NCBI GenBank assembly: GCA_007376535.1 | Contig: VMGK01000005.1 | Coordinates: forward strand, 2,085-66,084 | From: Candidatus Berkelbacteria bacterium Licking1014_7 | Lineage (GTDB): Bacteria; Patescibacteriota; UBA1384; GWA2-35-9; CG2-30-39-44 | Reading direction: 5' to 3' | Length of the DNA stretch: 64,000 nucleotides | Part shown: piece by piece, positions 1 through 64,000 of the stretch | Position numbering within the stretch: position 1 is the stretch's first letter | Layout of the letters: every line of letters begins with the position of its first letter | Program-made: the position numbers and the translations under genes | Notes under the pieces: model-generated | Database searches by the model: none | What the model was told of the DNA's origin: nothing | What the model saw: only the letters and a program-made list of their open reading frames with translations

Positions 1-2
1 TG

Positions 3-281
3 GTGGATAGCCGACGGACTGGCGACAGCGGCGGGACAAATAAAGACGAAAGCATTCCAGCCGGCGAGATGGTTTCAGTGGTAACGTTGGGCGCTTATAA
101 TTTTGTCAAAGTGGATGCCGGCAGTAAAGCGATTGCGGTCGGCGACTATTTGAAATCGTCCAGTAATCCGGGATACGCAACGCGGGCAGACCAGCCCAAG
201 CAGAGTTATACTTTTGGTCGCGCGCTCGGCGCTTGCCCTAAAAACACCACCTGCGAGATACCGGTTTTGATTTTAAGATAG
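3..281 (+). CDS. C-terminal fragment of an unidentified protein; the 5' end lies outside the window
   Basis: Open frame runs from the window edge to a stop at 281. No recognisable motif. Confidence 0.3.
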   Translation: MDSRRTGDSGGTNKDESIPAGEMVSVVTLGAYNFVKVDAGSKAIAVGDYLKSSSNPGYATRADQPKQSYTFGRALGACPKNTTCEIPVLILR

Positions 282-398
282 ACAACAAACTTCATTCTTA
301 AATCTGTAGAGCAATGATTATCAACCTGGCGCTTTTTGTGTTGTCAACCGTTGGCTTCGGCGTTCAGCAAATTTACGCCGGTGTCTGAGGTATAAATA

Positions 399-1004
399 AT
401 GTCTAAAACAATTCTTTTTGTTGACGGTTCGAATTTATACGGTGGTTTCACAGAGATATTAAAACCGGGAGAATATTTTGATTTTTCATCTTTTCTTAAG
501 ATTATGGAAAAAGATTTCAAAATAGATCAAGTAAATTTTTACGGCACCTATATGCGAATAGATAAAAGAAAATCAAAAGAAATTCATAAATTATCGGTTA
601 TGGCTCAGAAAGCGTTTTTTGACAGCGCCAAAAGAAATCCTAAGGTTAAATTTACCAAAGGGCATTTTTCGGGTTTTGGCAAAGAGAAAGCAGTGGATGT
701 GAAACTGGCGGTTGATATAGCAGTCGGCGCGGCGAGGAATGAATATAAGGAGGCGATTATAATGACAGGAGACGCTGATTTTATCTATGCGGTTCGGACC
801 GCAAAAAACGAAGGCAAACCAGTGCATTTGGCGGCGTTTTGCACTCGCTTTCCATACGGAATGTTTTTTTCCGCAGATCAAAAAATCGTTTATGATTTTG
901 GCAGATATTTTAAGAAACACATTTTGCCTAACCTGAAATTCAAGCCCAAGAACCTGATTATTAAAGAAATCAGCCCGAAAATTAAAATTAAAGTGATAAA
1001 ATGA
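399..1004 (+). CDS. NYN-domain (LabA-like, PIN-like) predicted RNA nuclease
   Basis: N-terminal FVDGSNLYG, with a downstream acidic cluster EKAVDVKLAVD and MTGDADF, both typical of NYN/LabA domains. Confidence 0.65.
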   Translation: MSKTILFVDGSNLYGGFTEILKPGEYFDFSSFLKIMEKDFKIDQVNFYGTYMRIDKRKSKEIHKLSVMAQKAFFDSAKRNPKVKFTKGHFSGFGKEKAVDVKLAVDIAVGAARNEYKEAIIMTGDADFIYAVRTAKNEGKPVHLAAFCTRFPYGMFFSADQKIVYDFGRYFKKHILPNLKFKPKNLIIKEISPKIKIKVIK

Positions 1005-1109
1005 AGAACCCGACACTTTGTGCCGGGTATGTTGTTTATAGTATAATAAATTAAATTAATGCTGTCAAGAGGGAGTTATCCACAGAAAATAATCTCAAAT
1101 GATAAAACT

Positions 1110-1284
1110 ATAATATCAATTTTCAAAATTATCTTGTTTGAAACATTGATAATTGAAACATTGTAAATTCAATGCCTGCCCGCCATAATTGCCTGAATGG
1201 AACACGAATGAATAATTCGAGTGGAATATCAAGCAATGAAGGTGGGAAAATTGAGAATTGAAAATTGAATTCAAGATTTTAAAC
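1110..1284 (+). repeat. About 170-bp repeat (core GAAACATTGTAAATTCAATGCCTGCCCGCCATAATTGCCTGAATGGAACACGAATGAATAATTCGAGTGGAATATCAAGCAAT...), copy 1, upstream of the LamG gene
   Basis: About 93% identical to 7170-7356, upstream of tyrS. Confidence 0.65.
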
Positions 1285-1338
1285 TTTACATTGTCATTTT
1301 GAGATTTGAATTTTGAGATTTGAATTTGAGATAGATTT

Positions 1339-2775
1339 ATGAAAAATTTCAACAAAAAACTCATTTTGTTCATTCTGGCGCTTTTTGTGTTGTCAACCGT
1401 TGGCTTCGGCGTCCAGCAAATTTACGCTTCGTTTTTGCGCGTTTCAAATTTGAATAAAGGTTTAGTCGGGCAGTGGGATTTGTCAAAAGAGAGTATGAAG
1501 TCGGCAACTGTTTTTGGGGACAGAACCCCTTACGGAAACAACGGCACTTCGGCAAACACTCCCACCCTTACCACTGACCAAAAAGGTCAGGCGAACAAGG
1601 CTTTGAGCTTTAATGGGACGAGTGATTATGTGGGAACTGGGACGAAAGTGTTATCTTCTTTCACTGCCATTACTGTAAGTGCTTGGGTTAAGTTTAATAC
1701 AACCGCAAATTATGACGGTTGGGTTAATCAGTGGGGGTCAGGCGTCTATAATGGATATGCTCATAGGATTTCAGATTCAGCCCCATATAAACAATACTTT
1801 GAGGTAAGTATAAACGATGAGAATCATGCTATTGGCGCTACGACTTTATCTACAGGAACTTGGTATCATCTTGTCGGGACGTGGACTAGCGGAGATAATG
1901 TTAGGGTTTATCTTAATGGAACATTAGATGGTACAAGCGCAACTGTGAAGACAGGAACTATTACGCCAAACAAAAATTTTGGAATAGGTTTCCTGCAATG
2001 GAGTGGAGCGAACCCTGCGAACTATCACAACGGCTCCATTAACGATGTGCGTATATACAATCGGGCGTTGACCCAAACCGAAATCACCCAACTTTACAAT
2101 CAATACGCTCCCAAACTCCAAGTCAACTCTTTAAGCAAAGGACTTGTCGGGCAGTGGAAACTCTCGCAGGCAAGCAAAAAAGGAACATTATACGGCGACT
2201 CCACCCCTTATTCCAACGACGGAACACCAGTAGGCACAACCCCCACCACCGACAGGCACGGACAAAGCAATATGGCTTTAAGTTTTAATGGGACGAGTGA
2301 TTGGGTGGATTTAGGAAATTTTTTAACGAATTGGCAACCACAAAGTATTTATACATTATCAGTTTGGTTTAAAACTACACTATCAGGTACAAACCAAGCA
2401 GTATTTGGTAATTTACAAAGTGGAGCACATGGCTATATTATTAGGATGCAAAATGAATCTATTTCTTATACTGTCTATGGTAGTGGAGTCAACGGAGTAT
2501 CTGCTTCAGCAAACTGGGTTAATATCCCAGATTCTAATTGGAATCATCTAGTCGTAATTGGAAATAATAAGGTTTTTAGTTTTTATCTAAATGGAAATCT
2601 CGTTCCAATAACTTCAAATAATTTAGTAGATGCTTCTTATACAGTGGGTGCTACACAAAGCACTAGAATAGGAGATGCATGGGTTTTTAAATTTACCGGC
2701 TCCATCTCCGATGTCCGCATTTACAATCGGGCGTTGAGCGCCGCTGAAATTTTGCAGTTGTATAATTTGTACTAA
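1339..2775 (+). CDS. Secreted protein with two LamG-like (concanavalin A-like lectin, Laminin_G_3) domains
   Basis: Signal peptide MKNFNKKLILFILALFVLSTVGFGVQQIYA. Two repeats of LVGQW.LS ... ALSFNGTSD.V ... DVRIYNRAL..EI.QLYN. Confidence 0.7.
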   Translation: MKNFNKKLILFILALFVLSTVGFGVQQIYASFLRVSNLNKGLVGQWDLSKESMKSATVFGDRTPYGNNGTSANTPTLTTDQKGQANKALSFNGTSDYVGTGTKVLSSFTAITVSAWVKFNTTANYDGWVNQWGSGVYNGYAHRISDSAPYKQYFEVSINDENHAIGATTLSTGTWYHLVGTWTSGDNVRVYLNGTLDGTSATVKTGTITPNKNFGIGFLQWSGANPANYHNGSINDVRIYNRALTQTEITQLYNQYAPKLQVNSLSKGLVGQWKLSQASKKGTLYGDSTPYSNDGTPVGTTPTTDRHGQSNMALSFNGTSDWVDLGNFLTNWQPQSIYTLSVWFKTTLSGTNQAVFGNLQSGAHGYIIRMQNESISYTVYGSGVNGVSASANWVNIPDSNWNHLVVIGNNKVFSFYLNGNLVPITSNNLVDASYTVGATQSTRIGDAWVFKFTGSISDVRIYNRALSAAEILQLYNLY

Positions 2776-2801
2776 TCCTCATCCTTTCACCTAACCCAAT
2801 T

Positions 2802-2840
2802 TTACGACACGGAGTGTCGTAAATCGTATTTTCATTTTTT
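2802..2840 (+). terminator. Putative rho-independent terminator of the LamG gene
   Basis: Perfect hairpin TTACGACAC-GGA-GTGTCGTAA followed by a T-rich tract. Confidence 0.5.
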
Positions 2841-2857
2841 AACGAGGCTCCATCTCC

Positions 2858-2895
2858 TTGACCCGTTAGTAGTGTTCCGCACTACTTTACGGGTC
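2858..2895 (+). repeat. 38-bp palindromic mini-insertion (CCCGTtAGTAGTG-TTCCG-CACTACTttACGGG core)
   Basis: Near-perfect inverted repeat sitting exactly between codons of the LamG remnant. Removing it restores the reading frame. Confidence 0.5.
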
Positions 2896-2911
2896 GATGT
2901 CCGCATCTACA

Positions 2912-3205
2912 CCCTGTGAAATTTGTAAATTTTTGAAGATAAGATGAAATTTTATTATACTTATATCCTTAAAAGTATAAAAGACAATAAATTGTATACT
3001 GGTTCAACAAAAAATTTACAAGAACGATTTGAGCAACATTGTAAGGGAAAAGTTTTTTCAACTAAGCATCGCAGACCATTAGAATTGATATACTATGAAG
3101 CTTGCTTAAATGAAAATGATGCTCGTCGCAGAGAAAGAGTATTCAAATCTTACAGAGGTAAAATGTTTATAAAAAGAAGGCTCAAATCGTATTTCACAGG
3201 GTAAA
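2912..3205 (+). mobile_element. 294-bp GIY-YIG nuclease cassette bounded by 11-bp perfect inverted repeats CCCTGTGAAAT / ATTTCACAGGG
   Basis: Inverted repeats at 2912-2922 and 3191-3201. The segment length is a multiple of 3 and removing it restores the LamG remnant frame precisely. Confidence 0.55.
2944..3204 (+). CDS. GIY-YIG domain nuclease (UPF0213/YhbQ-like small stand-alone GIY-YIG protein)
   Basis: YTYILKS...KLYTGSTKNLQERFEQH...RRPLELIYYE...RRRERVFKSYRG matches the GIY-YIG motifs (GIY, YIG, Arg and Glu core residues). Confidence 0.75.
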   Translation: MKFYYTYILKSIKDNKLYTGSTKNLQERFEQHCKGKVFSTKHRRPLELIYYEACLNENDARRRERVFKSYRGKMFIKRRLKSYFTG

Positions 3206-3316
3206 ATCGCGCCCTCATCGCCGCCGAAGTCCAACAACTCTACAATTCCTACTAATCCCATTATTCTCTTAAACTTTTATACTCTTACACTTTGAAACTT
3301 TACCCTTGTATACTAT

Positions 3317-3413
3317 GAACCCATTGCAAATCTCTCCAATCTACTACAATATGCCACATTTGGCTACAAAATACTCATCGTTCGTCATCGTCCGCCTTGG
3401 CGGATGCTTCCTC
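3317..3413 (+). mobile_element. MITE copy, 5' half only (terminal repeat GAACCCATTGCAAA), abutting and truncating the four-helix-bundle gene
   Basis: 97 bp nearly identical to 21725-21821 and 24893-24988. Confidence 0.6.
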
Positions 3414-3696
3414 TTCCGTCTCAGTGATGAGCAATCTCGCCGAGGGTTTTGAGCGCGGAACGCGCGAAGATCAAATTTATTTTTACTATATCGCCAAAGC
3501 ATCAGCCGGTGAAGTTCGTTGTCAGCTTTACATCGCGTATGACCAGAATTTCATTACAAAACAAGAATTAGACGATAACCTTACTCTTTGCAAAAAAACT
3601 TCCGCCACAATTTACCGCTTCATTGAGAGTGTAAAAGTTTCAGAGTATAAGGGTTTAAAGTTCAGAAAACCGATTAGAATTTTGGAAAAATTATGA
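3397..3696 (+). CDS. Four-helix-bundle protein (23S rRNA intervening-sequence protein family), N-terminally truncated. The first codons derive from the MITE
   Basis: SNLAEGFERGTREDQIYFYYIAKASAGEVRCQLYIA fits the IVS four-helix-bundle consensus. The usual N-terminal half is missing. Confidence 0.5.
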   Translation: MADASSSVSVMSNLAEGFERGTREDQIYFYYIAKASAGEVRCQLYIAYDQNFITKQELDDNLTLCKKTSATIYRFIESVKVSEYKGLKFRKPIRILEKL

Positions 3697-3796
3697 CAAA
3701 CCCAAATTACGGCACTTAATTCCTACCGAATATCGTGATAAGATATTAAAGAAAGGTAAAAACTCTTAAACAGGAAAAGGGGAAGGAGAGATAGAT

Positions 3797-6637
3797 CTAC
3801 TTGGTCTTGAAATTGTAAATAGAACTGGTGGCGGAGTTGGCGCTGCTGTCTTGCGAAACGATCTTAAAATAATATACGGTGGCGCTATTGAGATTGGCAA
3901 GCGTCAAAGAGTGGTTAGTAAATCCAGTTGTTTCTGTGACGGTTTTGGCATTAAGCGTGGTATTAATCAGTCCGTATTGGATATAACTTTGGCTAGGTTT
4001 GTCTGTTGTAAAACTAATTATGGCGGAGTTGGCAGTGGCTGAAACCAAGATATTGGAAATTTTAGGACCACTAGTATCAGGAGATACCAAAAATTTTATT
4101 TGTTTGTAAGCGGACGCCCCATTTTTATCAAAAGCAAAAGCGGTTAAAGTATGTTCTCCGACTGATAATCCATTCACATTGTAGGCGAGAGAGTAGGGGC
4201 TTGATGTGGCTTTGCCTATTTCAATATTATCAATTGAAAACGCCACTTCCCTGATTTCAAAATGCGCAGACGCAGATGCGGAAAAAACGGTTTCGCCTGT
4301 GGTCGTAGAATTTTCAGTCGGCGCAATTATTTCCATCACCGGCAATTTGTCTAACGAATTATACATATCGTCTTTTTCAGTCGGCGGCTGGTTGTCCATT
4401 CCTCGTTCAGCCGCCCACGCCAAAACCGGTCCCTCCCAGTTGCTGTTTTGCGGTTTTTCCGAGTGAATTTCTGTGTATAATTTTTCCTCAATTACTTCTT
4501 TAGGGGTAAATTCAGTGGCTAATTTACCATTTAATTTATTGATTTTAACCCGAATATGAATGTCGTCTTTTTTATCTGGCGCCTGCCAAGAGGTAAAAAT
4601 GTCCTTGATAATTTCCGGTGAATCAGCGGTAGGAAGTTTGTTGGATAATTTGTCAACTTCTATTTCGCGAATGCCCGACGGCTGATCAAAGCCCTTATTT
4701 TCTTTAGACAGCAGAAAACTTTTCATAAAAGCATTCCAAATCGGCGCGGCCACCACTGATCCGTCCGCGCCTTTTTTCATTCCGTCATTATTAGTATTTC
4801 CCACCCAGACAGCGGTTGAAATTTGCGGGGTATAACCCACAGTCCAGGCATCGTGAAACTCTTGAGTGGTGCCTGTCTTGACTGCCACTGTCTTGCCCGG
4901 AATGCTTAAATTATTGGTAAATCCAAAGACAGCGCCGCGGGCGTGATTGTCTGATAAAATATTGTTGATTTGGTAAGCGATTTGCGGATCAAGCACTGGT
5001 TTTGTTTCAAGATTTTCTGTCTTAAATTCTTCAAGTATTTTTCCGTTGTCGTCCTCGACTTTTAGTATGCCGGTGAGGGGCGCTTTTTTTCCTCCATTGG
5101 CAAAGACGCTAAAGGCGCCTGCCATTTCAATCGGTTTGACTTCGCCGCCGCCTAACACCAGAGAAAGTCCGTATCTGTCGGGTTGGGTTAAAGTGGTAAT
5201 TCCCAAATCCGCAGCGGTTTCCAGCGCTTTTTTAACGCCGACTAACCCCAATGTTTTGACTGCGGGAATGTTCAGAGAATTAGCCAGCGCCAAGCGCATT
5301 GAGACCGGACCGCGCTTGGAGCCGTCATAATTGTTGGGTACATAACCGCCGCCAAAATCAGTCGTAAGGTCAAAAAGAGTAAAAGCTGGGTTGTATTTAT
5401 CTTTGAAAGCAGTGGCGTAGACGATGGGCTTAAAAGACGAGCCCGGTTGGCGATTAGAAGTGGTGACATTTACCTGCCCATCAATGTCATCGTTAAAATA
5501 ATCGCGCGAGCCCACCATTGCCAGCACTTGTCCAGTGCTGGGGTCAATGGCGACCAGAGCGGCATTGTTGGCGCCATAGCGGTCTAATTTTTTACTGCCG
5601 GCTTCAATTGCGTCTAACGCTTTTTTTTGCGTATCAATATCTAATGTGGTGGTGACTTTCAGCCCGCCTTCTTCAACCATTTTTTCTCCATATTTTTCAG
5701 CCAGATATTCACGAATATAAAAAACAAAATGAGGAGCGATTAATGACTCGGACAGGGGGGTAAAGGTGATTTTGGCTTGCCGGGCTTTTTCCGCTTCATC
5801 TTTGGTGATATAGCCCAATTTTGCCATTTTTTCTAAAACCAGATCTTTTCGTTTGAGCAGTTTGTCTTTGTTAGCGCCATAAGGCGAGTAAAAAGTGGGC
5901 GCTTGCGGAAGCGCGGCAAGAGTGGCTGATTCTTCAAGTGTTAGATTTTTGGCGGGCTTGCCAAAATATTTACGGGACGCGGCTTCAATCCCATAAGCGG
6001 TTGAGCCATAAGGAATTTCATTTAAGTACATTTCTAAAATTTTGTCTTTGGAGTACATCATTTCCAATTCTAAAGACAGGATGAGTTCTTTAATTTTGCG
6101 CGAATAGGTTTTTTTCGGATTCAGAAGCGCGTTTTTGACATATTGTTGGGTAATGGTGGAGCCGCCTTGGGTAAAGCGCGATTTGCCAGTTAAGTTGTAA
6201 TAAATGGCGCGAAAAACGCCGGAAAAATCTAATCCGCGATGCTGATAAAAATCTTGGTCTTCAATGCTAACCGCAGCTTTTTTAACATAGTCGGGAATTT
6301 GGTCGGACGGAATAATCATCCGTTGTTTTTCGCCAGAAATAGCGTATAAAAGTTCGCCGTTTCGGTCAAGTATTTGGGTGGACTGCGCAGATTTTAGGGT
6401 TTTAAGTTTGGAAATGGCTGGCAGATCTTTGGAATACCAGACGAAAAGAACAACAATTGTCACAAAAAATCCCAGCGCCACTTTGCCGAAAAGTTTTAAC
6501 CAGCCCCTGAATCCTAATTTTTTGAGTTTGCGCCAGATCCTGTGGGGATTTCTAAGGTGGTTGATATGGCGCTTTATTCCGTGAGAAATTCCTAATGGGT
6601 TGAAAAGTCGTTTAATAAATTTCATGATAAAATTCAT
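3797..6637 (-). CDS. mrcA: Class A penicillin-binding protein (glycosyltransferase GT51 plus transpeptidase) with a C-terminal fibronectin-III/Ig-like extension
   Basis: EDQDFYQHRGLD and GGSTITQQ (GT51); SGSSFKP, SLN and KTGTT (transpeptidase). N-terminal TM anchor. Confidence 0.9.
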   Translation of the reverse strand: MNFIMKFIKRLFNPLGISHGIKRHINHLRNPHRIWRKLKKLGFRGWLKLFGKVALGFFVTIVVLFVWYSKDLPAISKLKTLKSAQSTQILDRNGELLYAISGEKQRMIIPSDQIPDYVKKAAVSIEDQDFYQHRGLDFSGVFRAIYYNLTGKSRFTQGGSTITQQYVKNALLNPKKTYSRKIKELILSLELEMMYSKDKILEMYLNEIPYGSTAYGIEAASRKYFGKPAKNLTLEESATLAALPQAPTFYSPYGANKDKLLKRKDLVLEKMAKLGYITKDEAEKARQAKITFTPLSESLIAPHFVFYIREYLAEKYGEKMVEEGGLKVTTTLDIDTQKKALDAIEAGSKKLDRYGANNAALVAIDPSTGQVLAMVGSRDYFNDDIDGQVNVTTSNRQPGSSFKPIVYATAFKDKYNPAFTLFDLTTDFGGGYVPNNYDGSKRGPVSMRLALANSLNIPAVKTLGLVGVKKALETAADLGITTLTQPDRYGLSLVLGGGEVKPIEMAGAFSVFANGGKKAPLTGILKVEDDNGKILEEFKTENLETKPVLDPQIAYQINNILSDNHARGAVFGFTNNLSIPGKTVAVKTGTTQEFHDAWTVGYTPQISTAVWVGNTNNDGMKKGADGSVVAAPIWNAFMKSFLLSKENKGFDQPSGIREIEVDKLSNKLPTADSPEIIKDIFTSWQAPDKKDDIHIRVKINKLNGKLATEFTPKEVIEEKLYTEIHSEKPQNSNWEGPVLAWAAERGMDNQPPTEKDDMYNSLDKLPVMEIIAPTENSTTTGETVFSASASAHFEIREVAFSIDNIEIGKATSSPYSLAYNVNGLSVGEHTLTAFAFDKNGASAYKQIKFLVSPDTSGPKISNILVSATANSAIISFTTDKPSQSYIQYGLINTTLNAKTVTETTGFTNHSLTLANLNSATVYYFKIVSQDSSANSATSSIYNFKTK

Positions 6638-6760
6638 ATTAAATTAAAATTAAGAATGCAGAATGAAGAAATTAAATTATAATTAAGAAATTTTTGATTT
6701 GCCTGCCCTGCCAGAATGAAATCTACCGCGCCCGCCAAAGTGAAATCTAATTTGAGAAGA

Positions 6761-6801
6761 CCTGCCCGCCATCGCTATCGCTCAGGCGATTAGCAGGCGG
6801 G
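6761..6801 (+). repeat. REP-like nested hairpin CCTGCCCGCCATCGCTATCGCTCAGGCGATTAGCAGGCGGG
   Basis: Homologous copies at 7067-7107, 31930-31970 and, inverted, 46944-46984. Confidence 0.6.
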
Positions 6802-7169
6802 GGAATTATCACCTAATTCTGGAAGAGATTGAATGCGGGCGGGGTTATTTCAATTCTTAATTCTTCATTTTTATTTCTTATTTTGCATTTGCATTATAGC
6901 ATAAAATGGATTACAATAAAATAAAATAAAGCAATCTCAAATCTCAAATTTCAAAACATTAAAAAGATTTAAGAATATAGAATAATCCTAATTATACGAC
7001 TGACGCAAAACTACCTTTTTATATTTTCTTGGATAATCGCTAAAAGCAATCTCAAAATCCAAATCTCCCGCCCGCCATCGCTAGCGCTCAGGCGCTTAGC
7101 GGGCAGGCAAATCTCAAAGTGTAATGCAATGTCTAAAATAAAGGGGATTAAACCGCATTTTCAAATATT

Positions 7170-7356
7170 CCATATCAATTTTCAATGACACAATTTTCAG
7201 ATATTCCTGTTTGTTACATTGAAACATTGTAAATTCAATGCCTGCCCGCCATAATTGCCTGAATGGAACACGAATGAATAATTCGAGTGGAATATCAAGC
7301 AATAAAGGTGGGTAAATTGAGAATTCTAAATTGTAAATTGAATTCAAAGTTTTAAG
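7170..7356 (+). repeat. Copy 2 of the same repeat, ending 7 nt before tyrS
   Basis: See 1110-1284. Confidence 0.65.
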
Positions 7357-7362
7357 AATAAT

Positions 7363-8553
7363 ATGAGTAAATTAACAGCGAAAATTAGCGATTTATTGAC
7401 CCGCGGAGTTTCAGAAATTATTGTTAAGCGCGATTTGGAAAAGCAACTTTTATCCGGGAAAAAATTAAGAATTAAACTTGGGCTTGATTCAAATATTCCT
7501 GATTTGCATTTGGGGCACGCAGTCAATCTGAGAAAATTGCGCGCGTTTCAGGACTTGGGGCATCAAGCGATTTTGATTCTGGGCGATTATACCGCCGCGA
7601 TTGGCGATCCGTCTGGACAAGATAAAACCAGACCGGCGGTTGATGTTTGCCAGACAAAAAAAAACGCGCGGGAATTTTTGAGGCAAGCCGGCAAAATTTT
7701 GGATAAAAATAAAACCGAGGCGCATTGTAATTCCGAGTGGTTTTCTAAAATGAGTTTTTTGGATGTTTTGAATTTGGCGTCCAAAATGACAGTTAAGCAT
7801 ATTTTGAGTCATGACACATTCAGACGAAGAATTAAAAAAGACCAGCCATTTTTTATGCACGAGTTGATGTATCCTTTGATGCAGGGTTATGATAGCGTGA
7901 TGGTGGCTGCTGATGTGGAGTTGGGCGCCAGCGAGCAGAAATTTAATTTGCTTTCTGGCAGGCGGTTGCAGAGGGCATTTGGGCAAAAAGAGCAAAATAT
8001 TTTGATGATGAGGTATTTGATTGGCACAGACGGAAAAGAAAAAATGTCTAAGACACTTGGTAATTTTATCTCTTTGCGCGACAGCGCCAGCGAGATGTAC
8101 GGAAAAATAATGTCAATTCCAGATGTATTGATGCGTGAGTATTTTGAATTATGCGCTGATTTGGAAGTTGGGGAAATTGACAAGTTGATGGTTTCAGCCA
8201 AAACAGAGCCCAAAAAAGTTAAAGAACGATTGGCTGGCGAGATTGTTAAAATGTATTATAGTGAAAAAGATGTTCAATTGGCAAAGCAAGAATTTGATAA
8301 TGTTTTTGGCGCGGTTAGCGGCGCTCCCAGCAAAATTCAGGAAGTTGGTCTGGGCGCAAAAAAAATTGTCTTACTGGGCGCGTTGGTGAAAACCGGTTTG
8401 GTTTTGTCGCGCTCCGAAGCGCGCAGATTAGTCGTCCAGGGCGGGGTGAAAATTGATCAGCAAAAAGTTGATGATGTCAATTTGATAATTGATTTGTCGC
8501 GTCCGAAAATTTTGCAAGTGGGAAAAAGGAAGTTTGTTAGGATTAAAAGTTGA
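7363..8553 (+). CDS. tyrS: Tyrosyl-tRNA synthetase
   Basis: HLGH (DLHLGHAV) and KMSKT (EKMSKTLGN) class I motifs, plus a C-terminal S4 domain. Confidence 0.9.
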   Translation: MSKLTAKISDLLTRGVSEIIVKRDLEKQLLSGKKLRIKLGLDSNIPDLHLGHAVNLRKLRAFQDLGHQAILILGDYTAAIGDPSGQDKTRPAVDVCQTKKNAREFLRQAGKILDKNKTEAHCNSEWFSKMSFLDVLNLASKMTVKHILSHDTFRRRIKKDQPFFMHELMYPLMQGYDSVMVAADVELGASEQKFNLLSGRRLQRAFGQKEQNILMMRYLIGTDGKEKMSKTLGNFISLRDSASEMYGKIMSIPDVLMREYFELCADLEVGEIDKLMVSAKTEPKKVKERLAGEIVKMYYSEKDVQLAKQEFDNVFGAVSGAPSKIQEVGLGAKKIVLLGALVKTGLVLSRSEARRLVVQGGVKIDQQKVDDVNLIIDLSRPKILQVGKRKFVRIKS

Positions 8554-8849
8554 TATTTTAAAATTGGAAGTGAAATGGCAATAAACCCAAGTAAAGAATG
8601 CCGAGGGCAAAGCCCGATGATTCTTTACTTATATTTTGAGGTATAATTGATTTTCAGCACGCCCGCCCACTTGCATTCAATCTCTTACAATATCCTGTCA
8701 AATCCTAAATTATACAATGTCAAAGTCCAAAATCCAAAGACCAAATCAAATCCTAATGATTCAATGTCAAAGTCCAAATTTTTTGACATTAAGATTTTGG
8801 ATTTTGGTATTCATTTGGCATTTGGAACAATTTGGATTTTGACATTTAT

Positions 8850-8927
8850 TTGCCTGCCCCGTAAAATTTCTTAATTGCCTGCCCCGTAATCCGCCTCAGG
8901 CGGATGTGCGGGGTAATTTAATTTCTT
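8850..8927 (+). repeat. 78-bp palindrome-containing repeat TTGCCTGCCCCGTAAAATTTCTTAATTGCCTGCCCCGTAATCCGCC..GGCGG...CGGGGTAATTTAATTTCTT
   Basis: Second copy at 33737-33815 (upstream of pilB). This copy is upstream of argS. Confidence 0.6.
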
Positions 8928-9104
8928 CTCCGTCAGCTGACGGACTTCATCCTTAATTCTTATTTAATTTTGTAATAAAAAAAATATGCCAAGCAGTGGT
9001 GGGTCAAAAACCCCGGATTTTAATCCATGCGTAGTTGATTGTATGTCTTTGTTTGTTGTAGGCATATTAATCATTGTAGGGATATTAAAAATAATTTTAT
9101 AGAG

Positions 9105-10703
9105 ATGGATTTAGTTAAAAAAGTTATAGATGGAGCAGTTTTAAGATTGTACAAGTTGCGATCGCAAAAATATTCCTTGGATTATAAAGAGCAATTTGGC
9201 GATTTGTCTACTAATCTTGCGTTTGTTTTGTCGTCGCAAATTAAAGATGCGCCACAAAAAATTGCGATCGCAATTAAACAAAAAATTGAAAAAGAAAAAT
9301 TTTTTGAAAAAGTTGAAATCGCTAACGCTGGATTTTTAAATTTCACTTTATCAGGCGACACGATAATGAAAATGCTTGAAAGCGAAAATTTTAATCATTC
9401 AAAAAAAAGCGATCGCAAAAAAATACAAATTGAATTTATTAGCGCTAATCCAACCGGACCGCTTACTCTTGGCAACGCGCGCAATGCTTTTACTGGCGAC
9501 GCGATCGCAAAAATTTTACGTTGGTCAGGACAAGATGTTCAGACCGAATATTATGTCAATGATATGGGGAATCAGATTGAGACGCTGGGGGAATCAGTAA
9601 TAAATTCAAAACTCAAAACGCAAATGTCAAAACCACCCCTAAAAAATCAAAAATTTTATGTTGGAGAATATATTGAAGAAATAGGCAAAAGGATTAACGG
9701 GAAAAATGTGCAACAAATAGGGGAGCGGGGAGCAAAAATTATTTTACAGGATTATATAAAACCGCTGATTAAAAAATTAAAAATACATTTTGATCGTTGG
9801 CAAAGTGAAAAAGCATTACATCAAAGGTACGACATTGAACAAGAGGTTGAAAAATTGCGATCGCAAAAATTTATCCAAGAAAAAGAAGGCGCGCTTTGGT
9901 TTTTGACTAAAAAATTTGGCGACGATAAAGATCGGGTGCTCAAGAAAAAAAATGGGCAGTGGACATATTTGGCGTCTGATCTTTTGTATTTGATTGACAG
10001 AAAAAAGAGGGGATTTGATAAAATTATCATTCTTTTAGGCGCTGATCATTCTGGTTATATCAAACGAATTTTGGCTTTGGGGCAGTCGTTGGGTTTTAAA
10101 AAAGATCAAATAAAAATTTTAATTTGTCAGTTGGCGCGGATTAAAAAAGGCGAGAAAAGTTTGAGAATGAGCAAACGCGCTGGCAATGTGATATACTTAG
10201 ACGAGTTAGTTGGTAAAGTCGGGCTGGATGCGAGCCGATATTTTTTCTTGGAAAAAAATCCTAACACTCATCTTGATTTTGACGGGCAAAAAGCGCTGAA
10301 AAGGGATTTGACCAATCCGGTTTATTATATTCAATATGGATATGTTAGAGCGCAAAGTATTTTGCGCAAATGTCAAATTTCAAATATCCCTGCCCCGAAG
10401 CAAGCGGGGAAATATCAAACAAATTTCAAATCCCAAATTCTAAATTCTCAAGAAAAGCGGTTGGCTTTGAAAATTTTAGCCTTACGCCCTGCCCTGTCCG
10501 ACATATCCCAGACTTTAGAGATTTACCGGTTGCCTCATTTGGCGCTGGATTTGACGCGCGCGTTTAGTAATTTTTACGAAAAAGAAAGAGTGATTGATGG
10601 CGAAACAGTAAATCCGCTGAATTTGTTGCTTACTCAAAAATTTTATACATCTATTGATTTGCTTTTAGACATGATGGGAATTTCCAAACCGGAAAAAATG
10701 TAA
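9105..10703 (+). CDS. argS: Arginyl-tRNA synthetase
   Basis: SANPTGPLTLGNARNAFTGDAIAKIL (HIGH region), MSKRAGN, C-terminal anticodon-binding region. Start placed at MDLVKK (9105) rather than the ORF-track 9039. Confidence 0.9.
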   Translation: MDLVKKVIDGAVLRLYKLRSQKYSLDYKEQFGDLSTNLAFVLSSQIKDAPQKIAIAIKQKIEKEKFFEKVEIANAGFLNFTLSGDTIMKMLESENFNHSKKSDRKKIQIEFISANPTGPLTLGNARNAFTGDAIAKILRWSGQDVQTEYYVNDMGNQIETLGESVINSKLKTQMSKPPLKNQKFYVGEYIEEIGKRINGKNVQQIGERGAKIILQDYIKPLIKKLKIHFDRWQSEKALHQRYDIEQEVEKLRSQKFIQEKEGALWFLTKKFGDDKDRVLKKKNGQWTYLASDLLYLIDRKKRGFDKIIILLGADHSGYIKRILALGQSLGFKKDQIKILICQLARIKKGEKSLRMSKRAGNVIYLDELVGKVGLDASRYFFLEKNPNTHLDFDGQKALKRDLTNPVYYIQYGYVRAQSILRKCQISNIPAPKQAGKYQTNFKSQILNSQEKRLALKILALRPALSDISQTLEIYRLPHLALDLTRAFSNFYEKERVIDGETVNPLNLLLTQKFYTSIDLLLDMMGISKPEKM

Positions 10704-10707
10704 GGAT

Positions 10708-10811
10708 CACGACTGACACAAAAACTTAAATGTTAGTCCTTTTATATTTTCTTGGATAATCGCTTCTCAGCACGCTCGTCGCCCCAGCACGGCTCCTCGC
10801 TCGTCCTCGCC
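10708..10811 (+). repeat. Copy of the ACGACTGAC..TTCTTGGATAATCGCTTCTCAGCACGCTCGTCGCC... repeat
   Basis: About 90% identical to 46098-46195. Supplies the predicted start of the TIGR00725-like gene. Confidence 0.6.
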
Positions 10812-11393
10812 TCGCTCGGTCGCCGCGGCGAAAAAAACAAGGATTATCTAAAGTATAAAATTGGGGTTTCAGGATCTGCCAAAGACAATTGCGCGCCCGG
10901 TGCGTTTAAGAAAGCGTATGAAGTTGGTCGTGAAGTGGCGCGCCAAGGCGCGATATTGGTCAACGGCGCGACAACTGGTATTCCGCAAAAAGCGGCCGAG
11001 GGCGCCAAACATGCCAACGGATTGGTGATTGGGATTTCGCCCGCGGTTTCTAAAAAAGAGCATTTGAGAAAATATAAACTACCGATTGATTATTGTGATT
11101 TGATTATGTATACCGGTATGGATTACGCGGGTAGAAATTTTTTGTTTATTCGCTCAACTGACGCCACAATTTATATTTGCGGACGGATCGGCACCTTAAA
11201 CGAATTTACCATTGCTTTTGAGGATAATAAACCAATTGGGATTTTAACCAATACTGGCGGCACAACCGAAGAAATTGCGGATTTGCTACGTGTGGCAAAG
11301 CGCGGAAAAGGCAAAATTGTCTGGGACGACGAGCCAAAACGATTAGTGGAAAAAGTGATAGAGATGATTAGGGAGAACGAGAATCATCATTAA
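10752..11393 (+). CDS. TIGR00725/LOG-like Rossmann-fold protein (SLOG superfamily)
   Basis: IGVSGSA, VNGATTGIP and ICGRIGTLNEF motifs. The annotated N-terminus (MDNRFSARSSPQHGSS...) is encoded by an interspersed repeat, so the true start is uncertain. Confidence 0.5.
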   Translation: MDNRFSARSSPQHGSSLVLASLGRRGEKNKDYLKYKIGVSGSAKDNCAPGAFKKAYEVGREVARQGAILVNGATTGIPQKAAEGAKHANGLVIGISPAVSKKEHLRKYKLPIDYCDLIMYTGMDYAGRNFLFIRSTDATIYICGRIGTLNEFTIAFEDNKPIGILTNTGGTTEEIADLLRVAKRGKGKIVWDDEPKRLVEKVIEMIRENENHH

Positions 11394-11474
11394 TAATCTC
11401 AAATCTCAAAATTGCTCCGCCATCTGGCGGAAGCTTTCGGGGAGATTTACTTTTTGCTTTTTAATATAGATTTT

Positions 11475-12827
11475 ATGACCATAAAATTCCTTGGCGCTAA
11501 TCGGGAAGTGACCGGGTCCTGTTATTTATTAGAAAACAAACAAAAATCAAAAATTCTAATTGATTGCGGATTTTTTCAAGGCGGAGATAAAAGTCAAGCG
11601 CGCAATCGGCAGAAATTTAATTTTAAGGTACAAGAGATTGATGCGGTTTGCATCACCCACGCGCATCTTGATCATATTGGCAGGTTGCCAAAATTGGTAA
11701 AAGATGGCTATCACAAAATGATTTACGCTATTGCGCCGACGATTGATTTGTCTCGGTTGGTGCTCGAAGACACGGTTAAAATCGCGCAAGAAGAATTTCG
11801 CCATACCGGCGAGCATAAGATTTTTGACGAATATGATGTGGTGCGAGTAATGGGATTATTTTCTGCGGCGGAATATAATAGGTTGTTTGAGCCAGCGCCT
11901 GGTTTTAAGGTTCGGTTTAGAAATGCCGGGCATATTTTGGGCTCGGCGTTTTTAGAAATTGAAGCCGATAATAAAAAGTATATTTTTTCCGGCGATCTGG
12001 GAAATCCTGATATGCCATTGCTTCTGAGCGCGAGCGCGCCGGCGCCAGCAGATGTTTTGGTGCTTGAGTCAACTTATGGATCTGTGGTGCATGAAAGAGG
12101 GGTTTCTCGTACCGTAGAATTGCAAGAAGCGATTGAGCAAACCATAAAAAATCGCGGCGTCTTGATGATTCCCGCTTTTGCTTTGGAGCGGACGCAAGAA
12201 ATACTTTTAGCCATCAATGGCCTAGTGGAAAACAAAAAAATTCCTCACGTGCCGGTTTTTTTGGATAGTCCGATGGCGATTTCTGCGACTGAAATATATA
12301 AACGATACGCAAAAACCCATTTTAGTCGAAAATCATTACAGGATTTGTTGGTTGATAGGGATTTATTTGATTTTGAAGGTTTTAAGTATTGCGATACAGT
12401 CGAGCAGTCAAAACAGATTAATCACACCCCGTCACCCAAAGTGATTATTGCTGGTTCGGGAATGATGGAGGGGGGCAGGATTTTGCATCACGCCAAAAGG
12501 TATTTATCCGATCCACGGTCAACTTTGCTTTTTGTTGGCTATCAGGTAGCCGGCACGCTCGGCAGACAACTTTTTGAAAAAGCCCGTCGTGTTTTTATCC
12601 ATGGCGAGCGGATAGCGGTGCACAGCCGAATTAAGTCCATCGGGGGATTGAGCGCGCACGCGGACAGTATTGATTTGGTAAAATTTGCTGAAAAAACGAA
12701 GACAAGTTTGCGAAAAATTTACCTGACGCACGGGGAGTTAGAACGGGCGCGAGGTCTCAGAAAAACTTTGTTAAAATCAGTTAAAGCAGAAATTGACATT
12801 CCAAAAATGGGAGAGATGGGGGAATAA
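11475..12827 (+). CDS. β-CASP family MBL-fold ribonuclease (RNase J / CPSF-like)
   Basis: HAHLDHIG (HxHxDH) plus downstream β-CASP and RNA-metabolising MBL C-terminal motifs. Start at MTIKFLGA. Confidence 0.8.
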   Translation: MTIKFLGANREVTGSCYLLENKQKSKILIDCGFFQGGDKSQARNRQKFNFKVQEIDAVCITHAHLDHIGRLPKLVKDGYHKMIYAIAPTIDLSRLVLEDTVKIAQEEFRHTGEHKIFDEYDVVRVMGLFSAAEYNRLFEPAPGFKVRFRNAGHILGSAFLEIEADNKKYIFSGDLGNPDMPLLLSASAPAPADVLVLESTYGSVVHERGVSRTVELQEAIEQTIKNRGVLMIPAFALERTQEILLAINGLVENKKIPHVPVFLDSPMAISATEIYKRYAKTHFSRKSLQDLLVDRDLFDFEGFKYCDTVEQSKQINHTPSPKVIIAGSGMMEGGRILHHAKRYLSDPRSTLLFVGYQVAGTLGRQLFEKARRVFIHGERIAVHSRIKSIGGLSAHADSIDLVKFAEKTKTSLRKIYLTHGELERARGLRKTLLKSVKAEIDIPKMGEMGE

Positions 12828-13111
12828 TCGCAAAATTCACATAAGATACAAGAAACAAGATACAAGATACAAACAATATTCAAAATTCAAAATCAAAACA
12901 ATTCAAAATCCAAAAATATTTTTGACTTAAGATGATAGAATATAGATTTAAGAATGTCCGCCATCTGGCGGATTAGAAGTTAGAATGCGGGGGGTTTTAT
13001 TCTTTATTCTACATTCTTGATTCATTCATAAATCTTGAATCTTACTTCTTGAATCTTTTTGAAAATTGTGTCATTGAAAATTCGTAATTAGAAATTTTAT
13101 TTCATCATTCC

Positions 13112-15382
13112 TCACAAATCCACCTCATAGCCATTTCCATCGGCTAAAATCCAGACCTTTTTACCTTTGTGATCCACTTGGAAACAAGTGGGTTTTTTGA
13201 TTGCGGGAGGAAAAAGATATTGTTTTAAGTAATTGCCGTCTTTGTCAAATTCTAAAACGCGCGCTTTGGTTTGGTCTAAAATATAAAGTGAAGAAATGGA
13301 TTCAGCTGTGTAGATATCAATCGGATTGGATAAATCATCAAACGTTTTGGGTAGATTTTTAAGTCGAAAATCAGTGGCCGCGCCCTTGCTAATTTTCAGG
13401 ACTTTATTTGGTAAAAGCGCGTAAATAGAATTGTCAATCGTAAGCGCGACTGCTTTTGACATCTGGTTTGCCAGCGCCGAGCCAGTGTAGGAGACCGGGT
13501 CTTGATAATTATTTTCGTTTTTGTTAAATTTCCAGATTTTCGCATCTTTTGCTGAAAACGCGTAAATATTGTCGGCAAAAATATCAAAATCAATCAGCGC
13601 GCCAGTTTTATTTTGAGGGAGATTAAGAGCGATTAGCCGTTCGTCCTCAGCATTGAAATTGTAAATTTCTCCGGCCTGAGTTAAAAGGTAAAAATGGCGA
13701 TCGTCAAATTTGATAAGGTCTTGCCATTTGCCAGCAATGGATGGAATTTCTTGCTTTTTACCAGATAAGATATTGATTTTTATAATTTTTTCATTTTCCA
13801 AAAGAAAGGCAGAGCCCTGAAAGGTGAACATTTTTTCACCTTTTAAGTCCGTGGCAAAGGGCGTCAAATTGAAATATCTTTTTGTCTGAGTGATTGAGTC
13901 GGCTTGATTGCTGGCTTGGCTGATAATTTTTTCCGCTTCGGTTTTGTACTCAGAGTTTTGAATTTTTTGCGCCAAATTTATCGCGTTTTCAAAAAGTTCA
14001 GTTGCAGTTTGCTTATCAGATAAAATTAAAGCGGATTTTCCTTCATCTAATTTTTTTTGCGCTTGGGATAGTGTCTCGGACTTTTGTTGGCTGGCAAGTT
14101 TTTGCGCTTGTTTTTTTCTTTGCACGCTGATAGAAACGATTAAAACGAAAATCAGTGTTACGGCGCATATCACAATCATTAACGGTCGTTTTTTGCTGGA
14201 TGAGTAATTTTTTCTAAAAAAATACCAAGCATTGTCGATTTTGATAATTACTTTTTTAATTGTTTGGTTGGCGGTTCTGACAATTTTTTTTGCGCTTGAT
14301 GTATGCTCATTTCTGTAATCATTGATGGTATAAATCGAGCGACCGATAAATGAATCGTTTTTGGTTGACGCGATTTCTGCCCCGTCCTTTTTAATTTTAA
14401 CTAAATTATCTCCAATAAATTTTTTGGCGCCGCCGCCGGTTTTTTGAATGATGGGTTTGGCTTTTTGAAAATATTCGCGCGATAATTGCCGAGAACGGTC
14501 TGACGCGGTTTTTAGAAATTTTTTACTTTGGGGAAGGTAGCGCGTTTTTGTCTTATTGATGCTGGCTTTGAGGTACTGATGGGTGTTTTGTCCGGTTTTC
14601 TTAACCCAGGGCAAAATATATTTTTTAGAAAATTTTATTGCTTGGCTCAACGCTGAGGCGGATTGTTTATCAACCGTCAGTTGAATATCTTGCACGGCTT
14701 GGTTTTCTACCGGGATTTCGACATTAAGAGTAAAAAAAGCGATCGCTTTGTCGCGCGTTTTTTTGAAGAAAGTAAAAATGTTTTCGCCTGCTTCAATAAA
14801 GTTTTGATTTGCGAAAAATTGCTTGACGATTTGCGAGGATAAGTGATTAAGCGCTTGAGAGTTGGCAAAAATTAATAAGTCGTTTGCATCAATGGAACCA
14901 GATGTGATATTAGAAAAGGTTTTAAGCGGATGGGGTCCGATAATTTGAATTTTTGAGTCAACAATTTCTGAAATTTTGTCATTGCGAATCAGCCAGGTCT
15001 TGATTTTTCCCGAGGTAGCAAGGTGTACTTGGTTTTGGATAGATAAGCAAAATATTGCGTTGAGGTTGCCGATCCAGCTGGTTTCGCCGTTTTGGCTGAT
15101 ATGCGCCAATGTTTCGTTAACTGACTTGAGCGCTTGTTCAAAATTCTGCAAATCAGAGGTGGATTCGCCAGAATAATAGGCGCGTTTTAGGGTATTAAGT
15201 ATGGTCTGTCCGATTTGGCGGTGGATTGAAGTGGCTTGCAAAATTTCTAACAAAACATAGATTTTGCCCATTTCCTGATGAATTTTGTCAGGCGATTCTA
15301 AAATTTGAGCCGTGATAAAACGCCCGGGAATTTGTCCAGAGTGTAAAATTTTGAGCGAGTTGAGGGTGAGGTTTTTGAGCAT
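13112..15382 (-). CDS. Large hypothetical membrane-anchored protein (single mid-protein TM, coiled coil, C-terminal β-propeller-like repeats)
   Basis: TM segment RPLMIVICAVTLIFVLIVSISV. Repetitive β-strand-rich C-terminus. No confident family. Confidence 0.45.
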   Translation of the reverse strand: MLKNLTLNSLKILHSGQIPGRFITAQILESPDKIHQEMGKIYVLLEILQATSIHRQIGQTILNTLKRAYYSGESTSDLQNFEQALKSVNETLAHISQNGETSWIGNLNAIFCLSIQNQVHLATSGKIKTWLIRNDKISEIVDSKIQIIGPHPLKTFSNITSGSIDANDLLIFANSQALNHLSSQIVKQFFANQNFIEAGENIFTFFKKTRDKAIAFFTLNVEIPVENQAVQDIQLTVDKQSASALSQAIKFSKKYILPWVKKTGQNTHQYLKASINKTKTRYLPQSKKFLKTASDRSRQLSREYFQKAKPIIQKTGGGAKKFIGDNLVKIKKDGAEIASTKNDSFIGRSIYTINDYRNEHTSSAKKIVRTANQTIKKVIIKIDNAWYFFRKNYSSSKKRPLMIVICAVTLIFVLIVSISVQRKKQAQKLASQQKSETLSQAQKKLDEGKSALILSDKQTATELFENAINLAQKIQNSEYKTEAEKIISQASNQADSITQTKRYFNLTPFATDLKGEKMFTFQGSAFLLENEKIIKINILSGKKQEIPSIAGKWQDLIKFDDRHFYLLTQAGEIYNFNAEDERLIALNLPQNKTGALIDFDIFADNIYAFSAKDAKIWKFNKNENNYQDPVSYTGSALANQMSKAVALTIDNSIYALLPNKVLKISKGAATDFRLKNLPKTFDDLSNPIDIYTAESISSLYILDQTKARVLEFDKDGNYLKQYLFPPAIKKPTCFQVDHKGKKVWILADGNGYEVDL

Positions 15383-15478
15383 AATAATCAAATCAAAAGT
15401 TATAAGTCCCCGAAGACAATGTGCTATCACTTGGCTTCAATCCTACGGATTGTAAAATTTTTGTAGCATTCATAGTTT

Positions 15479-16066
15479 TTATTTCTCCCAAATTATATGG
15501 CAGTTGATATTGTGTTTCTCATAATCTTTTAATACATCGGCGCAAAAATCCATCAACTCCTTATTTTTCTCGCTTTTGGCCAATTCATATAAACGAATAA
15601 ACATCTTTTTACCAGTTTCGGTCTGTTTGAGGTGTTTTTTAATAAAGTTGTGTTGAGCACATAAGGTCTGTCCATTTTCAACTATTGCTTTACCGCCTTC
15701 ATATCTTGATTTAATGTGATCAACTTGTAACTCAACTCCATCCTCTCTGCCTCGTCCACACAGGACACATTTATAGTCATCTCGTTTTAAGATAAATTCT
15801 TTTTGTTCAGGTGTAAAATCCTCTAAAATTCGTTGATTGACCATTTCGGGATCATATCTATATATTCCCTTATTTACTTTAACCAAAAAACCAACTTCGT
15901 GAAGATTTCTAATTGATCGCCAGGTATCTCTCGGTTTTTTATTATAAAGCCGCATGTACTTTGCTTCAACCCAATCAACAACTGGACCGTGTGGCATATC
16001 CTCTTTTGGATGTGCCTTGAAGTATTCAATAAGCAGGTCTCGTATTGATTTGTTTTTCTTTTTCAT
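15479..16066 (-). CDS. HNH endonuclease (probable restriction endonuclease partner of the adjacent methyltransferase)
   Basis: CVLCGRG...ELQVDHIKSRYEGG...NGQTLCAQHN (HNH with zinc-finger cysteines). Start at MKKKNK. Confidence 0.7.
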   Translation of the reverse strand: MKKKNKSIRDLLIEYFKAHPKEDMPHGPVVDWVEAKYMRLYNKKPRDTWRSIRNLHEVGFLVKVNKGIYRYDPEMVNQRILEDFTPEQKEFILKRDDYKCVLCGRGREDGVELQVDHIKSRYEGGKAIVENGQTLCAQHNFIKKHLKQTETGKKMFIRLYELAKSEKNKELMDFCADVLKDYEKHNINCHIIWEK

Positions 16067-16074
16067 AGTTATTA

Positions 16075-16914
16075 TTAAGTTAATAAATTTGGTTGATCTA
16101 TTTTTGCTTCTACCCGTAATCGCCTGATTGCTAAATCGCAATATTCTTTGTCAATATCAACACCAATTCCTTTTCTGTTGTGCAAATATGAAGCAATAAG
16201 CGTTGTTCCGCTACCCAAAAATGGGTCCAAAACTGTATCACCAATAAAACTAAATAATTTTATACATCGTCTCGGCAATTCAACCGGAAATGGCGCAGGA
16301 TGTCCGCCCGCCCCCTTTTTACTTTGGCCGGAGAATGTCCAAACACCATTTGTCCAATCCATAAATTCCTGCTTTGTAATGTCATTTTTCCTACTCCCGC
16401 CAGTTTTTTTCCAGCTGTCTTTATATAAAACTAAAATCAATTCAACAGGGGCAATGACATAAGGAGCTGAGGCAGACATATATGAACCCCAAGCGGTGCG
16501 GCGAGAAATATTTCCCTCGTTCCAGATAATCGTTGAGTGATATTTCCAGCCAATATCTTTTGCGATTTTTGTAATATCAGCGCCGACTGATTTTTGGCCA
16601 CCTTTATTTTTATCAAGAGGAATATTTAGCAAAAATCGTCCTTCCTTTTTTGCTAAATCAAAACATTTCTTAATCCATTTTTTGGTAAATTCTAAATAGT
16701 CTTCGTAAGTCAAATTGTCAGCGTGGGAATTGTAATGAATGTCAACATTATAAGGCGGTGAAGTAATAATTAGATCAACTGAATTTCCGGGTATGGCTGT
16801 AATCTTCAAAATATCGGCTTTGAAAATAGAAATTCCGTCTTTTTCAAAATATGGTTTTTGAGATTTCATCTCATCAATATTGCTAACTTGTTTTTCCGCC
16901 ATTATATTTTGCAT
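16075..16914 (-). CDS. β-class N4-cytosine/N6-adenine DNA methyltransferase
   Basis: Motif IV IITSPPYN near the N-terminus and motif I DPFLGSGTT near the C-terminus (N6_N4_Mtase order). Confidence 0.85.
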   Translation of the reverse strand: MQNIMAEKQVSNIDEMKSQKPYFEKDGISIFKADILKITAIPGNSVDLIITSPPYNVDIHYNSHADNLTYEDYLEFTKKWIKKCFDLAKKEGRFLLNIPLDKNKGGQKSVGADITKIAKDIGWKYHSTIIWNEGNISRRTAWGSYMSASAPYVIAPVELILVLYKDSWKKTGGSRKNDITKQEFMDWTNGVWTFSGQSKKGAGGHPAPFPVELPRRCIKLFSFIGDTVLDPFLGSGTTLIASYLHNRKGIGVDIDKEYCDLAIRRLRVEAKIDQPNLLT

Positions 16915-17204
16915 AAAATTTTTGTGATAAGCACAGCAACAGGGTTTATATCAATAGCAATTGATGGTCGTCCCATTACTTTTGATTCAACAAGCGTTGT
17001 GCCGCAACCACCAAATGGATCAACAATAGAATCACCCTCTCGCGTATATTTTTCCGCTAAGCGAGAGACAATTTGCGGAATAAACTTTGCGGGGTAGCGA
17101 TGATAGCCGTGCGTGATATACGTCGTGTCCTTCCTTGTTTTATCGGAAAAAGACCACGAATAATCAATTTTTGTCTTTGCGAGTAATGTTGTTATTTGTC
17201 TCAT
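16902..17204 (-). pseudogene. C-terminal fragment of an N6_N4 DNA methyltransferase (AdoMet-binding half only)
   Basis: HRYPAKFIPQIV...DSIVDPFGGCGTT...IAIDINP corresponds to the last ~100 aa of the N6_N4_Mtase domain. No DPPY motif. Confidence 0.5.
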
Positions 17205-17300
17205 AGCTTTTTTTTGTTAATTCCTCAATTTTCAAAATGTCTGAATTGGTCGCCTTTCGACTTGGCTCAAGGCGACTCTGAGATTGTCGTCTGGTCGTAA

Positions 17301-17313
17301 TTACTGAACGAAG
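17301..17313 (+). repeat. Left arm of a 13-bp inverted repeat TTACTGAACGAAG (partner at 18708-18720, next to tRNA-Pro)
   Basis: Exact 13-mer with extended 17/19 match. The two arms bracket the MTase fragment and the Bro-N gene. Confidence 0.5.
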
Positions 17314-17378
17314 CTCGAACCCCTTTCCTTTTTGCCCGCCCTCGCTTTCCGATTCCGATTTTACCGCCGCCGGAATCC

Positions 17379-17723
17379 TTATATCACTTGTAATTCCATC
17401 TGTAAATTTTTTCTCTCCGCTTTCCCCGTCTTAAACAAATTCGCTTTTTCATCCAATTCTTTTATTCTTCTTTCGGAAATTTTGACATACTTTTCGTTAG
17501 TATCAATTCCAATATTTTTTTCCCCTAACTTTTTTGCTGCCACAGCAGTTGTTCCGCTACCCATAAACGGATCAAAAACTAAATCACCCTTATTGCTTGC
17601 GGAAAGTAAAACTTGCTGAATTAACTTGAGCGGTTTTTGCGTTGGATGTGCTTTTATTCCATTTTCATCTCTTAATCTTTCTTGCCCTCTATACACACCA
17701 AAAACCCAATCAGTATCTTTCAT
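17379..17723 (-). CDS. Stand-alone C-terminal half of an N6_N4 DNA methyltransferase (HPTQKP...DPFMGSGTT)
   Basis: AHPTQKPLKLIQQVLLSASNKGDLVFDPFMGSGTTAVAAKKLGEKNIGIDTNEKY. The catalytic DPPY half is absent. 4-nt overlap with the upstream Bro-N gene. Confidence 0.5.
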   Translation of the reverse strand: MKDTDWVFGVYRGQERLRDENGIKAHPTQKPLKLIQQVLLSASNKGDLVFDPFMGSGTTAVAAKKLGEKNIGIDTNEKYVKISERRIKELDEKANLFKTGKAERKNLQMELQVI

Positions 17724-18562
17724 TTGTTATTCAAGTTTTTTCTTCTCTTTGCTTTCAGTAAATAATTTTTATTCGTCGGAACTTTTTTACCGCTTTTTCT
17801 TTCCAAATCTTTTCGTGCTTTGCCGGCTACACTTCCGCCTTCTTGCGCAACAATTTTATTTTCATTAAAACCTTGGGCATTTTTATTTTGAGCAATTTCC
17901 GTTGTTGACGCCTCTCCGAGCATTGAAAAAATTAACTCCAAATCATTCATATGATCTCGTAAATTCTCTCGCTTGAGTCCTTTGAATTTCTGATATTCGC
18001 TCGGCGTCATTCCAAAAGTTGCTTCGGAAATTTCAGCGGTTAAAATCGCGTATTCTTGGCCTTCCCTTACATCTCGTTTTTTCCATTCATTAGTCAGTGT
18101 TTCGCGAACTTCAATACCTCGCATCCTTTTTTCTATCCATGTATCAGAATATCCTTTGGCTTTATAAAGAGCTCGGGTTCTCTTAGTGGCTAACTCGGGG
18201 TCTTCAATTTCCTGTATTCTTTCATAGCCAACTCGAGCCAACCAACGTTTAAACGGTTCAGCTTTTGGCGACGGAATTGATTGAATAATGCGGAAAATGC
18301 CTTCCGTATTAGCGCTGGTTATCTTTCTTTTTTTGCCATCTTTAGCCACCATCTCAAGGAGGGGACAATTTGTCCCCCAGTAGACATTTAGCTCTTTGTC
18401 TCTCTTTCTCATCTTTTTTATATAATCTCTAACATCTACTGTATCGGTGAGCGCCCCAACTACATCCGCAACCGAAAACCACCATTCGTTTTTATGAATG
18501 ATTTTGCGAATTTCCTTTTTTTGGAAAATGGCAATTTTTGTAGTCGTAATTTTTCTGTTCAT
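17720..18562 (-). CDS. Bro-N domain protein (DinD / phage antirepressor-like)
   Basis: EWWFSVADVVGAL Bro-N signature. The C-terminal part resembles DNA-damage-inducible protein D. Confidence 0.55.
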   Translation of the reverse strand: MNRKITTTKIAIFQKKEIRKIIHKNEWWFSVADVVGALTDTVDVRDYIKKMRKRDKELNVYWGTNCPLLEMVAKDGKKRKITSANTEGIFRIIQSIPSPKAEPFKRWLARVGYERIQEIEDPELATKRTRALYKAKGYSDTWIEKRMRGIEVRETLTNEWKKRDVREGQEYAILTAEISEATFGMTPSEYQKFKGLKRENLRDHMNDLELIFSMLGEASTTEIAQNKNAQGFNENKIVAQEGGSVAGKARKDLERKSGKKVPTNKNYLLKAKRRKNLNNK

Positions 18563-18707
18563 AAAATTAAAATTTTAGTTTTTCTAACTCTAATCTCTTG
18601 TTGTAATAATTTATAATCTCATCATAATCTTTTACAACAAAACGATCTTCCAAAATTGAATAGGGTTCTCGCTCAAAATAGGTTCCCTCCAAAGGCGGGC
18701 AGGCGAT

Positions 18708-18720
18708 CTTCGTTCAGTAA
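18708..18720 (-). repeat. Right arm of the 13-bp inverted repeat TTACTGAACGAAG, immediately 3' of tRNA-Pro
   Basis: Reverse complement of 17301-17313. Confidence 0.5.
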
Positions 18721-18722
18721 AT

Positions 18723-18795
18723 TCGGGGTAGCCGGACTCGAACCGACGATCTTCGGACCCCCAGCCCGACGCTTTACCAACTAAGCTATACCCCG
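18723..18795 (-). tRNA. tRNA-Pro: tRNA-Pro (anticodon GGG)
   Basis: Cloverleaf read by hand: acceptor CGGGGTA/TACCCCG, D-loop AGTTGGTAA, anticodon loop CTGGGGG, T-loop GGTTCGAGTCC. No encoded CCA. Confidence 0.8.
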
Positions 18796-18912
18796 TTTGC
18801 ATCTCAAAAAACTCAAATTTCTTGCTTAATTTCATTATAACCTAAAATTTTGCGAAATCAAAAACCCGACCCTTCGACAAGCTCAGGGTCGGGAGTGATG
18901 AAAGATGAAATG

Positions 18913-20022
18913 TTATTGATGCAAGCCGTTACTGAGTTGTTGTCTAATGCGTAAAACCTCAGCGGCATCAATTGCGTCTTGGGTTGCTTCGGTTTCTATT
19001 CTGGCTAATTCAGTATCTACTAATGCGGTAGTGTCTGTGTTTCCCAGAGTAGATAATTCTTTAAGTAATTGTTTCGCCTCAGCGATTCTTGTATGAATTA
19101 CTTGTTTTGCATCTTCGGTTTGAGATAAACGCAATTCATGTTCTAATCTTACAATTTGACTTGTGATTTGTCTTTGCAATTTGCCAAATTGTTTTGTCAA
19201 ATCATCGTTGCCCAATTGTCTGCGCCATTTTCTGCTTTTTAATCTTCTGGTAATTCTGTAGTAAAGAAAGCCCAAGTCAAATGATTTGGTTGCGTCGAAA
19301 GACCGCTTGATGAGCGCGCTAACTAGTCGGAATGTTCTAAACAAGATATAAACAATGCCGTCATAAAGAGCGACGATTAATATTCCGGGAAGTGAAAAAA
19401 TCATTACGATAGTAGAACTGATTACAGATAATCCGTTCCAAAATTCGCGTAATCCGCATCCCACACGTAGATATAAACCCAAAATCAATCCGCCCAATGC
19501 CCAAATAGTCAAGGGAAGCGATTTCCAGTGGCTATGTTTAAGATATGTTGGCGGTTTTAGCTTTTGAACCTTTTTGATCATATCTTGGGCATTAGTTTTG
19601 CCCAGCGCTACTTTTTCAAATTCAGGCGATTGAAGGTAATCGGGATTAACATTTGCCAACACAAATTGTAGTGCAGCCAATTGTTTTTTGGGGTCTTTTT
19701 CATCCAAAAGGGCTTTGGTTTGCCTGCCTCGCTCAAAGGCAATAATCGTGTCCTTTGGAGAATTTTTGGGGATCTGAATACCAACGTATCCTTGCCAAAA
19801 AGCGTTATTGTCAACAGCGGTTTGATAGGTTTCATATTTTCGCGTGAATTCTTGTCTTGTGTCATAATTGTCTATGCCTTTCGAAGACGAACAAAGCAAC
19901 GGCAGCACAATTATACAAACAATTATTAGAACTGAAAATTGTCCAAAAAATTCTGTATATATGGCTTCAGAAAATTTTAGATAATTTTTTTCTTTTGTTC
20001 TTCCTTTTGTTCTCATTGTCAA
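18913..20022 (-). CDS. Hypothetical membrane protein (N-terminal TM, two central TMs, C-terminal coiled coil)
   Basis: Hydrophobic segments plus a heptad-rich C-terminus. No family recognised. Confidence 0.4.
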   Translation of the reverse strand: MTMRTKGRTKEKNYLKFSEAIYTEFFGQFSVLIIVCIIVLPLLCSSSKGIDNYDTRQEFTRKYETYQTAVDNNAFWQGYVGIQIPKNSPKDTIIAFERGRQTKALLDEKDPKKQLAALQFVLANVNPDYLQSPEFEKVALGKTNAQDMIKKVQKLKPPTYLKHSHWKSLPLTIWALGGLILGLYLRVGCGLREFWNGLSVISSTIVMIFSLPGILIVALYDGIVYILFRTFRLVSALIKRSFDATKSFDLGFLYYRITRRLKSRKWRRQLGNDDLTKQFGKLQRQITSQIVRLEHELRLSQTEDAKQVIHTRIAEAKQLLKELSTLGNTDTTALVDTELARIETEATQDAIDAAEVLRIRQQLSNGLHQ

Positions 20023-20119
20023 AGTGCCTCCTCTGTTTTTTTTGGATTAGACATATAAAATATACTATAAAACAAGACAGATGTCAACTCTTCGCACCTT
20101 TTTCATAATGTTTTCGGTA

Positions 20120-20752
20120 TTAGAATCCAATCTGTCCGTTGGTAATGAGTCCAAATAAAAAATTACTGGGAGTATAAATGATTGTTTCAAAAATCGGCAA
20201 GCCAAAATATGTAAGAAAGAGTAAAGCGATTAAAATCCAGAGTCCGTTTTGTGAAAAACGCCAATACATTTCTTCCGAAATAAACAAACGCAAAATTTTT
20301 GAACCGTCTAATGGCGGAATAGGCAAAAGGTTAAAAATCATTAAAATTAGATTGATAAAGGTTAAGAGAGAAAACAGGACTTGTAAATTGTCTGAAATGA
20401 TGTTGCCCGCAAATCGCAGTGTTAAGCCGAAAATTATTGCCAGTGCGAAATTTGTCAAAGGTCCGGCCAGACTAGATAGAAATTCATCGCGATGGGGGTG
20501 TTTGAAATTATGCGGATTAATCGGCACTGGCTTGCCCCAGCCAAAACCGAAAAAAAGCAAAAACAGGGTGCCGATTAGATCTAAATGCGCCAGCGGATTG
20601 AGTGTGGTTCTGCCAAATTTTTGCGCGGTGTCGTCGCCTAATTTGAGCGCGCTAAAAGCGTGCGCCGCTTCATGAAAAGAAATGGCGACTATCAGCGCGA
20701 TTAAAAAACTCAAAAAAAGTATGGGGTTGGTAAAGAGTGTTTGAAAAAGCAT
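20120..20752 (-). CDS. Site-2 protease family zinc metalloprotease (peptidase M50)
   Basis: HEAAHAF (HExxH) in a TM helix and a downstream LDG motif (PPLDGSKIL). Confidence 0.8.
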   Translation of the reverse strand: MLFQTLFTNPILFLSFLIALIVAISFHEAAHAFSALKLGDDTAQKFGRTTLNPLAHLDLIGTLFLLFFGFGWGKPVPINPHNFKHPHRDEFLSSLAGPLTNFALAIIFGLTLRFAGNIISDNLQVLFSLLTFINLILMIFNLLPIPPLDGSKILRLFISEEMYWRFSQNGLWILIALLFLTYFGLPIFETIIYTPSNFLFGLITNGQIGF

Positions 20753-20848
20753 AATTAGAAATTGAAAATTGAGAAAATTGACTTTTTAGTGTCAAATATG
20801 TTATGATATTATCATAATCAAGATAGAATAACAATAAATTTTTCAATT

Positions 20849-21067
20849 ATGATTCGTTTAAGAATTCCAAAACAAGTTTGCGCAATTTGCAATAAGGGTT
20901 CGGTTATCGGTTATAATCGCCCGAAATCTTTGCATCGGACTAAAAAAGTTGTCAATCCAAATTTGCAAAAAATGAAATTTGACGGCAAAATCCAAAGTTT
21001 GGTTTGCACCGGTTGTATGAGAACGATGAAGAAGAAATCAGACCCACTGCGAAATAATTTTTTGTAG
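20849..21067 (+). CDS. rpmB: 50S ribosomal protein L28
   Basis: CAICNKG...GYNRPKSLHRTKKVVNPNLQK matches the L28 family. Confidence 0.75.
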   Translation: MIRLRIPKQVCAICNKGSVIGYNRPKSLHRTKKVVNPNLQKMKFDGKIQSLVCTGCMRTMKKKSDPLRNNFL

Positions 21068-21279
21068 CGTCCCGACAAAATGTCGGGATGAGCGAAAACA
21101 ATGAGGGGCGACGAAGCGTTGTGGGTCTGTCAACAAATATGCTTTTGTAACGAAAATTGACAAATTTGTAACGAAAATTCTTAAAAGCGACGATGTTTAT
21201 CAGTTTATGATAAGCAGAGGAGCTTTTGAGGATTTGCAGTCAAAGTTGTCAATTTGCAGTCAAAATGATATTTGTTGGC

Positions 21280-21374
21280 AGACCCATTAATGGAATATAG
21301 CGTAAGGAGCCCTGAATTGTTTGCAGCCAAAATTACTATGTTGTAGTAGAAAAGGTTATTTTGCAGTGGGTCTA
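21280..21374 (-). mobile_element. Short (about 95 bp) inverted copy of the MITE
   Basis: GACCCATTAATGG ... TTGCAGCCAAAATTACTATGTTGTAGTAG ... TTGCAGTGGGTC. Its internal core is the reverse complement of the 21725 copy. Confidence 0.45.
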
Positions 21375-21659
21375 GTATAGTTTCTCCCTAAATTTTTTCT
21401 CAAAACATTCTGCGCATAGGACTGAGGCAGGGTCGCGCGGAGCAAATGGCACTTTATCTACTGATTCGCATTGAGAGCATTTGATTTGCGCTTCCAGTTC
21501 GCCTTTTTCCATTTTATCGCGAAATGATTTTCTGCACTCTGGACAACGAGATGGCGGATTTTTTAGACCTTTTTTATCAAAAAACTTTTGCTCGCCGATG
21601 GACCAGACGAAATCTTTGGCGCAATCGCGACAACTGATTTTTTTATCTTTATATTCCAT
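21372..21659 (-). CDS. Small zinc-ribbon protein (four CxxC pairs)
   Basis: CRDC...CPEC...CSQC...CAEC. Confidence 0.5.
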   Translation of the reverse strand: MEYKDKKISCRDCAKDFVWSIGEQKFFDKKGLKNPPSRCPECRKSFRDKMEKGELEAQIKCSQCESVDKVPFAPRDPASVLCAECFEKKFREKLY

Positions 21660-21724
21660 AAATTAAATTCTATCAGATAAATAAAAATTGTCAAAAATTG
21701 TTGGTTCTGCTATGATGGTTATAA

Positions 21725-21877
21725 GAACCCATGGCAAATCTCTCCAATCTACTACAATATGCCACATTTGGCTACAAAATGCTCATCGTTCGTCATCGTC
21801 CGCCTTGGCGGATGCTTCCTCACGTTTCGTATTTTTCGCTCAAATGTGATCATATTTCGCTACGATTGAGAGTTTTG
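21725..21877 (+). mobile_element. Complete MITE (153 bp) with 14-bp terminal inverted repeats GAACCCATgGCAAA / TTTGCAATGGGTTC
   Basis: Terminal inverted repeats with a single mismatch. Internal CCGCCTTGGCGG hairpin. Homologous copies at 3317, 24893, 29093, 29291 and others. Confidence 0.7.
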
Positions 21878-21904
21878 CAATGGGTTCTATGGGAGAATTC
21901 AAAT

Positions 21905-22627
21905 ATGCTTAATTTTCTGAGAGAAGAAATATACTCGTATCTGTTGATTGGCGATGAGAAAAATATTTTTGAAAATCTGATTCAGGCGCTCAGGCAAAAA
22001 GGAGTGAAGCAATACCAGATTCTGGATATATTGGATAGAGAGAAATCAATCATAACCATTGGTTGCGTCAGAAAGTTGAGAAAACAAATCAGCCAAAAGC
22101 CGTTTGACCAAAAAGATGTCTGGTATTTACTAATGAGGGCAAGTTGGCTTAAACATCCGGGCGGAATCGCAACACAAAACAGTTTGTTAAAAATTATTGA
22201 AGAGCCGCCCAAGTTTTTAAAAATTTTAATTGTTTGTCAGGATCCGAGGTTGATTTTGCCAACGATTGTGTCTCGTTGCGCGCGCGTTAGAATTGCCAAT
22301 GTCGGCCAGACCGCTATTTCCGTTGGCGAAAAAAATATTGATTTAAGGGATTTGGCAAACAAAAAATATTTTGAGATTTTTCAGTTTTCTCAAAAATTTG
22401 CCACAGATGAAAATTTGGCGGAAAAAATTGATAATTGGATAAAAGAATTTGGTAAGGGGTTGACAAAAGAAAGCGGGCGGGTTATGACAAAGAAAAGGCA
22501 AAGAATTCTAAAAGCGCTTTTGAAGGCAAAGGAGCATTTAGTAGAAACGAATGTAAACCGCAGATTGCTTTTGGATAATTTATTTTTAAAGATTAAAGAA
22601 TCTGACAGATTAAGATCCGTACAATAA
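21905..22627 (+). CDS. holB: DNA polymerase III delta' subunit-like (clamp-loader AAA+ with degenerate P-loop)
   Basis: LLKIIEEPP and TIVSRC sensor motifs. Start moved to MLNFL, downstream of the MITE. Confidence 0.6.
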   Translation: MLNFLREEIYSYLLIGDEKNIFENLIQALRQKGVKQYQILDILDREKSIITIGCVRKLRKQISQKPFDQKDVWYLLMRASWLKHPGGIATQNSLLKIIEEPPKFLKILIVCQDPRLILPTIVSRCARVRIANVGQTAISVGEKNIDLRDLANKKYFEIFQFSQKFATDENLAEKIDNWIKEFGKGLTKESGRVMTKKRQRILKALLKAKEHLVETNVNRRLLLDNLFLKIKESDRLRSVQ

Positions 22628-22630
22628 AAA

Positions 22631-23245
22631 ATGACATTTGAAATTATTATCATCTTGGCGGTAGCAATTATTTTTGTTATTTTGGTGCGTAAAATGCCTG
22701 ATGAGAGCGCGCAAAATTTAATAAAATCAGTTAAACCAAAATGGGGTTTTAGTTTGCCGAGCATAAAATTTGATTTGCCGAAAATGCCCAGATTTTCCAG
22801 TTTATCCCGCTTAGCGGGGTTAATAAAAAAAGAGCGCTCTAAGCAAAATTTTGATCCGTTTGAAGAAGAAAAGGAAAATTTGCCAGACGAGCAGAAAAAG
22901 GAATTTGACATTGAGAAATTAAAACAGGCAGATGATTGGTTGGCAGAAGGGAAAATGGACGAGGCGGAAAAAATGTATGTGCAACTTGGCGCTGAATTTC
23001 CCGGAGAACTGAGGATTTTCAATCGTTTGGGCGTGGTATATTTGAAACAGAAAAATTTTGCCGACGCGCGCGACAGTTTTTTGCAGGCGTTGAAAATTGA
23101 TGACACTCAGGCCAGCCGGCATTATAATTTGGCAATGGCATATTTGGGAATGGGGACGCGGGAAAAAGCCAGAGTATGTTTTAAGAAAGCGATTGAGATA
23201 GATCCCGGGCGAGAAAAATATCAAAAAGCGCTGGAAAAAATATAA
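22631..23245 (+). CDS. TPR-repeat protein with N-terminal TM anchor
   Basis: N-terminal hydrophobic helix and three TPR-like repeats (A..Y..G.....A...F..A). Confidence 0.6.
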   Translation: MTFEIIIILAVAIIFVILVRKMPDESAQNLIKSVKPKWGFSLPSIKFDLPKMPRFSSLSRLAGLIKKERSKQNFDPFEEEKENLPDEQKKEFDIEKLKQADDWLAEGKMDEAEKMYVQLGAEFPGELRIFNRLGVVYLKQKNFADARDSFLQALKIDDTQASRHYNLAMAYLGMGTREKARVCFKKAIEIDPGREKYQKALEKI

Positions 23246-23409
23246 GAGCCTGTCTGATAACTACTCTTGAAGCGAGAACGAGATTATTTTAGGCGAAAAA
23301 TGTGAATTGCGAGGAAAGATAGCCAAAGCTACCTTGACGAGTAATTCGCATTTTGCAGCCAAAATAAGTTATTCGCAGCTATCAGATGTAGTTATTAGAC
23401 AGGCTCTGA
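23246..23409 (-). mobile_element. MITE-family variant with 19-bp terminal inverted repeats AGAGCCTGTCTGATAACTAC / GTAGTTATTAGACAGGCTCT
   Basis: The inverted repeats flank 164 bp whose core (TTTTGCAGCCAAAAT...) matches the MITE in inverse orientation. Confidence 0.5.
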
Positions 23410-23540
23410 GGGGAATAGTTCTAAGTATCGGTTTGTTATGGGTTTGGGTGGTGATTTTGTTTTGACAGAGGAAATTTTTTAGAGTAAAATACAATTAACG
23501 CCTCCTTGCGATAGTTTTGCCTGCCCGCCAGTCGCCGAGC

Positions 23541-23616
23541 GCCGAAGTAGCTCAGTGGTTAGAGCAACTGTTTTGTAAACAGTAGGTCGTGGGTTCGAAT
23601 CCCACTTTCGGCTCCA
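23541..23616 (+). tRNA. tRNA-Thr: tRNA-Thr (anticodon TGT), CCA encoded
   Basis: GCCGAAG acceptor, anticodon loop TTTGTAA, T-loop GGTTCGAATCC, 3' CCA. Confidence 0.85.
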
Positions 23617-23843
23617 GGCAATCGGCAGGCGGGTAAACTGCCAAGGTTCCGGTTCAAGCCCGGTGGTGGGCTTAGGCGATAGCAGGCGGGTAAACTATTG
23701 GCGTCAGTTAGATTCTGACAGGGGGCTTACTCTGGCGGATTGGGGTAAACAGCCGCAGGTTTCCCGCCTGATTTTGGCAAGAAACCGATGATAAAATAAT
23801 TTTTTCATTTTTCATTTTGATTTTTAATTTGTATATAGTATAT

Positions 23844-23930
23844 GCTAGGGTTCCAGAGTGGTCAAATGGACCTGACTGTAAATCAGGTGGCTTTGTGCCT
23901 TCGGGGGTTCGAATCCCTCCCCTAGCACCA
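23844..23930 (+). tRNA. tRNA-Tyr: tRNA-Tyr (anticodon GTA), long variable arm, CCA encoded
   Basis: Acceptor GCTAGGG/CCCTAGC, anticodon loop CTGTAAA, type II variable arm, GGTTCGAATCC. Confidence 0.85.
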
Positions 23931-24012
23931 ATCGCTTCGCAGTGGAAATCCGAAATTTGAAATTTGAAGTTTAGTATATGCTATATTCGAACCGTATTAT
24001 TTTTTTTGCAAT

Positions 24013-24084
<72 letters not shown>

Positions 24085-24215
24085 AAGTAAAAATTAATTT
24101 TTCGAAATTCAAGTATTGTAATTTGAGATTTACCTATTCCGTTTTCGTAAAATGCGAAATTTCGGGATTTCTGATTTCGTGCTTTGGATTTCGAATTTAC
24201 TCCGTAGGAGTTGTT

Positions 24216-24401
24216 GTGCCAAAAAATAAAAAAAGACCATCAATTTATTTGAAATGCGAAAAGTGCAAAAGTTTGAATTATTTGTCAGTTCGCAGTGTCA
24301 TTAATACTCCGGAAAAATTGGAATTGAAAAAATTCTGCAAAAAATGCCGGGCGCACACTTTGCATAAAGAAGCGAAAATTTCCAAGCCCCGTAAGAAATA
24401 A
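24216..24401 (+). CDS. rpmG: 50S ribosomal protein L33
   Basis: CEKC...TPEKLELKKFCKKC...HKEAKI matches L33. GTG start 5 nt after TAGGAG. Confidence 0.8.
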   Translation: MPKNKKRPSIYLKCEKCKSLNYLSVRSVINTPEKLELKKFCKKCRAHTLHKEAKISKPRKK

Positions 24402-24553
24402 ACCGAAAAGATTGAGTTAAGCAAGATGTATATTGCAATCGCGAGAATATAACCAATCAAGCCAAGAGAACAAATTTCTAACGGGGCAAGGCGAAGAAGT
24501 AAGAATCACCAATATTGTTTGTATCTTGTAATTTGGAATTTATGAAAAACTAC

Positions 24554-24627
24554 GGGGGCGTGGGTTAGTGGTAAACTATCGGTCTCCAAAACCGATGCCG
24601 GAGGTTCGATTCCTCCCGCCCCTGCCA
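24554..24627 (+). tRNA. tRNA-Trp: tRNA-Trp (anticodon CCA), CCA encoded
   Basis: Acceptor GGGGGCG/CGCCCCT (G-U closing pair), anticodon loop CTCCAAA, GGTTCGATTCC. Confidence 0.8.
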
Positions 24628-24892
24628 GTTGGTAAAAGAAGAGTTTGGCTCGGTCGCCACAGGCGACCTCGCCAGCCGATTTTTGGTTCAAAATCAAATT
24701 TTTTGCCTTTGTCCCCCACTAAATTTTAGTGGGGGACGCCAGAAGCGGGTTTTTCCTTAAAGTCCGCACAAAGCTTGGCTTGACCCGAGACGATTTAGTG
24801 AGAAAGTCAGCCGTCCAACACACAACCCTTACAAAAATTGAGAGTAATGTGATGAGAGTAATGTGATTAAAAAACCGTCGGTTATTACTCTG

Positions 24893-24988
24893 AACCCATT
24901 GCAAATCTCTCCAATCTACTACAATATGCCACATTTGGCTACAAAATACTCATCGTTCGTCATCGTCCGCCTTGGCGGATGCTTCCTC
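24893..24988 (+). mobile_element. MITE copy (5' half) between tRNA-Trp and the methyltransferase gene
   Basis: About 97% identical to 3317-3413. Confidence 0.6.
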
Positions 24989-25006
24989 AGACTTGATTAA
25001 ATAAAT

Positions 25007-26011
25007 ATGGAAACAAAATCAAAAAATCGAGCATCAAGAAATAGAACCATAACTTTAGATAATGGCGAGATTTCTCGCTTGAGAAAGAAACTTGTCAAAA
25101 TAGATAAGCCGGTTTCTATTTCGGATATTGAGAATAAAACTATCAATCAAGATATTTTTCAGATTTTGGATTTTTTGCCAGATAATTTTGTTAATTTAGT
25201 TTTTGTAGACCCACCTTATAACTTAAACAAAACTTTTAACTTAACTGCTTTTAAGGCAATGGAGTCCGAAAAGTATGAGGAGTGGTTAGATTCGTGGGTT
25301 CAAAAAATAATCCGTTTATTAAAACCAAATGCATCGGTTTATATTTGTGGTGATTGGAAATCATCGGGAGCAATTTTTAATGTGGTAAAAAAATATTTTC
25401 AAATTCAAAATAGAATAACTTTTGAAAGAGAAAAAGGGCGGGGCGCAAAATCAAATTGGAAAAATTGCTCGGAAGATATTTGGTTTTGTACATTTTCAGA
25501 CAAGTATAACTTTGATGTTGATGCGGTAAAAATGACAAGGAAAGTTATTGCTCCATACAAAGACGAAAACGGAAATCCGAAAGATTGGGAAATAACGGAA
25601 AATGGAAATTATCGCATAACCCATCCCTCTAATATTTGGACCGACATTACAATTCCCTTTTGGTCTATGCCAGAAAATACTGACCACCCGACACAAAAAC
25701 CAGAAAAATTGGTTGCCAAAGTTATTTTGGCCAGTTCAAAACCAAATGATATTGTTTTTGATCCGTTTCTTGGTTCAGGCACAACATCTGTTGTGGCAAA
25801 AAAACTTGGTCGTAAATATGTTGGTATTGATATAGATGAATTATATTGTTGTTTGGCAGAAAAACGGCTTGAGATGGTTGATAATGACAAGACAATTCAG
25901 GGATATTCTGACGGAGTTTTTTGGGAAAGGAATACATTAAACGAACAAAATAATGGTAAAAATAAAAAGTCGGAAAATAATCATAATTTACTTTTTGATA
26001 AACTATTATAA
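25007..26011 (+). CDS. β-class N4C/N6A DNA methyltransferase (full length)
   Basis: VFVDPPYNL (motif IV) then HPTQKP...DPFLGSGTT (motif I). Confidence 0.85.
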   Translation: METKSKNRASRNRTITLDNGEISRLRKKLVKIDKPVSISDIENKTINQDIFQILDFLPDNFVNLVFVDPPYNLNKTFNLTAFKAMESEKYEEWLDSWVQKIIRLLKPNASVYICGDWKSSGAIFNVVKKYFQIQNRITFEREKGRGAKSNWKNCSEDIWFCTFSDKYNFDVDAVKMTRKVIAPYKDENGNPKDWEITENGNYRITHPSNIWTDITIPFWSMPENTDHPTQKPEKLVAKVILASSKPNDIVFDPFLGSGTTSVVAKKLGRKYVGIDIDELYCCLAEKRLEMVDNDKTIQGYSDGVFWERNTLNEQNNGKNKKSENNHNLLFDKLL

Positions 26012-26013
26012 AT

Positions 26014-26673
26014 ATGAAAAGTCAAATATTTTACGCAGATGAGTATAAAAAATTAGAAAAGAAAATCACCGAGTTTCTTAATTCTCAAACTGATTTTTTA
26101 TCTCCACGCACAATCGACAGCCCTCGAGCTGTCGGCGACGCAATACAGGATTTATTGGCAGATAATTTTGGTAAAATTCTAGGCGATTTAAGCTCAAATT
26201 ATTCTTCGGATTTTGCCAGACGCGCCATGGCGGATTTAGCCTTTAATGACAAAGATGGGTTTTATTATGTTGTTGATGTAAAAACCCATAGATTAGATTC
26301 AAGTTTCAATATGCCAAATCTTACATCAGTTGAAAGATTGGCAAGATTTTATGAAGATGATAAAAATTATTTCATAGTATTAAAAACCGATTATAAAATT
26401 CAAAAAACAAAAATAATTATAGACAAAGTTAATTTCGTTCCGATTGAATTTTTGGGCTGGGATTGTTTGACGCTTGGTGCTCTCGGTTGGGGGCAAATAC
26501 AAATCGCTAATTCAAATAATGTTAGTATAGTTGCTAAAAACAGCAGAAAAAAGTGGATGTTGGAATTATGTGATTCTCTTTTTGAATTTTATCCAAGAGA
26601 GATTGGAAAAATAAACGACAGAATTTTATATTTCAAGCGTGTTAGAAAATACTGGGAAGGTAAAAAGGGATAA
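26014..26673 (+). CDS. Putative type II restriction endonuclease (PD-(D/E)xK)
   Basis: Begins 3 nt after the methyltransferase stop. D...VDVK arrangement (DLAFNDKDGFYYVVDVKTH) fits PD-(D/E)xK. No other homology recognisable. Confidence 0.5.
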   Translation: MKSQIFYADEYKKLEKKITEFLNSQTDFLSPRTIDSPRAVGDAIQDLLADNFGKILGDLSSNYSSDFARRAMADLAFNDKDGFYYVVDVKTHRLDSSFNMPNLTSVERLARFYEDDKNYFIVLKTDYKIQKTKIIIDKVNFVPIEFLGWDCLTLGALGWGQIQIANSNNVSIVAKNSRKKWMLELCDSLFEFYPREIGKINDRILYFKRVRKYWEGKKG

Positions 26674-27127
26674 TGAAGAATTCGCCGCCCCTTCGATCCA
26701 TTCAACGAGTTCAGGGTCGCACTGAGGAAATCGAAGGGCGATAAACTCAGGGCAGTTTTGGGCGAAATCTGTTCGGATTTTGTTCAAACAGACACCGCCA
26801 TATCTTGTTTTCAGGGAGGTGGAGGCAATGCGATTTAGCAGTAGAAGTTCTTTAACAAGAAGGCAAAGACGAAATAGAAAATTGAGCCGAACAAGGACAA
26901 ATAAGAGATTGAGACAAATGAGCAGCGGCGATTATTACATCTTATATTGTGTATTAAAACAAGCCAAGCGGGAAGAAGAACGAAAATGAAATGGCTGGTA
27001 GTAGTGTGCGATCCTAATCTTTATTGTGGTTGCTTCGGAATCAGTATCTCAATGTTTGGCGTCTAAATATGCCCCAAATGTTAAGCCGCCGATCGCATCT
27101 TTGATGTTTTAGGGCAGGTCAATTATA

Positions 27128-27161
27128 GCGGTAAAAAGAAATACTTTTTCCGCTTTTTTTT
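27128..27161 (+). terminator. Hairpin plus T-run (GCGGTAAAAAG-AAATA-CTTTTTCCGC TTTTTTTT)
   Basis: 10-bp stem followed by eight T residues. Confidence 0.4.
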
Positions 27162-27226
27162 ATTTCAACAATTTCAACAATGTTTCGATGTGACGACTAA
27201 TTCCAGAATTTAGTGCAACTTTGGTT

Positions 27227-28030
27227 TTATTTTTTGATAAATTTCTGCGCAAGTTTGGCGATAACGGCGCTGGAATCATTTTTTTCAAAAGCGCGCAGGA
27301 TTTCGATCGGTATAGCAAAAATTACAGTGTTTGATTGATCTGACGAAAGATCGTTTAAGGTATTTAAAGTTCTAAGATGCAGGGCGCCGGTTGATGATGA
27401 CAATGTTTGCGCCGCCTTGGCTAAATTTTTTGAGGCGATCACTTCACCTTCTGCTTTGGTGATAACCGCGCGTTTTTCTCGTTCTGCCTCTGCTTGTTTG
27501 GCAATCACCCGTTGCATTTCTTGCGGAAGGGAAACATCTTTCAGGTCAACATTTTCCACAGTGATGCCCCAAGGATCAGTGAGTTTGTCAACAATGGTCT
27601 TAATCTGATTAGACACATCGTCGCGTTTGGAAAGCAAAGTGTCCAGATCAACTGAGCCAACAATATTTCGCATCGTGGTTTGGGCTATCTGCGAGATAGC
27701 GTAGTAAAAATTTTCCACTTCAAGTACAGCTTTCGACACATCAGCAACTTTGTAGTAAATGACCGCGTTGATTTTGACTGAAATATTATCGCGCGTGATG
27801 GCTTCTTGGTCTGGCACATCCACTGCTTTGACACGAATATCCACTTTGATTAGCGATTCAATGATTGGCAAAATTAGTCGCCAGCCCGGATTAATAATAT
27901 TGACAAATTTTCCCAGCCGAAATTTGACACCGCGTTCAAATTGGTTAATTTGGCGAATACTAACCAGGATTATGATTAAAATTACAATCGCTATAACTGA
28001 AAGGATGAGAGTGTCTAAAAAAAAGTTCAT
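27227..28030 (-). CDS. SPFH/band-7 (stomatin/prohibitin-like) membrane protein
   Basis: N-terminal TM then the characteristic RGVKFRLGKF...DLK..SLP and coiled-coil EAEREKRA region. Confidence 0.8.
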   Translation of the reverse strand: MNFFLDTLILSVIAIVILIIILVSIRQINQFERGVKFRLGKFVNIINPGWRLILPIIESLIKVDIRVKAVDVPDQEAITRDNISVKINAVIYYKVADVSKAVLEVENFYYAISQIAQTTMRNIVGSVDLDTLLSKRDDVSNQIKTIVDKLTDPWGITVENVDLKDVSLPQEMQRVIAKQAEAEREKRAVITKAEGEVIASKNLAKAAQTLSSSTGALHLRTLNTLNDLSSDQSNTVIFAIPIEILRAFEKNDSSAVIAKLAQKFIKK

Positions 28031-28155
28031 AATTTTTTTTGTTTATTTTTGTTTATTTATGATATTATACAAAGAAATTGAGAAAGATGTCAAGGGATCC
28101 AATTTTGTGATGATTTTTAGAGGACTTTGTGATATATTTGTGATATAATACAATT

Positions 28156-28461
28156 ATGCAGAAAGAAAAAAATAAATTTCCCAAATTCTTAAAACGATAT
28201 TTTTGGGACACGGATTTTTCATTGCTTGATAGGCAAAAAAACCAAAAATATATTATTGAGCGGATTTTGGATTGGGGCGATGAACAGGGTATTGAATGGT
28301 TGTTTCAGACCTATTCAAGCCAAGAAATTAAAGCGGTGGTATTAACATCGCGAGAATTATTTAAGAAAAGCATTAATTTTTGGGGAATCATTTTAGAGTT
28401 AGGAGAAAAATGGAGGAAAGAGGCATTAGCGAAAAGACAAAACAAAATTTGGAATTATTAG
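28156..28461 (+). CDS. Small hypothetical protein upstream of and overlapping the AbiEii-like gene (possible antitoxin partner)
   Basis: 101-aa ORF with a 52-nt overlap with the downstream gene. No recognisable domain. Confidence 0.35.
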   Translation: MQKEKNKFPKFLKRYFWDTDFSLLDRQKNQKYIIERILDWGDEQGIEWLFQTYSSQEIKAVVLTSRELFKKSINFWGIILELGEKWRKEALAKRQNKIWNY

Positions 28462-29051
28462 CCAAAACACATTTTATTGGACAATTTTATTTAGCCGGCG
28501 GAACGGCTTGCGGTTTGTATTTTGGGCACAGAATTTCTTATGATTTAGATTTTTTTTCCGAGCGAAAATTTAACGCGCAGAAAATCAGAGATGAGTTAGA
28601 AAAAATGGGCGAACTCAAAATAGACATTATTGACGAAAATACTTTTTTGGGTTTTTTGAATAAAGTAAAGATAAGTTTTTTTTATTATAAATATCCGCTG
28701 ATTGGCGAGACGCAGGTCTATAGAGGGGTGAGGATTGTTTCAAAAAAGGACTTGCAGGCAATGAAAATTGACGCTTTGCAGTCGCGCGGCACAAAAAGGG
28801 ACTTTATTGATTTGTATACGATTTTGCAAGCAGATAATTATTCTATAAAAAACGCATTAGATAATTTTAAGGAAAAATACCAAAAGGCAAATTATAATAT
28901 GGAGCATATTTTGATGAGTTTGGTATATTTTGAAGACGCGGATAGGGATAATCGTCTCAATATGTTGGTATCATACGACTGGGAAAAAATAAAAAATTAT
29001 TTTATTGAGGACGTTAAAGCATACGAAAAAAATAGATTAAAAATCGATTAA
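28410..29051 (+). CDS. AbiEii/AbiGii-family nucleotidyltransferase (DUF1814-like) toxin candidate
   Basis: LAGGTACGLYFGHRISYDLDFF resembles the GG(T/S)AL...R.S.DIDF motif of AbiEii toxins. AGGAG RBS 4 nt upstream. Confidence 0.5.
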   Translation: MEERGISEKTKQNLELLAKTHFIGQFYLAGGTACGLYFGHRISYDLDFFSERKFNAQKIRDELEKMGELKIDIIDENTFLGFLNKVKISFFYYKYPLIGETQVYRGVRIVSKKDLQAMKIDALQSRGTKRDFIDLYTILQADNYSIKNALDNFKEKYQKANYNMEHILMSLVYFEDADRDNRLNMLVSYDWEKIKNYFIEDVKAYEKNRLKID

Positions 29052-29092
29052 ACAGGCTCTAAGGAGGGAAATTGGCGCGGCATTATCCCTTA

Positions 29093-29290
29093 GAACCCAT
29101 TTCAAAAATCCATATATTGCACATCCATCGTCTGGCTGAATGGGCAGCTGCAACAGCAGATATTCTGGCTGCAAAGATTAGAATAATTCGTCAACAGAGC
29201 TTCTGGCTATGCTTCCTCATTATTCTAACTTTTCGCTCATAATCTCTACTGTTTCGCTCCTCAATCAACCAGACGATGGATGTGGGTTCT
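29093..29290 (+). mobile_element. Complete MITE copy (about 198 bp)
   Basis: Begins GAACCCATTTCAAA and ends GGATGTGGGTTC. Confidence 0.55.
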
Positions 29291-29424
29291 TTTATCTGCT
29301 ATTTTGGCTGCAAACAATTCAGAGCTCGTCAGTGTCCGCCAAGGCGGATGCCTTCTCGCTCTTCATTGTTTTCGCTCAAAATATCAAATAAAATTATCAA
29401 AAGAGAGTTTTATAATGGGTTCCT
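29291..29424 (+). mobile_element. Second, 5'-truncated MITE copy in tandem. Its 3' terminal repeat TTTTATAATGGGTTC contains the ATG of the downstream gene
   Basis: TTTTGGCTGCAAA ... TCCGCCAAGGCGGATGC ... TTTCGCTCAAA ... ATAATGGGTTC. Confidence 0.55.
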
Positions 29425-31862
29425 ACAATTCGTTTGAGAATTTTATTCATAAAATAAAAAGGCGAACTTATTTATCGTTATTTTTGTCGGTTTTGGTGGT
29501 GGTTGGTTTTGGCGCGGGATTGATTTTTTGGTCTAAAAATGTTTCACGCGGGGCGACTACTTTAAGTGGAACTATCAATGGCTTACGGACAATTAGCGGA
29601 GACGCGGTGATCAAGACCAACCAAACAGTCACTCACGATCAGGGAAATACTACCGGAGGAACAGGATTGGGAGTGAATGTGAGTGGCACTTTAACCTTGG
29701 AAGCCGGCGCCAAAATTGATGTGAGCGGGAAGGGATATAAGGGGGGATATATTTTTTTTAGCATGAATAATATAGGTGGTTATTATTATACAGCTTTATT
29801 TCCGGCTAAGGGAAGCAAGGATGGCAACGCTCCTCAACAGCAAAATCAAGCTGGTGCCGGCGGAGACTGGGAAAATGGCGGGGCAGGCGGCGGCACAGGA
29901 TATAGAACGGCAAATAGACTGGGCGTTGGCGGCGGCGGCGGCGGCGCGTTTGGCTATGGCTCAGGCGGAAAAACCAACCATTCTTCGGCAAGCCCTGGAT
30001 GTTATGGCGGCGGCGGCGCGGGCTGGAAAGGCAAGGGCGGGGCAGGCGTTTGTTCTGGATCGGCGGTTAACGGTGCAGTAAGCGCCAGCATAAATTTTTC
30101 TAATGACAGTTGGTATAATAACGAGATTCTTTTTGGCGCTGGCGGCGCCAGCGGATTTACCATTACGCAGGATAACTCGGAGGGTGATGGCGGCAACAGT
30201 GAATGCGTCAAAGGCGGCAATGGCGGAGGGGCGGTAAAAATAAAAGCCAAAAAATTAAAAATTGAATCCGGGGCAAGCATATCGGCGGCAGGAAAATCGG
30301 GCGGAAAAATGTGCGATCTGGCTTATAGAGTAAAGTGGTTAACTTTTGGACAATTTACTTTGGGAGCGGCTGGGGGAGGCGGAACAATTTATATTGAGGT
30401 TGACGAATTGGAATTGCCTAGCGGTAATGATTATAATTTTGATGTTTCAGGCGGCGATGGTTGGGGGGCGCTGAGCGGGTCGATGTGGGCATCTTCCGGA
30501 GCAGGAGGCGGAGGGATAGTTGTAATTAGAATCGCAGGGGGAGGAAAAATAAAAATCGGGAATAATTATGTAGATAACTTTGCGACGGTTTACGCCAGAG
30601 CAGATTCCAACAAAGGCATGCTTCGCAATATCATAAACGATGTTTATATTTTAACCCAGAAAATACCTGATAGTGCTTGGGGGGGAGACGGCAAAGAAAT
30701 TTTTGCCGGCAATCCGACCATTCCCGGTGGTTCCACCACCTGCGACACATCAAAAATTAAATTGACTGATCCGTCGTTTTCCAGCCAACCGGCGGCGAAT
30801 TCTCATTACCAGCGCGGTGATACTTTTTCCTATAAGGCGCAATATATTAGTCAAGACAGCGGTTCAAATTGTTCTGGCAAGTATCAATTATATTTCCAGA
30901 CCGCTTTATCAAATGATTTAGAATTTATTGGTGGCAGTAAATTGACTCCCGGAAATTTAGATCCAACAATAGGTGGCGGTTTATTTTCAACTCAACATTG
31001 GGAAGTAAATTCAGCCGGTTCTTACACTGGTGATATTAAGATAAAAATAAAAGATAATGCTTGCAATCAGGCAGGCGGCGGCGTTGAGAACAAAATTCAA
31101 ATTTATCAAAAATACGATAATGGTGTGCTGATGGCGCCATCATCAGGAAATCCAGTTTACTCTAATGCGAATATAATTGTTGATTGTCCGGGCGTGGCGA
31201 TTTCCGGCAATGTTGGCGCAAGCAGTATAACTACGCCCGATCTAAAAATTATCGGTAATTCAGTGGTGGCGATTACGGGTTCCTCGTCAGCCACGCTTGA
31301 TTCACAAGTAGTAAATTTATCTGGTTATACCCATTCAATCAATTTTTCCGACATAAATACAAATTTTGAAGCGCTAAAAACCCGGCGGGCAATTAAGCCG
31401 AATCCTTGGACAAATAATTTTAATTTGAATAAGTACAATAAACCCGAAGGTGGAGTGTGGAAAGAACATCCTACCCCTATGAATAGAACTTTTCTGCAAG
31501 GGTCGCGAGGCACGATATTTCATACTGGCGATTTGACAATAGATGGAATTTCTTGGCAAGGCGCGACGGCTGGTGTTTTGGGCATCGTGGTGAAAGATGG
31601 TAATGTGATGATCAAAGATTTAAATTTAAAAAATGTGGCGATTTACGCGTACGACACCGGTGGCGCGGAAGACGGAAAAATCACTTTTGGCACGGGCGCA
31701 ACGGACGAAACATTAGACATGACCGGTTCGTTTGTCGCTAAAAGCATTGAAATTAAAAGTAAGAAGGGTAATATTAAACATTCGGACGGATTAGATAAAA
31801 ATCCTCCGCCCGGATTTTCTAACTTGCAGTCGCAAATAAAAATTTTAGAAAAAGCGCGGTAG
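29415..31862 (+). CDS. Large glycine-rich secreted/surface protein (N-terminal signal anchor, predicted β-helix/adhesin-like)
   Basis: TM segment LSLFLSVLVVVGFGAGLIFW followed by long GGxGGxG tracts and NxxG repeats. Confidence 0.55.
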   Translation: MGSYNSFENFIHKIKRRTYLSLFLSVLVVVGFGAGLIFWSKNVSRGATTLSGTINGLRTISGDAVIKTNQTVTHDQGNTTGGTGLGVNVSGTLTLEAGAKIDVSGKGYKGGYIFFSMNNIGGYYYTALFPAKGSKDGNAPQQQNQAGAGGDWENGGAGGGTGYRTANRLGVGGGGGGAFGYGSGGKTNHSSASPGCYGGGGAGWKGKGGAGVCSGSAVNGAVSASINFSNDSWYNNEILFGAGGASGFTITQDNSEGDGGNSECVKGGNGGGAVKIKAKKLKIESGASISAAGKSGGKMCDLAYRVKWLTFGQFTLGAAGGGGTIYIEVDELELPSGNDYNFDVSGGDGWGALSGSMWASSGAGGGGIVVIRIAGGGKIKIGNNYVDNFATVYARADSNKGMLRNIINDVYILTQKIPDSAWGGDGKEIFAGNPTIPGGSTTCDTSKIKLTDPSFSSQPAANSHYQRGDTFSYKAQYISQDSGSNCSGKYQLYFQTALSNDLEFIGGSKLTPGNLDPTIGGGLFSTQHWEVNSAGSYTGDIKIKIKDNACNQAGGGVENKIQIYQKYDNGVLMAPSSGNPVYSNANIIVDCPGVAISGNVGASSITTPDLKIIGNSVVAITGSSSATLDSQVVNLSGYTHSINFSDINTNFEALKTRRAIKPNPWTNNFNLNKYNKPEGGVWKEHPTPMNRTFLQGSRGTIFHTGDLTIDGISWQGATAGVLGIVVKDGNVMIKDLNLKNVAIYAYDTGGAEDGKITFGTGATDETLDMTGSFVAKSIEIKSKKGNIKHSDGLDKNPPPGFSNLQSQIKILEKAR

Positions 31863-32121
31863 TCAAATATAAATCAAAAAGCAAATCCGCCAGCTGGCGG
31901 ATTAATCTCAAATCTCAAAATTCAAATCTCCCGTCCGCCATCGCTATCGCTCAGGCGATTAGCGGGCAGGCAAAATGACAATCCAAAATTCAAAACTCTA
32001 AATCCTAAATTCTAAATTCTAAGAAAATTATGTTCCCCATTTTCAACAACATCAATCACCAAAAATTTGACAAGCAAAACGGTTAGGTTGTATAATAGAG
32101 TTAATCAAAAGGAGAGGGAAA

Positions 32122-32685
32122 ATGGATCAAATAATCAGACCGCAAAATAGCGAGCGACCGGTAAGCTCGGCAGAAATTAAGAATACAATTCGCCTAAAAA
32201 ATCTGGCGACGGTTTTTGGTATTATTTCAATTTCCGTAATTATTTTATCGGCGCTTTCGTTCTTTATTGTCTGGCAAAAAAACAGCCAAATTTCATCAAT
32301 TCAAGATACCATCGATACCAAAAATCAGGGCTTGGACGTCTCGTATAAAACCATTATTTCTCAGCAGGAAACCCTCAAAAAACAAATTGCGGTTTTATCT
32401 GAGCAGGATACATCGTCAATTGATTACACCCAAGAATTGTGGGAAGAATTGTCTAAATCAGCAGTTAAAAATGTTCGATTGGTCGGTCTCACATTTGACA
32501 ATAAAACCATTTCTTTAGAAGGGCAAGCGGGAAGTTTTTCTGACATCGCGCGCCAGTTGGTGGCGTGGCGCCAGGCGACTAATTTTTCCAATGTGGAACT
32601 GGCATCTATCACTACTGCGGATAATGGACAAAAACAATTTGGCGCCCAGTTAAGCTTTAAGGTCACCCAAAAATCAAACGACTAA
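32122..32685 (+). CDS. pilN: PilN-like type IV pilus assembly protein (bitopic, coiled coil)
   Basis: Single TM after about 30 residues, coiled coil, position upstream of a PilO-like gene and pilB. Confidence 0.45.
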   Translation: MDQIIRPQNSERPVSSAEIKNTIRLKNLATVFGIISISVIILSALSFFIVWQKNSQISSIQDTIDTKNQGLDVSYKTIISQQETLKKQIAVLSEQDTSSIDYTQELWEELSKSAVKNVRLVGLTFDNKTISLEGQAGSFSDIARQLVAWRQATNFSNVELASITTADNGQKQFGAQLSFKVTQKSND

Positions 32686-32697
32686 TCCCCAAAATCA

Positions 32698-33351
32698 ATG
32701 ACCAGCGCGTACGAACAAAATCGTCAAAATTCGTCTTTAATTTTTCTTGAGGTGATTATTATAATCGCCGGATTGTATTTTGGCGTGTGGTGGCAGATGA
32801 ATAAAAACCGCGTCTTATCGCAAAATTTAAGCAGTAAACAGCAGGAATTCGCGATAGTAAAAGACAAAGAGGCGAAATTAGAAACATTAAAGCGGGAATT
32901 TTCCACGCGCAAATCAGAACTGCAAAATTTTAATATCGCGGCGCCTGAGATGTCAGAAATTCCCGAAGCGCTGATGATGATTGAGGCGATTGTGAGTCGC
33001 TCTGGCGCTGATTTGACGAATTTAACTCCCCAGAAACCCACTGGCGGCCAGGTTGAAATTGATTTGTGTCTGGCGTCAAATTATGAGCAGATGAAAACAT
33101 TTTTTACTATTTTGAAAAATAATTTAAGACCAGTGTCAGTTGATTCAATTAAGGTTTTAGCCAGTCAAGATGCCAGCGCCGCGCAAGCCAAATCGCTGTC
33201 TGTGTCAGTAAAATTAAAAATGCCTTATATGGTCAAAAATAACGACAAGACCTCTGATGGTTCAAGTAATAACCCGAGCGATAACTTAAGTAATAATCCC
33301 GGCGCCGGTCCAAGCGACGGGCAAACCATAAATAACACACAAAACGAATGA
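32698..33351 (+). CDS. pilO: PilO-like type IV pilus assembly protein
   Basis: N-terminal TM, coiled coil, position in the pilus operon. Confidence 0.45.
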   Translation: MTSAYEQNRQNSSLIFLEVIIIIAGLYFGVWWQMNKNRVLSQNLSSKQQEFAIVKDKEAKLETLKREFSTRKSELQNFNIAAPEMSEIPEALMMIEAIVSRSGADLTNLTPQKPTGGQVEIDLCLASNYEQMKTFFTILKNNLRPVSVDSIKVLASQDASAAQAKSLSVSVKLKMPYMVKNNDKTSDGSSNNPSDNLSNNPGAGPSDGQTINNTQNE

Positions 33352-33596
33352 TGATAAAATACAATAATTTTTTAATTGGGATGGGTATTTCTATAGTTCT
33401 GATAATTCTTTATATTTTTTTGTTAGTGTCGGGCAGGTCTGTAAGCGATAAAATCCAAGTTCAATCCGATATGTTAAATCCGCAGGAATTTCAAAATGGT
33501 CTCAACATCATCAGTAAAAAAGAAAAAAACGGGGATTTGCCAGTCAATACCAATGACGAATTACTGCAAAGAAGCGATCCGTTTGAAGGATTGTAG
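33348..33596 (+). CDS. Small membrane protein in the pilus operon (PilP-like?)
   Basis: N-terminal TM. Translationally coupled to the upstream gene. Confidence 0.3.
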   Translation: MMIKYNNFLIGMGISIVLIILYIFLLVSGRSVSDKIQVQSDMLNPQEFQNGLNIISKKEKNGDLPVNTNDELLQRSDPFEGL

Positions 33597-33736
33597 GATA
33601 GAAATTCAAATCTCAAATCTCAAATCTCAAAGCCACAGCGTAAAACTTAAAACCATTTTAAATTATCTAAGTTTTTACATTTGAGTTGTGGTTTTGAGTT
33701 TTACGTTTTAACATTTATGATTAAATTAATGTCATT

Positions 33737-33815
33737 TTGCCTGCCCCGTAAAATTTCTTAATTGCCTGCCCCGTAATCCCGCCAAGGCGGGATCTTCGGG
33801 GTAATTTAATTTCTT
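33737..33815 (+). repeat. Second copy of the 78-bp repeat
   Basis: See 8850-8927. Confidence 0.6.
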
Positions 33816-33861
33816 AATTTTTCATTCTTAATTCTTATTTATTATATTGGAGGGAAATTAG

Positions 33862-36093
33862 ATGGTTAATATTATTAAGTCACGCGACAAGAGAGATATT
33901 TTGGATGTCTTGCGCTCTAAAAATATTATTGATGAGTTAACCTACAATTTTATTAGCAAAAACTTTAGCACTAATGAAACGCGCATTCAGGCGCTGGAAA
34001 AAAAGAATATTGTTTCGCAGGAGGATTTATCCAAAGCCGCGGCGGAAATTTTTAATCTTCCGTTTGTCCATATTCAGGGAAAAAAGTTGGATTTTGAGGT
34101 ATTGAATTTAATTCCGTTTGAAATTTGTCAAAAATATAAAATTGTTTGTCTTGAAAAAAAGGGCAATGCCTATCAAATCGCTGTTGCCAGACCGTATCGT
34201 TTGGGCGGCAAAAAATCAGGACTATTGCACAACATTGAAAAAGAAAGATCAGTGGAGTTTCATTTGTCTGCCAGCACTGAGCCAGATGTTGATTGGGCTT
34301 TAAAGATTTATGAAAATTTTTTGTCTGAGCGGGCGGAAAAAAATACTCAGACCAACCTACCGTCCGCTCGGACTGATAAAGTGAAAATTTCTAATTTGCC
34401 TAGGGCTAAATTAGACGGACGATTTGATTTATTGGAAACAATCAGAAAAATTCCGCTGGAAATTATCAGACGTTATAAAATCGCGCTTTTTGAAATTTCA
34501 GATGAAAATATTTTTAAGATCGCCATGCTGGATTCGTTTGATCCGCGCGCCAGAGAAATTATCAATTTCATCAGTCAAAAAAACGGGGTGAAAGTTGAGC
34601 AGTATCAAATTGAGTCAAGGGATTTGGATTGGGTTTTGCAAAATTACAATTCTGCCGCGGCCGTTCAGCCAAGCGCGTCTAAAAACATTGAATCAGAAAA
34701 ATTAGCGCCGGATCAAGGCGCGCCCGACTCATCATCGTCAAAGGAAGTGATTGAAAAAAACGGTATGTTCACTATTCCTGAGGAAGCGATTGCCAAGCCC
34801 GGTTTATCCGGCGGCGAGGTGGACTTGGCTCAGGCAGACAAAACGGGCGCGATCAATCAAGATGAGATTGAAACGGATTTAGATACTTTTCTGGGGAAAC
34901 TGGTTACTAATGCCAAAGAATTGACGCAGATTATTGTGGAAGGTTTTGTGCCTAAAATGGTGGCGGGAATTTTGTCTTTGGGTATTAGTTTGCGCGCCTC
35001 TGATGTTCATCTGGAAGCCACCAGAAAGGGTTTGCGTCTAAGATATCGGGTTGATGGCGATTTGTTGGATTTTATTTATATGCCGATTGCTTTGCATCCG
35101 CCGATTATTTCCAGAATAAAAATTTTATCCGGTCTCAAAATTGATGAGCAGAGAATTCCCCAAGACGGCCGGTATAATGCCAAAGTCCAAAATCACGAAA
35201 TTGATGTTCGGGTTTCGTCATATCCGACAATTCATGGCGAAAAAATCGCCATGCGTCTTTTAGATAAGACCGCCAGCCAGTACAGTTTAGAGGATTTGGG
35301 GTTGACAGGCGCGCCGCTGGAAAAAATTAATCAAGAGATTATCAAGCCCTGGGGAGTGGTGATCATTACCGGTCCGACTGGTTCAGGTAAAAGCACGACT
35401 TTATACGCGATATTGAATGCAATTTCAAGTCCCAAAATCAATATCGTCACTTTGGAAGATCCGGTTGAGTATGATATTCCCGGGGTAAATCAAGCGCAAA
35501 TTAAGCCCAAAATCGGTTTTTCTTTTGCCGAAGGGCTAAGATCGATTTTGCGTCAGGATCCCAATGTGATAATGGTGGGCGAGGTGCGGGATTCTGAAAC
35601 AGCCAATCTGGTCACGCATGCGGCTTTAACCGGTCATTTGGTGCTTACCACTTTGCATACCAATGACGCGTCGTCCGCCCTGCCGCGATTAACCAATATG
35701 AAGGTTGAGCCGTATCTGATTACCAGCGCGATCAATGTAATTATTGCCCAGCGACTGATTAGAAAATTATGTCAGAAATGCAAACAGCCAATTAAAGTTC
35801 CCGCGCCGGTCCTAGAGTCAGAAGGGGTAAAAGACGTTAACGAGATGAAATTTTTTGGTCCGGGCAAAGGTTGCGGTGAATGCCGCAATGGTTATAAAGG
35901 CAGGATTGGAATTTTTGAAATTTTGGTGATGACTGACGCGATTGAGAAATTGGCGATAAATCACGCCCCGGTGTCGGAAATTTTGAAGCAGGCGATACAA
36001 GACGGAATGGTATCGTTAAAAGAAGACGGGATTGCCAAAGCCAAGCAGGGGATGGTGTCTTTGTCTGATATTTTGCAAGCAGTGAATGAGTGA
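33862..36093 (+). CDS. pilB: Type IV pilus assembly ATPase PilB (GspE family)
   Basis: GPTGSGKSTT Walker A, C-terminal tetracysteine CQKC...CGEC, N-terminal GSPII_E domains. Confidence 0.9.
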   Translation: MVNIIKSRDKRDILDVLRSKNIIDELTYNFISKNFSTNETRIQALEKKNIVSQEDLSKAAAEIFNLPFVHIQGKKLDFEVLNLIPFEICQKYKIVCLEKKGNAYQIAVARPYRLGGKKSGLLHNIEKERSVEFHLSASTEPDVDWALKIYENFLSERAEKNTQTNLPSARTDKVKISNLPRAKLDGRFDLLETIRKIPLEIIRRYKIALFEISDENIFKIAMLDSFDPRAREIINFISQKNGVKVEQYQIESRDLDWVLQNYNSAAAVQPSASKNIESEKLAPDQGAPDSSSSKEVIEKNGMFTIPEEAIAKPGLSGGEVDLAQADKTGAINQDEIETDLDTFLGKLVTNAKELTQIIVEGFVPKMVAGILSLGISLRASDVHLEATRKGLRLRYRVDGDLLDFIYMPIALHPPIISRIKILSGLKIDEQRIPQDGRYNAKVQNHEIDVRVSSYPTIHGEKIAMRLLDKTASQYSLEDLGLTGAPLEKINQEIIKPWGVVIITGPTGSGKSTTLYAILNAISSPKINIVTLEDPVEYDIPGVNQAQIKPKIGFSFAEGLRSILRQDPNVIMVGEVRDSETANLVTHAALTGHLVLTTLHTNDASSALPRLTNMKVEPYLITSAINVIIAQRLIRKLCQKCKQPIKVPAPVLESEGVKDVNEMKFFGPGKGCGECRNGYKGRIGIFEILVMTDAIEKLAINHAPVSEILKQAIQDGMVSLKEDGIAKAKQGMVSLSDILQAVNE

Positions 36094-36272
36094 TAGAAAT
36101 TGAAAATTGAAAATTGATGTGGAATGTTTGAAAATTGTGTTATTGAAAATTGATTGAAAATTGAAAATTGAAAATTGAAAATTTCTATATAGATAGTTTT
36201 AAGTTTTACGCTGTGGCTTGGATATTTTACATTTTACTTTTCAGATATAAAATATGTTATAATGAATTCATT

Positions 36273-37340
36273 ATGCAGATAATTAATGAAAAATTAGTTC
36301 AGTTTATTGATGAGGCGTTGAGATTTCAGGCATCGGATATTTTACTGATGACGGGCGTTTTCCCCAGTATTCGGATAAATGGCAATCTGCGCGCCATCTC
36401 AAACACCACTGCGCTTGCTCAAGGCGAGATGGACGATATTTTGAAAAGTATTTTATCTGATGAGACCTATCAGAAGTTTTTGAAAGACAAAGAAGCTGAT
36501 TTTTCATTTTCTCATCCGAAGGTGCGATTTCGGGGCAATGCCTATATGCAACGGGGAAAACCGGCGGTCTCTTTGCGTATTATTCCCCGGCAGATTCCTA
36601 ATTTTCAACAACTCGGCTTGCCGCCGATTGTTGAGAAAATCGCTTCGCACTCGCAGGGTTTTGTGTTAGTGACCGGTCCGACCGGGCATGGAAAGTCAAC
36701 CACTTTGGCTTCAATTATTGAGCATATTAACCAAAATCAAGCCAGTCATATTATCACGATTGAGGATCCAGTTGAATTTGAATTCGTTAATCAAAAAAGT
36801 ATTATTTCCCAGAGGCAAGTGGGGGTTGATACCGAAAGTTTTTCCCGGGCGTTAAAATCAGTGCTGCGCGAAGATCCCAATGTGATTTTAATCGGCGAGA
36901 TGCGCGATTTAGAATCAGTCAAATCAGCGCTTACCATAGCGGAAACCGGGCATTTGGTCTTGTCCACACTCCACACCAACAGCGCCAGTCAGTCAATTGA
37001 TAGAATAATTGATATTTTTCCGTCAGGCGAGCAACAGCAGGTTCGCCAGCAGTTAGCTTCTACCTTACTGGGTGTTTTTTCTCAACGTCTCTTGCCGCGC
37101 GCCAGTGGCAAAGGCAGGATTTTAGCCAGTGAGGTTTTAATCACAAATTCCGCGACAAGGAGTTTGATTCGGGAAGGCAAAGTTCATCAAATAGACAATG
37201 TCATATCCACTTCTGCGGCAGAGGGGATGATAAATTTGGACAAGGTTTTGGCAGAATTGGTTTCGCAAGGGGAAATTACTTTGGAGACCGCCCTGTCGTG
37301 GGCGGTTGACGCCAACACAGTCAAGCAATTAGTTTATTAG
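36273..37340 (+). CDS. pilT: Type IV pilus retraction ATPase PilT
   Basis: GPTGHGKSTT, Walker B IGEMRD, AHLV-type C-terminus. Start at MQIINEKL. Confidence 0.9.
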   Translation: MQIINEKLVQFIDEALRFQASDILLMTGVFPSIRINGNLRAISNTTALAQGEMDDILKSILSDETYQKFLKDKEADFSFSHPKVRFRGNAYMQRGKPAVSLRIIPRQIPNFQQLGLPPIVEKIASHSQGFVLVTGPTGHGKSTTLASIIEHINQNQASHIITIEDPVEFEFVNQKSIISQRQVGVDTESFSRALKSVLREDPNVILIGEMRDLESVKSALTIAETGHLVLSTLHTNSASQSIDRIIDIFPSGEQQQVRQQLASTLLGVFSQRLLPRASGKGRILASEVLITNSATRSLIREGKVHQIDNVISTSAAEGMINLDKVLAELVSQGEITLETALSWAVDANTVKQLVY

Positions 37341-37388
37341 TGTGTTACAAGAGGGCGCAGACAGAGGATCATTTTATGAAGAAAAATT

Positions 37389-38447
37389 ATGAAGAAAAAA
37401 GATTTTATTTTACTTAAAAAGGTTTCAACGGAAGAAAAAGCGTTTTTTTCCAAGCAATTAGCCGTAATGATCGGCGCTGGTTTGCAATTGGCAGGCGCGG
37501 TTAATATCTTAAAAAATCAGACCAGAAATCAATATTTTAAGCAGGTTTTAACCAAAATTTACGATGATTTGGAGCAAGGCAAGAAATTTTCCGAGGCGCT
37601 GGCAAATTATCCCAATGTTTTCAATCGCGTCTACATAAACATTGTATTTTCCGGTGAAAATTCTGGTAAATTAGACAAAGTGCTGGCAGAGTTAGGCGAT
37701 CAATTAACGCAAGAAAATGATTTTACTTCCCGTCTGCGCGGCGCAATGATATATCCGATGATTATTTTGATGGCGTTGATTGGGGTGGCGATTTTTACAT
37801 CAGTTAAACTCATTCCAAGTTTACAGCAAATGTTTTCTGAGGCAAAATCCGAATTGCCGTGGACAACGAAAATTGTATTTGGGTTTTCAAATTTTTTGAT
37901 TCATAGTTGGCTGTGGGTAATTTTGATAATTGTGGCGGGAGTGGTTTTGGTTATGTATTTTTTGCGCACCGCGCCCGGAGAAATGTTGCTTCACCAAATT
38001 CTGCTGAAAGAGCCGTTTGGTCTATTTAAAAAAATTTATCTCTTGCGTTTTACCCGTACGCTCGGATCTTTGCTTTCTTCCGGCGTGCCGATTATTGACG
38101 CGTTGAATATCACTTCCGAAGTGGTGGGCAATGATGTTTATCGCGAGGAATTGCAATTTTTTGCCAATGAACTTGAAAGAGGCGCTCCCTTGTCTGTGCC
38201 GGTCTCGCGCAGCAAATTGTTTCCGTATTTTATTTCGCAAATGATTATTGTGGGCGAGAAGACCGGGCAGACCGATAAAATTTTAGTTAATTTAGCCGAA
38301 AATTTTTACAAAGAAACCACTTATCAGATTGATAATTTTGCTAAGACCTTTGAACCGGTTATAATATTAATAATTGGAATGGGTGTGGCGCTGTTGGTTT
38401 TCGCGGTGATTATGCCGATTTACCAATTCGCCCAATTTGTGGGATAA
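37389..38447 (+). CDS. pilC: Type IV pilus platform protein PilC (GspF family)
   Basis: Duplicated T2SSF domains with three TM segments. Confidence 0.85.
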   Translation: MKKKDFILLKKVSTEEKAFFSKQLAVMIGAGLQLAGAVNILKNQTRNQYFKQVLTKIYDDLEQGKKFSEALANYPNVFNRVYINIVFSGENSGKLDKVLAELGDQLTQENDFTSRLRGAMIYPMIILMALIGVAIFTSVKLIPSLQQMFSEAKSELPWTTKIVFGFSNFLIHSWLWVILIIVAGVVLVMYFLRTAPGEMLLHQILLKEPFGLFKKIYLLRFTRTLGSLLSSGVPIIDALNITSEVVGNDVYREELQFFANELERGAPLSVPVSRSKLFPYFISQMIIVGEKTGQTDKILVNLAENFYKETTYQIDNFAKTFEPVIILIIGMGVALLVFAVIMPIYQFAQFVG

Positions 38448-38730
38448 TAGTTTAAAGTGAAATTTTCAATTTTCAATTTTCAATTTTCAATGAATTCTCA
38501 ATGTTCAGATTGAATGAATTAAATCAAACAGCCCCGAAGATAAATTTCAAAGTCCAAATTTCAAATATCAAAACATTAAAAAGATTAATGAAACCCCCGA
38601 CATTCTAACTTTTAATCCGCCAGTGGGCGGATGGCGGACATTCTTAAATCTAACATCTTAAATTTTAAATCTGTAAAACTTTTACTTTTTGCTGTTTGCA
38701 TTTTGGATTTTGACATTTACTCAAGGGATT

Positions 38731-38767
38731 CCTTCAAAATATAGTATATATTAAAATATAAAGTAAA
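38731..38767 (+). promoter_or_regulatory. Promoter-like 37-bp repeat CCTTCAAAATATAGTATATATTAAAATATAAAGTAAA upstream of the 841-aa gene
   Basis: Near-identical copy at 41432-41469, upstream of pilA. Contains TATAAT-like hexamers. Confidence 0.45.
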
Positions 38768-38815
38768 GAATTTGCGGAAAAAAACCGCAAGTAAAAAATT
38801 AAGAAAGGAGAAAAT

Positions 38816-41341
38816 ATGAAAAAGATAAAGTTAGGCAAAATTAGAAAGTTCTTTTCGGAGTGGTCGCGCAAGAAAGCAATACTATTTGCGGGCGGTGTCG
38901 CGCTCATTATTCTGGCTGGCGCAGCCGGTTATGTGGTCTATAAGCAAAGGGCCGGCGCGGATGTGCTTAAGCAATTTGAAGATGCGAAAATAAATATTGA
39001 AGCCTCGGCTGATTATTTCCCGATATTTAATCCCCCAATAGTTTCCATAAAACCAAATGCTCCGGCTGAAGTTAACACTGATGTGTATATAAAAGGAGGT
39101 CAGAAGGTTGCCGACCTTAATGCGCTCACATTCTCATGGGAAGAAACTTCTGGCGCTGAATTGTTAACTGGAAAAGATTTTGGAAAAACCCTTGATATCA
39201 CCTCCACTGGCGATGGAAAAATAAAAATTTCAGTCAAAGATTCGCTTAAAAACAGCATTAAGGGAAGAATATACACCTTTATTAAAGTAACAATCGCCAA
39301 ATCAAACACAACGGCTAAAACCCAAATCACCGAATTGCCAGTTATTATCAATCCTACAACACCTGCCTGGAATCAATTTGAGATTACTGTCAGATCCAGT
39401 GACGGCGGCATCACCGCTTACAAGGCCTGGGATACTGACGGCAAATTAATTCCATTGAATAAGCCGCCGGTCACGAATGATTATGCTAATTCTAGCGTTG
39501 GGGGGTGGAGATACGCTGATTATTATATTCTCAGATATAAATTTTTTTCTCCTGAATATGGAGATATTATTACTCCGTTTACTGAAATAAGATACTGTTT
39601 CGGCTTTAATTGGTGTGGTCGACCATGGCAATTTTCTGATGGCGAAAATGGACTAACCACGACAATACCCGACTATGGTCACGCAATAAATAATAACTAC
39701 TTGAATGGAATATTTACTACACCAATGTCAGCTTTTATAGTAACCGGCTTCGGATCGTTTCAATCAGGCTATATATCAGGTGGATGGTACCCTATACTTC
39801 GTAAAACGATCAAAATAGCGCCTGATTCCATAGAGTGGACGGTAAATAGTGATAAAATAAAAATTGCCAAAGGAGATAAATCACCCATTGTTTATCTATA
39901 TAATCTTGTCTCCGATAAACCAGATGATTATAAAATTAAACTTAATGCCAAAATTGATATAGGCGGAAAAAAAATTCTTCTTCAATCATCTGATTTCAGA
40001 TACAGTGGTACCTATACCTCTTTCCAAATATTTTCTCCCTCCGCCGCATCTTCCACACCCACCACCACCCCCACCACCAGCACCGTCACTTCGGCTGAAG
40101 AAATCAAAGCCCGCGACACCCAAAGAAAAGCTGACATAACCTCTATCCAGCAAGCATTGGAAAAATATTATCAAGCCAAGGGAACTTATCCGGATGCCAC
40201 AGGAGCCGCAGCGCCCAATGGTTCGTGGACTAACAGCGCCGATGATAGTTGGGATAAATTGACTGACGAGTTGAAACCCTATTTGTCCAATCTTCCCGAA
40301 GATCCGTCCAATACCGCCAATACCAGCAATGCCAATTGGACCGGTGTAGGCGAAGGAGATGCCTATAGTTACTCATATTTTTCAAAAGGTAATGGCAAAG
40401 ATAGTACCTGCCAATGGTATATGTTGGTTTATAGAATGGAAGACAAAGCCAACTCAGCCGGCATAACAAAAGGAGCAACCGCTTGCGATGCTAAAAAATA
40501 TAATTATGTTGGCAAAGACAGTTCGGTTGTGACAGTTGGCAATATGATTAAAAAATCTACCTCCACCACCACAACTCCGACTACCACTCCAACTGCTACT
40601 CCTGATCCTAAAATAGACCAGCAACGTCTCAAAGACATAGAAACCATTAAATCAGCCCTTGAGAAATACAAAACCGCCAAAGGGAGTTATCCGAGTACAA
40701 AAGGAGCTTCAAAACCGAATGGCAGCTGGTCAAGCAGCAACGATGACAGCTGGGCAAAGTTGGAAAAAGAACTTAAGCCCTATCTTGCGGCTGGAGTATT
40801 GCCCAAAGACCCGGTCAATACCAGTGGCGGTTGGGCGTTTTGGGGCAACACCTACACATACAGCTATTTCTCCGAGGGTTACGGCAAATCGTCTTCCTGC
40901 CAATGGTATATGCTGGTTTATCGGCTTGACGACGTTAAACTCAAAACCAGTCCGGGAGTAAAAGCGTGCAGTGGAACAAATTTCCAATACGGCAATGGAG
41001 CGATTACCGAGGGCAAAGTTGTCAACATAACTTCAACGACCACCACTCCGACCGTTAAAATCAACCAGGCCAACTTAACTCAATATACAACAGGAACATG
41101 GATTAGAAAAACCTATTACAAACTTGAAGCCAAGTGGACTGGCAGTGATAAAGAAGATGGAACCAATCTGACTTACCGCTATAAAGTAGATAATGGCAAA
41201 TGGAGCGCTTGGTCAAAAACCACATCTGCCACTATTAAAGCACTGAATGGCGTCAAACACTCTCTTACCGTAGAAGTCAAAGACAGCCAAGGGGCTGTCG
41301 GACAGGCAACTGCTTCCGCTTCATCTAAGGATTTTGACTAA
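38816..41341 (+). CDS. Large (841 aa) membrane-anchored protein with two tandem pilin/pseudopilin-like globular domains and Thr/Pro linkers
   Basis: Two repeats of RKADITSIQQALEKYYQAKGTYP ... CQWYMLVYR, matching the post-helix region of the pilA gene here. No prepilin leader. Confidence 0.6.
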   Translation: MKKIKLGKIRKFFSEWSRKKAILFAGGVALIILAGAAGYVVYKQRAGADVLKQFEDAKINIEASADYFPIFNPPIVSIKPNAPAEVNTDVYIKGGQKVADLNALTFSWEETSGAELLTGKDFGKTLDITSTGDGKIKISVKDSLKNSIKGRIYTFIKVTIAKSNTTAKTQITELPVIINPTTPAWNQFEITVRSSDGGITAYKAWDTDGKLIPLNKPPVTNDYANSSVGGWRYADYYILRYKFFSPEYGDIITPFTEIRYCFGFNWCGRPWQFSDGENGLTTTIPDYGHAINNNYLNGIFTTPMSAFIVTGFGSFQSGYISGGWYPILRKTIKIAPDSIEWTVNSDKIKIAKGDKSPIVYLYNLVSDKPDDYKIKLNAKIDIGGKKILLQSSDFRYSGTYTSFQIFSPSAASSTPTTTPTTSTVTSAEEIKARDTQRKADITSIQQALEKYYQAKGTYPDATGAAAPNGSWTNSADDSWDKLTDELKPYLSNLPEDPSNTANTSNANWTGVGEGDAYSYSYFSKGNGKDSTCQWYMLVYRMEDKANSAGITKGATACDAKKYNYVGKDSSVVTVGNMIKKSTSTTTTPTTTPTATPDPKIDQQRLKDIETIKSALEKYKTAKGSYPSTKGASKPNGSWSSSNDDSWAKLEKELKPYLAAGVLPKDPVNTSGGWAFWGNTYTYSYFSEGYGKSSSCQWYMLVYRLDDVKLKTSPGVKACSGTNFQYGNGAITEGKVVNITSTTTTPTVKINQANLTQYTTGTWIRKTYYKLEAKWTGSDKEDGTNLTYRYKVDNGKWSAWSKTTSATIKALNGVKHSLTVEVKDSQGAVGQATASASSKDFD

Positions 41342-41431
41342 TTTTAGAATAGTCCTTGATGGCACATTGGCATTTTCATTCTCTGTTATTCTGAGCCCCG
41401 CTATCTAACGGGATAAACTCCGCCGAAGGAT

Positions 41432-41469
41432 CCTTCCAAAATATAGTATATATTAAAATATAAAGTAAA
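41432..41469 (+). promoter_or_regulatory. Second copy of the promoter-like repeat, upstream of pilA
   Basis: See 38731-38767. Confidence 0.45.
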
Positions 41470-41741
41470 AATAATTATCCCCCGTCATTCAATCTCTTGC
41501 AATATTCTGACCCGTCTTGCCGACGAGGCAGGTTGCAGGTATTTGCAAGTAGATTTTCCGCCAGAGGCGCCCGCCTGCCGGACGGGCAGGGATCTGCCTT
41601 TGGCACGACATTTCGGGGGACTTTCTGAACTTGCTTTCTGCTGCGCCCTACCGAAGCACGCACTGTGAGTACACTATGTAATAGGTTTCACAGTAAGTGC
41701 GAAGGAGGGTTGGGAAACGCAATTCAGGAGCGGGAGAAAAT

Positions 41742-42185
41742 ATGTTAGAAAAAGCAAAAAGGGAAGTAAAAAGAGGATTTTCGCTCATTGAGCTTTTGGT
41801 CGTGATTGCCGTCATCGGCATTTTAGCCGGGATTTTGCTGATTGGCTTTAACAGCGCGCGTATCAAAGCGCGCGACGCCGACAGGAAAAGCGAGTTGGTG
41901 CAACTTAAAACATTGGTAGATATTTATATGACCGATAATACCAATGCGCCCGCCGGCACCGACATCAATGTTTCAGCGATAAACAATGATAATCCTGTGG
42001 GTGTATTTCCGGATTATAAAGCCGGTTTGGCAACTGGTCCCAACGGAACTGAAGATGAGTATAAATATACTGCCAGCGGGACCGATTTTACTCTTGGCGC
42101 AAAACTTGAGATTGCTCCAAGCAGTACGCCTAAACCATGCCCCACCGCTTTTGGCGCAACTTATAATTACTGCCTCGGCAATTAA
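41742..42185 (+). CDS. pilA: Type IV major pilin
   Basis: Class III leader MLEKAKREVKRG|FSLIELLVVIAVIGILAGI (G-1, F+1, E+5). Confidence 0.8.
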   Translation: MLEKAKREVKRGFSLIELLVVIAVIGILAGILLIGFNSARIKARDADRKSELVQLKTLVDIYMTDNTNAPAGTDINVSAINNDNPVGVFPDYKAGLATGPNGTEDEYKYTASGTDFTLGAKLEIAPSSTPKPCPTAFGATYNYCLGN

Positions 42186-42944
42186 TTGATGTTTGCAGAT
42201 TTAATCATAATTTTTATTTTTGGCTTAGGGCTGGGGTCGTTTGCCGGGGTGATTATTTGTCGCAGAAAAACCCCTTTTCTGATAGTTGCCAAACCCAGCC
42301 ACTGCGATTATTGTAAGCGCAAACTGGGATTTTTGGATTTAATCCCAGTGGTAAGTTTTGTCTTGCAAAAAGGAAAATGCCATTATTGTTGCAAAAAGAT
42401 CAGTTGGTTTTATCCGGGCGTTGAAATTTTATCTGGTATGGCTTTTGCCATAAATTGGTATTTTTTCAAATCGCAAAATCAAGATATCTCGCATTTGGTT
42501 TTGTCTAATGCGCTGATTTTTATTTTAATCATTATTGCGTTTATTGATTTTAAGCAGATGATTGTGCCTGATTCGTTAGTGCTGATTATTTTGTTGATCG
42601 CGCTTGTCAAAATGTTTTTGGGAAAGACCTACCTGGCAGGTTTTGAGGGATTGGCGCTGGCAGGCGGTTTTTTAGCAGTATTGGCTATCGCTGGCAGGGG
42701 CAATTGGATGGGTTGGGGCGATGTGAAATTAGCCGGCGCGCTCGGCATATTTTTGGGATTTTCTGGTTCGCTGGCAATGATTTTTAACGCCTTTATCATC
42801 GGCGCTTTAGTGTCAGTATTTTTATTGATAATCAAAGATAAAAAACTCAAAGATCATATTCCTTTTGCTCCTTTTATTGTGATCGGCGCTTTTTTGGCGC
42901 TATGGTTAGACCAGATAATATCAAATTATGTTTTATGGTTTTAA
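42186..42944 (+). CDS. pilD: Prepilin peptidase PilD (A24 family)
   Basis: N-terminal CDYC...CHYC zinc motif and conserved Asp-containing TM helices. Confidence 0.85.
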   Translation: MMFADLIIIFIFGLGLGSFAGVIICRRKTPFLIVAKPSHCDYCKRKLGFLDLIPVVSFVLQKGKCHYCCKKISWFYPGVEILSGMAFAINWYFFKSQNQDISHLVLSNALIFILIIIAFIDFKQMIVPDSLVLIILLIALVKMFLGKTYLAGFEGLALAGGFLAVLAIAGRGNWMGWGDVKLAGALGIFLGFSGSLAMIFNAFIIGALVSVFLLIIKDKKLKDHIPFAPFIVIGAFLALWLDQIISNYVLWF

Positions 42945-43437
42945 GAATGAGAAAGGTTTGTCTCTAATTGAGTTGGTTATTTCTATTTCAATCATCAGTA
43001 TTTTAACAGTGGCGGGCGTGATTTCTTTGAGCAAGACCAAGACATATCAAAATGTGGATATTGCCACAGGTGAATTGAAAGTCACGATTATAAAAGCCAA
43101 AAATTATGCGCAAAATCCGCCGGAAAAATACCAAGGATTGGATTATAAACAATATGGCGTAAAGATTGACAAAACAAATAATAAATATTGGTTAGTGGCT
43201 AAAAAAAGCGATGGCGGCAACACAGATTTAATAGAATATAATTTGCCAGATAAAGTTATTTTTGGCAACATAAATTTGAAAAAAAACACCGCTGTGCTTT
43301 CCGAAATTATTTTTGATATTGAAAGCCGAGCCAAAATTACTAACTTAGGTGAAGACGGGACCATTGAGATAAAAAATAATGTAGACACAAAGACCATAAT
43401 TATAAAATATCCGTATGGATCAGTTGAAGCGCGGTAA
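42928..43437 (+). CDS. Minor pilin / pseudopilin
   Basis: Leader ...NEKG|LSLIELVISISI. Confidence 0.6.
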   Translation: MFYGFKNEKGLSLIELVISISIISILTVAGVISLSKTKTYQNVDIATGELKVTIIKAKNYAQNPPEKYQGLDYKQYGVKIDKTNNKYWLVAKKSDGGNTDLIEYNLPDKVIFGNINLKKNTAVLSEIIFDIESRAKITNLGEDGTIEIKNNVDTKTIIIKYPYGSVEAR

Positions 43438-43837
43438 AAAATGGGGTTTTTCGCTGATTGAAGTGGTCATTGCCACCGGAATTTTAGCGATGAGCGTGTC
43501 GTCAATTATGTCATTGGCAATTTATACGCAAAAAAACACTCAATTTTTGTTAGAAAAGACCTACGCGACCATTCAAGCGTCAAATGGAATTGAGATGGTT
43601 CGGGTTCAGCGCGATCAGAATGTTAGTGATTCAAATTCAGCCACCGATTGGAATAACGGTTCTAATGACACAGCCAATTTTTCAAGCGATTCGTTTAATT
43701 TTTCAGGCAAAACATTTACCCGAACGATTATTTTTAAGACAGATGGAAAAATTACCAGCGCGGTCGCTTGGGGCGCTGGCGGTAGTAATAAAATTACTCT
43801 TGTTGCTCAATTAACTGATTGGAAATTTGAAAGATGA
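43415..43837 (+). CDS. Minor pilin / pseudopilin
   Basis: Leader ...KKWG|FSLIEVVIATGI. Confidence 0.65.
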   Translation: MDQLKRGKKWGFSLIEVVIATGILAMSVSSIMSLAIYTQKNTQFLLEKTYATIQASNGIEMVRVQRDQNVSDSNSATDWNNGSNDTANFSSDSFNFSGKTFTRTIIFKTDGKITSAVAWGAGGSNKITLVAQLTDWKFER

Positions 43838-44304
43838 AAAACACTAATCGTAAAACCGGATTTAGTTTGATTGAAATTGTGATTGCCACTGGTATTTTTG
43901 CTTTTGCCTTGGTCGCGGGTTTGTCGTCCTACCAAAGTTTTAATCGGACCTATAAAGCCACTCAGGCGAAAAGAGAAGCGACCCAGACCCTGCAATTTAT
44001 TTACGAAACCATTTCTCGCGAGGTCTGGTCTGCGGATAAAATTGTATTTGATGTTGCTAATACTAAAAAAGCCACGATCGGCAGTGTTGTTTTGGAGTAT
44101 AAAAATAATGAAATTCAAATAGGAGCCGTACGGCTAAATGATTCGGCAAAAGTTAAAATTGATGATTTTACTTTGTGTCCAGATAAAAATAGCGTAAGAA
44201 TCGACGACTGCACAACGGATAGAAATTTGGTGGTTCAATTTCAAATGGATTTTTCAGGCCGGCAAGAAACCATAAAATTTGTTAATACTTTGCGAAAATT
44301 ATGA
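43834..44304 (+). CDS. Minor pilin / pseudopilin
   Basis: Leader ...RKTG|FSLIEIVIATGI. Confidence 0.65.
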   Translation: MKNTNRKTGFSLIEIVIATGIFAFALVAGLSSYQSFNRTYKATQAKREATQTLQFIYETISREVWSADKIVFDVANTKKATIGSVVLEYKNNEIQIGAVRLNDSAKVKIDDFTLCPDKNSVRIDDCTTDRNLVVQFQMDFSGRQETIKFVNTLRKL

Positions 44305-45062
44305 CATTTAAGAAAATTAAATCAGGAAAGTCGCAATCAGGCAGCGCTTTGATGACGGTTTTGGTGGTGGTGTCAATAATGACCATCGTTTCGCTTTCTG
44401 GCTCAAAAATTTTAATGATGCAGTTTGAAAATATTCGCAATTTTGCCTCGTCGCGCGCCGCGTTTTATCTGGCAGAATCAGGCATAGAGCAAGGTCTTTA
44501 CGATTTTAGAAGAGATCGTCGGGAAGAGAAGAGTGATCAAAAGATTTCTTTGGGGGCGATTGATGGCAAGAATTTTGATTTTAATTATTCGTCAATTTTT
44601 TGGGTGAATGAAGTTGCAGATGTGAATGTGGGTCAAGATAATGTTTGGGATCAGGAAGTAAGTACCGGAGAATTACAAAATTTGCAATATAAATGGGCTT
44701 GGTTGGCAGGTGTCAATAATGATAACCGTCGGGCGCAGATTTTACATTATACAGATAGCGGAGAAGCAATTTCCGGCGCGGTGGTGGTGGCAGCTCCGGC
44801 GCCGTCTGCTTTTCAATCTATTCCTTTTGATACTCAAACCAAAAAATTTCGCTTTCTAATGTTTGGGGCAGGGATAAAAGATTTTAACTTAAAGTGTAGC
44901 GTTACAACATCAAAGTGTTTGGCTGATACACAAAATACCATTACCAGTAAGGCGTCTTATGGCGGGATTTCGCGAAAATTAGAAGTAAAAGTTGATCGCC
45001 AGACCGGCGCGTTAATAAGTTTGTTTGACTATACTTTGTATAGTGTTGGCGAAATTAAATAA
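44301..45062 (+). CDS. PilX-like minor pilin / pilus assembly protein
   Basis: N-terminal SGSALMTVLVVVSIMTIV helix typical of the PilX N-domain. Confidence 0.45.
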   Translation: MTFKKIKSGKSQSGSALMTVLVVVSIMTIVSLSGSKILMMQFENIRNFASSRAAFYLAESGIEQGLYDFRRDRREEKSDQKISLGAIDGKNFDFNYSSIFWVNEVADVNVGQDNVWDQEVSTGELQNLQYKWAWLAGVNNDNRRAQILHYTDSGEAISGAVVVAAPAPSAFQSIPFDTQTKKFRFLMFGAGIKDFNLKCSVTTSKCLADTQNTITSKASYGGISRKLEVKVDRQTGALISLFDYTLYSVGEIK

Positions 45063-45149
45063 ACAATCTGGGCTCGCAATAACCAAAATAAAAAAATTTG
45101 ACAATTTTTTGTTTTTGTGTAATAATGGAATAGACTTCTTCCGGAATAA

Positions 45150-45300
45150 TTTTTCGTAGCGAAACGCAGTAATTTTGAGCGAAAATTGTGAAGAACGAGG
45201 AAAGGTATATGGAATATCCATTGACGAGTTATGAACAATTTGCAGCCAAAATTACAAGTTGTAGTAGAAAAGGTTATTGTGGAAGAAGTCTAACAAAAAA
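45150..45300 (-). mobile_element. Degenerate inverted MITE copy downstream of the pilus operon
   Basis: TTTGCAGCCAAAATTACAAGTTGTAGTAG and GCGAAAATTGTGAAGAACGAGGAAAG match the MITE core in reverse. Confidence 0.4.
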
Positions 45301-45469
45301 TAATCCGTAGACAGCAAGCGAGGTTCAGATTTCTGATTTTGGAAGAAGTCTAGTAAGTCTTGCCGAGGAAATATTGTTAAATTGTTTTTAACCTTGAATT
45401 TCGTAATTCAAGGTATTTAATCAATATTTACCAACTGCGGAAACCGCAGTTTTTTAAAACGGGAACAAT

Positions 45470-45994
45470 ATGAAACTTTCAAAAGAACAGAAAAAACAGT
45501 TTGTAAAAAAATTAGCCAAAAAGGTTAATCAGGCAAAGGCGGTGATAATTCTCGGATTTAAGGGCACTGGTATGAGCCAGATGACTATTTTGCGCCAGGC
45601 GCTTCGGGAAAAAGACATTGAGATGTTTGTGGTAAAAAATAGTTTGCTTGAACGCGCGTTTCGCGATCAAGGCGCCTATTTGCCGCCAGAAATTTTAAAA
45701 CAACCGTTGGCGATTGTGATTGGTCTGACTGATGAAGTTGAACCAGCCAGGCAAATCGTGGAAATTGGTAAAGAAGTTGAGACCATCAAGCCATTATCAG
45801 GAATTTTTGAAGGTCAAATAGTGGACGAGCAATATATTCGAGAATTGGCGCAGTTGCCCAGTAAAGATGAAATTAGAGCAAAATTAGTTAGCGCGATTAA
45901 AGGTCCGATTACCAGCATGCATAATGTTTTGCGATACAATTTAGCGGGTTTGATTGAAATTTTGAAACAGAAAAGTCAGATGGCTAAATTCTAA
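45470..45994 (+). CDS. rplJ: 50S ribosomal protein L10
   Basis: Conserved L10 N-terminus (K.V.ELA.K....AVIILGFKG.GMSQMTILRQALR). Confidence 0.85.
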   Translation: MKLSKEQKKQFVKKLAKKVNQAKAVIILGFKGTGMSQMTILRQALREKDIEMFVVKNSLLERAFRDQGAYLPPEILKQPLAIVIGLTDEVEPARQIVEIGKEVETIKPLSGIFEGQIVDEQYIRELAQLPSKDEIRAKLVSAIKGPITSMHNVLRYNLAGLIEILKQKSQMAKF

Positions 45995-46097
45995 ACTCTT
46001 CAGCCAGAGGCTGATCCGCCTTTGGCGGACAATGTTTCAATGTTTATTGCATTAAATCAAAAATCAAACAGCAAAAAGCAAAAACAAATATCAAAAT

Positions 46098-46195
46098 TAC
46101 GACTTACGCAAAATTCGGCTTTATGTTATATTTTCTTGGATAATCGCTTCTCAGCACGCTCGTCGCCCCAGCGTGGCTCCTCGCTCGTCCTCGCC
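46098..46195 (+). repeat. Interspersed repeat family (ACGACTtACgCAAAA ... TTCTTGGATAATCGCTTCTCAGCACGCTCGTCGCCCCAGC..GGCTCCTCGCTCGTCCTCGCC) in the rplJ-rplL spacer
   Basis: Copies at 10708-10811 and, truncated, at 6996-7041. Confidence 0.6.
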
Positions 46196-46402
46196 TATAG
46201 ATTTTCCGCCAGAGGCGGATCTGCCTTTGGCATGACACTTTGACGGGCAGGCATTTTGATTTATCATTTTTGATATTTGATTTATTATTGTGTTATTAGA
46301 AAATATTATACGAAATTACGAAAATTAAAATAATTTTAACTTTGGGTTGTCATTTTGCATTTTGAGATTTGCATTTTGCATTTGACGACCGAAGGGAGGA
46401 AC

Positions 46403-46849
46403 ATGTCAGAAGAAAAGCGAACAAAAACCGAAACAAGCAAGGAGGAGAAAAAAGAAAAGTTAGCGGCTTTTTCAGAAATTGTGGAAAAGATTGAGAAGTT
46501 GTCTGTCAAGGACTTGGCTGATTTTGTTAAAGGATTAGAAGATCGTTGGGGTGTGCAAGCAGTTGCAACTGTTTCTGCTGGCGCTGGAGCCACTGCGCCC
46601 GCGCAGCCAGGCGCGCCCGCGGACGCGGATGAAAAAGCCGAATATACTATTCATTTGGCAGATAGCGGCAGTCAAAAAATCGCAGTGATTAAAACGATTC
46701 GCGAAATCCGTAATGACCTTGGACTCAAAGAAGCCAAGGATTTGGCAGATGGCGCGCCCAAAGATATTAAAGAAAATGTGCCCAAAGAAGAAGCGGAAGA
46801 AGCCAAGAAAAAGCTGGAAATAGCAGGTGCTAAGGTTGAATTGAAATAG
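46403..46849 (+). CDS. rplL: 50S ribosomal protein L7/L12
   Basis: Alanine-rich hinge and C-terminal KIAVIKTIREI...GLKEAKDLAD...KEEAEE.KKKLE.AGA.VELK. Confidence 0.9.
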   Translation: MSEEKRTKTETSKEEKKEKLAAFSEIVEKIEKLSVKDLADFVKGLEDRWGVQAVATVSAGAGATAPAQPGAPADADEKAEYTIHLADSGSQKIAVIKTIREIRNDLGLKEAKDLADGAPKDIKENVPKEEAEEAKKKLEIAGAKVELK

Positions 46850-47044
46850 ATTTCAATTCAACCAGAATTTCAATGTTAGATGCTATATTTTAGAATATTA
46901 AAATGATATTCAAATTTTTAGAAATAAATTTTAAATTTTACATTGTCATTTTGCCTGCCCGCTAATCGCCTGAGCGATAGCGATGGCGGGCGGGAGATTT
47001 GTGTCTTACATTTTGAGATTGAGGCAATTTCTATCAAATCAAAT

Positions 47045-48088
47045 ATGAAAATGCTAAAATCTAAAGTAGACCAATTAAGATTAATCCATGGCACTGTCCA
47101 ATTGCCTTGCTTTATTCCTTGCGCCACGCGCGGGGTTTTGCGCGGGATTTCTTGGGATGAGTTAAGCAAAATTGGCTATAATATGATTTTGGTAAATGCT
47201 TACTATATGTATTTGTTCCCGGGATTAGAAACAATCAAAAAACTGGGCGGTTTGCATCAGTTTATTGGTTGGCAGGGCGCGATTTTATGCGACAGCGGCG
47301 GCTTTCAGGTTTTTTCGCTAAAGCCAAAGATAGGGGATAGGGGAGTTAGATTTAAATCGCATATTGATGGCAGCGAGCATTTTTTTACGCCAGAGTTGGT
47401 TTGGCTGTCTAACGAGGTTTTAGGCGCTGACATTGCGATGCCATTAGACGATTGTCCGCCGGGCGAGGCGGATAAAAAAAGAGTTGAGCAGGCGGTTAAT
47501 AGAACTCATAATTGGCTTTTAAGAACTATTAACGCCAAAGAAAAAAGCCCTGCCAGAAAAACCGAACAAATACCGAAACTATTCGGAATTGCGCAGGGCG
47601 GAATATATCAGGATTTAAGAGAAAAATCAGTAAAATTTGTGGTAGATTTGTATAAAAGAAAAATGATTGACGGAATTGCCATCGGCGGCGTGGCAGTAGG
47701 CGAACAAAAGGCGAACATCAGGCAAGTTATTCGTTATGTAAGCAAGTGGTTGCCCAAAGACGCGCCCAAATATCTGATGGGGATTGGCGAGCCAGAAGAT
47801 ATAATATTTGCAGTTAGACACGGTTTTAATATGTTTGATTGCGTTTTGCCGACACGAATGGGGAGACATGGGGTCGCTTATCAGCGACAAATTTCAAAAT
47901 CCAAATTACAAATTCCAAATATTAAATACGAAAAATTGGATCTCAGGAAAAGTAAATTTAAAACTGATAAAAAGTGGGGATATTTGAGTTATTTATTGCG
48001 GATTGGCGATATGCAGGGCGCTCGGTTGGCGAGTTTAGAAAACTTGCGAGTGTACTATAGTTTAATGCAGAAATTGCGAAAAAAATAA
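47045..48088 (+). CDS. tgt: Queuine tRNA-ribosyltransferase
   Basis: DSGGFQ, GIGEPEDI and LPTRMGRHG motifs. Start at MKMLK. The canonical C-terminal CxCxxC...H zinc site is not evident. Confidence 0.8.
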   Translation: MKMLKSKVDQLRLIHGTVQLPCFIPCATRGVLRGISWDELSKIGYNMILVNAYYMYLFPGLETIKKLGGLHQFIGWQGAILCDSGGFQVFSLKPKIGDRGVRFKSHIDGSEHFFTPELVWLSNEVLGADIAMPLDDCPPGEADKKRVEQAVNRTHNWLLRTINAKEKSPARKTEQIPKLFGIAQGGIYQDLREKSVKFVVDLYKRKMIDGIAIGGVAVGEQKANIRQVIRYVSKWLPKDAPKYLMGIGEPEDIIFAVRHGFNMFDCVLPTRMGRHGVAYQRQISKSKLQIPNIKYEKLDLRKSKFKTDKKWGYLSYLLRIGDMQGARLASLENLRVYYSLMQKLRKK

Positions 48089-48354
48089 TCAGAATTGTTA
48101 TTGCGAACAGATTCATCTTAATGTCATTTATGTTTAGTATATATTAAGTTTTTATGTGGATTGTGGCGTCTATTCGTCTAACTGATTAAAATTAAAATCT
48201 TTAACATTTTAGTGCGATCGCATCAGTTTGTTAAAGATTCCAATAAATTTAATTGAGGAATAGCGCGCAAAAAAATAGCATGCCTTGACATTTGTCAGGG
48301 TTTTATAGTATATTGTTGATGATTTAATAAAAGCACATTGACAAGGAGGTAGAC

Positions 48355-48579
48355 GTGATGGATGTGGAGGTGCCGAAAGAGACAATTAGCACGTTATGTA
48401 GAACGATAGCCGAGTTATTTCAGAAGAATAGGGAATTGAATCTTAGTTTGAGGCGAGAAAAAGCCGAAAAGCAAGTGCTACGAGAGCAACTGTGGGCGAA
48501 GAAAATAGAAACTGGCCAAGACGAACTTTTGGAATATTTGGCAAAACAGATTGACAAGGAGGAAGGACGCGATGGGTAG
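48355..48579 (+). CDS. Small coiled-coil hypothetical protein
   Basis: Heptad-rich ORF in a compositionally distinct segment. Weak evidence only. Confidence 0.3.
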   Translation: MMDVEVPKETISTLCRTIAELFQKNRELNLSLRREKAEKQVLREQLWAKKIETGQDELLEYLAKQIDKEEGRDG

Positions 48580-48808
48580 AGAGGAAGAGCCATATAAAAC
48601 AATTGATGAGTTGCTTAATGATATTAGTGAGTTGAAATCGAGTTTAAAACGAGTAACAACCGAAAAACGAGCATCGGAAAAATCGTTGCTATCGGCGCAA
48701 GCAAGAATTATAGAATTGGAAGAGCAATTGCAAAAAACGCAGGCAATAATTGGTGCCCGTGAAAGAAAATCCAAGAAAGTACTAAATGAACTTAAGGTAG
48801 CACTCTAG
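48551..48808 (+). CDS. Small coiled-coil hypothetical protein
   Basis: Overlaps the upstream ORF. Heptad-rich. Confidence 0.3.
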   Translation: MTRRKDAMGREEEPYKTIDELLNDISELKSSLKRVTTEKRASEKSLLSAQARIIELEEQLQKTQAIIGARERKSKKVLNELKVAL

Positions 48809-49417
48809 ATAACATGAGAGGATGGACTAACCGAATCTGAGGTAGTAGACAACCTTATAGAGATTTTAACAGGAAAAGAGGAAGAAGAAAGAGTGATAGC
48901 AAGAATACCGGAACCTGCAGCAGAAGCGCTAATTGAAGATTTAGGTTTGCCAGATGGAGGTCTGAAATGACATTAAAAGCAGTCCGGGCAGATGAAATCA
49001 CCAGGCCCAAAAAGCCAAAATCCGAAAAACCGCTAACTTGCTGAGAGGTAGAACATACTTTATATTATGATTTGACCATTGAGGATTGTGATAATGTAGG
49101 GTTGCATCAGCATTTATCCAGATGTCCAGGTTGTTTGAAAATGTTGCTTCAATTGCGGGCGGACAGATTACTACATCGCGGGAGAGTAGAAAAACCTGAA
49201 TACGTTTGATCGTTATTTCAATAGCAGTTATTTCGTGGGGCGGGAGCGTTCAAAGACGTCTCGCCTTTTTTTATATTGTGAATGAGTGTGGTATAATGTA
49301 ATTAAATCAAAAGTCAAAAGTCAAAAATTAAAAATCAAAATGGCCCCGAACAATCCCGGCGGTAGCGGGATATACGGGGCAGGCAAATTTCAAAATGTAA
49401 AAAATGTAAAAAAAATT

Positions 49418-49846
49418 ATGGCGCAAGCAATATTAGATAAATCAGGGGGTAAAGAGAGTAAAGACGGCGCAAATTCAGTAACAGAACGGGAAAATGTAAC
49501 CGGTGCAACCGACGCGCAAGGTGAAAAAATAACCACAGCAACAGAAGCGAATTTATCGCAAACAGAAACAATAGTAGATAAAGATGTGACAGAAACACCA
49601 GTAATCGCTGGAAAAACCGAAACCGCGTCAGCGCCTGACGCAACAGTTGAAGTGGGCAATTTGCCAGAAGCGCCAAGCCAAAGCCAACCCGGCGCAGAAG
49701 AAAAAGTGATATTGACAGATACAACGGTCTATCCGGGTAGTAAGGAAAATTTAGCGGATGCTCATATTGCAGATGATTTTGTAAAAAGATTGTTAGCATT
49801 AAAAGAAGCCAACGAAAATCAAGGAGATGGGACAGAACAAGTTTAA
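49418..49846 (+). CDS. Acidic Thr/Glu-rich low-complexity protein preceding the first VirD4-like ATPase
   Basis: ORF-track start at 49286 runs through AT-rich tandem repeats and a REP hairpin. First plausible ATG is at 49418. Confidence 0.35.
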   Translation: MAQAILDKSGGKESKDGANSVTERENVTGATDAQGEKITTATEANLSQTETIVDKDVTETPVIAGKTETASAPDATVEVGNLPEAPSQSQPGAEEKVILTDTTVYPGSKENLADAHIADDFVKRLLALKEANENQGDGTEQV

Positions 49847-49980
49847 TCTCAAATCTCAAAATTCAAAATGACAATGTAAAATTCAAAATGATTTTGCATT
49901 TTGGATTATATTAAGCGATTTTTTCCCGCACTGCGATACGGGCGGGAATGCCAAGGCGGGGGAGTGTTAACAAAATTAAG

Positions 49981-52461
49981 ATGATTTTTATAATAATTTT
50001 CGGGATATTGATCTTGGTCTTTGGTATAGGACTGATAATTTTTAGTTTGCAAAAAGAAGCGGCGCGCAAAAAACGGATTTTATCAACAGTTACTTTGCAA
50101 ATTACTGTTCCCAAAGAATCAACCCGCCGCGACGATCAAGACACTAGCAACGAACCAAAGGATTTTCGCGAGGCGATCGCGCCGACCGATCAATTTTTTT
50201 CTTCGCTTTCCTCGCTTTTTAACCGCGACTTTCGCCGCCAAATACTATCTGATCAAGATTATTTATCATTTGAAATTGTCTCGTATAAAAATGAAATTTC
50301 TTTTTACATTGCCTGCCCTAAGGATTTGATGAGTTTGGTTGAAAAACAGGTCAATTCGTATTATCCTTATGCTAATATTGAGCGGGTGCGCGGTCATAAT
50401 ATTTTTGCCATTGGCAATGGCAAGGTTTCAGCCAGTAACATTAAACTAGTCAAAAGATTTATTTTCCCAATAAAAACCTATCGCTATTTGGATTCTGATC
50501 CATTGAACAATTTGACTAACGCGCTTTCTAAAATGGGACAAAACGCGTCCGGCGCAATTCAGTTTTTGATTAAACCGATTTCAAATAACTGGCGGATGGC
50601 GCCAACGTCTGCCGCCAAGCAAGTGATGGAAGGAAAAAATACTTATATGTATTCAAAATGGTGGCAAAAGGCGCTGAGTAATTTTTGGGAAGGAACTTCA
50701 AAAAGCGCTTCGCGCGCCGCCACACTGCCCGGTCAAACCATGCAAACCGACAGCCAAGGCAATCAGATGTATCGCCACACCCCGGCGCAGGAAGAATTGA
50801 TGAAAGCGTTTAATGAAAAAGCCGCTAAGCCCGGTTTTGCGGTTGAAGCGCGGGTGGTGGCAGTTGCGCAGGATGAACAATCTGTTAAAATGCTTAAAAA
50901 TAATATTGTGAGCGCCTTTGCTCAATTTAACGCGCCGGCGTGGAATAGTTTCAGAACCTCTTCGGCTGAGCAAAAGCAAATTATTTTGGACTATATTACT
51001 CGTAATTTTAATAAGGGAAATGTGCTCAATTCTGAGGAGGTGGCGTCGCTTTGGCATTTGCCAAATAAATTTATCCAGACGCCGAATATCAAATGGTTGC
51101 AATCGCGCACTTTGCCCGCGCCCACCAATTTGCCAGAACAGGGTGTAGTGATAGGAAAAAGCGTTTATCGCGGCGAGGAAAAGTTGATTCGTTTTAAGGA
51201 CGATGATCGACGCCGTCATTTGTTTATGATTGGTAAAACCGGTGTTGGTAAAACCACTTTATTTGAAAATATGATTATGCAAGACATTTCTCAGGGCAAA
51301 GGGGTTTGTTTTGTTGATCCATTGGGCGATGCGATTGAATCAATTCTGCAAAAAATTCCCACTCATCGCGCCCGCGATGTGATTGTTTTTGATCCGTCTG
51401 ACACTGATTATCCGCTGGGACTTAATTTGCTTAATTGGGAAAAACCAGAAGAAAAGGATTTTTTAGTGTCTGAATGGTTGGAAATTTTCTACAAACTTTT
51501 TGATCCGGGTCGCACTGGTATAGTGGGACCGCAGTTTGAGCATTGGGGGAGAAATGCCGCGCTTTCAGTTATGAGTTTGCCTGAAGGCGGGACTTTGATT
51601 GATATTCCCCGCATGTTCACTGATGATGATTTTCGGGACAGAGTGATTGCGAATGTAAAAGATCCGGTCGTTCTGGCTTTCTGGCAAAAGCAATTAGTGA
51701 AAACCGCTGATTTTCATAAGTCAGAAATGTTTAATTATTTTATTTCTAAATTTGGACGGTTTATGACCAATGATTTGATGCGTAATATTATCGGTCAGGC
51801 GCGATCTACGTTTAATTTTCGACAGGTGATGGATGAGGGGAAGATTTTACTGATTAATTTGTCAAAGGGAAAAATCGGCGAGATGAATTCCAATCTTTTA
51901 GGTATGATTTTAGTGTCAAAAATTCAGGCGGGGGCATTCTCGCGCGCAGACATTAGCGAAGAAAACCGACGGGATTTTTACCTTTATGTTGACGAGTTTC
52001 AAAATTTTACCACTGATACATTTGCGACAATTTTGTCTGAAGCCAGAAAATACCGCTTAAATTTGAATATTACCAATCAGTACATTGCTCAATTAACAGA
52101 GAAAATTCGCGACGCGGTGATTGGCAATGCCGGCACATTGGTGGTCTATCGGATTGGCGCGGCTGACGGTGAATTTATGTCAAAAGAATTTCCCGGGGCA
52201 ACGATTGACGATATGGTTAATTTAGATAGATTTAAGACATATGTTAAATTGTTGATTGATTTGACGCCTTCAAAACCGTTTTCTATGCTGGGCATAAAAA
52301 CGAATTATCCTTCAAATCCACAAATGTCAGAGTGGATAAAACAGAATAGCCGGGCGCTTCACAGCCGGGCAAAGACGCAAGTTGAAAAAGAAATCGGCGG
52401 ACGCGGCGGCTTGACTGCGCCGCCGGCGCCCGAGCCAACCGAGGCGCTTCGCCAAACGTAG
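49981..52461 (+). CDS. Membrane-anchored VirD4/TraG-like (type IV coupling-protein-like, FtsK/HerA superfamily) P-loop ATPase, paralog 1
   Basis: N-terminal TM; Walker A FMIGKTGVGKTT; Walker B FYLYVDEFQNF; ARKYRLNL and TNQYIAQL (Arg-finger and sensor-like). Start could also be 49948. Confidence 0.65.
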   Translation: MIFIIIFGILILVFGIGLIIFSLQKEAARKKRILSTVTLQITVPKESTRRDDQDTSNEPKDFREAIAPTDQFFSSLSSLFNRDFRRQILSDQDYLSFEIVSYKNEISFYIACPKDLMSLVEKQVNSYYPYANIERVRGHNIFAIGNGKVSASNIKLVKRFIFPIKTYRYLDSDPLNNLTNALSKMGQNASGAIQFLIKPISNNWRMAPTSAAKQVMEGKNTYMYSKWWQKALSNFWEGTSKSASRAATLPGQTMQTDSQGNQMYRHTPAQEELMKAFNEKAAKPGFAVEARVVAVAQDEQSVKMLKNNIVSAFAQFNAPAWNSFRTSSAEQKQIILDYITRNFNKGNVLNSEEVASLWHLPNKFIQTPNIKWLQSRTLPAPTNLPEQGVVIGKSVYRGEEKLIRFKDDDRRRHLFMIGKTGVGKTTLFENMIMQDISQGKGVCFVDPLGDAIESILQKIPTHRARDVIVFDPSDTDYPLGLNLLNWEKPEEKDFLVSEWLEIFYKLFDPGRTGIVGPQFEHWGRNAALSVMSLPEGGTLIDIPRMFTDDDFRDRVIANVKDPVVLAFWQKQLVKTADFHKSEMFNYFISKFGRFMTNDLMRNIIGQARSTFNFRQVMDEGKILLINLSKGKIGEMNSNLLGMILVSKIQAGAFSRADISEENRRDFYLYVDEFQNFTTDTFATILSEARKYRLNLNITNQYIAQLTEKIRDAVIGNAGTLVVYRIGAADGEFMSKEFPGATIDDMVNLDRFKTYVKLLIDLTPSKPFSMLGIKTNYPSNPQMSEWIKQNSRALHSRAKTQVEKEIGGRGGLTAPPAPEPTEALRQT

Positions 52462-52641
52462 ATAAATCAAATATCAAAAATTAAAAATCAAAATGACATA
52501 TCAAAAATTAAAAATATTTTTACATTTTAATATTTGTTTTTGATATTTGATATTTGATATTTGATTTATTAATAATAGGGAAAATAATTTCCACCATTGT
52601 TGATTAAAAATAATACAACAAAAACCTAAAATAATAATTTT

Positions 52642-53169
52642 ATGAAAAGTTTAGACGAAAAAGAACAAAAGTTGGCGCAAGAGTTTGAAAAAATGTTTTC
52701 TCATTTGGACTGCGCCATCTCGGCATTATCTGATTTGAAATCCGAGCTTTTTGAAATATACCAAAGTGAATTTTCTGTTCCGTCGGGCGCTAAACCAATT
52801 GATCAAAAAAATTTTATCGGTGTTTTTGACGGCAGATGCTTGAAGAGCGCGGATAAATTATTTCCGGTGCCAGAAAATTATATTTCAAAATCAAAAATTG
52901 TTGAGGGCGATAAATTAAAACTTACAATTGAGGCAGACGGAAGTTTTATTTTCAAACAGATTGACAGAGTAGAAAGAAAGAAACAAATAGGAAAAATTAT
53001 CGAAATTTCTGGAAAATATATGGCGCAAGTTAAAAAACGGCTTTATAAGGTTTTGCCTGCTGGCGTAAAATTTCATAAACCGTTGGTTGGCGATTTTGTG
53101 ACCATTGTTTTGCCGCGCGAGGGCGAAGCCAAGTGGGCGGTGATTGAAAATAAAATCGATAAAAATTAA
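52642..53169 (+). CDS. Hypothetical protein immediately upstream of the second ATPase (3-nt spacing)
   Basis: 175-aa ORF with the stop 2 nt before the next start. Possible OB-fold-like C-terminus. No confident family. Confidence 0.45.
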   Translation: MKSLDEKEQKLAQEFEKMFSHLDCAISALSDLKSELFEIYQSEFSVPSGAKPIDQKNFIGVFDGRCLKSADKLFPVPENYISKSKIVEGDKLKLTIEADGSFIFKQIDRVERKKQIGKIIEISGKYMAQVKKRLYKVLPAGVKFHKPLVGDFVTIVLPREGEAKWAVIENKIDKN

Positions 53170-53171
53170 AT

Positions 53172-56096
53172 ATGTTAGCCATAATAATTTTATTGGGTTG
53201 CATTTTGCTGGCGATAATCATCGGGATAATTTTGCTGATTATAAGAATGCAAAAAGAGGAGAATAATCTGGAAAATTTTGTTGACGAGCAATATGTTTTA
53301 CTCGAGATTCTGGTGCCCAGAAATAATGAAAAAGGACCTCCTCACTCTGAAAGTATGTTTGCCGCCTTGCATGGAATTTTTGATCCCGGCAAGAATTATC
53401 AAGATCATATTAGTTTTGAAATTACCTCAAAAAATAAATATATTTTATTTTATTGTTGGGCGCCAGAACGACTAAAGGACTTTGTTGAAGGGCAGATTTA
53501 CGCGCAGTATCCCACAGTTGAAATTCGCGAGGCGCCAGAGGATTATTCGCTAAATTTAAATGCTAACTTAAAATTTGCCGGCACTACTTTAGAGTTAAAT
53601 AAAAGTGATGTTTTCCCGATAAAAACCTTTCCCAATTTTGAAGTTGATCCGCTGGCGTCGATTACCAGTGTTTTGTCAAAGGTCTCTGGCGATCAGCAGG
53701 TTTGGATTCAACTATTGGTCCGTCCGGTTTCAGATGATTGGCGACAAAAGGGCATTAGTTATGTGCGAGCGATAAAAGCCGGAGAAAGTGTTGAAAAACC
53801 ATCGCTTTCTTCACGGATTATCTTGGGGGCGTTTGATTTTACTAAGGAAGTGGTTAAAACCGCTACTACTGTGACTCCCCAAGAATCAGGAGCAGGGGAG
53901 AGTGAGCCGCCCAAACTTTCCGGACCTGAGGAAGAAGCGCTGAGCGCCATTGAGCAAAAGGTGGTTAAACTTGGTTTTGAAGCAAAAATCAGAATAGTTG
54001 CTTCGGCTGAAAACGAGGTGCAAGCGCGCAGTAAATTGCAAAATGCGGTCTCGGCGTTTAAGCAATTTAACGCGACTAACATTAATGGTTTTGTTGCCAA
54101 AGAGATTTTGACTAATCAGGATATTTTAGAAAAATATCAGCAAAGATCTTTTCAGAAAGATGGCTATATTTTAAATATTGAAGAATTGGCGTCAATTTTC
54201 CATTTGCCGCATATTACTGTGGAAACGCCGTCAATTGCTTGGGCAGGCGCTAAAAAGGGAGAGCCGCCCAGCAATTTGCCGATTGCGGGCACAGTTGACG
54301 ATATTGATTTGACTCTATTTGGCCGGACAAATTTTAGGCATTTTAATCAAAAATTTGGGATTAAATCGCGCGACCGGCGCTTGCACTTTTACGCGATTGG
54401 CAAAACCGGCACCGGAAAAACAACGATGTTGGAAAATATGATTATTGATGATATAGAAGAGGGGAGAGGGCTGGCGGTAGTGGATCCGCATGGAGATTTG
54501 ATTGAGCATATTTTAAATTTCATACCCGAAAAAAGAATCCAAGATGTGATATATTTTGCTCCGCACGATAGGCAATTTCCGATTGGATTTAATATTTTAG
54601 AGAAAGTTGATGATGATTTGAAATCAATTGTTGCTTCTGGCGTGGTCGGGGTTTTCAAAAAAATTTTTGGCGAGTCCTGGGGTCCCCGATTAGAGTATAT
54701 ACTAAGAAATACGGTTTTATCGCTTTTGGACTTGGATGATGCCACTATGCTGGGAATAACCCGGGTTTTGGTTGATAAGGCCTATCGAAAAAAAATGGTA
54801 GATAAAATCAAGGATCCGGTAATTAAGGATTTCTGGGTGAGTGAATATGAGCAATACGATGCAAAATTTCGCACTGAGGCAGTCGCGCCCATTCAAAATA
54901 AGGTTGGTCAGTTTTTGTCTACTTCTACCATTCGCAATATTGTTGGACAGTCAAAATCAACCATTGACATTCGTGAAATAATGGACAATAAGCGAATTTT
55001 TTTGATTGATTTGGCAGTCGGTAAAGTCGGGGAGGATGTGTCGTCTCTTCTTGGCGCGATGATGATTACAAAAATCCAGTTGGCTGCGATGCAAAGAGCC
55101 AATGTTCCAGAAGATGAGCGGATAGATTTTTATCTTTATGTGGACGAGTTTCAAAATTTTGCGACTGAAAGCTTTGCGACAATTTTATCCGAAGCGCGCA
55201 AATATCATTTGAATTTGATAATGACCAATCAATATATTGCCCAGATGCCAGAAGTGGTGCGCGACGCGGTTTTTGGCAACATTGGTTCTTTGGTGAGTTT
55301 TCGGGTTGGCGCAACTGACGCGGATTTTTTACAGAAAGAGTTTGAACCGGTTTTTGACGCTAATGATTTGGTAAATATGGATAATTATGATATCTATGTA
55401 AAAATGGCGATTGACGGTGTTACTTCAAATGCATTTTCAGCGCAGACCCTGCCGCCTAAAACCAAAAGATTTGGACACCGCGATCAAATTATTGATTTTT
55501 CACGCCATCGCTACAGCCAGAGTAGGGAAGAGATAGAGGAAAAAATTCAGCAATGGTCAAATGCGCTCGCTCAAGAAAATATTGAAACCCACAAAAAAGA
55601 TACGGTTATCGGGCAGGAAAGATCCGAAAAAATTAAGAACTTAGGGTATCGTAAAATTAAAAGTTTAACGGGAAATGATTGGTATGTTAGAGAAAATCAA
55701 AAATCAAAAATCAGAAATCAAATAGAAAATGTCAGTCAAGATAAAGCTCCATTTGCAAAAATCCCCGAAAGCTTGCGCCATCCGCCCCTGGCGGAAGCGG
55801 AGCAATACGGGGCAGGCACCCGATTAGATAACTTTGTATCTAACGGGGCAGGCAAAAATCAAATAGAATTAGAATCAAAATCTAAAGATGAGAGTAATCA
55901 TAGCAGTGATGATAGTAGTGCAACAGAATCAAAATATCAGGATGTTAGCCAAGATAAAAACGAGCCAGCCAAACCCAAAATTCCCCCCAGATATAGTATA
56001 TACTCTAAAAAACCAAAGAATTATGCGAAAGTTGACAAAAGTTTTTTTGATTTGAATAGGTTCAATAAAAAAGAGGATACTAAAAGTCGCCGGTGA
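53172..56096 (+). CDS. Membrane-anchored VirD4/TraG-like P-loop ATPase, paralog 2, with a C-terminal low-complexity tail
   Basis: N-terminal TM; Walker A FYAIGKTGTGKTT; Walker B FYLYVDEFQNF; ARKYHLNL and TNQYIAQM. Collinear with paralog 1 over about 750 aa. Confidence 0.65.
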   Translation: MLAIIILLGCILLAIIIGIILLIIRMQKEENNLENFVDEQYVLLEILVPRNNEKGPPHSESMFAALHGIFDPGKNYQDHISFEITSKNKYILFYCWAPERLKDFVEGQIYAQYPTVEIREAPEDYSLNLNANLKFAGTTLELNKSDVFPIKTFPNFEVDPLASITSVLSKVSGDQQVWIQLLVRPVSDDWRQKGISYVRAIKAGESVEKPSLSSRIILGAFDFTKEVVKTATTVTPQESGAGESEPPKLSGPEEEALSAIEQKVVKLGFEAKIRIVASAENEVQARSKLQNAVSAFKQFNATNINGFVAKEILTNQDILEKYQQRSFQKDGYILNIEELASIFHLPHITVETPSIAWAGAKKGEPPSNLPIAGTVDDIDLTLFGRTNFRHFNQKFGIKSRDRRLHFYAIGKTGTGKTTMLENMIIDDIEEGRGLAVVDPHGDLIEHILNFIPEKRIQDVIYFAPHDRQFPIGFNILEKVDDDLKSIVASGVVGVFKKIFGESWGPRLEYILRNTVLSLLDLDDATMLGITRVLVDKAYRKKMVDKIKDPVIKDFWVSEYEQYDAKFRTEAVAPIQNKVGQFLSTSTIRNIVGQSKSTIDIREIMDNKRIFLIDLAVGKVGEDVSSLLGAMMITKIQLAAMQRANVPEDERIDFYLYVDEFQNFATESFATILSEARKYHLNLIMTNQYIAQMPEVVRDAVFGNIGSLVSFRVGATDADFLQKEFEPVFDANDLVNMDNYDIYVKMAIDGVTSNAFSAQTLPPKTKRFGHRDQIIDFSRHRYSQSREEIEEKIQQWSNALAQENIETHKKDTVIGQERSEKIKNLGYRKIKSLTGNDWYVRENQKSKIRNQIENVSQDKAPFAKIPESLRHPPLAEAEQYGAGTRLDNFVSNGAGKNQIELESKSKDESNHSSDDSSATESKYQDVSQDKNEPAKPKIPPRYSIYSKKPKNYAKVDKSFFDLNRFNKKEDTKSRR

Positions 56097-56468
56097 AGAA
56101 TCTTCTGATGAGTCAGAAGAAACCGGATTTTAAGCGGGGGAGTGGTTTTCGGGGGAGTGGTCAAATTTAGACCATAAATAATAAACAATAGATAATAATG
56201 TCGGGAGCGCGGAAGGACTGAGCAGGGCAAAATGCAATTTTTAAAAATTTTGAACTAATAATTTTTTTAATAAAAAAAATTATAAAAAAAATCAGAAAAC
56301 GTGTCTAACCTCAAAATGTCGTAAAATATACATTGTGCGACGATATATTAAAAACATCAGGGAACGCATCCGTTACAATATTCCGTTACAATATTTCGTC
56401 CTCGCCTTCCCGAACATCCTCGCTATCGCTCGGATTACGGGACAAGCGCTCTCGGCTGCCTGCCCCGT

Positions 56469-56882
56469 TTATAATTGTTTCTCTCTAATCTCTTCCTCAA
56501 TTCTCTTTTTGCCCAATATATTAGATAATAGCCAATATCTGATAGTTCCGATGTTGGCGAAAATTCTCAATGTAAAGACGATTATCACCGCCAAATATAA
56601 ATCCAAACTCAATTTGTCTCCCAAGTAAGTAATAGCGACAGCCAGTATCATATTAAAAATTAAACCAGAGACAAAAATTGAATGATTATATTTATGTTGC
56701 AAGTCCGCGCGCATCGCGCCGAATATTGAGTCCAGTATGCCTAAGATTCCAATGGCGGTATAGCGCGTAAATTCAATCGGTATTTCGTAAGGCAGCCACA
56801 CGCCCAGCGCAATTCCGATTATAAGACCAAATAATGCAAACCACATAAATGCTCCTTTCGTCGCATAAATTCCAAATTCCAA
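56469..56882 (-). CDS. Small basic protein (DUF1290/Sbp-like)
   Basis: Two TM helices and ILDSIFGAMRA ... YLGDKLSLDLYLA, as in Sbp/YlxX. Confidence 0.55.
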   Translation of the reverse strand: MEFGIYATKGAFMWFALFGLIIGIALGVWLPYEIPIEFTRYTAIGILGILDSIFGAMRADLQHKYNHSIFVSGLIFNMILAVAITYLGDKLSLDLYLAVIIVFTLRIFANIGTIRYWLLSNILGKKRIEEEIREKQL

Positions 56883-57110
56883 ATTTCAAATCTTTAATTT
56901 GAAAATTAGAATTTTTAAATTGTTTATAATTTGTTACTTATGATTTGTTATTTATTTGACTTTCGTGGTCAAATTAACAGGCTAAAACGCTCAAAATTGC
57001 GCTCTCAAGCGTTTTTTACATTATAGCCGACTCTTTGTATATCCGCAAGCGTTTTTTAATAATTTTTAATTTTTCAAATATTCTAAAATCTAAAATCCAG
57101 TTTCTAAATT

Positions 57111-58004
57111 CTATTTTCTATGCCAGAAAACTAAAATGGGAGTGGCAATAAAAATTGACGAATATGTGCCAGTAATCATGCCAATCAGCATGGCTACAAT
57201 AAATGGCTGAATGGTATTTCCGCCCAAAGTTAACATTACTATCAATACCAAAATAATTGTTAGCGAGGTATTAAGCGATCTGCCCATTGTTTGAACTAAA
57301 CTGTAATTAGCGACCGATTCAATATCGAGACCTGAATAGGGTGAATTGCTGTGAAAATTTTCCCGAATTCTGTCAAAAACAACGATGGTGTCGTGAACGC
57401 TGAAGCCCAAAATTGTAAGCAGAGCGGTGATAAACATTGAATCAATTTCATAACCCCAAAAATGACTCAGGATGCTAAAAGCGCCCAAGACAATCAGTAG
57501 ATCGTGCACTAACGCGATTATCGCGCTTATACCAAATTTCCAGGGCGATAAAAATTTAGGCAGGCGGCGAAACGCCAAAGCAATATAAAAAATTATGGCA
57601 AACATTGCTAAAATTATGGCAAAAATTGATTTTTGGCGCAAATTCTGCGAAACTGTTGGTCCGACTGTTTCAAATCTTCTTTCCTCGCTCTCCCCTACTT
57701 TGTTTTTAATGGCATTAATTATTTCATTTTTTTTGTTTTCGTCTATTTCTTTCATTTTCAAAACCCAACCCCCCTCCCCTATTTGGTATATACTTAGGTT
57801 TTCTATATTTTTGTCGGCAAGGGCTTGTTTAATTTTGTCATTGGAAAAATTAGTGTTTTGTTTGGTTTCAATTTCAATAATTGATCCGCCGACAAAATCA
57901 ATTCCCAGACGCAATTTGAAAATCAACAGAGAAATAATCCCAGTCAAAATTATTATTCCGGATATCGCTAAATACCAAATTTTTTTTCTACCGAGAAGAT
58001 TCAT
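57111..58004 (-). CDS. secF: Protein translocase subunit SecF
   Basis: GIDFVGGS and six-TM SecF architecture. 4-nt overlap with secD. Confidence 0.85.
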   Translation of the reverse strand: MNLLGRKKIWYLAISGIIILTGIISLLIFKLRLGIDFVGGSIIEIETKQNTNFSNDKIKQALADKNIENLSIYQIGEGGWVLKMKEIDENKKNEIINAIKNKVGESEERRFETVGPTVSQNLRQKSIFAIILAMFAIIFYIALAFRRLPKFLSPWKFGISAIIALVHDLLIVLGAFSILSHFWGYEIDSMFITALLTILGFSVHDTIVVFDRIRENFHSNSPYSGLDIESVANYSLVQTMGRSLNTSLTIILVLIVMLTLGGNTIQPFIVAMLIGMITGTYSSIFIATPILVFWHRK

Positions 58005-59290
58005 TTTTTTAATTTTTCTTTCAAAATCAGCAACATCAAAGTTTTTGAAATAGTAATGGCGGAAAACATTGAAACCAAAATTCCGATTAAAAGGGTGATG
58101 GCAAATCCTCGCACTAATCCGGTGCTTAACCAGATTAAAATTATGGCGGTGATAATTGAAGCCATATTTGAGTCGCGAATCGACAGCCAGGCGCGATCAA
58201 AGCCAGTTTCAATTGCCTCTTGGAGTGAATTCCCTTGTTTTAATTCTTCTTTGGTTCTTTCAAAAATTAAGATATTGGCGTCCACTGCCGCGCCGATTGA
58301 TAAAATAAAGCCGGCAATTCCAGAAAGTGTCAGGGTGATGGGAATCAATTTGAAAATCGCCAGCACAATTAAAGTATAAATAATGAGGGCAATGCCGGCA
58401 ATTAGTCCTGACAAGCGATAATAAAAAACCATATATACAAACACAACTAATAGCCCGATAATGCCAGCGATTAAACTTTTTTGAATTGATTCATTGCCAA
58501 GCGTGGCGCCAATGCTTCGCTCTGACACGACTTTGAGCGGCACTGGCAAAGCGCCGGAGTTGAGTTGCAATGCTAATTCGCGCGCGCCTTTTAAGGTAAA
58601 TTCACCAGTAATTACCGCGTCGCCAGCGCTAATTTCATTTTGCACAGTTGGCGCTGAAACGAGCGCGCCGTCTAACACGATCGCGACTGGTTTTCCAATA
58701 TTTCTGGCAGTTATTTCGCCAAACCGTCTTGCGCCTTCAGCATTAAATTTTAAGGAAATTTGTGGTTTATTATTGATTGATTGACTGTTAGCGCCAGAAA
58801 ATGTTACATCGGCTTTTGCCAGATGCGCGCCGGTCAGACCGGTTAAATTCCAGCCCGGAGCGCTGCCGTCTCCCCCGCCTTGACTCGGGTCTATCACTTG
58901 TTCTTCAAAAGTAAGTTCAGCGGTCTTGCCGATCGTGTCCAACGCTTCTTTGGGATTTTTTATTCCCGCTAATTCGACACTAATACCTTTTTTGTCGCCA
59001 TAAGATGTTTCGCGAATCGTTGGTTCGGATACGCCCAAACCATTGACTCGTTTTTCAATTACATTGATCGCGCCGGCCAGCGCTTGTTTTTGGTTGGCGG
59101 TCTCAATTTTAGAAAAGTCCGCTTCATATTCAATATGCACTCCGCCGGCCAGATCTAAGCCCTGGACAATATCAAGTTTTTTGTCAATAAACCAAAATTT
59201 TAAGTTTGGTCCAGATGGCATATCAATTAGAATCGCCAGCGCCAAAATTATTAGAATTAGGCACAACTTAGTAATAATATTTTTTTTCAT
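58001..59290 (-). CDS. secD: Protein translocase subunit SecD
   Basis: LGLDLAGG, a periplasmic domain, then the C-terminal six-TM bundle. Confidence 0.85.
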   Translation of the reverse strand: MKKNIITKLCLILIILALAILIDMPSGPNLKFWFIDKKLDIVQGLDLAGGVHIEYEADFSKIETANQKQALAGAINVIEKRVNGLGVSEPTIRETSYGDKKGISVELAGIKNPKEALDTIGKTAELTFEEQVIDPSQGGGDGSAPGWNLTGLTGAHLAKADVTFSGANSQSINNKPQISLKFNAEGARRFGEITARNIGKPVAIVLDGALVSAPTVQNEISAGDAVITGEFTLKGARELALQLNSGALPVPLKVVSERSIGATLGNESIQKSLIAGIIGLLVVFVYMVFYYRLSGLIAGIALIIYTLIVLAIFKLIPITLTLSGIAGFILSIGAAVDANILIFERTKEELKQGNSLQEAIETGFDRAWLSIRDSNMASIITAIILIWLSTGLVRGFAITLLIGILVSMFSAITISKTLMLLILKEKLKK

Positions 59291-59307
59291 AGTGAAAGCG
59301 CGGTTGA

Positions 59308-60387
59308 TTATAAATATTTATTAGTTTTATTTTTCTTTAGGATTTCAATTATCTTTTTTACTTCTTGCGAAGCGTGTTGATTGATAACCAAAATAGCGTC
59401 TGGCGTATCAATGATGGCAATGTCTTTTAGCCCAACCGTGGCAATCATTTTTTTGTGTCCCAGCACAAAAATATTTTCGTCATTATGCCCGATGTGGTGT
59501 CCTTGGGAGATATTGGTAACGCCAAGTTTTTTGGACAGGATATCATAGACCGATTTCCAACTGCCGACATCTGACCAATCCAAATCAGATGGGATCACGA
59601 GCATTTTATCTAATTTTTCCACAATGGCTGTGTCAATCGGTTCGTTAGGCATTTTTTCAAACAATCGATTAATTTTTTTTGGCTCATTTGTGGCGCGTAT
59701 TTTATTTAAGATATTATAAATTTTTGGTGAGTGCTTTTTGTATTTATTAAGTATTTGAGAAGCGCTAAAAATAAAATAAGATCCGTTCCAAAGGTATTCT
59801 AATGACTCAAAATATTTTTGCGCGGTTTCTTTATCTGGTTTTTCAACAAATTTTTCTATTCGAAAAATGATTTGTCCAGAAATTTTTTCAAATTCTTCGC
59901 CGATTTTAATATATCCATAGCCGGTTTCAGGATAAGTTGGTTTGAGTCCGATTGTCATTAAAAACTGCGGGTGTTTTTCAATTATTTTGAAGGCGAGTTT
60001 TAAATCAATGACAAAATTTTTCTCTTTTTGGATTTCATGATCTGAGGCAATGGTGGCTAAGATTGCTTGCGGATTTTTTTGATAAATTCGCAGGGTTGAT
60101 AGACCGATGGCTGGCGCGGTATTTTTTGCGACTGGTTCAACAATATAATTTTTTAGAAGAATTTGTGGCAGTTGTTGGCGTCCTAACGGAATAAGTTTTT
60201 TCCCAATGCTTAAAAAAATATTTTGCTGAGGAACAACTTTTGCCACACGCGCATAGGTCTTTTGGATAAGAGTTTTTCTACCGGTAAATTTCTGAAATTG
60301 TTTGGGGGTTTTTTGCCGCGAAAGCGGCCAAAGTCGGGTGCCTGACCCGCCTGCCATAATGACCGCGTAAAAATTTTGTTTTGACAT
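59308..60387 (-). CDS. manC: Mannose-1-phosphate guanylyltransferase (GDP-mannose pyrophosphorylase)
   Basis: AVIMAGGSGTRLWPLSR nucleotidyltransferase signature. Confidence 0.8.
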   Translation of the reverse strand: MSKQNFYAVIMAGGSGTRLWPLSRQKTPKQFQKFTGRKTLIQKTYARVAKVVPQQNIFLSIGKKLIPLGRQQLPQILLKNYIVEPVAKNTAPAIGLSTLRIYQKNPQAILATIASDHEIQKEKNFVIDLKLAFKIIEKHPQFLMTIGLKPTYPETGYGYIKIGEEFEKISGQIIFRIEKFVEKPDKETAQKYFESLEYLWNGSYFIFSASQILNKYKKHSPKIYNILNKIRATNEPKKINRLFEKMPNEPIDTAIVEKLDKMLVIPSDLDWSDVGSWKSVYDILSKKLGVTNISQGHHIGHNDENIFVLGHKKMIATVGLKDIAIIDTPDAILVINQHASQEVKKIIEILKKNKTNKYL

Positions 60388-60464
60388 AATGTTTAGTTTA
60401 ATTTTTTTAGAGTAAAGTTTGATTTTATGAGAACATTATATCAGTTTCAGCTTAAAACGCAAAA

Positions 60465-61151
60465 TTAAAATTTTAAAGATGCGAGATAGTGCAAAATTTT
60501 CCTTAAATCGTCAGAGAGCGGATCTTTGATACTGATGGTTTGTTCTATGGCGAGATGAGTAAAGCCCAAATAAACTGAATGTAAAAATTGTCGGTGTAAT
60601 CCAATTTGACGGCTAATTTTTTTAGATAATTTTGTGTTGTAGACCGGGTCGCCTAAAATCGGAAAGCCAATATTTGATAAGTGAATTCTGATTTGATGGG
60701 TTCGGCCGGTGGCGATTTTTACTTCAAGCAGAGATAGCGGATTTTTTTGAAAATTGTAAGAGCGAATTTTTTTGTACTCGCTTTTTGACCAGCGCCACTT
60801 CCCCCTATTTTGTCCCACTGGAATGTTGGAAAAAATAAACGGTTTTTTGCGCTGCGGATCGCGCGCTAAATATCCTTCAATGATGCCCTTTTCCGGGGTG
60901 TTGCCAATCACTAATGCTTGGTATTTTTTGATAATTTTTCTGGTTTTGAATTGGGCTTGAAGCGCTTTGAGAACTTTTTCGTTTTTTGCCAAAAGTAAAA
61001 TTCCAGAAGTGTTTTTATCCAAGCGATGGGCGGGAAATATTTGATTGGCGATTTTTTGCTTTTTGAGATCATTCGCGATATCACAAGTTTCAATTCCGGC
61101 TGGTTTGGATAGAGCGAGTATATCTTGATCTTGATAAATAATTTTAATCAT
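60465..61151 (-). CDS. RluA-family pseudouridine synthase
   Basis: HRLDKNTSGILLLAKN catalytic-Asp motif. Confidence 0.85.
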   Translation of the reverse strand: MIKIIYQDQDILALSKPAGIETCDIANDLKKQKIANQIFPAHRLDKNTSGILLLAKNEKVLKALQAQFKTRKIIKKYQALVIGNTPEKGIIEGYLARDPQRKKPFIFSNIPVGQNRGKWRWSKSEYKKIRSYNFQKNPLSLLEVKIATGRTHQIRIHLSNIGFPILGDPVYNTKLSKKISRQIGLHRQFLHSVYLGFTHLAIEQTISIKDPLSDDLRKILHYLASLKF

Positions 61152-61164
61152 AAGTATATTTTAT

Positions 61165-61640
61165 CCCCACACCTTTCCAGAATACCTCTCAGTTTGCTGC
61201 GAGGATGAATGGACATTATAAATTCTTTCGGCGGGGTTTAATACCTCGCCGAAAGGTGTGGGGATTTATCGCTAGACCGGCTGCGGCCTAATGGTGAGAT
61301 AAAGAAAAAGGCGCCCATCGCGCTGACTTTCCAGCGGGCCGGGTATGCTGGTTGGTCGGGGGTGCGCGAGGGGCGCCACGGGCACTACTTTTTCTGCTTT
61401 CGGAACGGAATCCGAACACAGCAGAGTGGGTTAAAGTAGCGCCCGGAGATGGGTGGAGCGTCTGGGGTTGTGCCCTAAGGGGCAGCACACACGGAAAGGA
61501 GAGGGTCCCGAGAGGGTCCCCCCAGACGCTCCGAAAATGAAAGAAGGGAAGGGGGCGGGCTGCAGTCGGAAGAGGAGTCCCTGCAACCCACCCAGAAGAC
61601 GGGAGGGTAGTGGGGAAAGGAGAACCCGCGCCCATCCGTC
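61165..61640. ncRNA. GC-rich (roughly 60-65% by eye) island with no credible ORF. Candidate structured RNA of unknown class
   Basis: Sharp local GC rise against an AT-rich background. Tandem GAGAGGGTCCC, a GCGCCCATC direct repeat, and a long-range hairpin CCCCACACCTTTC ... GAAAGGTGTGGGG at 61167-61265. Strand not determined. Confidence 0.4.
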
Positions 61641-61719
61641 CTTTCGTAAAGACAATCTAATCTTATCATACAATTGCTTTGCTTGTCAAGTTCCGAAAGG
61701 TCGCCAGACCGTGGACAAA

Positions 61720-62847
61720 TTAAATCAATTTGTCTTTGTCGTTTTTGGACTCTTCTAACATTTCCAATCCTTTGATTTGCGGGAAATTCGGTCCAGCAAT
61801 GCCGGTAATGCCACCATAGATATTAAACAATGATTTGAACATTTTATTGAGCTGAACTTCTCTTCGCTTCCATTGTGTTTCAAAAGCCACTTTTTCTTTG
61901 ATGATTTGCTCTTGCATTCCAAAATACGATTCTGCGATCGCTTCCATTTGCTGAGTGAACTCGTGGCTGTTCAGATATTCATATAATTCTTCGGCAGTGC
62001 TGGCACTTTGAGCTGAAATTGCCTTTTGTTTGGCGCCTTCCAGCAAGATATTACGCAAAAATGTTGCTAAGGCAATAAAATATTTTGGCGTGGTCACCCA
62101 AACTTTGTTAATAGGGATAATTTCCTTTGGAGCGTCTTTGGGTAAAACCATACTGACTAGCCCTGCGAACCTTGCTTTTTCCACGCGCTGATCGGAGCGT
62201 AATTTGTCAATCCATTTATTTTCCCAGTTTTTAGTCCGTTTGTTTTCCCATATAATTTTTCCAGCTATATTGCCCATTGGGGTTTTAACCAATTGAACCA
62301 AATCCGCGCCCCGTACGCCCTTTTTTACTTCTAAAATTTCGTCTTGGGGGAAAACGTTTCTCAGTGAATTTTCCAAATCCAATTCCAAAATTTCGCCTTG
62401 GGCTTGCTCAGAACCTTGTTCTGCTTTCCGTTTAAGTTCTTCGGCTACTTTTTTAAGATCAGCAATTTGTTTGTCTTTTTCTAAATTTTTTAGTCGATTT
62501 TCTTCGTTAATTTTTTGCGCTAAATTTTCTTTGGCTTTTTCTATTTCGTCAAAAATTTGTTTTTGACTTTTCAGTTCTCTTTCTTCGTCTTTTTCTCGTA
62601 GTAAGCGCAAACTTTTATTCAATTCTAAAAGTTGATTGCCAAGTTCACGGTTTCGCTTTTTTAATTCTTCTGCCTCATTTTCTTTATCTTTAATTTTCAA
62701 TTCCTGTTCCGCTAAAATTTTCTCGCGCAATTTTTGTTCAAAATTTTTTTCGATTTCCTGTTTTTGCTCCTCGCGAATTTGATCCGTAAGCGCTTCGCTC
62801 AGTTCAATTTCTTTTTGGCAATAGGGGCATTTGATAGTATTTATCAT
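61720..62847 (-). CDS. DUF2130-like coiled-coil protein with N-terminal CxxC zinc ribbon
   Basis: CPYC, a long EQK-rich coiled coil, and a conserved C-terminal globular domain. Confidence 0.5.
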   Translation of the reverse strand: MINTIKCPYCQKEIELSEALTDQIREEQKQEIEKNFEQKLREKILAEQELKIKDKENEAEELKKRNRELGNQLLELNKSLRLLREKDEERELKSQKQIFDEIEKAKENLAQKINEENRLKNLEKDKQIADLKKVAEELKRKAEQGSEQAQGEILELDLENSLRNVFPQDEILEVKKGVRGADLVQLVKTPMGNIAGKIIWENKRTKNWENKWIDKLRSDQRVEKARFAGLVSMVLPKDAPKEIIPINKVWVTTPKYFIALATFLRNILLEGAKQKAISAQSASTAEELYEYLNSHEFTQQMEAIAESYFGMQEQIIKEKVAFETQWKRREVQLNKMFKSLFNIYGGITGIAGPNFPQIKGLEMLEESKNDKDKLI

Positions 62848-63049
62848 AGTTCAAATATAACAAATTATTGTCTAAAAAACAAATCTCAAAAAGCAAAAGT
62901 TTTTTGACTTAAGATTTTTGATACTACGTTTCTCGGTTACTGCAACGATGCCCGTATCGTCTGACGTCTGACGTATTACGAAATTCATTCTAAAATCATA
63001 AATCCATATTCTTAAATCTTTTTAATGTTTTGAATTTTGAGATTTGAGA

Positions 63050-64000
63050 TTAGTTCTCAAAAAATGCGCACCACTGACAAGGTTTGCCCGGGGTTTCGCG
63101 ATGATCAAATTTTAGCGCTTGGATATTTTGCCAGACATCAATAATTTGTTTTTTGAAATCCTTCATTTCATTTTTGTCAAACGAAAAAATATGTTTGGCA
63201 AAACGATAATTTTCGTCCAAAAATTCAATTGCGGTCTCCCCTATTTTCCATTTGGTAAAAAAACGGTGATCCAATTCTCCCAAAAGCCAATAAAATTGCA
63301 GTTGCAATAAATAGTTGCGATCGCGTTTTTTTGTCAACCCCATTATTTCATTCCTGCTTTTGGCTTGCCCGGTTTTATAGTCAATCACCCGGACTAAATT
63401 TTTTCTTTTATCCAACCATTCAATTTTGTCAATTTTGCCAGTTAACGGTATACTGCCAAAGCGCACATTGTGAGGTCTGAAATTAAATTCAGTCCAAAGC
63501 GGTTTTTGAAAATTGTTTTTATTCCAAGACGGCGAATACCTCGGAGCTTGCTCCGAGTCCCGCCCCTTGGCGGGATCAAATGGCGGAACAAACGAATACC
63601 CCGCAGCTTGCTGCGTGGGTCGTTTATATTTTTCAAAATAATTGCTTAGCAATTTTTTACCCGCTTGTAAAAATTCAATCTTCTCTTTTTTTGATAAAAT
63701 TTCTTTTTCAATCGCCCGATCAAAATATTTTATCAAATCGTTTGCTTCGGGCAAGTAATTATTTTTTATATAATCGCGAAAAAATTCTTCTAATGCTTTG
63801 TGTATGGCTGTTCCATAACTTTGCGCCGCTGACTTGATTTGCGGCAGGCGAATAATGTTTTTTAGCAAATAGTCGCGCGGACATTTTAGATAAGTGGTAA
63901 AACCGGTCGGGCTCAGCGGTTGATTTTTGACAATATTTTTTAGCCAAGTTTTTTCCGCGCGCGGAAAATTAATTATCGCGGTGGCGCTTAATTCATCTAC
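63050..64000 (-). CDS. PD-(D/E)xK (RecB/AddB/Cas4-like) nuclease domain protein; the 5' end lies outside the window
   Basis: TYLKCPRDY ... IDYKTGQ ... QLQFY ... CQWC. The frame is open to the window edge. Confidence 0.5.
   Translation of the reverse strand, partial: VDELSATAIINFPRAEKTWLKNIVKNQPLSPTGFTTYLKCPRDYLLKNIIRLPQIKSAAQSYGTAIHKALEEFFRDYIKNNYLPEANDLIKYFDRAIEKEILSKKEKIEFLQAGKKLLSNYFEKYKRPTQQAAGYSFVPPFDPAKGRDSEQAPRYSPSWNKNNFQKPLWTEFNFRPHNVRFGSIPLTGKIDKIEWLDKRKNLVRVIDYKTGQAKSRNEIMGLTKKRDRNYLLQLQFYWLLGELDHRFFTKWKIGETAIEFLDENYRFAKHIFSFDKNEMKDFKKQIIDVWQNIQALKFDHRETPGKPCQWCAFFEN

Follow-up and report, generated by a model that had tools for sequence, protein, structure and literature searches.

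A probable REP/BIME-like hairpin repeat in two copies upstream of tyrS and of a LamG-domain gene in Candidatus Berkelbacteria Licking1014_7

Two similar stretches of non-coding DNA stand in sense orientation just upstream of two unrelated genes in the genome of Candidatus Berkelbacteria Licking1014_7 (a MAG from an Ohio aquifer study, PMC5581439), which raises the question of whether they are a regulatory leader, a small RNA gene, a promoter or a form of repeat DNA. They were analysed within a window of 64,000 nt, a term used here for the whole stretch of DNA under study. Copies A and B were both located on the + strand, at 1113-1282 and 7172-7355 respectively, using blastn, nhmmer and global alignment. 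Aligned over 1110-1284 and 7170-7356, the limits proposed in an earlier, sequence-only reading of this DNA, the copies were identical in 156 of 169 ungapped columns (92.3%, close to the ~93% given in that reading) and 80.8% identical overall when the 24 gap columns were counted. Within these limits, a high-identity core (1152-1267 in copy A, 7218-7333 in copy B) was identical at 112 of 116 positions with no gaps, and contained a perfect run of 86 nt at 1152-1237. Between the core and the outer limits (1113/7172 and 1282/7355) the similarity was weaker and interrupted by indels, and beyond them identity fell to ~52%, the background level, in keeping with the earlier description of two coding-strand copies more alike than intergenic DNA normally is.

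Genes beside the copies were identified from Pfam. Copy A is flanked by an NYN-domain gene and a LamG-domain gene and ends 56 nt 5' of the LamG ATG (1339); copy B lies inside the 725-nt divergent PBP1A-tyrS spacer and ends 7 nt 5' of the tyrS ATG (7363). The earlier observation that each copy is sense-oriented immediately 5' of an unrelated gene was thereby reproduced. The element is referred to below as type III. Its core was searched for by blastn, by nhmmer and by a covariance model run unfiltered; two copies only were recovered from the window and ~5.3 kb of adjoining sequence (~69 kb of genome in all), the adjoining sequence being ENA contigs of the same population in which the core is absent.

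The core is dominated by an imperfect hairpin of 68 nt at 1179-1246 (copy A) and 7245-7312 (copy B), which consists of a CCCGCC/GGTGGG stem at the base, one of its pairs being G-U, then an internal loop, an inner stem ATTGC/GCAAT (1188-1192/1233-1237 in copy A) and an apical hairpin CGAAT-GAATA-ATTCG (1205-1219 in copy A). Folding this hairpin as RNA gave -35 kcal/mol; z was -3.7 for the + strand and -3.0 for the - strand, and -3.6 when the fold was computed for DNA. The four differences between the cores are located at 1238, in an internal loop, at 1247, and at 1260-61, in the tail; in copy B, the change equivalent to A1247T lengthens the stem by two basal pairs, to 7243-7314. An 8-nt head, or tag, with the sequence GCCTGCCC was placed at 1174-1181 (copy A) and 7240-7247 (copy B) by counting 8-mers in the window. 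5' of the main hairpin is an AT-rich hairpin (TCAATTTTCAA ... TTGAAACATTGA; 1114-1151 in copy A, equivalent to 7175-7228 in copy B) with stems common to both copies and a loop that differs, as determined by folding. 3' of the main hairpin are period-7 repeats of the form (GAAAATT)n, detected with TRF at 1246-1282 in copy A and equivalent to 7312-7355 in copy B; such tails are a generic intergenic repeat in this window. Both copies carry caatGCCTGCCCGCcaTAAT with the stem CCCGCC/GGTGGG and (GAAAATT)n flanks.

The tag is strongly over-represented. Where 1.2 sites of GCCTGCCC were expected in the window, 21 exact ones were counted (a density of ~1 per 3 kb, often paired), and GCCTGCCCSSTAA has 7 sites against 0 expected. 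The REP-like unit GCCTGCCCGCC, which had been pointed out in the sequence-only reading, was found in both copies and at 9 sites with no more than 1 mismatch, against 0.47 expected. From 16 to 17 of the 21 GCCTGCCC sites are intergenic and stand at the 5' base of imperfect palindromes, and there are ~14 loci with GCCTGCCC heads. A family was defined by the head TTT-GCCTGCCC-SS-(0-2 nt)-TAA and, after it, an imperfect palindrome with a stem from CCC, in AT-rich period-7 DNA, and both type III copies belong to the family so defined. Its type I hairpins (43 nt) include 7066-7108 on the - strand (GCCTGCCCGCTAAGCGCCTGAGCGCTAGCGATGGCGGGCGGGA), 31929-31971 on the - strand and 46953-46995 on the + strand, all identified by sequence comparison, folding and covariance model, and a variant at 6761-6802 on the + strand, identified by folding and covariance model. 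Type II units, in which a hairpin of ~40 nt has a second head 25-36 nt upstream, are located at 8852/8877 on the + strand (8852-8916 in full, with the first head within a promoter-like site at 8839-8867 and the second head and 40-nt hairpin at 8877-8916), at 33739/33764 on the + strand (33739-33804; two heads and a hairpin upstream of a pilB-like gene, by folding and covariance model), and at 49384 and 55853/55817 on the - strand.

Type III is related to the other types by its parts. Types III and I both carry GCCTGCCCGC(CA)TAAT(T/C)GCCTGA, and type III corresponds to the head and 5' arm of the 43-nt type I hairpin with ~36 extra apical bases. A covariance model built from type III alone returned types I and II as its best non-self matches, in head orientation and weakly, at 12-18 bits. 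The inner 5-bp stem varies among members yet stays paired (ATCGC/GCGAT, AGCGC/GCGCT, ATTGC/GCAAT), and of 9 family hairpins, 8 fold more stably on the head strand than on the complementary one; since the variants are few and the units related by descent rather than independent, neither the stem 'covariation' nor the strand asymmetry carries much statistical weight. Head orientation is weakly biased relative to neighbouring genes (~10 co-directional loci against 4), and sense-oriented members tend to stand 98-187 nt before start codons. This placement, together with the sense 5' position of both type III copies, could mean a real role in expression rather than passive repeat DNA. Each of the three types shows hexamers resembling a -10 box 4-9 nt 5' of its heads; these were not used as evidence, because they had no consistent -35 partner.

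On the sequence evidence, the element is non-coding, as no reading frame with a homologue or domain is kept in both copies. The antisense ORFs 1116..1373 and 7114..7347, already regarded as unconvincing in the sequence-only reading, cross the shared core in different frames and have no Pfam match. The three core frames, concatenated, gave no match in a search of 5.8 billion protein clusters that did not return the window's own ORFs either. A sense ORF of 25-29 codons (MPARHNCLNG...) starts at 1172/7238 and differs between the copies by one missense change and one premature stop; neither a ribosome-binding site nor a Tyr codon was found in it, on which grounds a leader-peptide attenuator was rejected. 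Rfam 15 was run on the whole window at the gathering threshold, where only tRNAs and an L10 leader passed and no T-box was present, and on 1000-1400 and 6640-7420 at E<=10, where the element matched no family, T-box included, and the best matches scored 12-20 bits against thresholds of 37-144. The lack of a T-box pattern reported earlier was therefore confirmed. No T-run or U-tract follows the type III stem on either strand, so the element is not an intrinsic terminator; copy B, moreover, has no upstream + strand gene to terminate. A link to tRNA-Tyr was also discarded: the tRNA that follows GCCTGCCCGCC at 23541 is tRNA-Thr(UGU), and the CATTG/CAATG hairpin upstream of the head shows no GUA anticodon loop.

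The tyrS locus was compared with those of three syntenic relatives (L002, L088 and L089), whose TyrRS proteins are 61-66% identical to that of the window; the window's TyrRS matches the Licking1014_7 protein at 100% identity, and among 5.8 billion clusters the nearest TyrRS after this one was 66% identical. L088 keeps the gene order tyrS-argS-SLOG-RNase J and on to holB, TPR and L33. Upstream of tyrS the element was absent from all three relatives, and the spacer measured 84-95 nt in them against 725 nt in the window. The relatives' loci held 0-1 GCCTGCCC sites and 0-3 period-7 arrays each, against 21 sites and 43 period-7 rows of the tandem-repeat table in the window. Common to all four genomes is the block TTGCATTATAGCA-N10-(C/T)TACAAT, which reads as a promoter TTGCAT-17-TACAAT. 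Its -10 box is 9 nt from the tyrS ATG in L002 and L089, which makes the tyrS mRNA nearly leaderless there, and 25 nt from it in L088. The window has this block at 6889-6917 on the + strand, ~445 nt before the ATG, and the DNA in between comprises period-7 arrays, the reverse 43-nt GC hairpin (7066-7108) and copy B. Because the relatives lack the element and the promoter block is displaced, the element is lineage-specific extra DNA placed between an older promoter and the tyrS ATG; by this comparison it is not an ancestral tyrS leader. Genomes of the CPR (Patescibacteria) are usually small and compact, and here the intergenic spacers are expanded several-fold relative to syntenic relatives by modular repeats, that is, tagged GC hairpins and period-7 AT-rich arrays. 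Part of this repeat DNA separates the essential gene tyrS from its conserved promoter, and part is found in the rplJ-rplL spacer.

An AT-rich module TTTACATTGTCATTTTG|AGATTTGAATTTTGAGATTTGA occurs three times with and three times without a 41-nt hairpin at the marked point, with no duplication at the junction, and this presence or absence reflects either insertion or precise loss of the palindrome. One of the empty modules, recognised by alignment to the hairpin-bearing ones, directly follows copy A and stands directly 5' of the LamG ATG (1284-1338, + strand). The flanks of the copies (CTATAAT|A|ACTTTAC and ATTCCAT|B|GAATAAT) contain no direct repeat and hence no target-site duplication. An 11-nt inverted repeat, TCAATTTTCAA (1116-1126) against TTGAAAATTGA (1258-1268), matches at 11 of 11 positions in copy A and 10 of 11 in copy B; it was set aside as evidence for a MITE, the word being a generic period-7 one with 35 sites in the window, and its ends are unpaired in the minimum-energy fold. 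Among the ORFs of the window, no transposase, Y1 or RAYT domain was found. A XerC/D-type integrase is encoded just past the right end of the window. Searches with an exact 22-mer of the element against GTDB species genomes and with two of its k-mers against IMG/VR gave 0 matches, and a 20-mer searched against JGI metagenome contigs gave three chance matches in coding DNA and no true one. The hairpin covariance model, run on 300 kb of CPR loci, returned one weak match only (a GC-rich hairpin, 20 bits). No paralogue of the window's LamG gene was closer than 37%.

These results are best explained if type III is the long form of a family of intergenic hairpin repeats specific to the Licking1014_7 lineage, and if its two copies arose from a recent duplication and serve as 5' leader or promoter, an account that we consider more likely than not, with a good share of doubt. 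Its simpler part, a recently duplicated REP/BIME-like repeat, is held with about the same measured confidence. The duplication would have been one of repeat DNA, with transposition in trans, recombination or gene conversion as candidate routes, and would not have been a product of selection for a gene-specific regulator. By their location alone, the two type III copies should bear on expression. From its position, the element is probably a structured part of the tyrS and LamG transcripts, within their 5' leaders, or gives the two genes a weak promoter. In the case of tyrS, the mRNA would either begin at the old promoter block and carry the element within a leader of ~440 nt, or start inside the element. 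As a side effect, the 68-nt stem-loop could then influence how stable the mRNA is or how well it is translated.

A mobile promoter cassette, one of the possibilities raised in the sequence-only reading, overlaps with this explanation, as it describes the same object with an added function. Its first half has held up: a repeated, possibly mobile cassette that shares its head, 5' arm and flanks with the GCCTGCCCGCC units is the best reading. Its second half, that the element's own sigma-70-type promoter TTGTAA-17-CATAAT now drives the LamG gene and tyrS in place of the displaced ancestral tyrS promoter, is a possibility that we rate as rather unlikely. The putative promoter matches at 9/12 positions and lies within the perfectly conserved run of both copies, at 1161-1189 (predicted start near 1196) and 7227-7255 (predicted start near 7262, ~100 nt before the tyrS ATG). 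GCCTGCCC begins 7 nt after its -35 box and ends 2 nt before its -10 box, a register repeated at TTGACA-17-TAAAAT (8839-8867), an 11/12 site that forms part of a type II unit, stands 172 nt before argS and has its predicted start at the second head. Further, the spacers upstream of tyrS and LamG contain no + strand site of at least 10/12, and two strong hairpins stand between tyrS and the ancestral block, ~445 nt away. Sites of 9/12 are common here, however (6 against 2.4 expected per 600 nt, 10 against 3.8 per 900 nt), and the two copies, being identical at the site, do not support it independently. In type I and at the type II second head, no promoter-like hexamers stand in this register, and a start near 1196/7262 would remove the 5' arm of the hairpin, leaving its conservation unexplained. 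Canonical 12/12 promoters occur elsewhere in the window without a hairpin. The broader proposition that GCCTGCCC-tagged hairpins in general are mobile promoter/5'-leader cassettes, with sigma-70-type promoters in fixed register to the tag, moved by some enzyme and rewiring core-gene expression, is considered less probable still. If it were true, transcripts would begin at or inside the hairpin, tyrS would have passed from a nearly leaderless mRNA to one with a structured leader of ~100 nt (or of ~440 nt via the old promoter), and palindromic repeats with this tag would form a super-family apart from the GTAG and CGTC classes.

The repeat reading also has to be weighed against three accounts in which the element has a dedicated function. 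A gene-specific cis-regulatory leader for tyrS and the LamG gene, acting as a riboswitch, in place of a T-box, as an operator bound by protein or through leader-peptide attenuation, would suit the sense position directly 5' of both genes, the stable hairpin with its G-U pair on the sense strand and the small + strand ORF from 1172/7238. This account, which the sequence-only reading had allowed for, is not supported and is very improbable, given that all three relatives lack the element before tyrS, that the two downstream genes are unrelated in function, that no Rfam or T-box match appears at E<=10, that no terminator or anti-terminator alternative and no U-tract accompany the stem, that the small ORF lacks the signals and carries the changes described above, and that head and arm are common to repeats dispersed in other contexts and orientations. 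A T-box leader of tyrS (Rfam RF00230) would likewise be on the sense strand upstream of a tyrS, but the element has no specifier/antiterminator arrangement and precedes a LamG-domain gene too. An independent small RNA gene in two copies, also suggested earlier, would account for the stable structure (z ~-3.6) and the weak promoter-like site upstream of it, but the hairpin has no intrinsic terminator after it on either strand and no Rfam family match, conservation outside the Licking1014_7 genome was not found in the collections searched, and copy B stops 7 nt before a start codon; we give this account almost no credence. A use of the GCCTGCCC palindromes as recognition sites at the DNA level, whether as uptake signals (an analogue of the DUS) or as nucleoid-protein or gyrase sites as in BIMEs, with type III as one variant, would fit the excess of the often paired 8-mer and the presence of a type IV pilus gene cluster in the same window. 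Uptake sequences such as the Neisseria DUS and the Haemophilus USS are spread through coding DNA, though, and the sites here are mostly intergenic, at hairpin bases, and, at ~1 per 3 kb, sparser than known uptake sequences; nothing ties the type III insert to such a role, which is most unlikely. The element is accordingly not supported as a tyrS-specific regulator or as an sRNA gene, and annotation should list it under neither heading.

As a repeat, the element is closest in kind to the REP/BIME class and then to the longer palindromic repeats Correia, ERIC, BOX and RUP. Canonical REPs are imperfect palindromes of 20-40 bp, one end of which carries a GTAG or CGTC tag that is left unpaired (PMC3733652). 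The hairpins of the window, too, are short and imperfectly palindromic and have a conserved tag, partly unpaired, at one of their ends; they are dispersed between genes in both orientations and often doubled, species-specific, present in several variants per genome and plausibly transcribed as RNA hairpins. They differ in the tag, which is GCCTG(CCC), with no GTAG, CGTC or their complements next to the stems; in size, type III at 68-74 nt being about twice as long as a REP and types I and II at 40-43 nt at the upper edge; and in placement, copies here being mostly upstream rather than downstream of genes. For these reasons they fall outside the GTAG/CGTC super-families, though REP-like in behaviour. 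REPINs are mobilised by RAYT, whereas no RAYT gene was seen in the ~69 kb of genome searched here, and the host in this comparison is a reduced-genome CPR bacterium.

Correia elements (CREE/NEMIS) of Neisseria and ERIC/IRU of enterobacteria are imperfect palindromic intergenic repeats of 100-160 bp that are co-transcribed with their neighbours, giving long hairpins at the RNA level; the Correia type can also make promoters at their ends and change the expression of downstream genes. The element resembles both as an imperfect palindromic intergenic repeat, but its sequence is unrelated to theirs, only the central 68 nt of type III are palindromic, and the 26-bp terminal inverted repeats and TA target duplication of Correia elements were not convincingly found. 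BOX and RUP of Streptococcus pneumoniae are modular, have stable predicted structure, often lie near the 5' ends of genes and have reported effects on expression. Sub-units in varying combinations, predicted structure and placement at 5' gene ends are features shared with them, while sequences and host are different and the modules here are a GC hairpin and period-7 AT-rich arrays. The sub-terminal hairpins of IS200/IS605-family elements and of PATEs, their non-autonomous derivatives, are strand-specific, imperfect and placed beside a short conserved sequence, and these elements insert without target duplication. The clean presence or absence of the 41-nt hairpin would be compatible with such a process; no TnpA/TnpB gene and no left-end/right-end pair were seen here, and the mechanism would be a purely inferred one (some background on the IS200/IS605 family is given in PMC6006769). 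If the repeats are mobile or promoter-bearing, they would represent a REP-like family with a new tag and a natural case of repeat-driven expression rewiring in a reduced genome. The element also illustrates why such MAGs break at intergenic repeats.

Nearly every intergenic region of the window contains AT-rich tandem arrays of period 7 nt, for example at 1298-1332, 12843-12915, 36097-36183, 38461-38491 and 52464-52565. Their units include TTTGAGA, GAAAATT, AAATCAA, TTTGATA and similar heptamers. Using TRF, 43 period-7 rows were counted in the 64 kb window, compared with 0-3 per locus in related Berkelbacteria (loci of 6-16 kb). The GC hairpins are embedded in this matrix of arrays.

Copies of a 103-nt repeat that are 95-99% identical were located at 3311-3413, 21719-21821 and 24886-24988 (and at 29303-29380), either at the 5' end of a gene or ahead of it, with the gene differing between copies; the repeat terminates in the hairpin TCCGCC-TTGG-GGCGGA, and contig breaks in ENA sequences from the same population coincide exactly with it. 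A 71-nt repeat beginning with TTATATTTTCTTGGATAATCGC is present at 10742-10812 and 46126-46196 (97% identical), with a partial copy near 7020-7045. Short GC hairpins that follow the pattern TCCGCC-N4-GGCGGA (12950-12976, 31879-31905, 38612-38645, 46020-46036 and 46210-46230) recur 3' of gene ends without a clear T-run and may serve as terminators in the host organism. Two type II units, at 8839-8916 and 33726-33804, each consist of two GCCTGCCCCGTAA heads (the short tag at the 5' base of the GC hairpins) placed 25 nt apart, with a 40-nt hairpin after them. In the former unit, the first head falls within a promoter-like site at 8839-8867 (TTGACA-17-TAAAAT, 11/12 matches to sigma-70-type hexamers), and the second head corresponds to the predicted start of that site.

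The rplJ and rplL genes are as a rule co-transcribed. Here, the spacer between the two genes (45995-46400) is enlarged to approximately 360-400 nt and is full of GC hairpins and repeats, including one copy of the 71-nt repeat; an L10 leader was annotated by Rfam at 45287-45428.

Upstream of tyrS, a block of the form TTGCATTATAGCA..TACAAT is conserved in four Berkelbacteria, namely the window (6889-6917) and its syntenic relatives L002 (about 9190-9218), L089 and L088. The -10 box of L002 and L089 lies 9 nt from the tyrS ATG, which suggests, from sequence, that the tyrS mRNA is nearly leaderless in these two genomes; in the window the block is situated approximately 445 nt upstream of the ATG. 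A separate strong promoter-like site (TTGACA-17-TATACT, 11/12) is found on the minus strand at 1068-1040, just upstream of the hairpin-bearing element that precedes the LamG-domain gene, and points into the NYN gene from its 3' end, in antisense orientation.

A 58-nt fragment upstream of the NYN gene (321-378) matches, at 95% identity, the stretch of the LamG-domain gene that encodes the signal peptide (1370-1427), and looks like a remnant of rearrangement or duplication. Two paralogous TrwB/VirD4-like coupling-protein genes were identified at 49948-52461 and 53172-56096. The second carries an open C-terminal extension of approximately 480 nt whose opposite strand bears two hairpins headed by GCCTGCCC (55810 and 55846); the extension may have arisen by fusion of repeat DNA to the reading frame.

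Directly 3' of tRNA-Thr(UGU), at 23614-23770, a sequence resembling GGCAGGCGGGTAAAC is repeated three times, and after every copy comes a hairpin resembling a T-arm (e.g. CCGGTTCAAGCCCGG). The repeats may be pieces of tRNA or tRNA-like structures; neither ARAGORN nor Rfam made a call on them.

At 16075-17723, several genes or gene fragments for N6/N4 DNA methyltransferases (one full length, two truncated) are arranged in tandem, adjoined by a Bro-N domain gene. Together with a further methyltransferase at 25007-26011, they may constitute a decaying restriction-modification or prophage remnant.

Follow-up and report, generated by a model that had tools for sequence, protein, structure and literature searches.

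How does an 86-aa GIY-YIG nuclease gene with inverted repeats at its ends come to lie within a copy of its neighbour's C-terminal coding sequence? We addressed this question in a 64,000-nucleotide stretch of Candidatus Berkelbacteria bacterium Licking1014_7, hereafter the window, to which all coordinates refer. From our analysis of the window and of related loci, the segment 2911-3205 is a member of a widespread family of selfish DNA elements of about 280-295 bp, and it interrupts an orphan LamG C-terminal tail at the Tyr|Asn codon boundary. The family has the look of a bacterial mobile element of unusually small size, and one hitherto undescribed; we found no description of it in the open-access full-text literature, where absence is not proof.

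The element and its host locus

The features of the locus are as follows.

1339-2775, plus strand: intact protein of 478 aa with two LamG domains (Pfam Laminin_G_3, E=2e-44; ORF list)
2801-2823, plus strand: terminator-like hairpin, 10-bp stem, T-rich tail TCGTATTTTC
2846-2857, plus strand: orphan LamG tail, piece 1 (GSIS), identical to 2698-2709 (reconstruction)
2858-2895, no strand assigned: 38-bp imperfect palindrome (GACCCGT...ACGGGTC) that splits the orphan tail (ssDNA fold)
2896-2910, plus strand: orphan LamG tail, piece 2 (DVRIY), sequence GTCCGCATCTAC (reconstruction, flank comparison)
2911-3205, plus strand: whole GIY-YIG element, with a conserved core at 2911-3202 (292 nt) and the stop-codon As after it (family boundaries)
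2911-2922, plus strand: helix P1, 5' arm ACCCTGTGAAAT (inverted-repeat search, covariation)
2923-2934, plus strand: helix P2, 5' strand TTGTAAATTTTT, in the 5'UTR immediately 3' of P1 (inverted-repeat search)
2944-3204, plus strand: ORF of a single-domain GIY-YIG nuclease, 86 aa (Pfam PF01541, E=7e-17)
3010-3021, plus strand: helix P2, 3' strand AAAAATTTACAA, codons 23-26 (inverted-repeat search)
3024-3034, plus strand: helix P3, 5' strand ACGATTTGAGC, codons for R28-F-E (inverted-repeat search)
3180-3190, plus strand: helix P3, 3' strand GCTCAAATCGT, codons for L-K-S, immediately 5' of P1 (inverted-repeat search)
3191-3202, plus strand: helix P1, 3' arm ATTTCACAGGGT, codons Y-F-T-G and the first stop-codon base (inverted-repeat search, covariation)
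3206-3257, plus strand: orphan LamG tail, piece 3, (N)RALIAAEVQQLYNSY and stop (reconstruction, flank comparison)
3397-3696, plus strand: neighbouring 23S_rRNA_IVP ORF, a four-helix bundle (Pfam profile positions 38-105 of 106)

The initial annotation had described a 294-bp cassette at 2912-3205 with 11-bp terminal inverted repeats, inserted exactly in frame into a LamG gene remnant. Its boundaries equal ours because a single A can be assigned to either side, and its arms (2912-2922 and 3191-3201) lie inside a 12-nt repeat that is 100% complementary, the right arm of which encodes the end of the ORF (YFTG and stop). When 2858-2895 and 2912-3205 are taken out of the window, the sequence left reads GSISDVRIYNRALIAAEVQQLYNSY and stop, which confirms the LamG paralog that had been reconstructed there, with 84% identity to residues 454-478 of the LamG protein and 72% to the end of its first LamG domain. 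The synonymous sites of piece 3 are strongly different from those of the resident LamG tail. The tail of the 478-aa protein itself, GSISDVRIYNRALSAAEILQLYNLY and stop, is uninterrupted, and everything 3' of the hairpin at 2801-2823 is outside the LamG gene.

The supposed remnant is in fact an orphan copy of the LamG tail, not a gene destroyed by insertion. Six copies of the element share the Tyr|Asn boundary, each downstream of an intact LamG gene, and therefore the tail is an orphan and the preserved frame incidental. The in-frame layout is present as annotated, although it has no functional meaning because the tail lies past the LamG stop codon and the terminator hairpin. Nor is frame preservation a property of the family, since at the same boundary the insert measures core plus 1 nt at locus L013 and 56 nt, a miniature, at L011. 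Orphan LamG tails without any insert recur at other loci, and such tails, with the GIY-YIG gene among them, separate small cassettes of accessory genes. The putative LamG-tail target reads GTCCGCATCTACAATCGCGCC, and an example of a reconstructed empty junction is GATGTCCGCATCTACAATCGCGCCCTC. The annotated 38-bp palindrome is also present; its single-stranded DNA folds into a simple hairpin (-14 kcal/mol, z=-6.2), not a three-way junction, and it has no second copy within the 64-kb window. The 23S_rRNA_IVP ORF downstream is without the N-terminal third of its Pfam profile. A diversity-generating retroelement, suggested by a tail duplicate together with an Avd-like IVP gene, was considered and rejected: the tail differences hit all bases and are not adenine-specific, and no reverse transcriptase is found among the ORFs examined in 1-3700 (NYN, LamG, GIY-YIG and IVP), the range before the 946-aa ORF at 3797-6637 on the minus strand.

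The encoded protein, deposited at NCBI as a 'putative endonuclease' of the same organism, is catalytic domain throughout, with no DNA-binding or other domain. It carries the Tyr, Tyr, Arg and Glu residues that mark the GIY-YIG superfamily, and the catalytic-type positions Y18, R28, H32, E52 and E64 are invariant across 25 relatives. The AF2 model (pLDDT 92.6) has a beta-beta-alpha-beta-alpha fold, of which the nearest solved folds are UPF0213 and Slx1 (TM 0.63-0.67), with UvrC and I-TevI ranking lower. The sequence matches the UPF0213 structure 1zg2 at E=4e-8, and Slx1 at 26-32% identity.

Conserved ends and paired helices across the family

From 160 loci we recovered 154 homologous ORFs with 61-81% amino acid identity, and this answers the call for further copies of the cassette: in 147 of the 154, the left arm has at most two mismatches from the reverse complement of the element's own last 13 nt, compared with 4-6 mismatches in control regions. 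The elements are 278-293 nt long and their proteins 84-86 aa. Beyond either end, it takes 3-4 nt for the information content to fall from 1.6-2.0 bits to about 0.1 bit, and these sharp ends are kept in about 140 differing contexts. The relatives come from Patescibacteria, Desulfobacterota, Bacteroidota, Bdellovibrionota and others, a patchy distribution of which the apparent cross-phylum spread may be inflated by binning errors in metagenome-assembled genomes (MAGs). Several contigs hold two copies. Copies are present in the complete genomes OZ246412.1, DAIOHD010000001.1, OZ257241.1 and OY762721.1, and the source metagenomes include the Licking County sample, the Rifle samples 3300025308 and 3300002529, and ERZ4903137. 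Plasmid and phage searches gave only distant matches (36-43% identity), two plasmid matches that we examined offered no informative context, and viral contigs yielded one relative among 2.9 million. Within the 64-kb window the 11-mer of the inverted repeat has no further occurrence, and by itself it is unremarkable (13 of 100 shuffles reach at least three one-mismatch matches); the repeat is significant because it is conserved family-wide.

The comparison of copies supports a three-way junction, backed by many compensatory changes, as the predicted fold of the element. Three helices adjoin in it with almost no unpaired bases: P1, the terminal inverted repeat of about 13 bp; P2, which pairs the 5'UTR with codons ~23-27; and P3, which pairs codons 28-31 with codons ~79-82. 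All three are present in the window copy, which folds at -42.4 kcal/mol (z=-5.9). At position 7 of P1 the pair is TA in 93 copies, GC in 36 and CG in 7, so that 97% are Watson-Crick against an expected 53%, while in P3 the pairing AGA:TCT in 119 copies is replaced by CGA:TCG in 18, the form also seen in the window copy. Of 139 elements, 131 have a perfect P2 helix of at least 9 bp, compared with 4-6 bp in control regions, and compensated variants of it are numerous. In a count of structure pairs, 93.9% of cells are paired compared with 85.3% after shuffling (none of 500 shuffles reaches the observed value), double-sided changes number 160 compared with 38, and paired cells fall to 24-54% when the partner strands are slid against each other. 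P1 and P3 were recovered independently by RNAalifold. Part of the conservation of the right arm is protein constraint, because this arm is also coding.

One-sided G-U changes are rare, P3 having no one-sided change among 620 cells, and in the P1 core A-C mismatches are no rarer than G-T/G-U, which together point to a structure formed in DNA rather than RNA. Searches of Rfam found no family match in the window region or at ten miniature-bearing loci, and the sub-threshold matches (RT-3, E=0.37, and mir-4679) are at chance level; with no Rfam match and no unpaired conserved core, a ribozyme-like junction was rejected.

Insertion sites and signatures of mobility

The family has the features by which transposable elements are generally recognised, namely discrete ends, copies in differing contexts and short derivatives that share the ends. 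Sequence comparison shows the cassette to be a discrete unit, delimited by inverted repeats and with strong mobility signatures, in line with the initial annotation's proposal of a mobile cassette. In one MAG, the elements at loci L018 and L019 are 98.3% identical and their flanks 25-29% identical, and three more pairs of elements at least 91% identical have unrelated flanks. The derivatives are gene-less miniatures of 43-68 bp, which keep P1 and have P2 and P3 exchanged for short hairpins; for eight of them the fold is a perfect three-way junction (z=-7 to -10). Some of the miniatures interrupt Cas12a CRISPR repeats and have intact repeats beside them in the same array. The window holds a single GIY-YIG copy, and no miniature was found in it.

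The suggestion that conserved LamG repeat ends are the target was accurate for a part of the family. Six copies each have an NRAL... tail, different from the other five, within 1-4 nt of the right arm, where 0.15 would be expected by chance. Most copies, on the other hand, are outside LamG, in 23S_rRNA_IVP genes (the commonest target of a GIY subfamily mainly from Desulfobacterota bins), in intergenic spots that often adjoin a start codon, and in CRISPR repeats. Adjacency to a downstream start codon is modestly enriched (26% compared with 13% in an imperfect control), and at the IVP-gene insertions a clean ORF could not be restored, with 1-6 ambiguous bases at the junction. Around the LamG-associated copies, the left flank GTCCGCATCTAC of the window copy is also present at L011 and L012 and, with one mismatch, at L001 and L013; flank and element could have moved together in these five copies when one LamG tail underwent ordinary recombination with another. 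The right flank IKRLYNLGR followed by a stop is shared by L001, L092 and P0003.

The junctions carry no direct repeat that would mark a target-site duplication, with 1-3 bases per junction unassignable, and the variable extra bases in them follow no clear rule. TTY at -3 to -1 and RAA at +1 to +3 are conserved without covariation, position -1 being anti-correlated. The search for empty sites succeeded in part. Those found are paralogous, comprising the intact CRISPR repeats and the uninterrupted orphan tails at L092, which carry GTCCGCATCTAC|AACCGCGCGCT contiguously; for a full-length copy no orthologous empty site was found. The exact LamG protein was found a second time, on contig L182, from the only other assembly of the organism. 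This contig is 100% identical to the window as far as the element extends, departs from it only within the IVP gene, and is thus not an empty site.

Explanations for the spread of the element

Among known systems, the nearest is the family of Ssn nucleases (7,051 sequences) and their NTS hairpin repeats. Ssn proteins are single-domain GIY-YIG proteins that cleave ssDNA beside a cognate hairpin flanking their genes, and the NTS-ssnA-NTS architecture has been likened to an insertion sequence and to REP/RAYT (Chenal et al. 2025, Nat Commun, PMC11893778), so that the initial annotation's view of small GIY-YIG genes as not normally regarded as mobile is partly outdated. Ssn and the present element share a single-domain protein of about 90 aa, a gene bracketed by a cognate inverted-repeat motif, and short hairpin-forming motif copies scattered in the genome. 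A scan for the SRM motif of Ssn (cd10448) loci (HGTCWYN0-2YYVSBRHN0-5WNVSBRGN0-2RNCYNB) gave one match within 500 bp on either side of 152 elements, where 0.3 would be expected, no element flanked on both sides, and no match in the window or in the miniatures. The element differs from Ssn also in that its ends bear one arm each, with the gene inside the structure and a different cognate repeat; its junction uses coding sequence (P2 and P3); and it is multi-copy and interrupts genes and CRISPR repeats. With IS200/IS605 and REP/RAYT it has in common a very small size, end recognition apparently by DNA secondary structure, an apparent lack of target-site duplication, and non-autonomous palindromic derivatives (REP, REPIN, PATE). 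IS200/IS605, however, encode an HUH Y1 transposase (TnpA), measure about 700 bp or more and have separate subterminal hairpins, whereas the only ORF of the element is a hydrolytic GIY-YIG nuclease, its length is about 285 bp and it forms one junction over its whole length.

The best explanation, to which we assign a probability of roughly 0.6, is a selfish three-way-junction element whose own nuclease recognises and cuts the junction to drive mobility. The structure would form in DNA, either as an extruded junction or in strands left single during replication, repair or DNA uptake; the Slx1/Ssn-like nuclease would recognise it and cut at the base of P1; and the cut would help the unit to be excised or copied and to insert at another site, with no target-site duplication. 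Joining would be left to host repair or ligation, and miniatures may be mobilised in trans. In the window the element has probably persisted because the orphan tail is repeated and non-essential, which would make the insertion harmless. It counts against this explanation that GIY-YIG nucleases cut by hydrolysis, without a covalent intermediate, and so would not supply the strand-joining step themselves; the single copy in the window, the failure to find an orthologous empty site for a full-length copy, the irregular junctions and the left flank shared by five copies also weigh against it. We advance more tentatively, at somewhat below even odds, that these are the smallest autonomous DNA transposons known and move by a hitherto undescribed mechanism, in which a bare hydrolytic GIY-YIG nuclease would recognise a three-way junction (probably single-stranded) made of its own gene and excise or copy the unit, with joining by host enzymes, miniatures of ~50 bp moved in trans, and Ssn/NTS as domesticated or degenerate relatives.

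It is unlikely that the nuclease and its structured repeats instead serve the host, as an Ssn-like system that modulates recombination or uptake at repeated loci and spreads by ordinary horizontal transfer and recombination rather than by its own product. The Neisseria precedent of Ssn/NTS (PMC11893778) speaks for this, together with the location of the gene among orphan LamG tails between accessory cassettes, the strong conservation of the protein and its single copy in the window. Yet the gene lies inside the structure, about 140 unrelated contexts show the unit with sharp ends, copies interrupt IVP ORFs and CRISPR repeats, near-identical copies are multiple per genome or contig, the phylum distribution is patchy at 61-81% identity, and the motif that defines Ssn is absent. 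Somewhat less probable is a free-standing homing endonuclease, as the initial annotation had proposed, which would make a double-strand break in an element-less LamG tail (...VRIY|NRAL...) and be copied by repair from an element-bearing one, the repeat being incidental or regulatory. Like I-TevI and Seg enzymes, the element has a GIY-YIG catalytic domain, recurs at one position in a conserved coding sequence (one codon boundary beside six different LamG tails) and is apparently accompanied by flanking sequence (GTCCGCATCTAC on the left, IKRLYNLGR and stop on the right), and its targets are repeated families (LamG tails, IVP genes, CRISPR repeats) in which gene conversion would be easy. Unlike those enzymes, the 86-aa protein has no DNA-binding domain, and I-TevI falls well under Slx1 and UPF0213 in the fold search. 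A perfect target, GTCCGCATCTACAACCGCGCGCTG, is left uninterrupted at L092, 90 nt upstream of an element; copies 98% identical sit in flanks without homology; most copies are outside LamG; and homing leaves the terminal repeats, the three covarying helices and the miniatures unexplained. The element is thus probably not a homing element of the classical kind.

A lower probability still is given to action at the RNA level, with the helices serving in the transcript for mRNA stabilisation, translational control or excision by RNase III (as in rRNA intervening sequences), which would make the DNA insert tolerable in genes and rRNA. GIY-YIG ORFs do occur in non-intron insertions of CPR rRNA genes (PMC11270868), the IVP genes of the same neighbourhood are classic residents of intervening sequences, and G-T pairs in the coding-strand sense occupy P1 positions 0 and 13. 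Against it stand the nearly pure Watson-Crick compensation, the mismatch spectrum and the Rfam result described above, and the location of the window element downstream of a terminator; the spread of copies and the miniatures in non-transcribed contexts would also be left unexplained. Scarcely credible, finally, is a chance repeat, or the gene's own terminator, around a housekeeping YhbQ-like gene beside a decayed LamG pseudogene. In its favour, the 11-mer taken by itself does not reach significance in the window, but the conservation and covariation of the repeat in 147 of 154 relatives refute this reading; the arms, 268 nt apart, enclose the ORF and so cannot form a terminator, and the real one is at 2801-2823.

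If the element indeed moves by means of its own nuclease and junction, an 86-aa hydrolytic GIY-YIG nuclease would suffice to drive an element that is not half as large as even the smallest insertion sequences, and a transposon would have its nucleic-acid structure written in its own coding sequence. Such elements would offer an evolutionary origin for the recently discovered Ssn ssDNA nucleases and for their unexplained flanking repeats, and would account for scattered small GIY-YIG genes in Patescibacteria, Desulfobacterota and Bacteroidota and for some assembly breaks. They would also point to insertions overlooked by annotation in LamG tails, IVP genes and CRISPR repeats. For tools specific to ssDNA or to junctions, they would supply a large natural stock of nucleases matched with their DNA-junction substrates.

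As for the protein itself, Slx1 and UPF0213 (YhbQ, BH0048, EF2693) are its best matches in both sequence and fold, and Ssn structures are absent among the PDB sequence and fold matches. Slx1 cuts branched DNA (flaps, Y structures and junctions), carries a RING domain and requires Slx4. We know of no UPF0213 protein that is repeat-bounded or multi-copy, and where the aligned UPF0213 structures have GAKYT, the element family has G-x-V-x-S-T-K-x-R-R-P.

The three-way junction of the window copy

The GIY-YIG ORF of 86 aa is intact at 2944-3204 (Pfam GIY-YIG match, E=7e-17), and its product is 100% identical to an NCBI protein of Candidatus Berkelbacteria bacterium Licking1014_7. The initial annotation had placed inverted repeats at the ends of this cassette, and we found the repeat to be perfect over 12 nt, ACCCTGTGAAAT (2911-2922) and ATTTCACAGGGT (3191-3202), with the right arm forming the final codons of the ORF (YFTG, stop). 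The terminal 11-mer alone has no significance in the 64-kb window; the repeat is meaningful because of the comparative, family-wide evidence. The terminal repeat (P1) and two internal helices that both adjoin it (P2 and P3) are listed below, together with the hairpin following the LamG gene.

Features of the window copy and its upstream neighbor
P1: 5' strand 2911-2922, 3' strand 3191-3202, 100% complementary
P2: 5' strand 2923-2934, 3' strand 3010-3021, 100% complementary
P3: 5' strand 3024-3034, 3' strand 3180-3190, 100% complementary
Terminator-like hairpin: 2801-2823, after the LamG gene

All three helices are contained in the minimum-energy fold of the window copy (-42.4 kcal/mol, z=-5.9) and covary across the family. 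In P1, codon 84 (Phe, Leu or Tyr; TTC, TTA, TAC, TTG) is matched by GAA, TAA, GTA or CAA in the left arm, and position 7 is 97% Watson-Crick against 53% expected (TA 93, GC 36, CG 7), while the flank positions -6 to -4 pair at random level. P3 joins the R28-F-E codons to the L-K-S codons just before the right arm, and its synonymous choices are compensated across ∼150 nt (AGA with TCT in 119 copies, CGA with TCG in 18). P2 runs between codons ∼23-27 and the stretch of 5'UTR that adjoins the left arm; in 131 of 139 elements it pairs perfectly over 9 bp or more, compared with 4-6 bp in control windows, and its compensated variants are numerous (e.g., TAGCTTGAGG/CCTCAAGCTA, TAATTTTAAATTT/AAATTTAAAATTA, and TTTTTGCAAATC/GATTTGCAAAAA). 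RNAalifold retrieved P1 and P3 from 62 diverse copies. On the 62-copy alignment, the three-helix structure gave 93.9% paired cells versus 85.3% after shuffling (reached by 0 of 500 shuffles), both-sided changes at 20 of 34 pairs, and 160 compensated cells versus 38 shuffled; sliding the partners by 1-3 columns lowered pairing to 24-54%. One-sided changes of the G-U type are rare, with none in P3, and in the P1 core A-C mismatches are no rarer than G-T.

The bases just outside P1 (-1/+1) are anti-correlated in 140 elements (C with A 52, T with G 31, T with A 30, C with G only 5). A strong pair lengthening P1 seems to be avoided, and the position is perhaps a mark of cleavage or of the junction. 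The right-hand base also sets the stop codon, TAA or TGA.

Family, miniatures and signs of mobility

The protein search with the 86-aa product returned 474 matches, many on short contigs, with 66-100% identity among the 120 listed. Confirmed relatives numbered at least 575 in a scan of one genome per species and at least 566 in JGI metagenomes, and 160 loci were returned. Going by the record titles, these 160 loci belong to many Patescibacteria lineages and to Desulfobacterota, Bacteroidota, Bdellovibrionota, Cloacimonadota, Aminicenantes and others, with binning errors possibly behind part of the MAG assignments; plasmids, phages and viral contigs are almost devoid of the family. The idea of a discrete cassette with further copies elsewhere was borne out, as 147 of 154 relatives carry the terminal repeat, i.e., a 13-mer ∼10-40 nt upstream of the start with at most 2 mismatches to the reverse complement of the ORF's own last 13 nt (4-6 mismatches in control regions). 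Unit length is 278-293 bp, and information content over 138 distinct copies is 1.6-2.0 bits inside the unit and ∼0.1 bit beyond -4 (left) and +4 (right). The unit is sharply bounded at both ends across ∼140 unrelated contexts.

Many gene-less units of 43-68 bp with the same P1 arms occur in the flanks of the retrieved loci, and in them two unrelated short hairpins replace P2 and P3; all eight of these miniatures that we folded form perfect three-way junctions (z=-7 to -10). One of 54 bp lies at the Tyr-Asn boundary of a LamG tail (locus L011), and at the same boundary in L012 a 45-bp arm-bearing remnant stands directly 5' of a full copy. On a metagenome contig (Ga0256914_1098383, 1-1084; L124), a Cas12a-type CRISPR array (repeat CCTTAGAAGTCCTATAAGATTTCTACTTTTGTAGAT) has four or more of its repeats each split by an identical 54-bp miniature (453-506, 772-825, 893-946, and 1013-1066), and the remaining repeats are intact; beside the array lie two GIY elements, one full (157-449) and one truncated. 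Because one spacer is common to two of the split units, duplication of repeat-spacer units accounts for part of this pattern. The initial annotation had proposed a search for the empty LamG site; only paralogous empty sites were found, namely these intact CRISPR repeats and LamG tails without insert. Two contigs of one MAG (L018 and L019) carry elements 98.3% identical in flanks of random-level identity, three further pairs are at least 91% identical in unrelated flanks, and several contigs hold two copies each. From these comparisons, the full-length copies look recently mobile.

Insertion sites in LamG tails and IVP genes

In at least a dozen loci, element and LamG gene share a strand and the element lies at the 3' end of the gene, and every locus read through retains an intact LamG tail and stop codon upstream of it. 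Within 1-4 nt of six right arms, six distinct tails begin exactly at N-R-A/V-L (0.15 expected by chance), and five LamG-associated copies have the left flank (T)GTCCGCATCTAC in common, exactly or with one mismatch, which may reflect either target preference or hitch-hiking flank DNA. In three other copies the right flank begins IKRLYNLGR*, which looks like a secondary deletion. Insert-free orphan tails also exist; those of two Rifle contigs (L092 and L001) carry GTCCGCATCTAC and AACCGCGCGCT contiguously, have the same terminator hairpin 3' of each tail, and separate small accessory cassettes (HicA/HicB, unknown ORFs). We read the LamG tails as repeated sequences that pile up as orphans downstream of LamG genes, whose 3' ends may be repeated recombination or attachment sites; the element would prefer, or be repeatedly recombined into, the Tyr-Asn boundary, and copies would persist in orphan tails because they are harmless there. 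The orphans comprise the last 26-30 LamG codons downstream of intact LamG genes (L092 3454-3543 and 3985-4060; L001 2520-2650 and 4680-4768; window 2846-3257), and one in L001 has small hairpin insertions and no GIY element.

The insertion had initially been described as in frame into a LamG remnant. Excising 2858-2895 and 2912-3205 does keep the frame and yields the peptide GSISDVRIYNRALIAAEVQQLYNSY*, which matches the C-terminal end of the 478-aa LamG protein encoded upstream at 84% identity. However, the LamG gene is complete: its end is at 2775, with the terminator-like hairpin beyond it. The interrupted tail is therefore an untranslated orphan copy, for which "in frame" is functionally meaningless. 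Frame preservation is incidental, with insert sizes of core+2 nt (window, L012), core+1 nt (L013) and 56 nt (the L011 miniature). The original observation is confirmed and its interpretation partly supported, the finding being more general and more interesting than proposed.

Among the contigs listed for one family protein (P0045; L171-L180), most place this 86-aa GIY protein 7 nt ahead of a 739-aa LamG gene; in L176 the downstream neighbor is a PemK-like gene, and the gap in L172 is 360 nt longer, which suggests population-level variation to the right of the element.

A subfamily with left arm GCCCTGTTAAATAGCTTGAG, mainly in Desulfobacterota bins, occupies one position of 23S_rRNA_IVP (PF05635) genes, just past the Asn of the S-x-x-x-N-I-A-E-G motif, and the downstream IVP half runs on in the GIY reading frame right after the stop (e.g., G*KGFARTSDKEFANFLSIARG); at the junction 1-6 bases are ambiguous.

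Loci whose elements interrupt IVP genes (left ends)
L024, L038, L041, L051, L052, L083, L086, L109, L110, L113, L141, L144, L150, L157, L159, L162, and others

In the window, an N-terminally short IVP ORF lies 190 nt downstream of the element; it spans only Pfam profile positions 38-105, and the region upstream of it is degenerate (ORF and upstream region together, 3306-3696). An independent assembly of the same organism (L182) is identical to about 3413 and then diverges inside this ORF at its contig end, which fits IVP being repeated in several copies at which assemblies break. Many Patescibacteria copies lie between genes, and roughly one in four stops no more than 8 nt from the start codon of the following ORF.

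Candidate mechanism and minor features of the locus

The window protein has every family-conserved residue, and AlphaFold2 predicts a compact GIY-YIG fold with confidence (pLDDT 92.6). Its nearest solved relatives by sequence are UPF0213 proteins (1zg2, 1ywl); in fold, the predicted model comes closest to UPF0213 and to the nuclease domain of the branched-DNA endonuclease Slx1 (TM 0.63-0.67), with UvrC and I-TevI behind both. We propose that the three-way junction forms in DNA, and that the encoded nuclease would recognize it and cut at the base of P1, which would drive excision or copying and re-insertion without target duplication, with host functions doing the joining. Since GIY-YIG enzymes are hydrolytic, joining is the weakest link of this scheme.

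Among described systems the Ssn family comes closest, consisting of single-domain GIY-YIG proteins of ∼94 aa that cut only ssDNA beside a cognate hairpin (NTS/SRM), which flanks ssn genes and is scattered genome-wide; its authors remarked on the insertion-sequence likeness of NTS-ssnA-NTS (PMC11893778). In outline the GIY family works likewise, and the rival reading of a host-serving, Ssn-like role would draw on this likeness. Unlike Ssn loci, however, the GIY elements lack the SRM motif, have one arm per end with the gene inside the structure, build a three-way junction using codons, and act as multi-copy insertions. Classical homing, another rival, has the recurrent LamG boundary in its favor and the many unrelated contexts and the gene-less miniatures against it. 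As to an RNA-level role, the scarcity of one-sided G-U changes and the frequency of A-C mismatches are suggestive, though not proof, that selection acts on pairing in DNA rather than on an RNA; chance has the insignificant 11-mer on its side and the shuffled alignments against it. There is a real chance that the family, as an Ssn-like nuclease with cognate structured repeats, is a new class of minimal transposon. Full-text searches of open-access literature gave no description of a GIY-YIG three-way-junction unit. Non-intron insertions with GIY-YIG ORFs in CPR rRNA genes (PMC11270868) may be the same element, and Patescibacteria have been predicted to be donors in the horizontal transfer of GIY-YIG genes (PMC12455944).

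The 38-bp palindrome reported beside the cassette is present at 2858-2895, in imperfect form (GACCCGTTAGTAGTG-TTCCG-CACTACTTTACGGGTC), inserted in the orphan tail so that it separates the GSIS codons from those for DVRIY. There is a faint likeness between its ends and the element arms (ACCC.GT / AC.GGGT), yet it is a plain hairpin; the window has no second copy, and a similar small palindrome occupies a comparable orphan-tail position in L001 (about 2538-2572). An Rfam RT-3 RNA match at 2757-2899 (- strand) is sub-threshold (16 bits, gathering score 40.5, E=0.37) and probably due to chance. The stretch coding for LamG residues 13-30 (signal-peptide region; 1375-1428) is duplicated at 326-379, upstream of an NYN-domain gene, with 100% aa identity (tblastn), which adds to the signs that the surroundings of the LamG gene have been rearranged locally.

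Follow-up and report, generated by a model that had tools for sequence, protein, structure and literature searches.

For about 30 years Highly Iterated Palindrome 1 (HIP1) has puzzled researchers, and only recently have experiments tied it to natural transformation. In cyanobacteria the element is broadly distributed and quasi-periodic, reaches ~3 copies per kb (up to 1 per 350 nt), and lies in coding DNA in all frames, together with orphan CGATCG (C5-cytosine) and GATC methyltransferases; the enzyme that methylates CGATCG there is of the PF00145 C5-cytosine type. HIP1 has been described as restricted to cyanobacteria, where it exceeds expectation 15-300-fold (PMC5861425), a tGCGATCGCa extension is also found in AT-rich cyanobacteria (PMC4390886), and across cyanobacteria there is a correlation between HIP1 abundance and genes for pili and competence (bioRxiv 10.64898/2026.06.24.733823). 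Methylated HIP1 boosts natural transformation up to >100-fold in Synechococcus PCC 7002; a Chi-like effect has been proposed for it, and in this strain the HIP1 effect persisted after deletion of addAB (bioRxiv 10.1101/2024.09.10.611283, where the methylated RAATTY of Campylobacter is also discussed as a C. jejuni precedent for a palindromic, methylation-dependent uptake signal). The DUS of Neisseria and the USS of Pasteurellaceae are non-palindromic short words that occupy coding sequence at the protein's expense, are conserved between species and rare in islands, and occur fairly evenly at ~1 per kb in thousands of copies, DUS having the minor pilin ComP as its receptor. They are biased to genome-maintenance genes, highly conserved and rare in accessory genes (PMC2397512).

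Known Chi sites, the RecBCD/AddAB hotspots, are over-represented 8-mers (~0.2 per kb for E. coli Chi) that are asymmetric, orientation-dependent and unclustered. The sites of parS/ParB, the Noc-binding sites (NBS), the SeqA GATC clusters and the KorB operators are 12-16-bp palindromes, few per genome, often genic and regionally clustered, with positions conserved between species; parS itself is a 16-bp palindrome close to TGTTNCACGTGAAACA.

We analysed a stretch of 64,000 nt (hereafter, the window) from Candidatus Berkelbacteria bacterium Licking1014_7, a CPR host outside the Cyanobacteria whose nearest relatives are all Patescibacteria. An exact search found the octamer identical to cyanobacterial HIP1, GCGATCGC, in 10 copies, listed here with two of the host genes.
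9105-10703, plus strand: argS, arginyl-tRNA synthetase of 532 aa, host of the five-copy cluster (Pfam Arg_tRNA_synt_N, tRNA-synt_1d and DALR_1; 100% match to Candidatus Berkelbacteria bacterium Licking1014_7 ArgS).
9158-9165, unstranded: HIP1 site 1, TTGCGATCGCAAAAA, frame 3 (KLRSQK), lineage-specific, within a 9-codon stretch absent from relatives.
9264-9271, unstranded: HIP1 site 2, frame 1 (IAIAIK), within the 16-bp perfect palindrome AATTGCGATCGCAATT (9260-9275); orthologous position kept in the L035 and L033 lineages.
9409-9416, unstranded: HIP1 site 3, AGCGATCGCAAAAAAA, frame 2 (KSDRKK), lineage-specific, coinciding with a 2-codon insertion.
9501-9508, unstranded: HIP1 site 4, frame 1 (GDAIAKIL), kept in the L035 and L033 lineages.
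9857-9864, unstranded: HIP1 site 5, TTGCGATCGCAAAAA, frame 3 (KLRSQK), kept in the L035, L033 and L066 lineages.
14739-14746, unstranded: HIP1 site (KAIAFF) in the gene (13112-15430, minus strand) for a conserved protein, 772 aa, of unknown function; relatives are without the site.
48214-48221, unstranded: HIP1 site downstream of tgt, the sole intergenic one, at the centre of an 11-bp inverted repeat (AATCTTTAACA ... TGTTAAAGATT).
50173-50180, unstranded: HIP1 site (EAIAPT) in a DUF8128/TrwB-like coupling-type ATPase (gene 49948-52461, plus strand); the relative L068 has EALGPA.
61934-61941, unstranded: HIP1 site (EAIAES) in a DUF2130 protein (gene 61720-62847, minus strand).
63317-63324, unstranded: HIP1 site (KRDRNY) in an AddA-like gene (UvrD-helicase/PDDEXK_1, 1027 aa), within the portion for the C-terminal PD-(D/E)XK nuclease.
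63050-64000, minus strand: AddA-like helicase-nuclease gene, 3' part; the whole gene is in locus L198 (1059-4142).

The ORF at 63050-63868 is merely the 3' part of this longer AddA-like gene, which extends past the window end and carries two further HIP1 sites there.

The first-pass annotation had put the count at about 10 with less than one copy expected, and both figures stood: dinucleotide-preserving shuffles of the window gave 0.83 copies (0 of 100 shuffles exceeded 3) and base composition alone gave 0.34. Eight of its positions were correct, with 9158 displaced by 1 (as 9157) and 14739 by 10 (as 14749). Coding copies numbered 9 against 1.17 expected when synonymous codons were shuffled within genes, and none of the 2000 shuffles reached 9; for argS alone the same procedure gave 0.18 against 5 observed. 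With argS removed, five copies are left in the window; of the 64 palindromic 8-mers that share this composition, TGCCGGCA and TGGCGCCA reach the same number, and GC-rich 8-mers generally exceed the composition-only expectation (GGCGCGCC and CGCGCGCG, 5 copies each vs 0.14 expected). The distinctive signal is the clustering of GCGATCGC in particular genes, not a uniform excess.

The five argS copies span 707 bp, in agreement with the 710 bp given earlier, and LRSQK is encoded twice as had been claimed, at sites 9158 and 9857. The extended word, said to be always TTGCGATCGCAAAAA or AGCGATCGCAAAAA, is TTGCGATCGCAAAAA at 9158 and 9857 and AGCGATCGCAAAAA at 9409, but TTGCGATCGCAATTA at 9264 and ACGCGATCGCAAAAA at 9501. 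At the remaining three argS sites the peptides are AIA, SDR and AIA, read in the other two frames, so that the argS sites use all three reading frames and are not a conserved peptide repeat, the explanation that had been named as the refuting case; the excess of 5 over 0.18 under synonymous shuffling likewise rules it out. Sites in argS and in other genes together fall in all three frames (AIA, xDR and xRSx), and the GCGATCGC excess acts on DNA (or RNA), not on the peptide.

Contigs from the same sample add four copies in recJ, one in radA, one in an ftsQ-like gene and two more in the AddA-like gene. In total, 18 sites were found in the 73.7 kb sampled (0.24 per kb), with an observed/expected ratio of 46 by composition and ~19 by dinucleotide shuffles. 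Four genes hold 13 of the 18 sites, and 17 lie inside genes and one between genes. Synonymous-codon shuffles gave 0.48 expected vs 6 observed in the 4.4 kb ftsQ-recJ-radA region of contig L193, and 0.41 vs 3 in the AddA-like gene at the window end. Contig L193 (k139_160813) is from the same sample and probably from the same organism, by an inferred assignment, and is a biased sample because it was fetched on account of the recJ site in the relative L035. Within 3.8 of 70.5 kb there are 11 of 16 sites (P = 4e-11), with local arrays of 5 in 0.7 kb and 4 in 1.3 kb. Recombination genes make up 8.4% of the sampled DNA and hold 8 of the 13 sites outside argS (binomial P = 2e-6 for a category chosen post hoc), and the enrichment in core or genome-maintenance genes (recJ 4, AddA-like 3, radA 1) involves small numbers and the same kind of post hoc category. 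argS is the densest host gene, yet it is no genome-maintenance gene.

Most other genes, and most of the sequence of related lineages, have no copy; ~60 kb of relatives' sequence beyond the hot genes yielded ~2 copies, and the L066/L067/L194 lineage and L070 count as HIP1-poor. By exact search, the tRNA-Pro island, the restriction-modification locus and the toxin-antitoxin locus of the window have no GCGATCGC site. In L035 and the Hainich lineage, every site falls within a single segment that was contiguous ancestrally, ddl-ftsQ-recJ-radA-PBP-tyrS-argS, and the 10.8 kb that follow are empty; PBP and tyrS, which separate the hot genes of relatives, are free of sites in all lineages compared. In Licking1014_7 one contig has hot genes in at least two places, the AddA-like gene being ~54 kb from argS, and recJ-radA is on a separate contig. 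Viral contigs scanned for TTGCGATCGCAAAA had a single site each, and none of the loci was informative.

The sites are also conserved between lineages that were assembled from different sampling places. Three argS sites are at orthologous positions in two other Berkelbacteria lineages (L035 and L033) whose ArgS is ~50% identical, and one of them (9857) is also present in a fourth lineage (L066). With the test of Xu et al. 2018 (PMC5861425), we found the codons under the three shared sites to be identical in three lineages in 10 of 10 cases, vs 73 of 212 (34%) at other invariant residues (P ~2e-5). The longest DNA words common to the three argS genes, 13-15 nt, are all HIP1-based, and all other shared words have at most 11 nt. 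One recJ site is likewise kept in three lineages, and the motif is therefore conserved between genomes beyond the codon conservation seen elsewhere. Recent transfer of argS between the lineages was considered and rejected because the codons adjoining the shared sites differ: positions are kept while the flanks drift. New sites accompany amino-acid replacements (ALA to AIA, ALG to AIA and NPHNM to ESDRF), and L068 reads EALGPA at the 50173 position, indicating that the site there arrived with amino-acid changes; at argS site 4 (9501), more distant CPR ArgS proteins have TLS, TLA or VIA. A T...A or TT...AA extension was observed at 4 of 10 window sites, 6 of 6 in L035, 3 of 3 in L033 and at single sites in L066 and L068, and the conserved unit is often 10-12 bp, the palindrome (T)TGCGATCGCA(A), with a perfect palindrome of 10-16 bp at many sites, e.g., TTGCGATCGCAA and AATTGCGATCGCAATT. 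Constraint on synonymous positions, orthologous conservation, excess, clustering and gene bias are all observed, and GCGATCGC is clearly kept by selection at the DNA level in this uncultivated groundwater CPR bacterium. As the 13-15-nt words persist in genes whose proteins are only ~50% identical, an explanation is required whichever reading holds.

Compared with cyanobacterial HIP1, the sites share the exact octamer, the T...A extension of AT-rich cyanobacteria, the location in coding DNA in all frames and the conservation beyond codon conservation, and their observed/expected ratio of ~19-46 in the 73.7 kb sampled is within the published range. They differ in density (at most 0.24 per kb), in being strongly clustered in few genes where HIP1 is quasi-periodic, and in that closely related lineages hold very few sites; a Pfam scan of 50 window ORFs yielded methyltransferases of PF01555 only. 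Compared with DUS and USS, the common features are a short word in coding sequence at the protein's expense, conservation between species, rarity in islands, enrichment in genome-maintenance genes (PMC2397512) and a host with type IV pilus genes, whereas GCGATCGC is palindromic and its 0.16-0.24 copies per kb are clustered, in contrast to the even ~1 per kb of those systems. Chi is matched in frequency, and the host encodes an AddA-like helicase-nuclease, but the palindromy and clustering of GCGATCGC set it apart.

Our leading interpretation of GCGATCGC, at a probability of about 0.4, is a DNA tag that resembles HIP1 or an uptake sequence and is linked to recombination or DNA uptake. The 'HIP1-like repair or recombination motif' proposed in the first-pass annotation is thus the favoured reading, because the sites concentrate in recJ, radA, the AddA-like gene and argS, while a genome-wide excess could not be shown from the sequence sampled. 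Under this proposal, GCGATCGC would be a cis-acting element, selected on the DNA and sitting in coding sequence in any frame, that a dimeric protein may read on double-stranded DNA, possibly after methylation of the CGATCG or GATC core. Tagged fragments would be taken up or recombined more efficiently, and selection or molecular drive would keep old sites and make new ones, preferentially in genome-maintenance genes and even at amino-acid cost, a working mode as now proposed for HIP1 in cyanobacteria and for DUS/USS in Neisseria and Pasteurellaceae.

The window holds a full type IV pilus cluster (PilN, PilO, PilB, PilT, PilC and PilD, with pilins), and CPR bacteria depend on imported DNA and carry pili. 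Among cultivated CPR bacteria, Saccharibacteria are naturally competent (PMC10633639). An 841-aa pilin (38816-41341) matches the Pfam family ComP_DUS below threshold (E = 4.9e-4, 21.4 bits, cut-off 27.3), which is the sole hint of a DUS receptor. Several observations speak against the tag: the sites are sparse and unevenly spread (0.24 per kb over 73.7 kb, and ~2 sites per ~60 kb in relatives outside the hot genes), two unrelated GC-rich palindromes are as frequent in the window once argS is left out, local arrays this tight are not predicted by uptake drive alone, argS is outside the genome-maintenance class, and the window contains no C5 methyltransferase or other candidate reader that we could find.

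A stronger form of the tag reading, which we regard as doubtful though conceivable, is that a HIP1 system comprising motif and reader exists outside cyanobacteria in a Berkelbacteria (CPR) clade, in a sparse form targeted to recombination genes and argS. If so, protein families common to HIP1-bearing cyanobacteria and these genomes, and absent from HIP1-poor sisters, could lead to the HIP1 reader, and the gene bias would tie HIP1 function to recombination or transformation. Berkelbacteria may give a second, independent, small-genome lineage for working out HIP1 function, offering a comparative route to the motif-reading protein and, in the location of the sites (recJ, radA, the AddA-like gene and argS), a functional hint. 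The octamer would also be the first candidate sequence tag for DNA uptake or recombination in CPR bacteria.

The main rival, which we consider improbable but worth weighing, is that a homodimeric, lineage-specific DNA-binding protein, architectural or acting in segregation or sequestration, binds the sites as arrays. Such arrays are pictured like parS/ParB, the Noc-binding sites or the SeqA GATC clusters, i.e., a few tens of palindromes per genome that are tolerated in coding sequence and locally clustered. The likeness extends to palindromy (the unit is frequently a 10-16-bp perfect palindrome), genic location, the extreme local clustering, the small number of sites, their positions being kept while neighbouring codons drift, and the confinement of the L035 and Hainich sites to one ancestral segment. 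It stops at the Licking1014_7 hot genes, which are in separate loci, and at the empty PBP and tyrS genes between the hot genes of relatives. GCGATCGC is unrelated to canonical parS, for which the only match in the window has 3 mismatches (chance level), and no ParB or other partner, parAB, dnaA, DnaA-box cluster or origin sign was found in the window. Arrays of this type would leave the recombination-gene bias, which parS/ParB lacks, unexplained, and the identity with the cyanobacterial octamer would be a coincidence (~1 chance in 64-256). Were a centromere-like array nevertheless the answer, the octamer would represent a new type of chromosomal landmark sequence.

The motif had also been suggested as the target of methyltransferases in the window, which are beta-class PF01555, with two intact genes plus fragments.
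16075-16914: SPPY methyltransferase (N4-cytosine type), PF01555, in a lineage-specific island beside tRNA-Pro.
25007-26011: DPPY methyltransferase (N6-adenine type), PF01555, with a possible nuclease partner.

That the motif matters only as a methyltransferase or restriction-modification target (of a CGATCG or GATC enzyme, or an 8-bp AsiSI-type one), or as an epigenetic mark regulating host genes, is in our judgement unlikely. The motif does contain GATC and CGATCG, dedicated orphan enzymes methylate HIP1 in cyanobacteria (PMC4390886), CGATCG is the most over-represented 6-bp palindrome of the window, and GATC is the least avoided among the AT-containing, non-AT-only 4-bp palindromes, GGCC, TCGA, CTAG and others being strongly avoided. 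CGATCG without the flanking G and C is, however, not enriched (6 observed vs ~8 expected), and the conserved stretch reaches 10-12 bp, which to our knowledge exceeds any type II site. Host genomes normally avoid their restriction targets, but GCGATCGC is enriched and no enzyme could be assigned to it. The suggested link was not found: the island of the SPPY enzyme is missing from the syntenic region of relatives that keep the argS sites, no PF00145 enzyme was detected when 50 window ORFs (100 aa or longer) were scanned against Pfam, and Pfam, NCBIfam and PDB sequence searches of the window methyltransferases gave their class and no target specificity. With 17 of 18 sites genic, promoter-based regulation is unlikely, as is a LexA or other promoter operator, an idea that was considered and set aside.

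We give very little credence to an RNA-level role, in which copies of the self-complementary word would form 12-14-bp helices with one another and regulate how stable the argS, recJ and addA transcripts are or how they are translated. Almost all sites are within transcribed coding sequence, and in the minimum-free-energy structure of the argS 5' region site 2 is paired with site 5, and site 3 with site 4, but the fold of 9060-9920 is no better than that of shuffled sequences (z = -0.86; 3 of 20 shuffles equally stable). Pairing requires complementarity, not palindromes, the single-site genes (radA, ftsQ-like and DUF2130) have no partner, and the recurrence of one word in several unrelated genes argues for a shared reader that acts in trans. 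Rfam and tRNA scans gave no match at the GCGATCGC sites.

Finally, chance or artefact, in the form of CpG-rich codon usage (with GCG as the most frequent Ala codon), AIA-rich proteins or misassembly, may be dismissed as hardly credible: despite the abundance of GGCGCGCC and CGCGCGCG and the tie with two other palindromes outside argS, it is already contradicted by the codon shuffles of argS, ftsQ-recJ-radA and the AddA-like gene, by the use of three reading frames, by the 10 of 10 identical argS codons in lineages from different sampling places, and by an ENA assembly that is 100% identical to the window over 7.4 kb, argS included.

An exact search of the window found ten copies of GCGATCGC, the cyanobacterial HIP1 octamer, at 9158, 9264, 9409, 9501, 9857, 14739, 48214, 50173, 61934 and 63317. 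The first-pass annotation had given the same number, with two positions slightly off (9157 for 9158, and 14749 for 14739). Its estimate of less than one copy by chance agrees with dinucleotide-preserving shuffles of the window (mean 0.83, maximum 3) and with base composition alone (0.34 at 39% G+C), the latter being an expectation that G+C-rich 8-mers generally exceed in the Licking1014_7 genome. When synonymous codons were shuffled within each gene, keeping protein sequences and codon usage, all coding DNA of the window had 9 observed copies versus 1.17 expected, and argS alone had 5 versus 0.18. Without argS, HIP1 has five copies left; of the 64 palindromic 8-mers with this composition, TGCCGGCA and TGGCGCCA reach the same number. 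Given this tie and the high counts of G+C-rich 8-mers, the window alone shows a striking one-gene cluster on a modest background, and not a uniform excess.

9105-10703, argS (Pfam assignment), host of five HIP1 copies

The five argS copies lie at the 5' end of the gene within 707 bp, matching the 710 bp reported earlier, and occupy all three frames (KLRSQK twice, as already noticed for LRSQK, IAIAIK, DAIAKI and KSDRKK). A conserved peptide repeat, named by the first-pass annotation as the case against a DNA motif, is ruled out because the sites are read in three frames.

To follow the argS sites across relatives, we compared the L002/L034/L035 lineage from Crystal Geyser metagenomes (ArgS 51% identical to that of the window), the L033/L195 lineage from Hainich groundwater (50%), and the L066 lineage (64%, gene truncated at the contig end). 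The argS genes of L035 and L033 have three HIP1 sites each, exactly at the positions of window 9264, 9501 and 9857, and that of L066 keeps the 9857 site, the other two positions being outside its truncated gene. When the three full-length argS genes were aligned by codon, 10 of 10 codons under the shared motifs were identical, versus 73 of 212 (34%) at the other columns with invariant amino acids; at that rate the chance of 10 of 10 is about 2e-5. Among the DNA words common to these genes, the longest, of 13-15 nt, are all HIP1-based, and the rest do not exceed 11 nt. The codons directly flanking the shared motifs differ between lineages, so recent transfer of argS is excluded. The data show purifying selection, at synonymous sites, on a palindromic DNA word 8-12 bp long. 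In the relatives this word nearly always takes the form of the 12-bp palindrome TTGCGATCGCAA; no other 12-mer is repeated as often in L035, where it has 5 copies within 21 kb. Where this clade has AIA, the ArgS of more distant CPR bacteria reads TLS, TLA or VIA, and the loci concerned have 0-1 HIP1 copies.

The three L035 copies outside argS are in ddl, recJ and radA, just upstream of argS in the segment ddl-ftsQ-recJ-radA-PBP-tyrS-argS, and the 10.8 kb following this segment have none; the Hainich lineage shows the same placement. The recJ locus of a Licking1014 Berkelbacterium was found on contig k139_160813 (L193), from an ENA assembly that also holds the window sequence. We infer, short of proof, that L193 and the window are from one organism, based on the same sample, 39.1% G+C, a shared ACGGGGCAGGCA intergenic repeat and a tetranucleotide correlation of 0.98. 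Over 4.4 kb, L193 has 6 copies, of which recJ has four and radA and an ftsQ-like gene one each, versus 0.48 expected from synonymous shuffling, and one of the recJ sites, KAIAK, is orthologous to the recJ site of L035 and the Hainich lineage. Contig L198 overlaps the window by 12,281 nt with zero mismatches and continues its right end; from it, the 'PD-(D/E)XK' ORF at 63050-63868 is the terminal part of a 1027-aa UvrD-helicase/PDDEXK_1 (AddA-like) gene, with 3 copies versus 0.41 expected (P = 0.003). The 2.1 kb of L192 past the left end have no copies. The Licking organism totals 18 sites over 73.7 kb (0.24 per kb).

HIP1 sites of the Licking organism, by location
argS, 5 sites
recJ, 4 sites
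AddA-like gene, 3 sites
radA, 1 site
ftsQ-like gene, 1 site
DUF2130 gene, 1 site
DUF8128 gene, 1 site
772-aa gene of unknown function, 1 site
intergenic, 1 site

Before L198 was included, 11 of 16 sites fell within 3.8 of 70.5 kb (P = 4e-11). Recombination genes hold 8 of the 13 non-argS sites in 8.4% of the DNA (P = 2e-6), for a category chosen post hoc and with a biased pick of L193; on the unbiased contig only, three of seven non-argS sites are in the AddA-like gene (P = 0.003). Other fetched loci had few or no copies: L067 (0 in 16.6 kb), L068 (1 in 14.8 kb), L194 (1 in 14 kb) and the more distant Berkelbacterium L070 (0 in 21 kb). The word is concentrated in argS and recombination genes and arises repeatedly at the cost of protein sequence. 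Lineage-specific sites are accompanied by replacements of ALA by AIA in SecF of L068, of ALG by AIA in the DUF8128 gene, and of NPHNM by ESDRF and VALAF by SAIAF in RecJ; small insertions go with some of them. Two one-mismatch variants, GCGATAGC in L066 (at 150, 6 bp upstream of the conserved argS site) and GCAATCGC at the ancestral site position in Licking radA, may be decaying or nascent sites.

ArgS of the window matches that of Candidatus Berkelbacteria bacterium Licking1014_7, encoded on a 69,141-bp contig, at 100% identity, and searches with SecD and RecJ agree. The host is not a cyanobacterium, and its gene content (type IV pilus cluster, DUF8128/TrwB-like ATPases, small genes) fits a CPR bacterium. 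HIP1 abundance has been described as restricted to cyanobacteria (PMC5861425), and the literature searched gave no publication connecting CPR bacteria with HIP1 or uptake sequences; a specialist in HIP1 or CPR genomics would find the result surprising. The element shares sequence and conservation behaviour with cyanobacterial HIP1, but it may lack genome-wide iteration, which defines HIP1, and the host is outside the defining taxon. For these reasons we do not count it as an ordinary family member, but as an element of CPR bacteria that is identical to HIP1, sparse, and clustered by gene. It differs from the DNA uptake sequences of Neisseria (DUS) and Pasteurellaceae (USS) in density, spacing and asymmetry, and from parS in sequence.

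Our preferred reading, tentative at a probability of roughly 0.4, is a HIP1-like or uptake-sequence-like tag that uptake or recombination machinery would read. We rank it first because the octamer is exactly HIP1, with the T...A extension found in AT-rich cyanobacteria (PMC4390886), and because cyanobacterial HIP1 is tied to transformation and to pilus and competence genes. In Synechococcus PCC 7002, methylated HIP1 boosts natural transformation up to >100-fold and unmethylated homologous HIP1 has Chi-like action (bioRxiv 10.1101/2024.09.10.611283); across cyanobacteria, pilus and competence genes co-vary with HIP1 abundance (bioRxiv 10.64898/2026.06.24.733823). DUS and USS are likewise highly conserved, within coding DNA, scarce in accessory DNA and over-represented in genome-maintenance genes (PMC2397512), the window has a type IV pilus cluster, and cultivated CPR bacteria are naturally competent (PMC10633639). 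Several points speak against the tag: density is low overall, local arrays are very tight, the densest host is argS, and much of the relatives' DNA is nearly free of sites. The comparison offers a route to the HIP1 reader. The data behind it are 18 sites and some 250 kb of related sequence, and the function is a proposed one.

The main rival is that the sites form an array bound by a dimeric protein, as in systems of the parS/Noc/SeqA type. It would account for the palindromy, clustering and low copy number and for the ancestral contiguity of ddl-recJ-radA-argS. We consider it unlikely, as it leaves the recombination-gene bias, the separate AddA-like locus and the HIP1 identity unexplained, and canonical parS, ParB and signs of an origin were not found in the window.

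The first-pass annotation had also suggested a target of local methyltransferases or restriction-modification systems. The methyltransferases of the window are PF01555 enzymes, and no C5 methyltransferase was among the 50 ORFs of at least 100 aa scanned.

15479-18795, lineage-specific island beside tRNA-Pro (18723-18795, minus strand)
16075-16914, SPPY-motif PF01555 methyltransferase (N4-cytosine type), in the island by tRNA-Pro
25007-26011, DPPY-motif PF01555 methyltransferase (N6-adenine type)

Besides the SPPY methyltransferase, the island encodes an HNH endonuclease (IscB-like HNH region), a Bro-N protein and two methyltransferase fragments. The syntenic stretch of L035 and L066, both of which keep HIP1 sites, lacks the island, which is thus probably an integrated mobile element or phage remnant. 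A 219-aa ORF without family match starts 3 bp after the DPPY methyltransferase, and the two (25007-26673) may form a candidate type II restriction-modification pair. CGATCG lacking the flanking G and C shows no enrichment (6 sites versus about 8 expected), and GATC is mildly under-represented (ratio 0.69). As depletion would be expected of a restriction target while HIP1 is enriched, bare CGATCG is unenriched and no C5 enzyme was found, the link to these systems is unsupported. An enzyme from another part of the genome may methylate the motif; a methylation-only mark is improbable, ranking below the tag and the array. In the window, L192 and L193, a Markov model showed strong avoidance of the 4-bp palindromes GGCC (0.14), TCGA (0.34), CTAG (0.34), CATG (0.39), ACGT (0.40), AGCT (0.41) and GTAC (0.47), with GCGC and CCGG at expectation, which suggests long pressure from many restriction systems.

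A role at the RNA level is very improbable (fold z = -0.86), an artefact is scarcely credible, both also ranking below the tag and the array, and other, unlisted mechanisms take an appreciable remainder.

The sole intergenic HIP1 copy occupies the middle of an 11-bp inverted repeat (AATCTTTAACA ... TGTTAAAGATT, 48195-48245) downstream of tgt. A good sigma-70-like promoter (TTGACA...TATAGT, about 48287-48312) comes about 75 bp further downstream, followed by two small coiled-coil ORFs (48355-48579 and 48551-48808). The pilus cluster is complete (29280-45062), with PilN, PilO, PilB (MshEN domain), PilT, PilC, several prepilins, PilD, a PilX_N protein and an 841-aa giant pilin-like protein whose ComP_DUS and T2SSG matches were below threshold. 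Ahead of PilN comes an unassigned protein of 860 aa, Gly-rich over a (GGC)n stretch (about 29790-30130).

Another repeat, GGGCAGGC/GCCTGCCC, outnumbers HIP1 with 21 occurrences, among them 1174, 6701, 7101, 7240, 8852, 8877, 18697, 23519, 31964, 33739, 33764, 46245, 46953, 49377, 55810, 55846 and 56458, and is also in L193 at 123. It is mostly intergenic, of the form (T)TACGGGGCAGGCAAA(T); often a short GC-rich hairpin (cccgcc...ggcgg) directly precedes it, and an AT-rich tract or tandem heptamers follow. Longer versions, about 70-140 bp in length, are at 1146-1267, 3346-3413, 21754-21891, 24921-24989, 33736-33815 and 46126-46196. This looks like a dispersed intergenic family, REP-like or a promoter/terminator module.

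Two paralogous DUF8128/TrwB-like (VirD4-type coupling) ATPases (49948-52461 and 53172-56096) each have a small ORF ahead, an arrangement kept in L067, L068 and L070 and matching the CPR type IV secretion genes of PMC12102498. Overlapping DUF6922 and AbiEii nucleotidyltransferase ORFs (28156-29051) form a type IV toxin-antitoxin or abortive-infection module. A G+C-rich segment at 61223-61672 (>58% in 200-bp windows versus 39% background) contains a 115-aa ORF without family match (61288-61635, minus strand). Four tRNA genes (Thr, Tyr, Thr, Trp) cluster at 23541-24627, and an Rfam L10 leader (45287-45428) is upstream of rplJ-rplL.

Follow-up and report, generated by a model that had tools for sequence, protein, structure and literature searches.

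A MITE-like intergenic repeat in a Berkelbacteria genome and the probable assembly origin of the N-terminus that it gives to a LOG-like protein

In the window, i.e., the whole 64-kb stretch of DNA analysed here, the predicted gene of a conserved LOG-like protein begins inside an interspersed repeat, which also lies between rplJ and rplL. We propose, with a probability of about 0.6, that this repeat is a MITE-like element and that an artefact of idba_ud scaffolding at one of its copies gave the LOG-like gene a false N-terminus. The window encodes an RplJ protein with 100% identity to its counterpart in the NCBI MAG 'Candidatus Berkelbacteria bacterium Licking1014_7', a set of scaffolds produced by idba_ud (PMC5581439). 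We compared the window with ENA assembly ERZ27284379, made of MEGAHIT-style k139 contigs, which we found by exact protein look-ups and which probably comes from the same sample. Over more than 50 kb, the two assemblies are 100.000% identical with zero substitutions, and their only differences are four gaps in the window, two of which fall in copies of the repeat.

Copies and anatomy of the repeat

The first-pass annotation had reported the same sequence of about 100 bp at three places of the window, and our searches bear this out. An exact 22-mer, TATATTTTCTTGGATAATCGCT, occurs on the + strand at 7020, 10743, and 46127 (chance expectation in the window pattern search, 0), and a GC-rich continuation, CAGCACGCTCGTCGCCCCAGC, was found by window search at 10768 and 46152. 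In the alignment of the copies, a conserved block (ACGACTKACRCAAA) is followed by a variable AT-rich linker and then by TTATATTTTCTTGGATAATCGCT; two copies, w1 and w2, carry the GC-rich part after TTATATTTTCTTGGATAATCGCT, and the third, w3, ends after ...AATCGCT. Copy w1 (10709..10831, + strand) corresponds to the left 123 nt of a full-length element that we call F1, so that homology extends to 10831, beyond the earlier end at 10811. It consists of an outer terminal repeat (ACGACTGACACA, 10709-10720, + strand), an AT-rich linker, an inner inverted-repeat arm (ATATTTTC-TT-GGATAAT-C-GCTTC, 10744-10768, + strand), and a C-rich core running up to the palindrome TCGCCGCGGCGA. Copy w2 (46099..46196, + strand), inside the rplJ-rplL spacer, is the left 98 nt of full-length element F2 and is 97% identical to w1 across a 71-nt core.

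Copy w3 (6996..7041, + strand), located 320 nt upstream of the TyrRS gene, has ACGACTGACGCA as its left terminal repeat, contains the first part of the inner repeat, and is cut off after GGATAATCGCT. It had been described as truncated, and it is so in both assemblies: it lies inside MEGAHIT contig L011 at 100% identity, and because this independent assembly shows the identical truncation, the shortness of w3 is not an assembly effect. A profile search extended the census of the repeat to a fourth copy, w4 (8629..8670, + strand; TTATATTTTGAGGTATAATTGATTTTCAGCACGCCCGCCCAC; nhmmer E=4e-4), which is partial and diverged, lies between the TyrRS and ArgRS genes, and contains a perfect TATAAT. Within the window, the terminal-repeat pattern occurs at the element copies only. 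All window copies (w1-w4) lack the right half of the element; for w1 and w2 this is very probably an artefact of the window assembly, since the MEGAHIT contigs carry complete elements there. In all, we count six copies in about 90 kb of this population, four in the window and two (F3 and F4) in MEGAHIT contig L005, three of them complete and three partial.

The complete element measures about 200-215 nt, with individual lengths of 198-213 nt. Its outer terminal inverted repeats are matched at 12/12 positions in F2 (ACGACTTACGCA/TGCGTAAGTCGT) and at 16/16 in F3 (TAACACGACTTAGGCA/TGCCTAAGTCGTGTTA), and between these two copies a C-G pair is replaced by G-C at the same position of both arms (alignment columns 9/277); the right terminal repeat of F1 is degenerate. 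The AT-rich linkers differ in length between copies. The inner inverted repeat, in which ATATTTTC..GGATAAT.GCTTC pairs with GAAGTC.ATTATCC..GAAAAT, is invariant. Between its arms lies an asymmetric core, C-rich on the + strand, with a GC content of 65-75% against 39% for the window. The left 52 nt of this core hold 26 C for 12 G, have no self-complementarity, and are 93-97% conserved between copies. They are followed, at a fixed position, by a hairpin whose sequence is wholly different in each copy: GGTCGCCGCGGCGACC in F1, CTTTGATGCTTGC-TTC-GCAAGATCAAAG in F2, and, in F3, a nested palindrome of larger size. Close to its right end, F3 holds another nested palindromic insert, about 190 nt long. 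The F3 nested palindrome GGGACTGTCGTCGAAT was searched in the window and not found there.

The folding of F2 is far better than that of shuffled sequences (z=-5.6, the same value on either strand), and that of F1, whose end is decayed, is no better than shuffled (z=+0.4). Across the three sequences compared, a single compensatory pair, located in the outer stem, is all the covariation there is; the middle stems do not vary, and the alignment has an unfavourable covariation term (+5.3). The element is non-coding, because the frame opened by its TTG ends after 22, 23, or 51 codons in F1, F2, and F3, and in different frames. We considered a small protein encoded from this TTG and rejected it, as neither frame nor length is conserved between copies.

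All six copies lie in the sense orientation of the gene downstream (TyrRS, ArgRS, LOG, rplL, a class II aminoacyl-tRNA synthetase, and likewise for F4), at 10 to about 440 nt from its start. From the positions at which MEGAHIT contigs end, further copies can be deduced that match F1 and F2 exactly for 138 nt or more, and this suggests that copying was recent. The element is absent from the orthologous spacers of relatives at about 70% DNA identity (ArgRS-LOG spacers of 169 and 96 nt, rplJ-rplL spacer of 56 nt), which are too distant to show an empty site. In a genome contig collection, the 20-mer ATATTTTCTTGGATAATCGC gave four matches in unrelated phyla, which we judge to be chance; in a metagenome contig collection, TATTTTCTTGGATAATCGCT gave one match, with similarity limited to the 20-mer. 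Exact-pattern scans of a viral contig collection returned no match, and full-length F2 compared with phages and plasmids (blastn, distant setting) returned nothing. As none of these searches gave anything related, the family is not traced beyond this population.

Nature of the element

The best-supported reading of these sequences is that of a lineage-specific, recently active, non-autonomous MITE-like element. It rests on the terminal repeats, the size, the non-coding nature, the multiple near-identical copies, the truncated derivatives, and the nested palindromes. Three of the features by which MITEs are recognised are present: terminal inverted repeats, a length below 600 bp without coding capacity, and multiple dispersed copies. 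Its spread is most likely that of a mobile element of this non-autonomous kind, and its transcription together with the neighbouring genes is probable. With ACACGAC.../...GTCGTGT as its ends, F3 has a TA at either flank, and F1 and F2 have no matching flanks, so that no target-site duplication is consistent across the three complete copies; nor is an autonomous partner visible in the 90 kb or so covered. These two points speak against the MITE reading, as do the small number of copies (three complete and three partial) and the degenerate right terminal repeat of F1.

A functional RNA would also account for the strict orientation bias and for the hairpins exchanged at one fixed place. The element could then be chiefly a transcribed cis-acting unit and not a selfish repeat, either a portable promoter or 5' leader, or a structured C-rich RNA module that acts on the flanking mRNAs (on their termination, processing, or stability), for instance as a Rho-loading site; such a role would leave mobility possible. 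We hold this reading to be unlikely, though several observations speak for it: the sense orientation of 6/6 copies, the conservation and strand asymmetry of the left core, the replacement of one unrelated hairpin by another at the same position in F1, F2, and F3, the compensatory pair of the outer stem, and -10-like sequences (GATAAT/TATATT, and the TATAAT of w4). The repeat had indeed been called promoter-like in part. However, our consensus scan for sigma-70 sites (-35/-10, 16-18 nt spacing) on the + strand of 7020-7041, 10743-10764, and 46127-46148 found only -10-like hexamers, and called no -35/-10 pair in any copy, so that the support for a promoter stops at these hexamers. Moreover, the -10-like box follows the conserved upstream block at anything from 9 to 18 nt, and the distance to the downstream start varies as widely as given above. 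Folding is equal on both strands and at shuffled level in F1, the covariation term is unfavourable, and relatives lack the element. Nor do RNA families match: at gathering thresholds, Rfam 15 (T-box, ribozymes, and 6S included) recovers from the window only tRNAs and the L10 leader, and a search of the full-length copies (L005 5900-10100, E<=10) gave nothing relevant. CUGUGGAUGG...CGAAG and the aminoacyl-tRNA synthetase neighbours made us consider a hammerhead or a T-box; the core motifs of both are absent and Rfam is silent.

A bolder version joins both ideas and seems to us quite doubtful. The element would be an undescribed, orientation-locked mobile RNA/promoter cassette of CPR bacteria, which spreads like a MITE and is kept for its function in cis; its -10-like box, its unstructured C-rich tract, and its nested stems would act on the downstream gene through promotion, Rho loading, or processing. 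If true, this would explain why the element is tolerated inside the rplJ-rplL operon and beside three aminoacyl-tRNA synthetase genes.

Comparison with known systems

Bacterial MITEs such as the Correia/NEMIS elements of Neisseria are non-coding units of about 100-250 nt with terminal inverted repeats, dispersed between genes, and accompanied by truncated copies. The Berkelbacteria element resembles them in size, in being non-coding, in its terminal inverted repeats, in having dispersed as well as truncated copies between genes, in the near-identity of copies, which suggests recent mobility, and in its position adjoining or inside transcription units. It differs from them in having no sequence similarity, no consistent target duplication (TA or other), and no cognate transposase or IS that we could find, and also by its inner inverted repeat, its asymmetric C-rich core, its single orientation, and its CPR host.

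With the ERIC/IRU, BOX, RUP, and REP/BIME families, it shares the organisation in imperfect modular palindromes located in transcribed intergenic regions, also within operons, and the nesting of other small palindromes, to which the two nested inserts of F3 may be compared. These families, however, belong to other taxa and have different sequences, and ERIC copies are found in either orientation. The REP unit is far shorter and is tied to RAYT genes, whereas the Berkelbacteria unit is about 200 nt long with an asymmetric core. We rejected an assignment to the REP/REPIN-RAYT systems (inverted doublets of 20-40 nt plus RAYT) on account of this unit length and because no IS200/IS605-like (RAYT) gene is present among the Pfam calls of the compared contigs.

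Whatever its closest counterpart, the presence in a small-genome groundwater Berkelbacteria of recently copied MITE-like elements, together with several other intergenic repeat families, is at odds with the picture of streamlined CPR genomes, as is the widening by repeats of a normally tight rplJ-rplL spacer from 56 to about 606 nt (see below).

Four gaps at repeats

The spans at 100.000% identity measure 3413, 7419, 10562, 11023, 10727, 10653, and 12281 bp, some of them overlapping. They align L016 2138-5550 with window 1-3413, L011 284-7702 with window 3413-10831, L005 10006-20567 with window 10832-21393, L018 177-11199 with window 24989-36011, L010 1-10727 with window 35470-46196, and L012 (from 231) and L017 with window 46197-64000. 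Four gaps interrupt this identity, the length lost varying from 105 to 215 bp. At 10831|10832, where the window reads GGCGA|AAAAAACAAGG, 133 bp are missing, i.e., the right half of the element, an AT-rich spacer of 55 nt, an AAGGAG, and the ATGCC that opens the LOG-like gene; past the equivalent of 10831, L011 continues with CCACCGTGCC...GAAGTCAAT. At 46196|46197, which reads CTCGCCT|ATAGATT, the missing 198 bp comprise the central hairpin, the inner and terminal repeats of the right side (the latter TGCGTAAGTCGT), and some 80 nt of flank. At 3413|3414, the window lacks 215 bp that contain the start and 52 initial codons of a gene of the 23S rRNA intervening-sequence protein family (PF05635), which is intact in L011 (146 aa), so that ORF 3397-3696 would be a false truncation of it. 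Finally, 105 bp between a repeat and the next gene are missing at 24988|24989. Hence, the LOG-like gene and the PF05635 gene, both intact in the MEGAHIT assembly, lose their 5' ends through two of the four gaps.

We regard it as highly probable, from the comparison of the two assemblies, that these four gaps are assembly artefacts, and the truncation of w1 and w2, like the N-terminus MDNRFSARSS of the LOG-like ORF, very probably reflects local assembly errors. All four left breakpoints are located within a repeat. The two gaps outside the element fall in another repeat (3316-3413 = 24891-24988), which forms the 98-103 nt of upstream and 5' region common to three paralogues (3311, 21719, and 24886); there, the two copies of the window share an exact match of 98 nt, and each of them breaks off where this match ends. 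When a unitig runs from unique sequence into a repeat, it stops k-1 bases into the shared stretch. The MEGAHIT contigs end exactly 40 nt past the window junctions in three cases (L011, 7742 vs 7702; L010, 10767 vs 10727; L016, 5590 vs 5550), and this offset (138 vs 98 nt) points to contig ends at k=139 in one assembly and at k of about 100, the top k of idba_ud, in the other. Because a constant offset at three loci tracks the k-mer sizes of the assemblers, a biological deletion is disfavoured.

The error would thus proceed as follows. A de Bruijn contig would stop about 98 nt into each near-identical repeat, and the scaffolder would abut the next contig without the intervening 105-215 bp. At 10831|10832, the LOG-like gene would thereby lose its ribosome-binding site and its ATG, and the ORF would then extend back, by chance in frame, to a TTG within the element. 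Two observations speak against this account: the right-hand gap ends do not lie at repeat boundaries, a search for an exact repeat there having found none, and the length lost varies. The different left flank that L005 gives to LOG (see below) counts against it too. A repeat-boundary explanation of the right-hand gap ends was dropped; both their position and the variable loss presumably come from the idba_ud scaffolder trimming sequence by a mis-estimated negative distance. Local errors are reported to be prominent in IDBA-UD assemblies (Chen et al. 2020, PMC7111523), and the cases described there resemble ours in showing an unsupported consensus at repeat joins, a CPR genome, and wrong gene models; ours differ in being deduced from a comparison of two assemblies and from k-dependent contig ends, instead of from read support.

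Alternatively, the differences of 133 bp and 198 bp could be real deletions in a co-existing strain, hairpin-rich elements being prone to deletion, and the LOG-like gene of that strain, left without its ribosome-binding site and ATG, would be a pseudogene or would be re-initiated from the TTG of the element. We give little credence to this explanation. It would account for the fact that both versions are clean, with no Ns, for the position of the right-hand gap ends off repeat boundaries, and for the read support that a de Bruijn assembler normally requires for a junction; a TTG start without a ribosome-binding site is also possible, given that so few genes have one (see below). On the other side, four gaps would have arisen against zero substitutions in more than 50 kb, all with their left breakpoints in repeats and two of them exactly 98 nt into an exact match, and the three MEGAHIT ends would fall exactly 40 nt past the junctions, although k-mer sizes are irrelevant to biology. 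Moreover, we found no microhomology at the gap junctions, and errors of this kind are documented for IDBA-UD (PMC7111523).

With the assembly explanation, 64 kb of a public CPR MAG would contain four silent scaffold joins at repeats, each deleting 105-215 bp, as a result of which one conserved gene appears with a false N-terminal extension and another with its 5' end falsely truncated. This would make gene models located beside repeats in MAGs of the idba_ud era untrustworthy without read support.

The start of the LOG-like gene

ORF 10752-11393 begins inside the repeat. The codon at 10752, which had been taken for the only in-frame ATG of the gene, is in fact a TTG, and its frame is open only because the element core is GC-rich. 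Upstream of the conserved domain, we found no other canonical in-frame start in the window ORF. The predicted protein matches PF18306 (SLOG cluster 4; E=3.8e-38) over residues 34-196, and TIGR00725 from residue 35 with 96.7 bits; 'TIGR00725-like' is the proper wording, because this score is under the cut-off of 106.9. As both profiles begin at 34-35, the first 33 residues of the ORF fall outside the protein family. They correspond to a very probably spurious N-terminal extension of 33 codons from the TTG (10752..10850, + strand), of which codons 1-27 are read from the element. The body of the gene (SLOG cluster 4/TIGR00725-like) occupies 10832..11393 on the + strand, from the third base of codon 2 to the stop, and equals L005 10006-10567.

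The protein encoded on ENA contig k139_474142 (L005), P0001, is 188 aa long, 100% identical to the ORF body, and begins MPKNKDYLKYKIGVSGSA (MPKNKDYLKYK), with which the real LOG-like gene would start. Distant orthologues begin with MNKNNRNYLK..., VVPKKDYLK..., MVKVNKEYLK..., or MKYKI..., and none of the LOG-like orthologues compared shares MDNRFSARSS. The suspicion, raised from the window alone, that this N-terminus is not native is therefore upheld by alignment to orthologues as well as by the profile boundaries, and a repeat-encoded N-terminus on this conserved enzyme is, judging from these alignments, very probably not real. As to an alternative start, the window offers none ahead of the domain, and the intact locus has its own: upstream of the ATG of P0001, L005 reads TATAAGGAGAAAAAAATG, with an AAGGAG ribosome-binding site, and farther upstream a longer version of the repeat, past ...GCCGCGGCGA, which continues CCACCGTGCCCGCTCGGCTGTGGATGGCTTCGAAGTCAATTATCCGGCGAAAATTGTTAAAAGTACC.... 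The idea that the repeat was inserted so as to supply the start of the gene is not supported, as the whole element lies upstream of AAGGAG and ATG in the intact locus.

GGAG or GAGG occurs within 20 nt upstream of the start in 7 of the 49 genes called on L005, L010, L011, L012, and L017, i.e., window genes, which indicates that Shine-Dalgarno sites are little used in this genome; the LOG-like gene and rplL belong to the minority that have one.

The order ArgRS-LOG-beta-CASP is conserved in contigs L006, L007, and L008. By joining L011, anchored in ArgRS, and L005, anchored in LOG, we reconstructed an ArgRS-LOG spacer of 256 nt, in which the complete F1 begins 5 nt past the ArgRS stop and ends 55 nt ahead of the LOG ATG. 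The last 130 nt of L011 occur identically in L005. L005 itself puts another left flank, that of copy F4, before the same core leading to LOG; hence, either the MEGAHIT join in L005 or the idba scaffold is a cross-over inside the repeat, and MEGAHIT may have crossed copies. Gene order, the idba paired-end join of the same contigs, and the identical overlap favour the arrangement in which F1 precedes LOG. In L005, the region upstream of F4 (8518-9750, about 1.2 kb, outside the window) holds small ORFs and GC-rich palindromes.

That the element was inserted in frame into the LOG-like gene and is translated with it, in the manner of the Rickettsia palindromic elements, is hardly credible: the window has a similar appearance, with an ORF open from the element into the gene, but missing sequence would produce this, the intact element ending 55 nt upstream of the ATG, the orthologues having no extension, and the TTG frame not being conserved between copies.

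The rplJ-rplL spacer

In the window, rplJ ends at 45994 and its spacer to rplL covers 408 nt (45995-46402), the start of rplL being most plausibly the ATG at 46403, which is preceded by GGAGG. The nearest relatives, L013 and L014 (55% RplJ identity), have the same rplJ-rplL-tgt order with a spacer of 56 nt. Thus, the reported inflation to about 400 bp is real, but the repeat accounts for only about 100 of the 408 bases. MEGAHIT contigs L010 and L012 overlap by 72 nt, each extending from its unique flank 138 nt into the element; because this overlap restores the missing 198 bp, the true spacer would be 606 nt, with a complete F2 of 213 nt.

The L10 leader (RF00557; 46.6 bits) is intact upstream of rplJ, at 45287-45428, and the autoregulation of the operon is presumably retained, to judge from this leader sequence, despite some 600 nt to rplL. 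A direct repeat, GCCAGAGGCKGATCYGCCTTTGGC, at 46006-46030 and 46207-46231, brackets the element in this spacer. A module TCCGCCG..TTCAATCT..GCAG...CTGCAAATAGATTTTCC is common to this genome and to a relative (L012 185-245; L006 4020-4125), and its left part is missing from the window at the 46196 join.

Other repeats and features of the window

The coding density of the window is about 82%, and intra-window repeats cover about 19% of intergenic vs 3% of coding bases. Many spacers hold AT-rich, microsatellite-like runs of the AAATCTCAAATCTCAAA type, and some other repeat families of the window are also present in relatives. A GC-rich hairpin family, CCTGCCCGCCATCGCTATCGCTCAGGCGATTAGCAGGCGGG, occurs at 6742-6805, 7048-7111, 31911-31974, and 46929-47020 (-), and in L006 at 4024-4135; unlike the element described above, it is also found in a relative (about 70% DNA identity), in the spacer between ArgRS and LOG, which suggests an older or conserved intergenic module.

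At 15431-17400 (L005 15249-16897), an N6_N4 DNA methyltransferase seems to be spread over three consecutive ORFs, beside HNH and Bro-N genes; the cause would be either the decay of a restriction-modification or mobile region or more problems of assembly. Lastly, a direct repeat of 116 nt (1152-1267 and 7218-7333, 97% identical) is located directly upstream of two unrelated + strand genes, that of a Laminin_G_3 protein at 1339 and that of TyrRS at 7363, and may represent a shared promoter or leader module.
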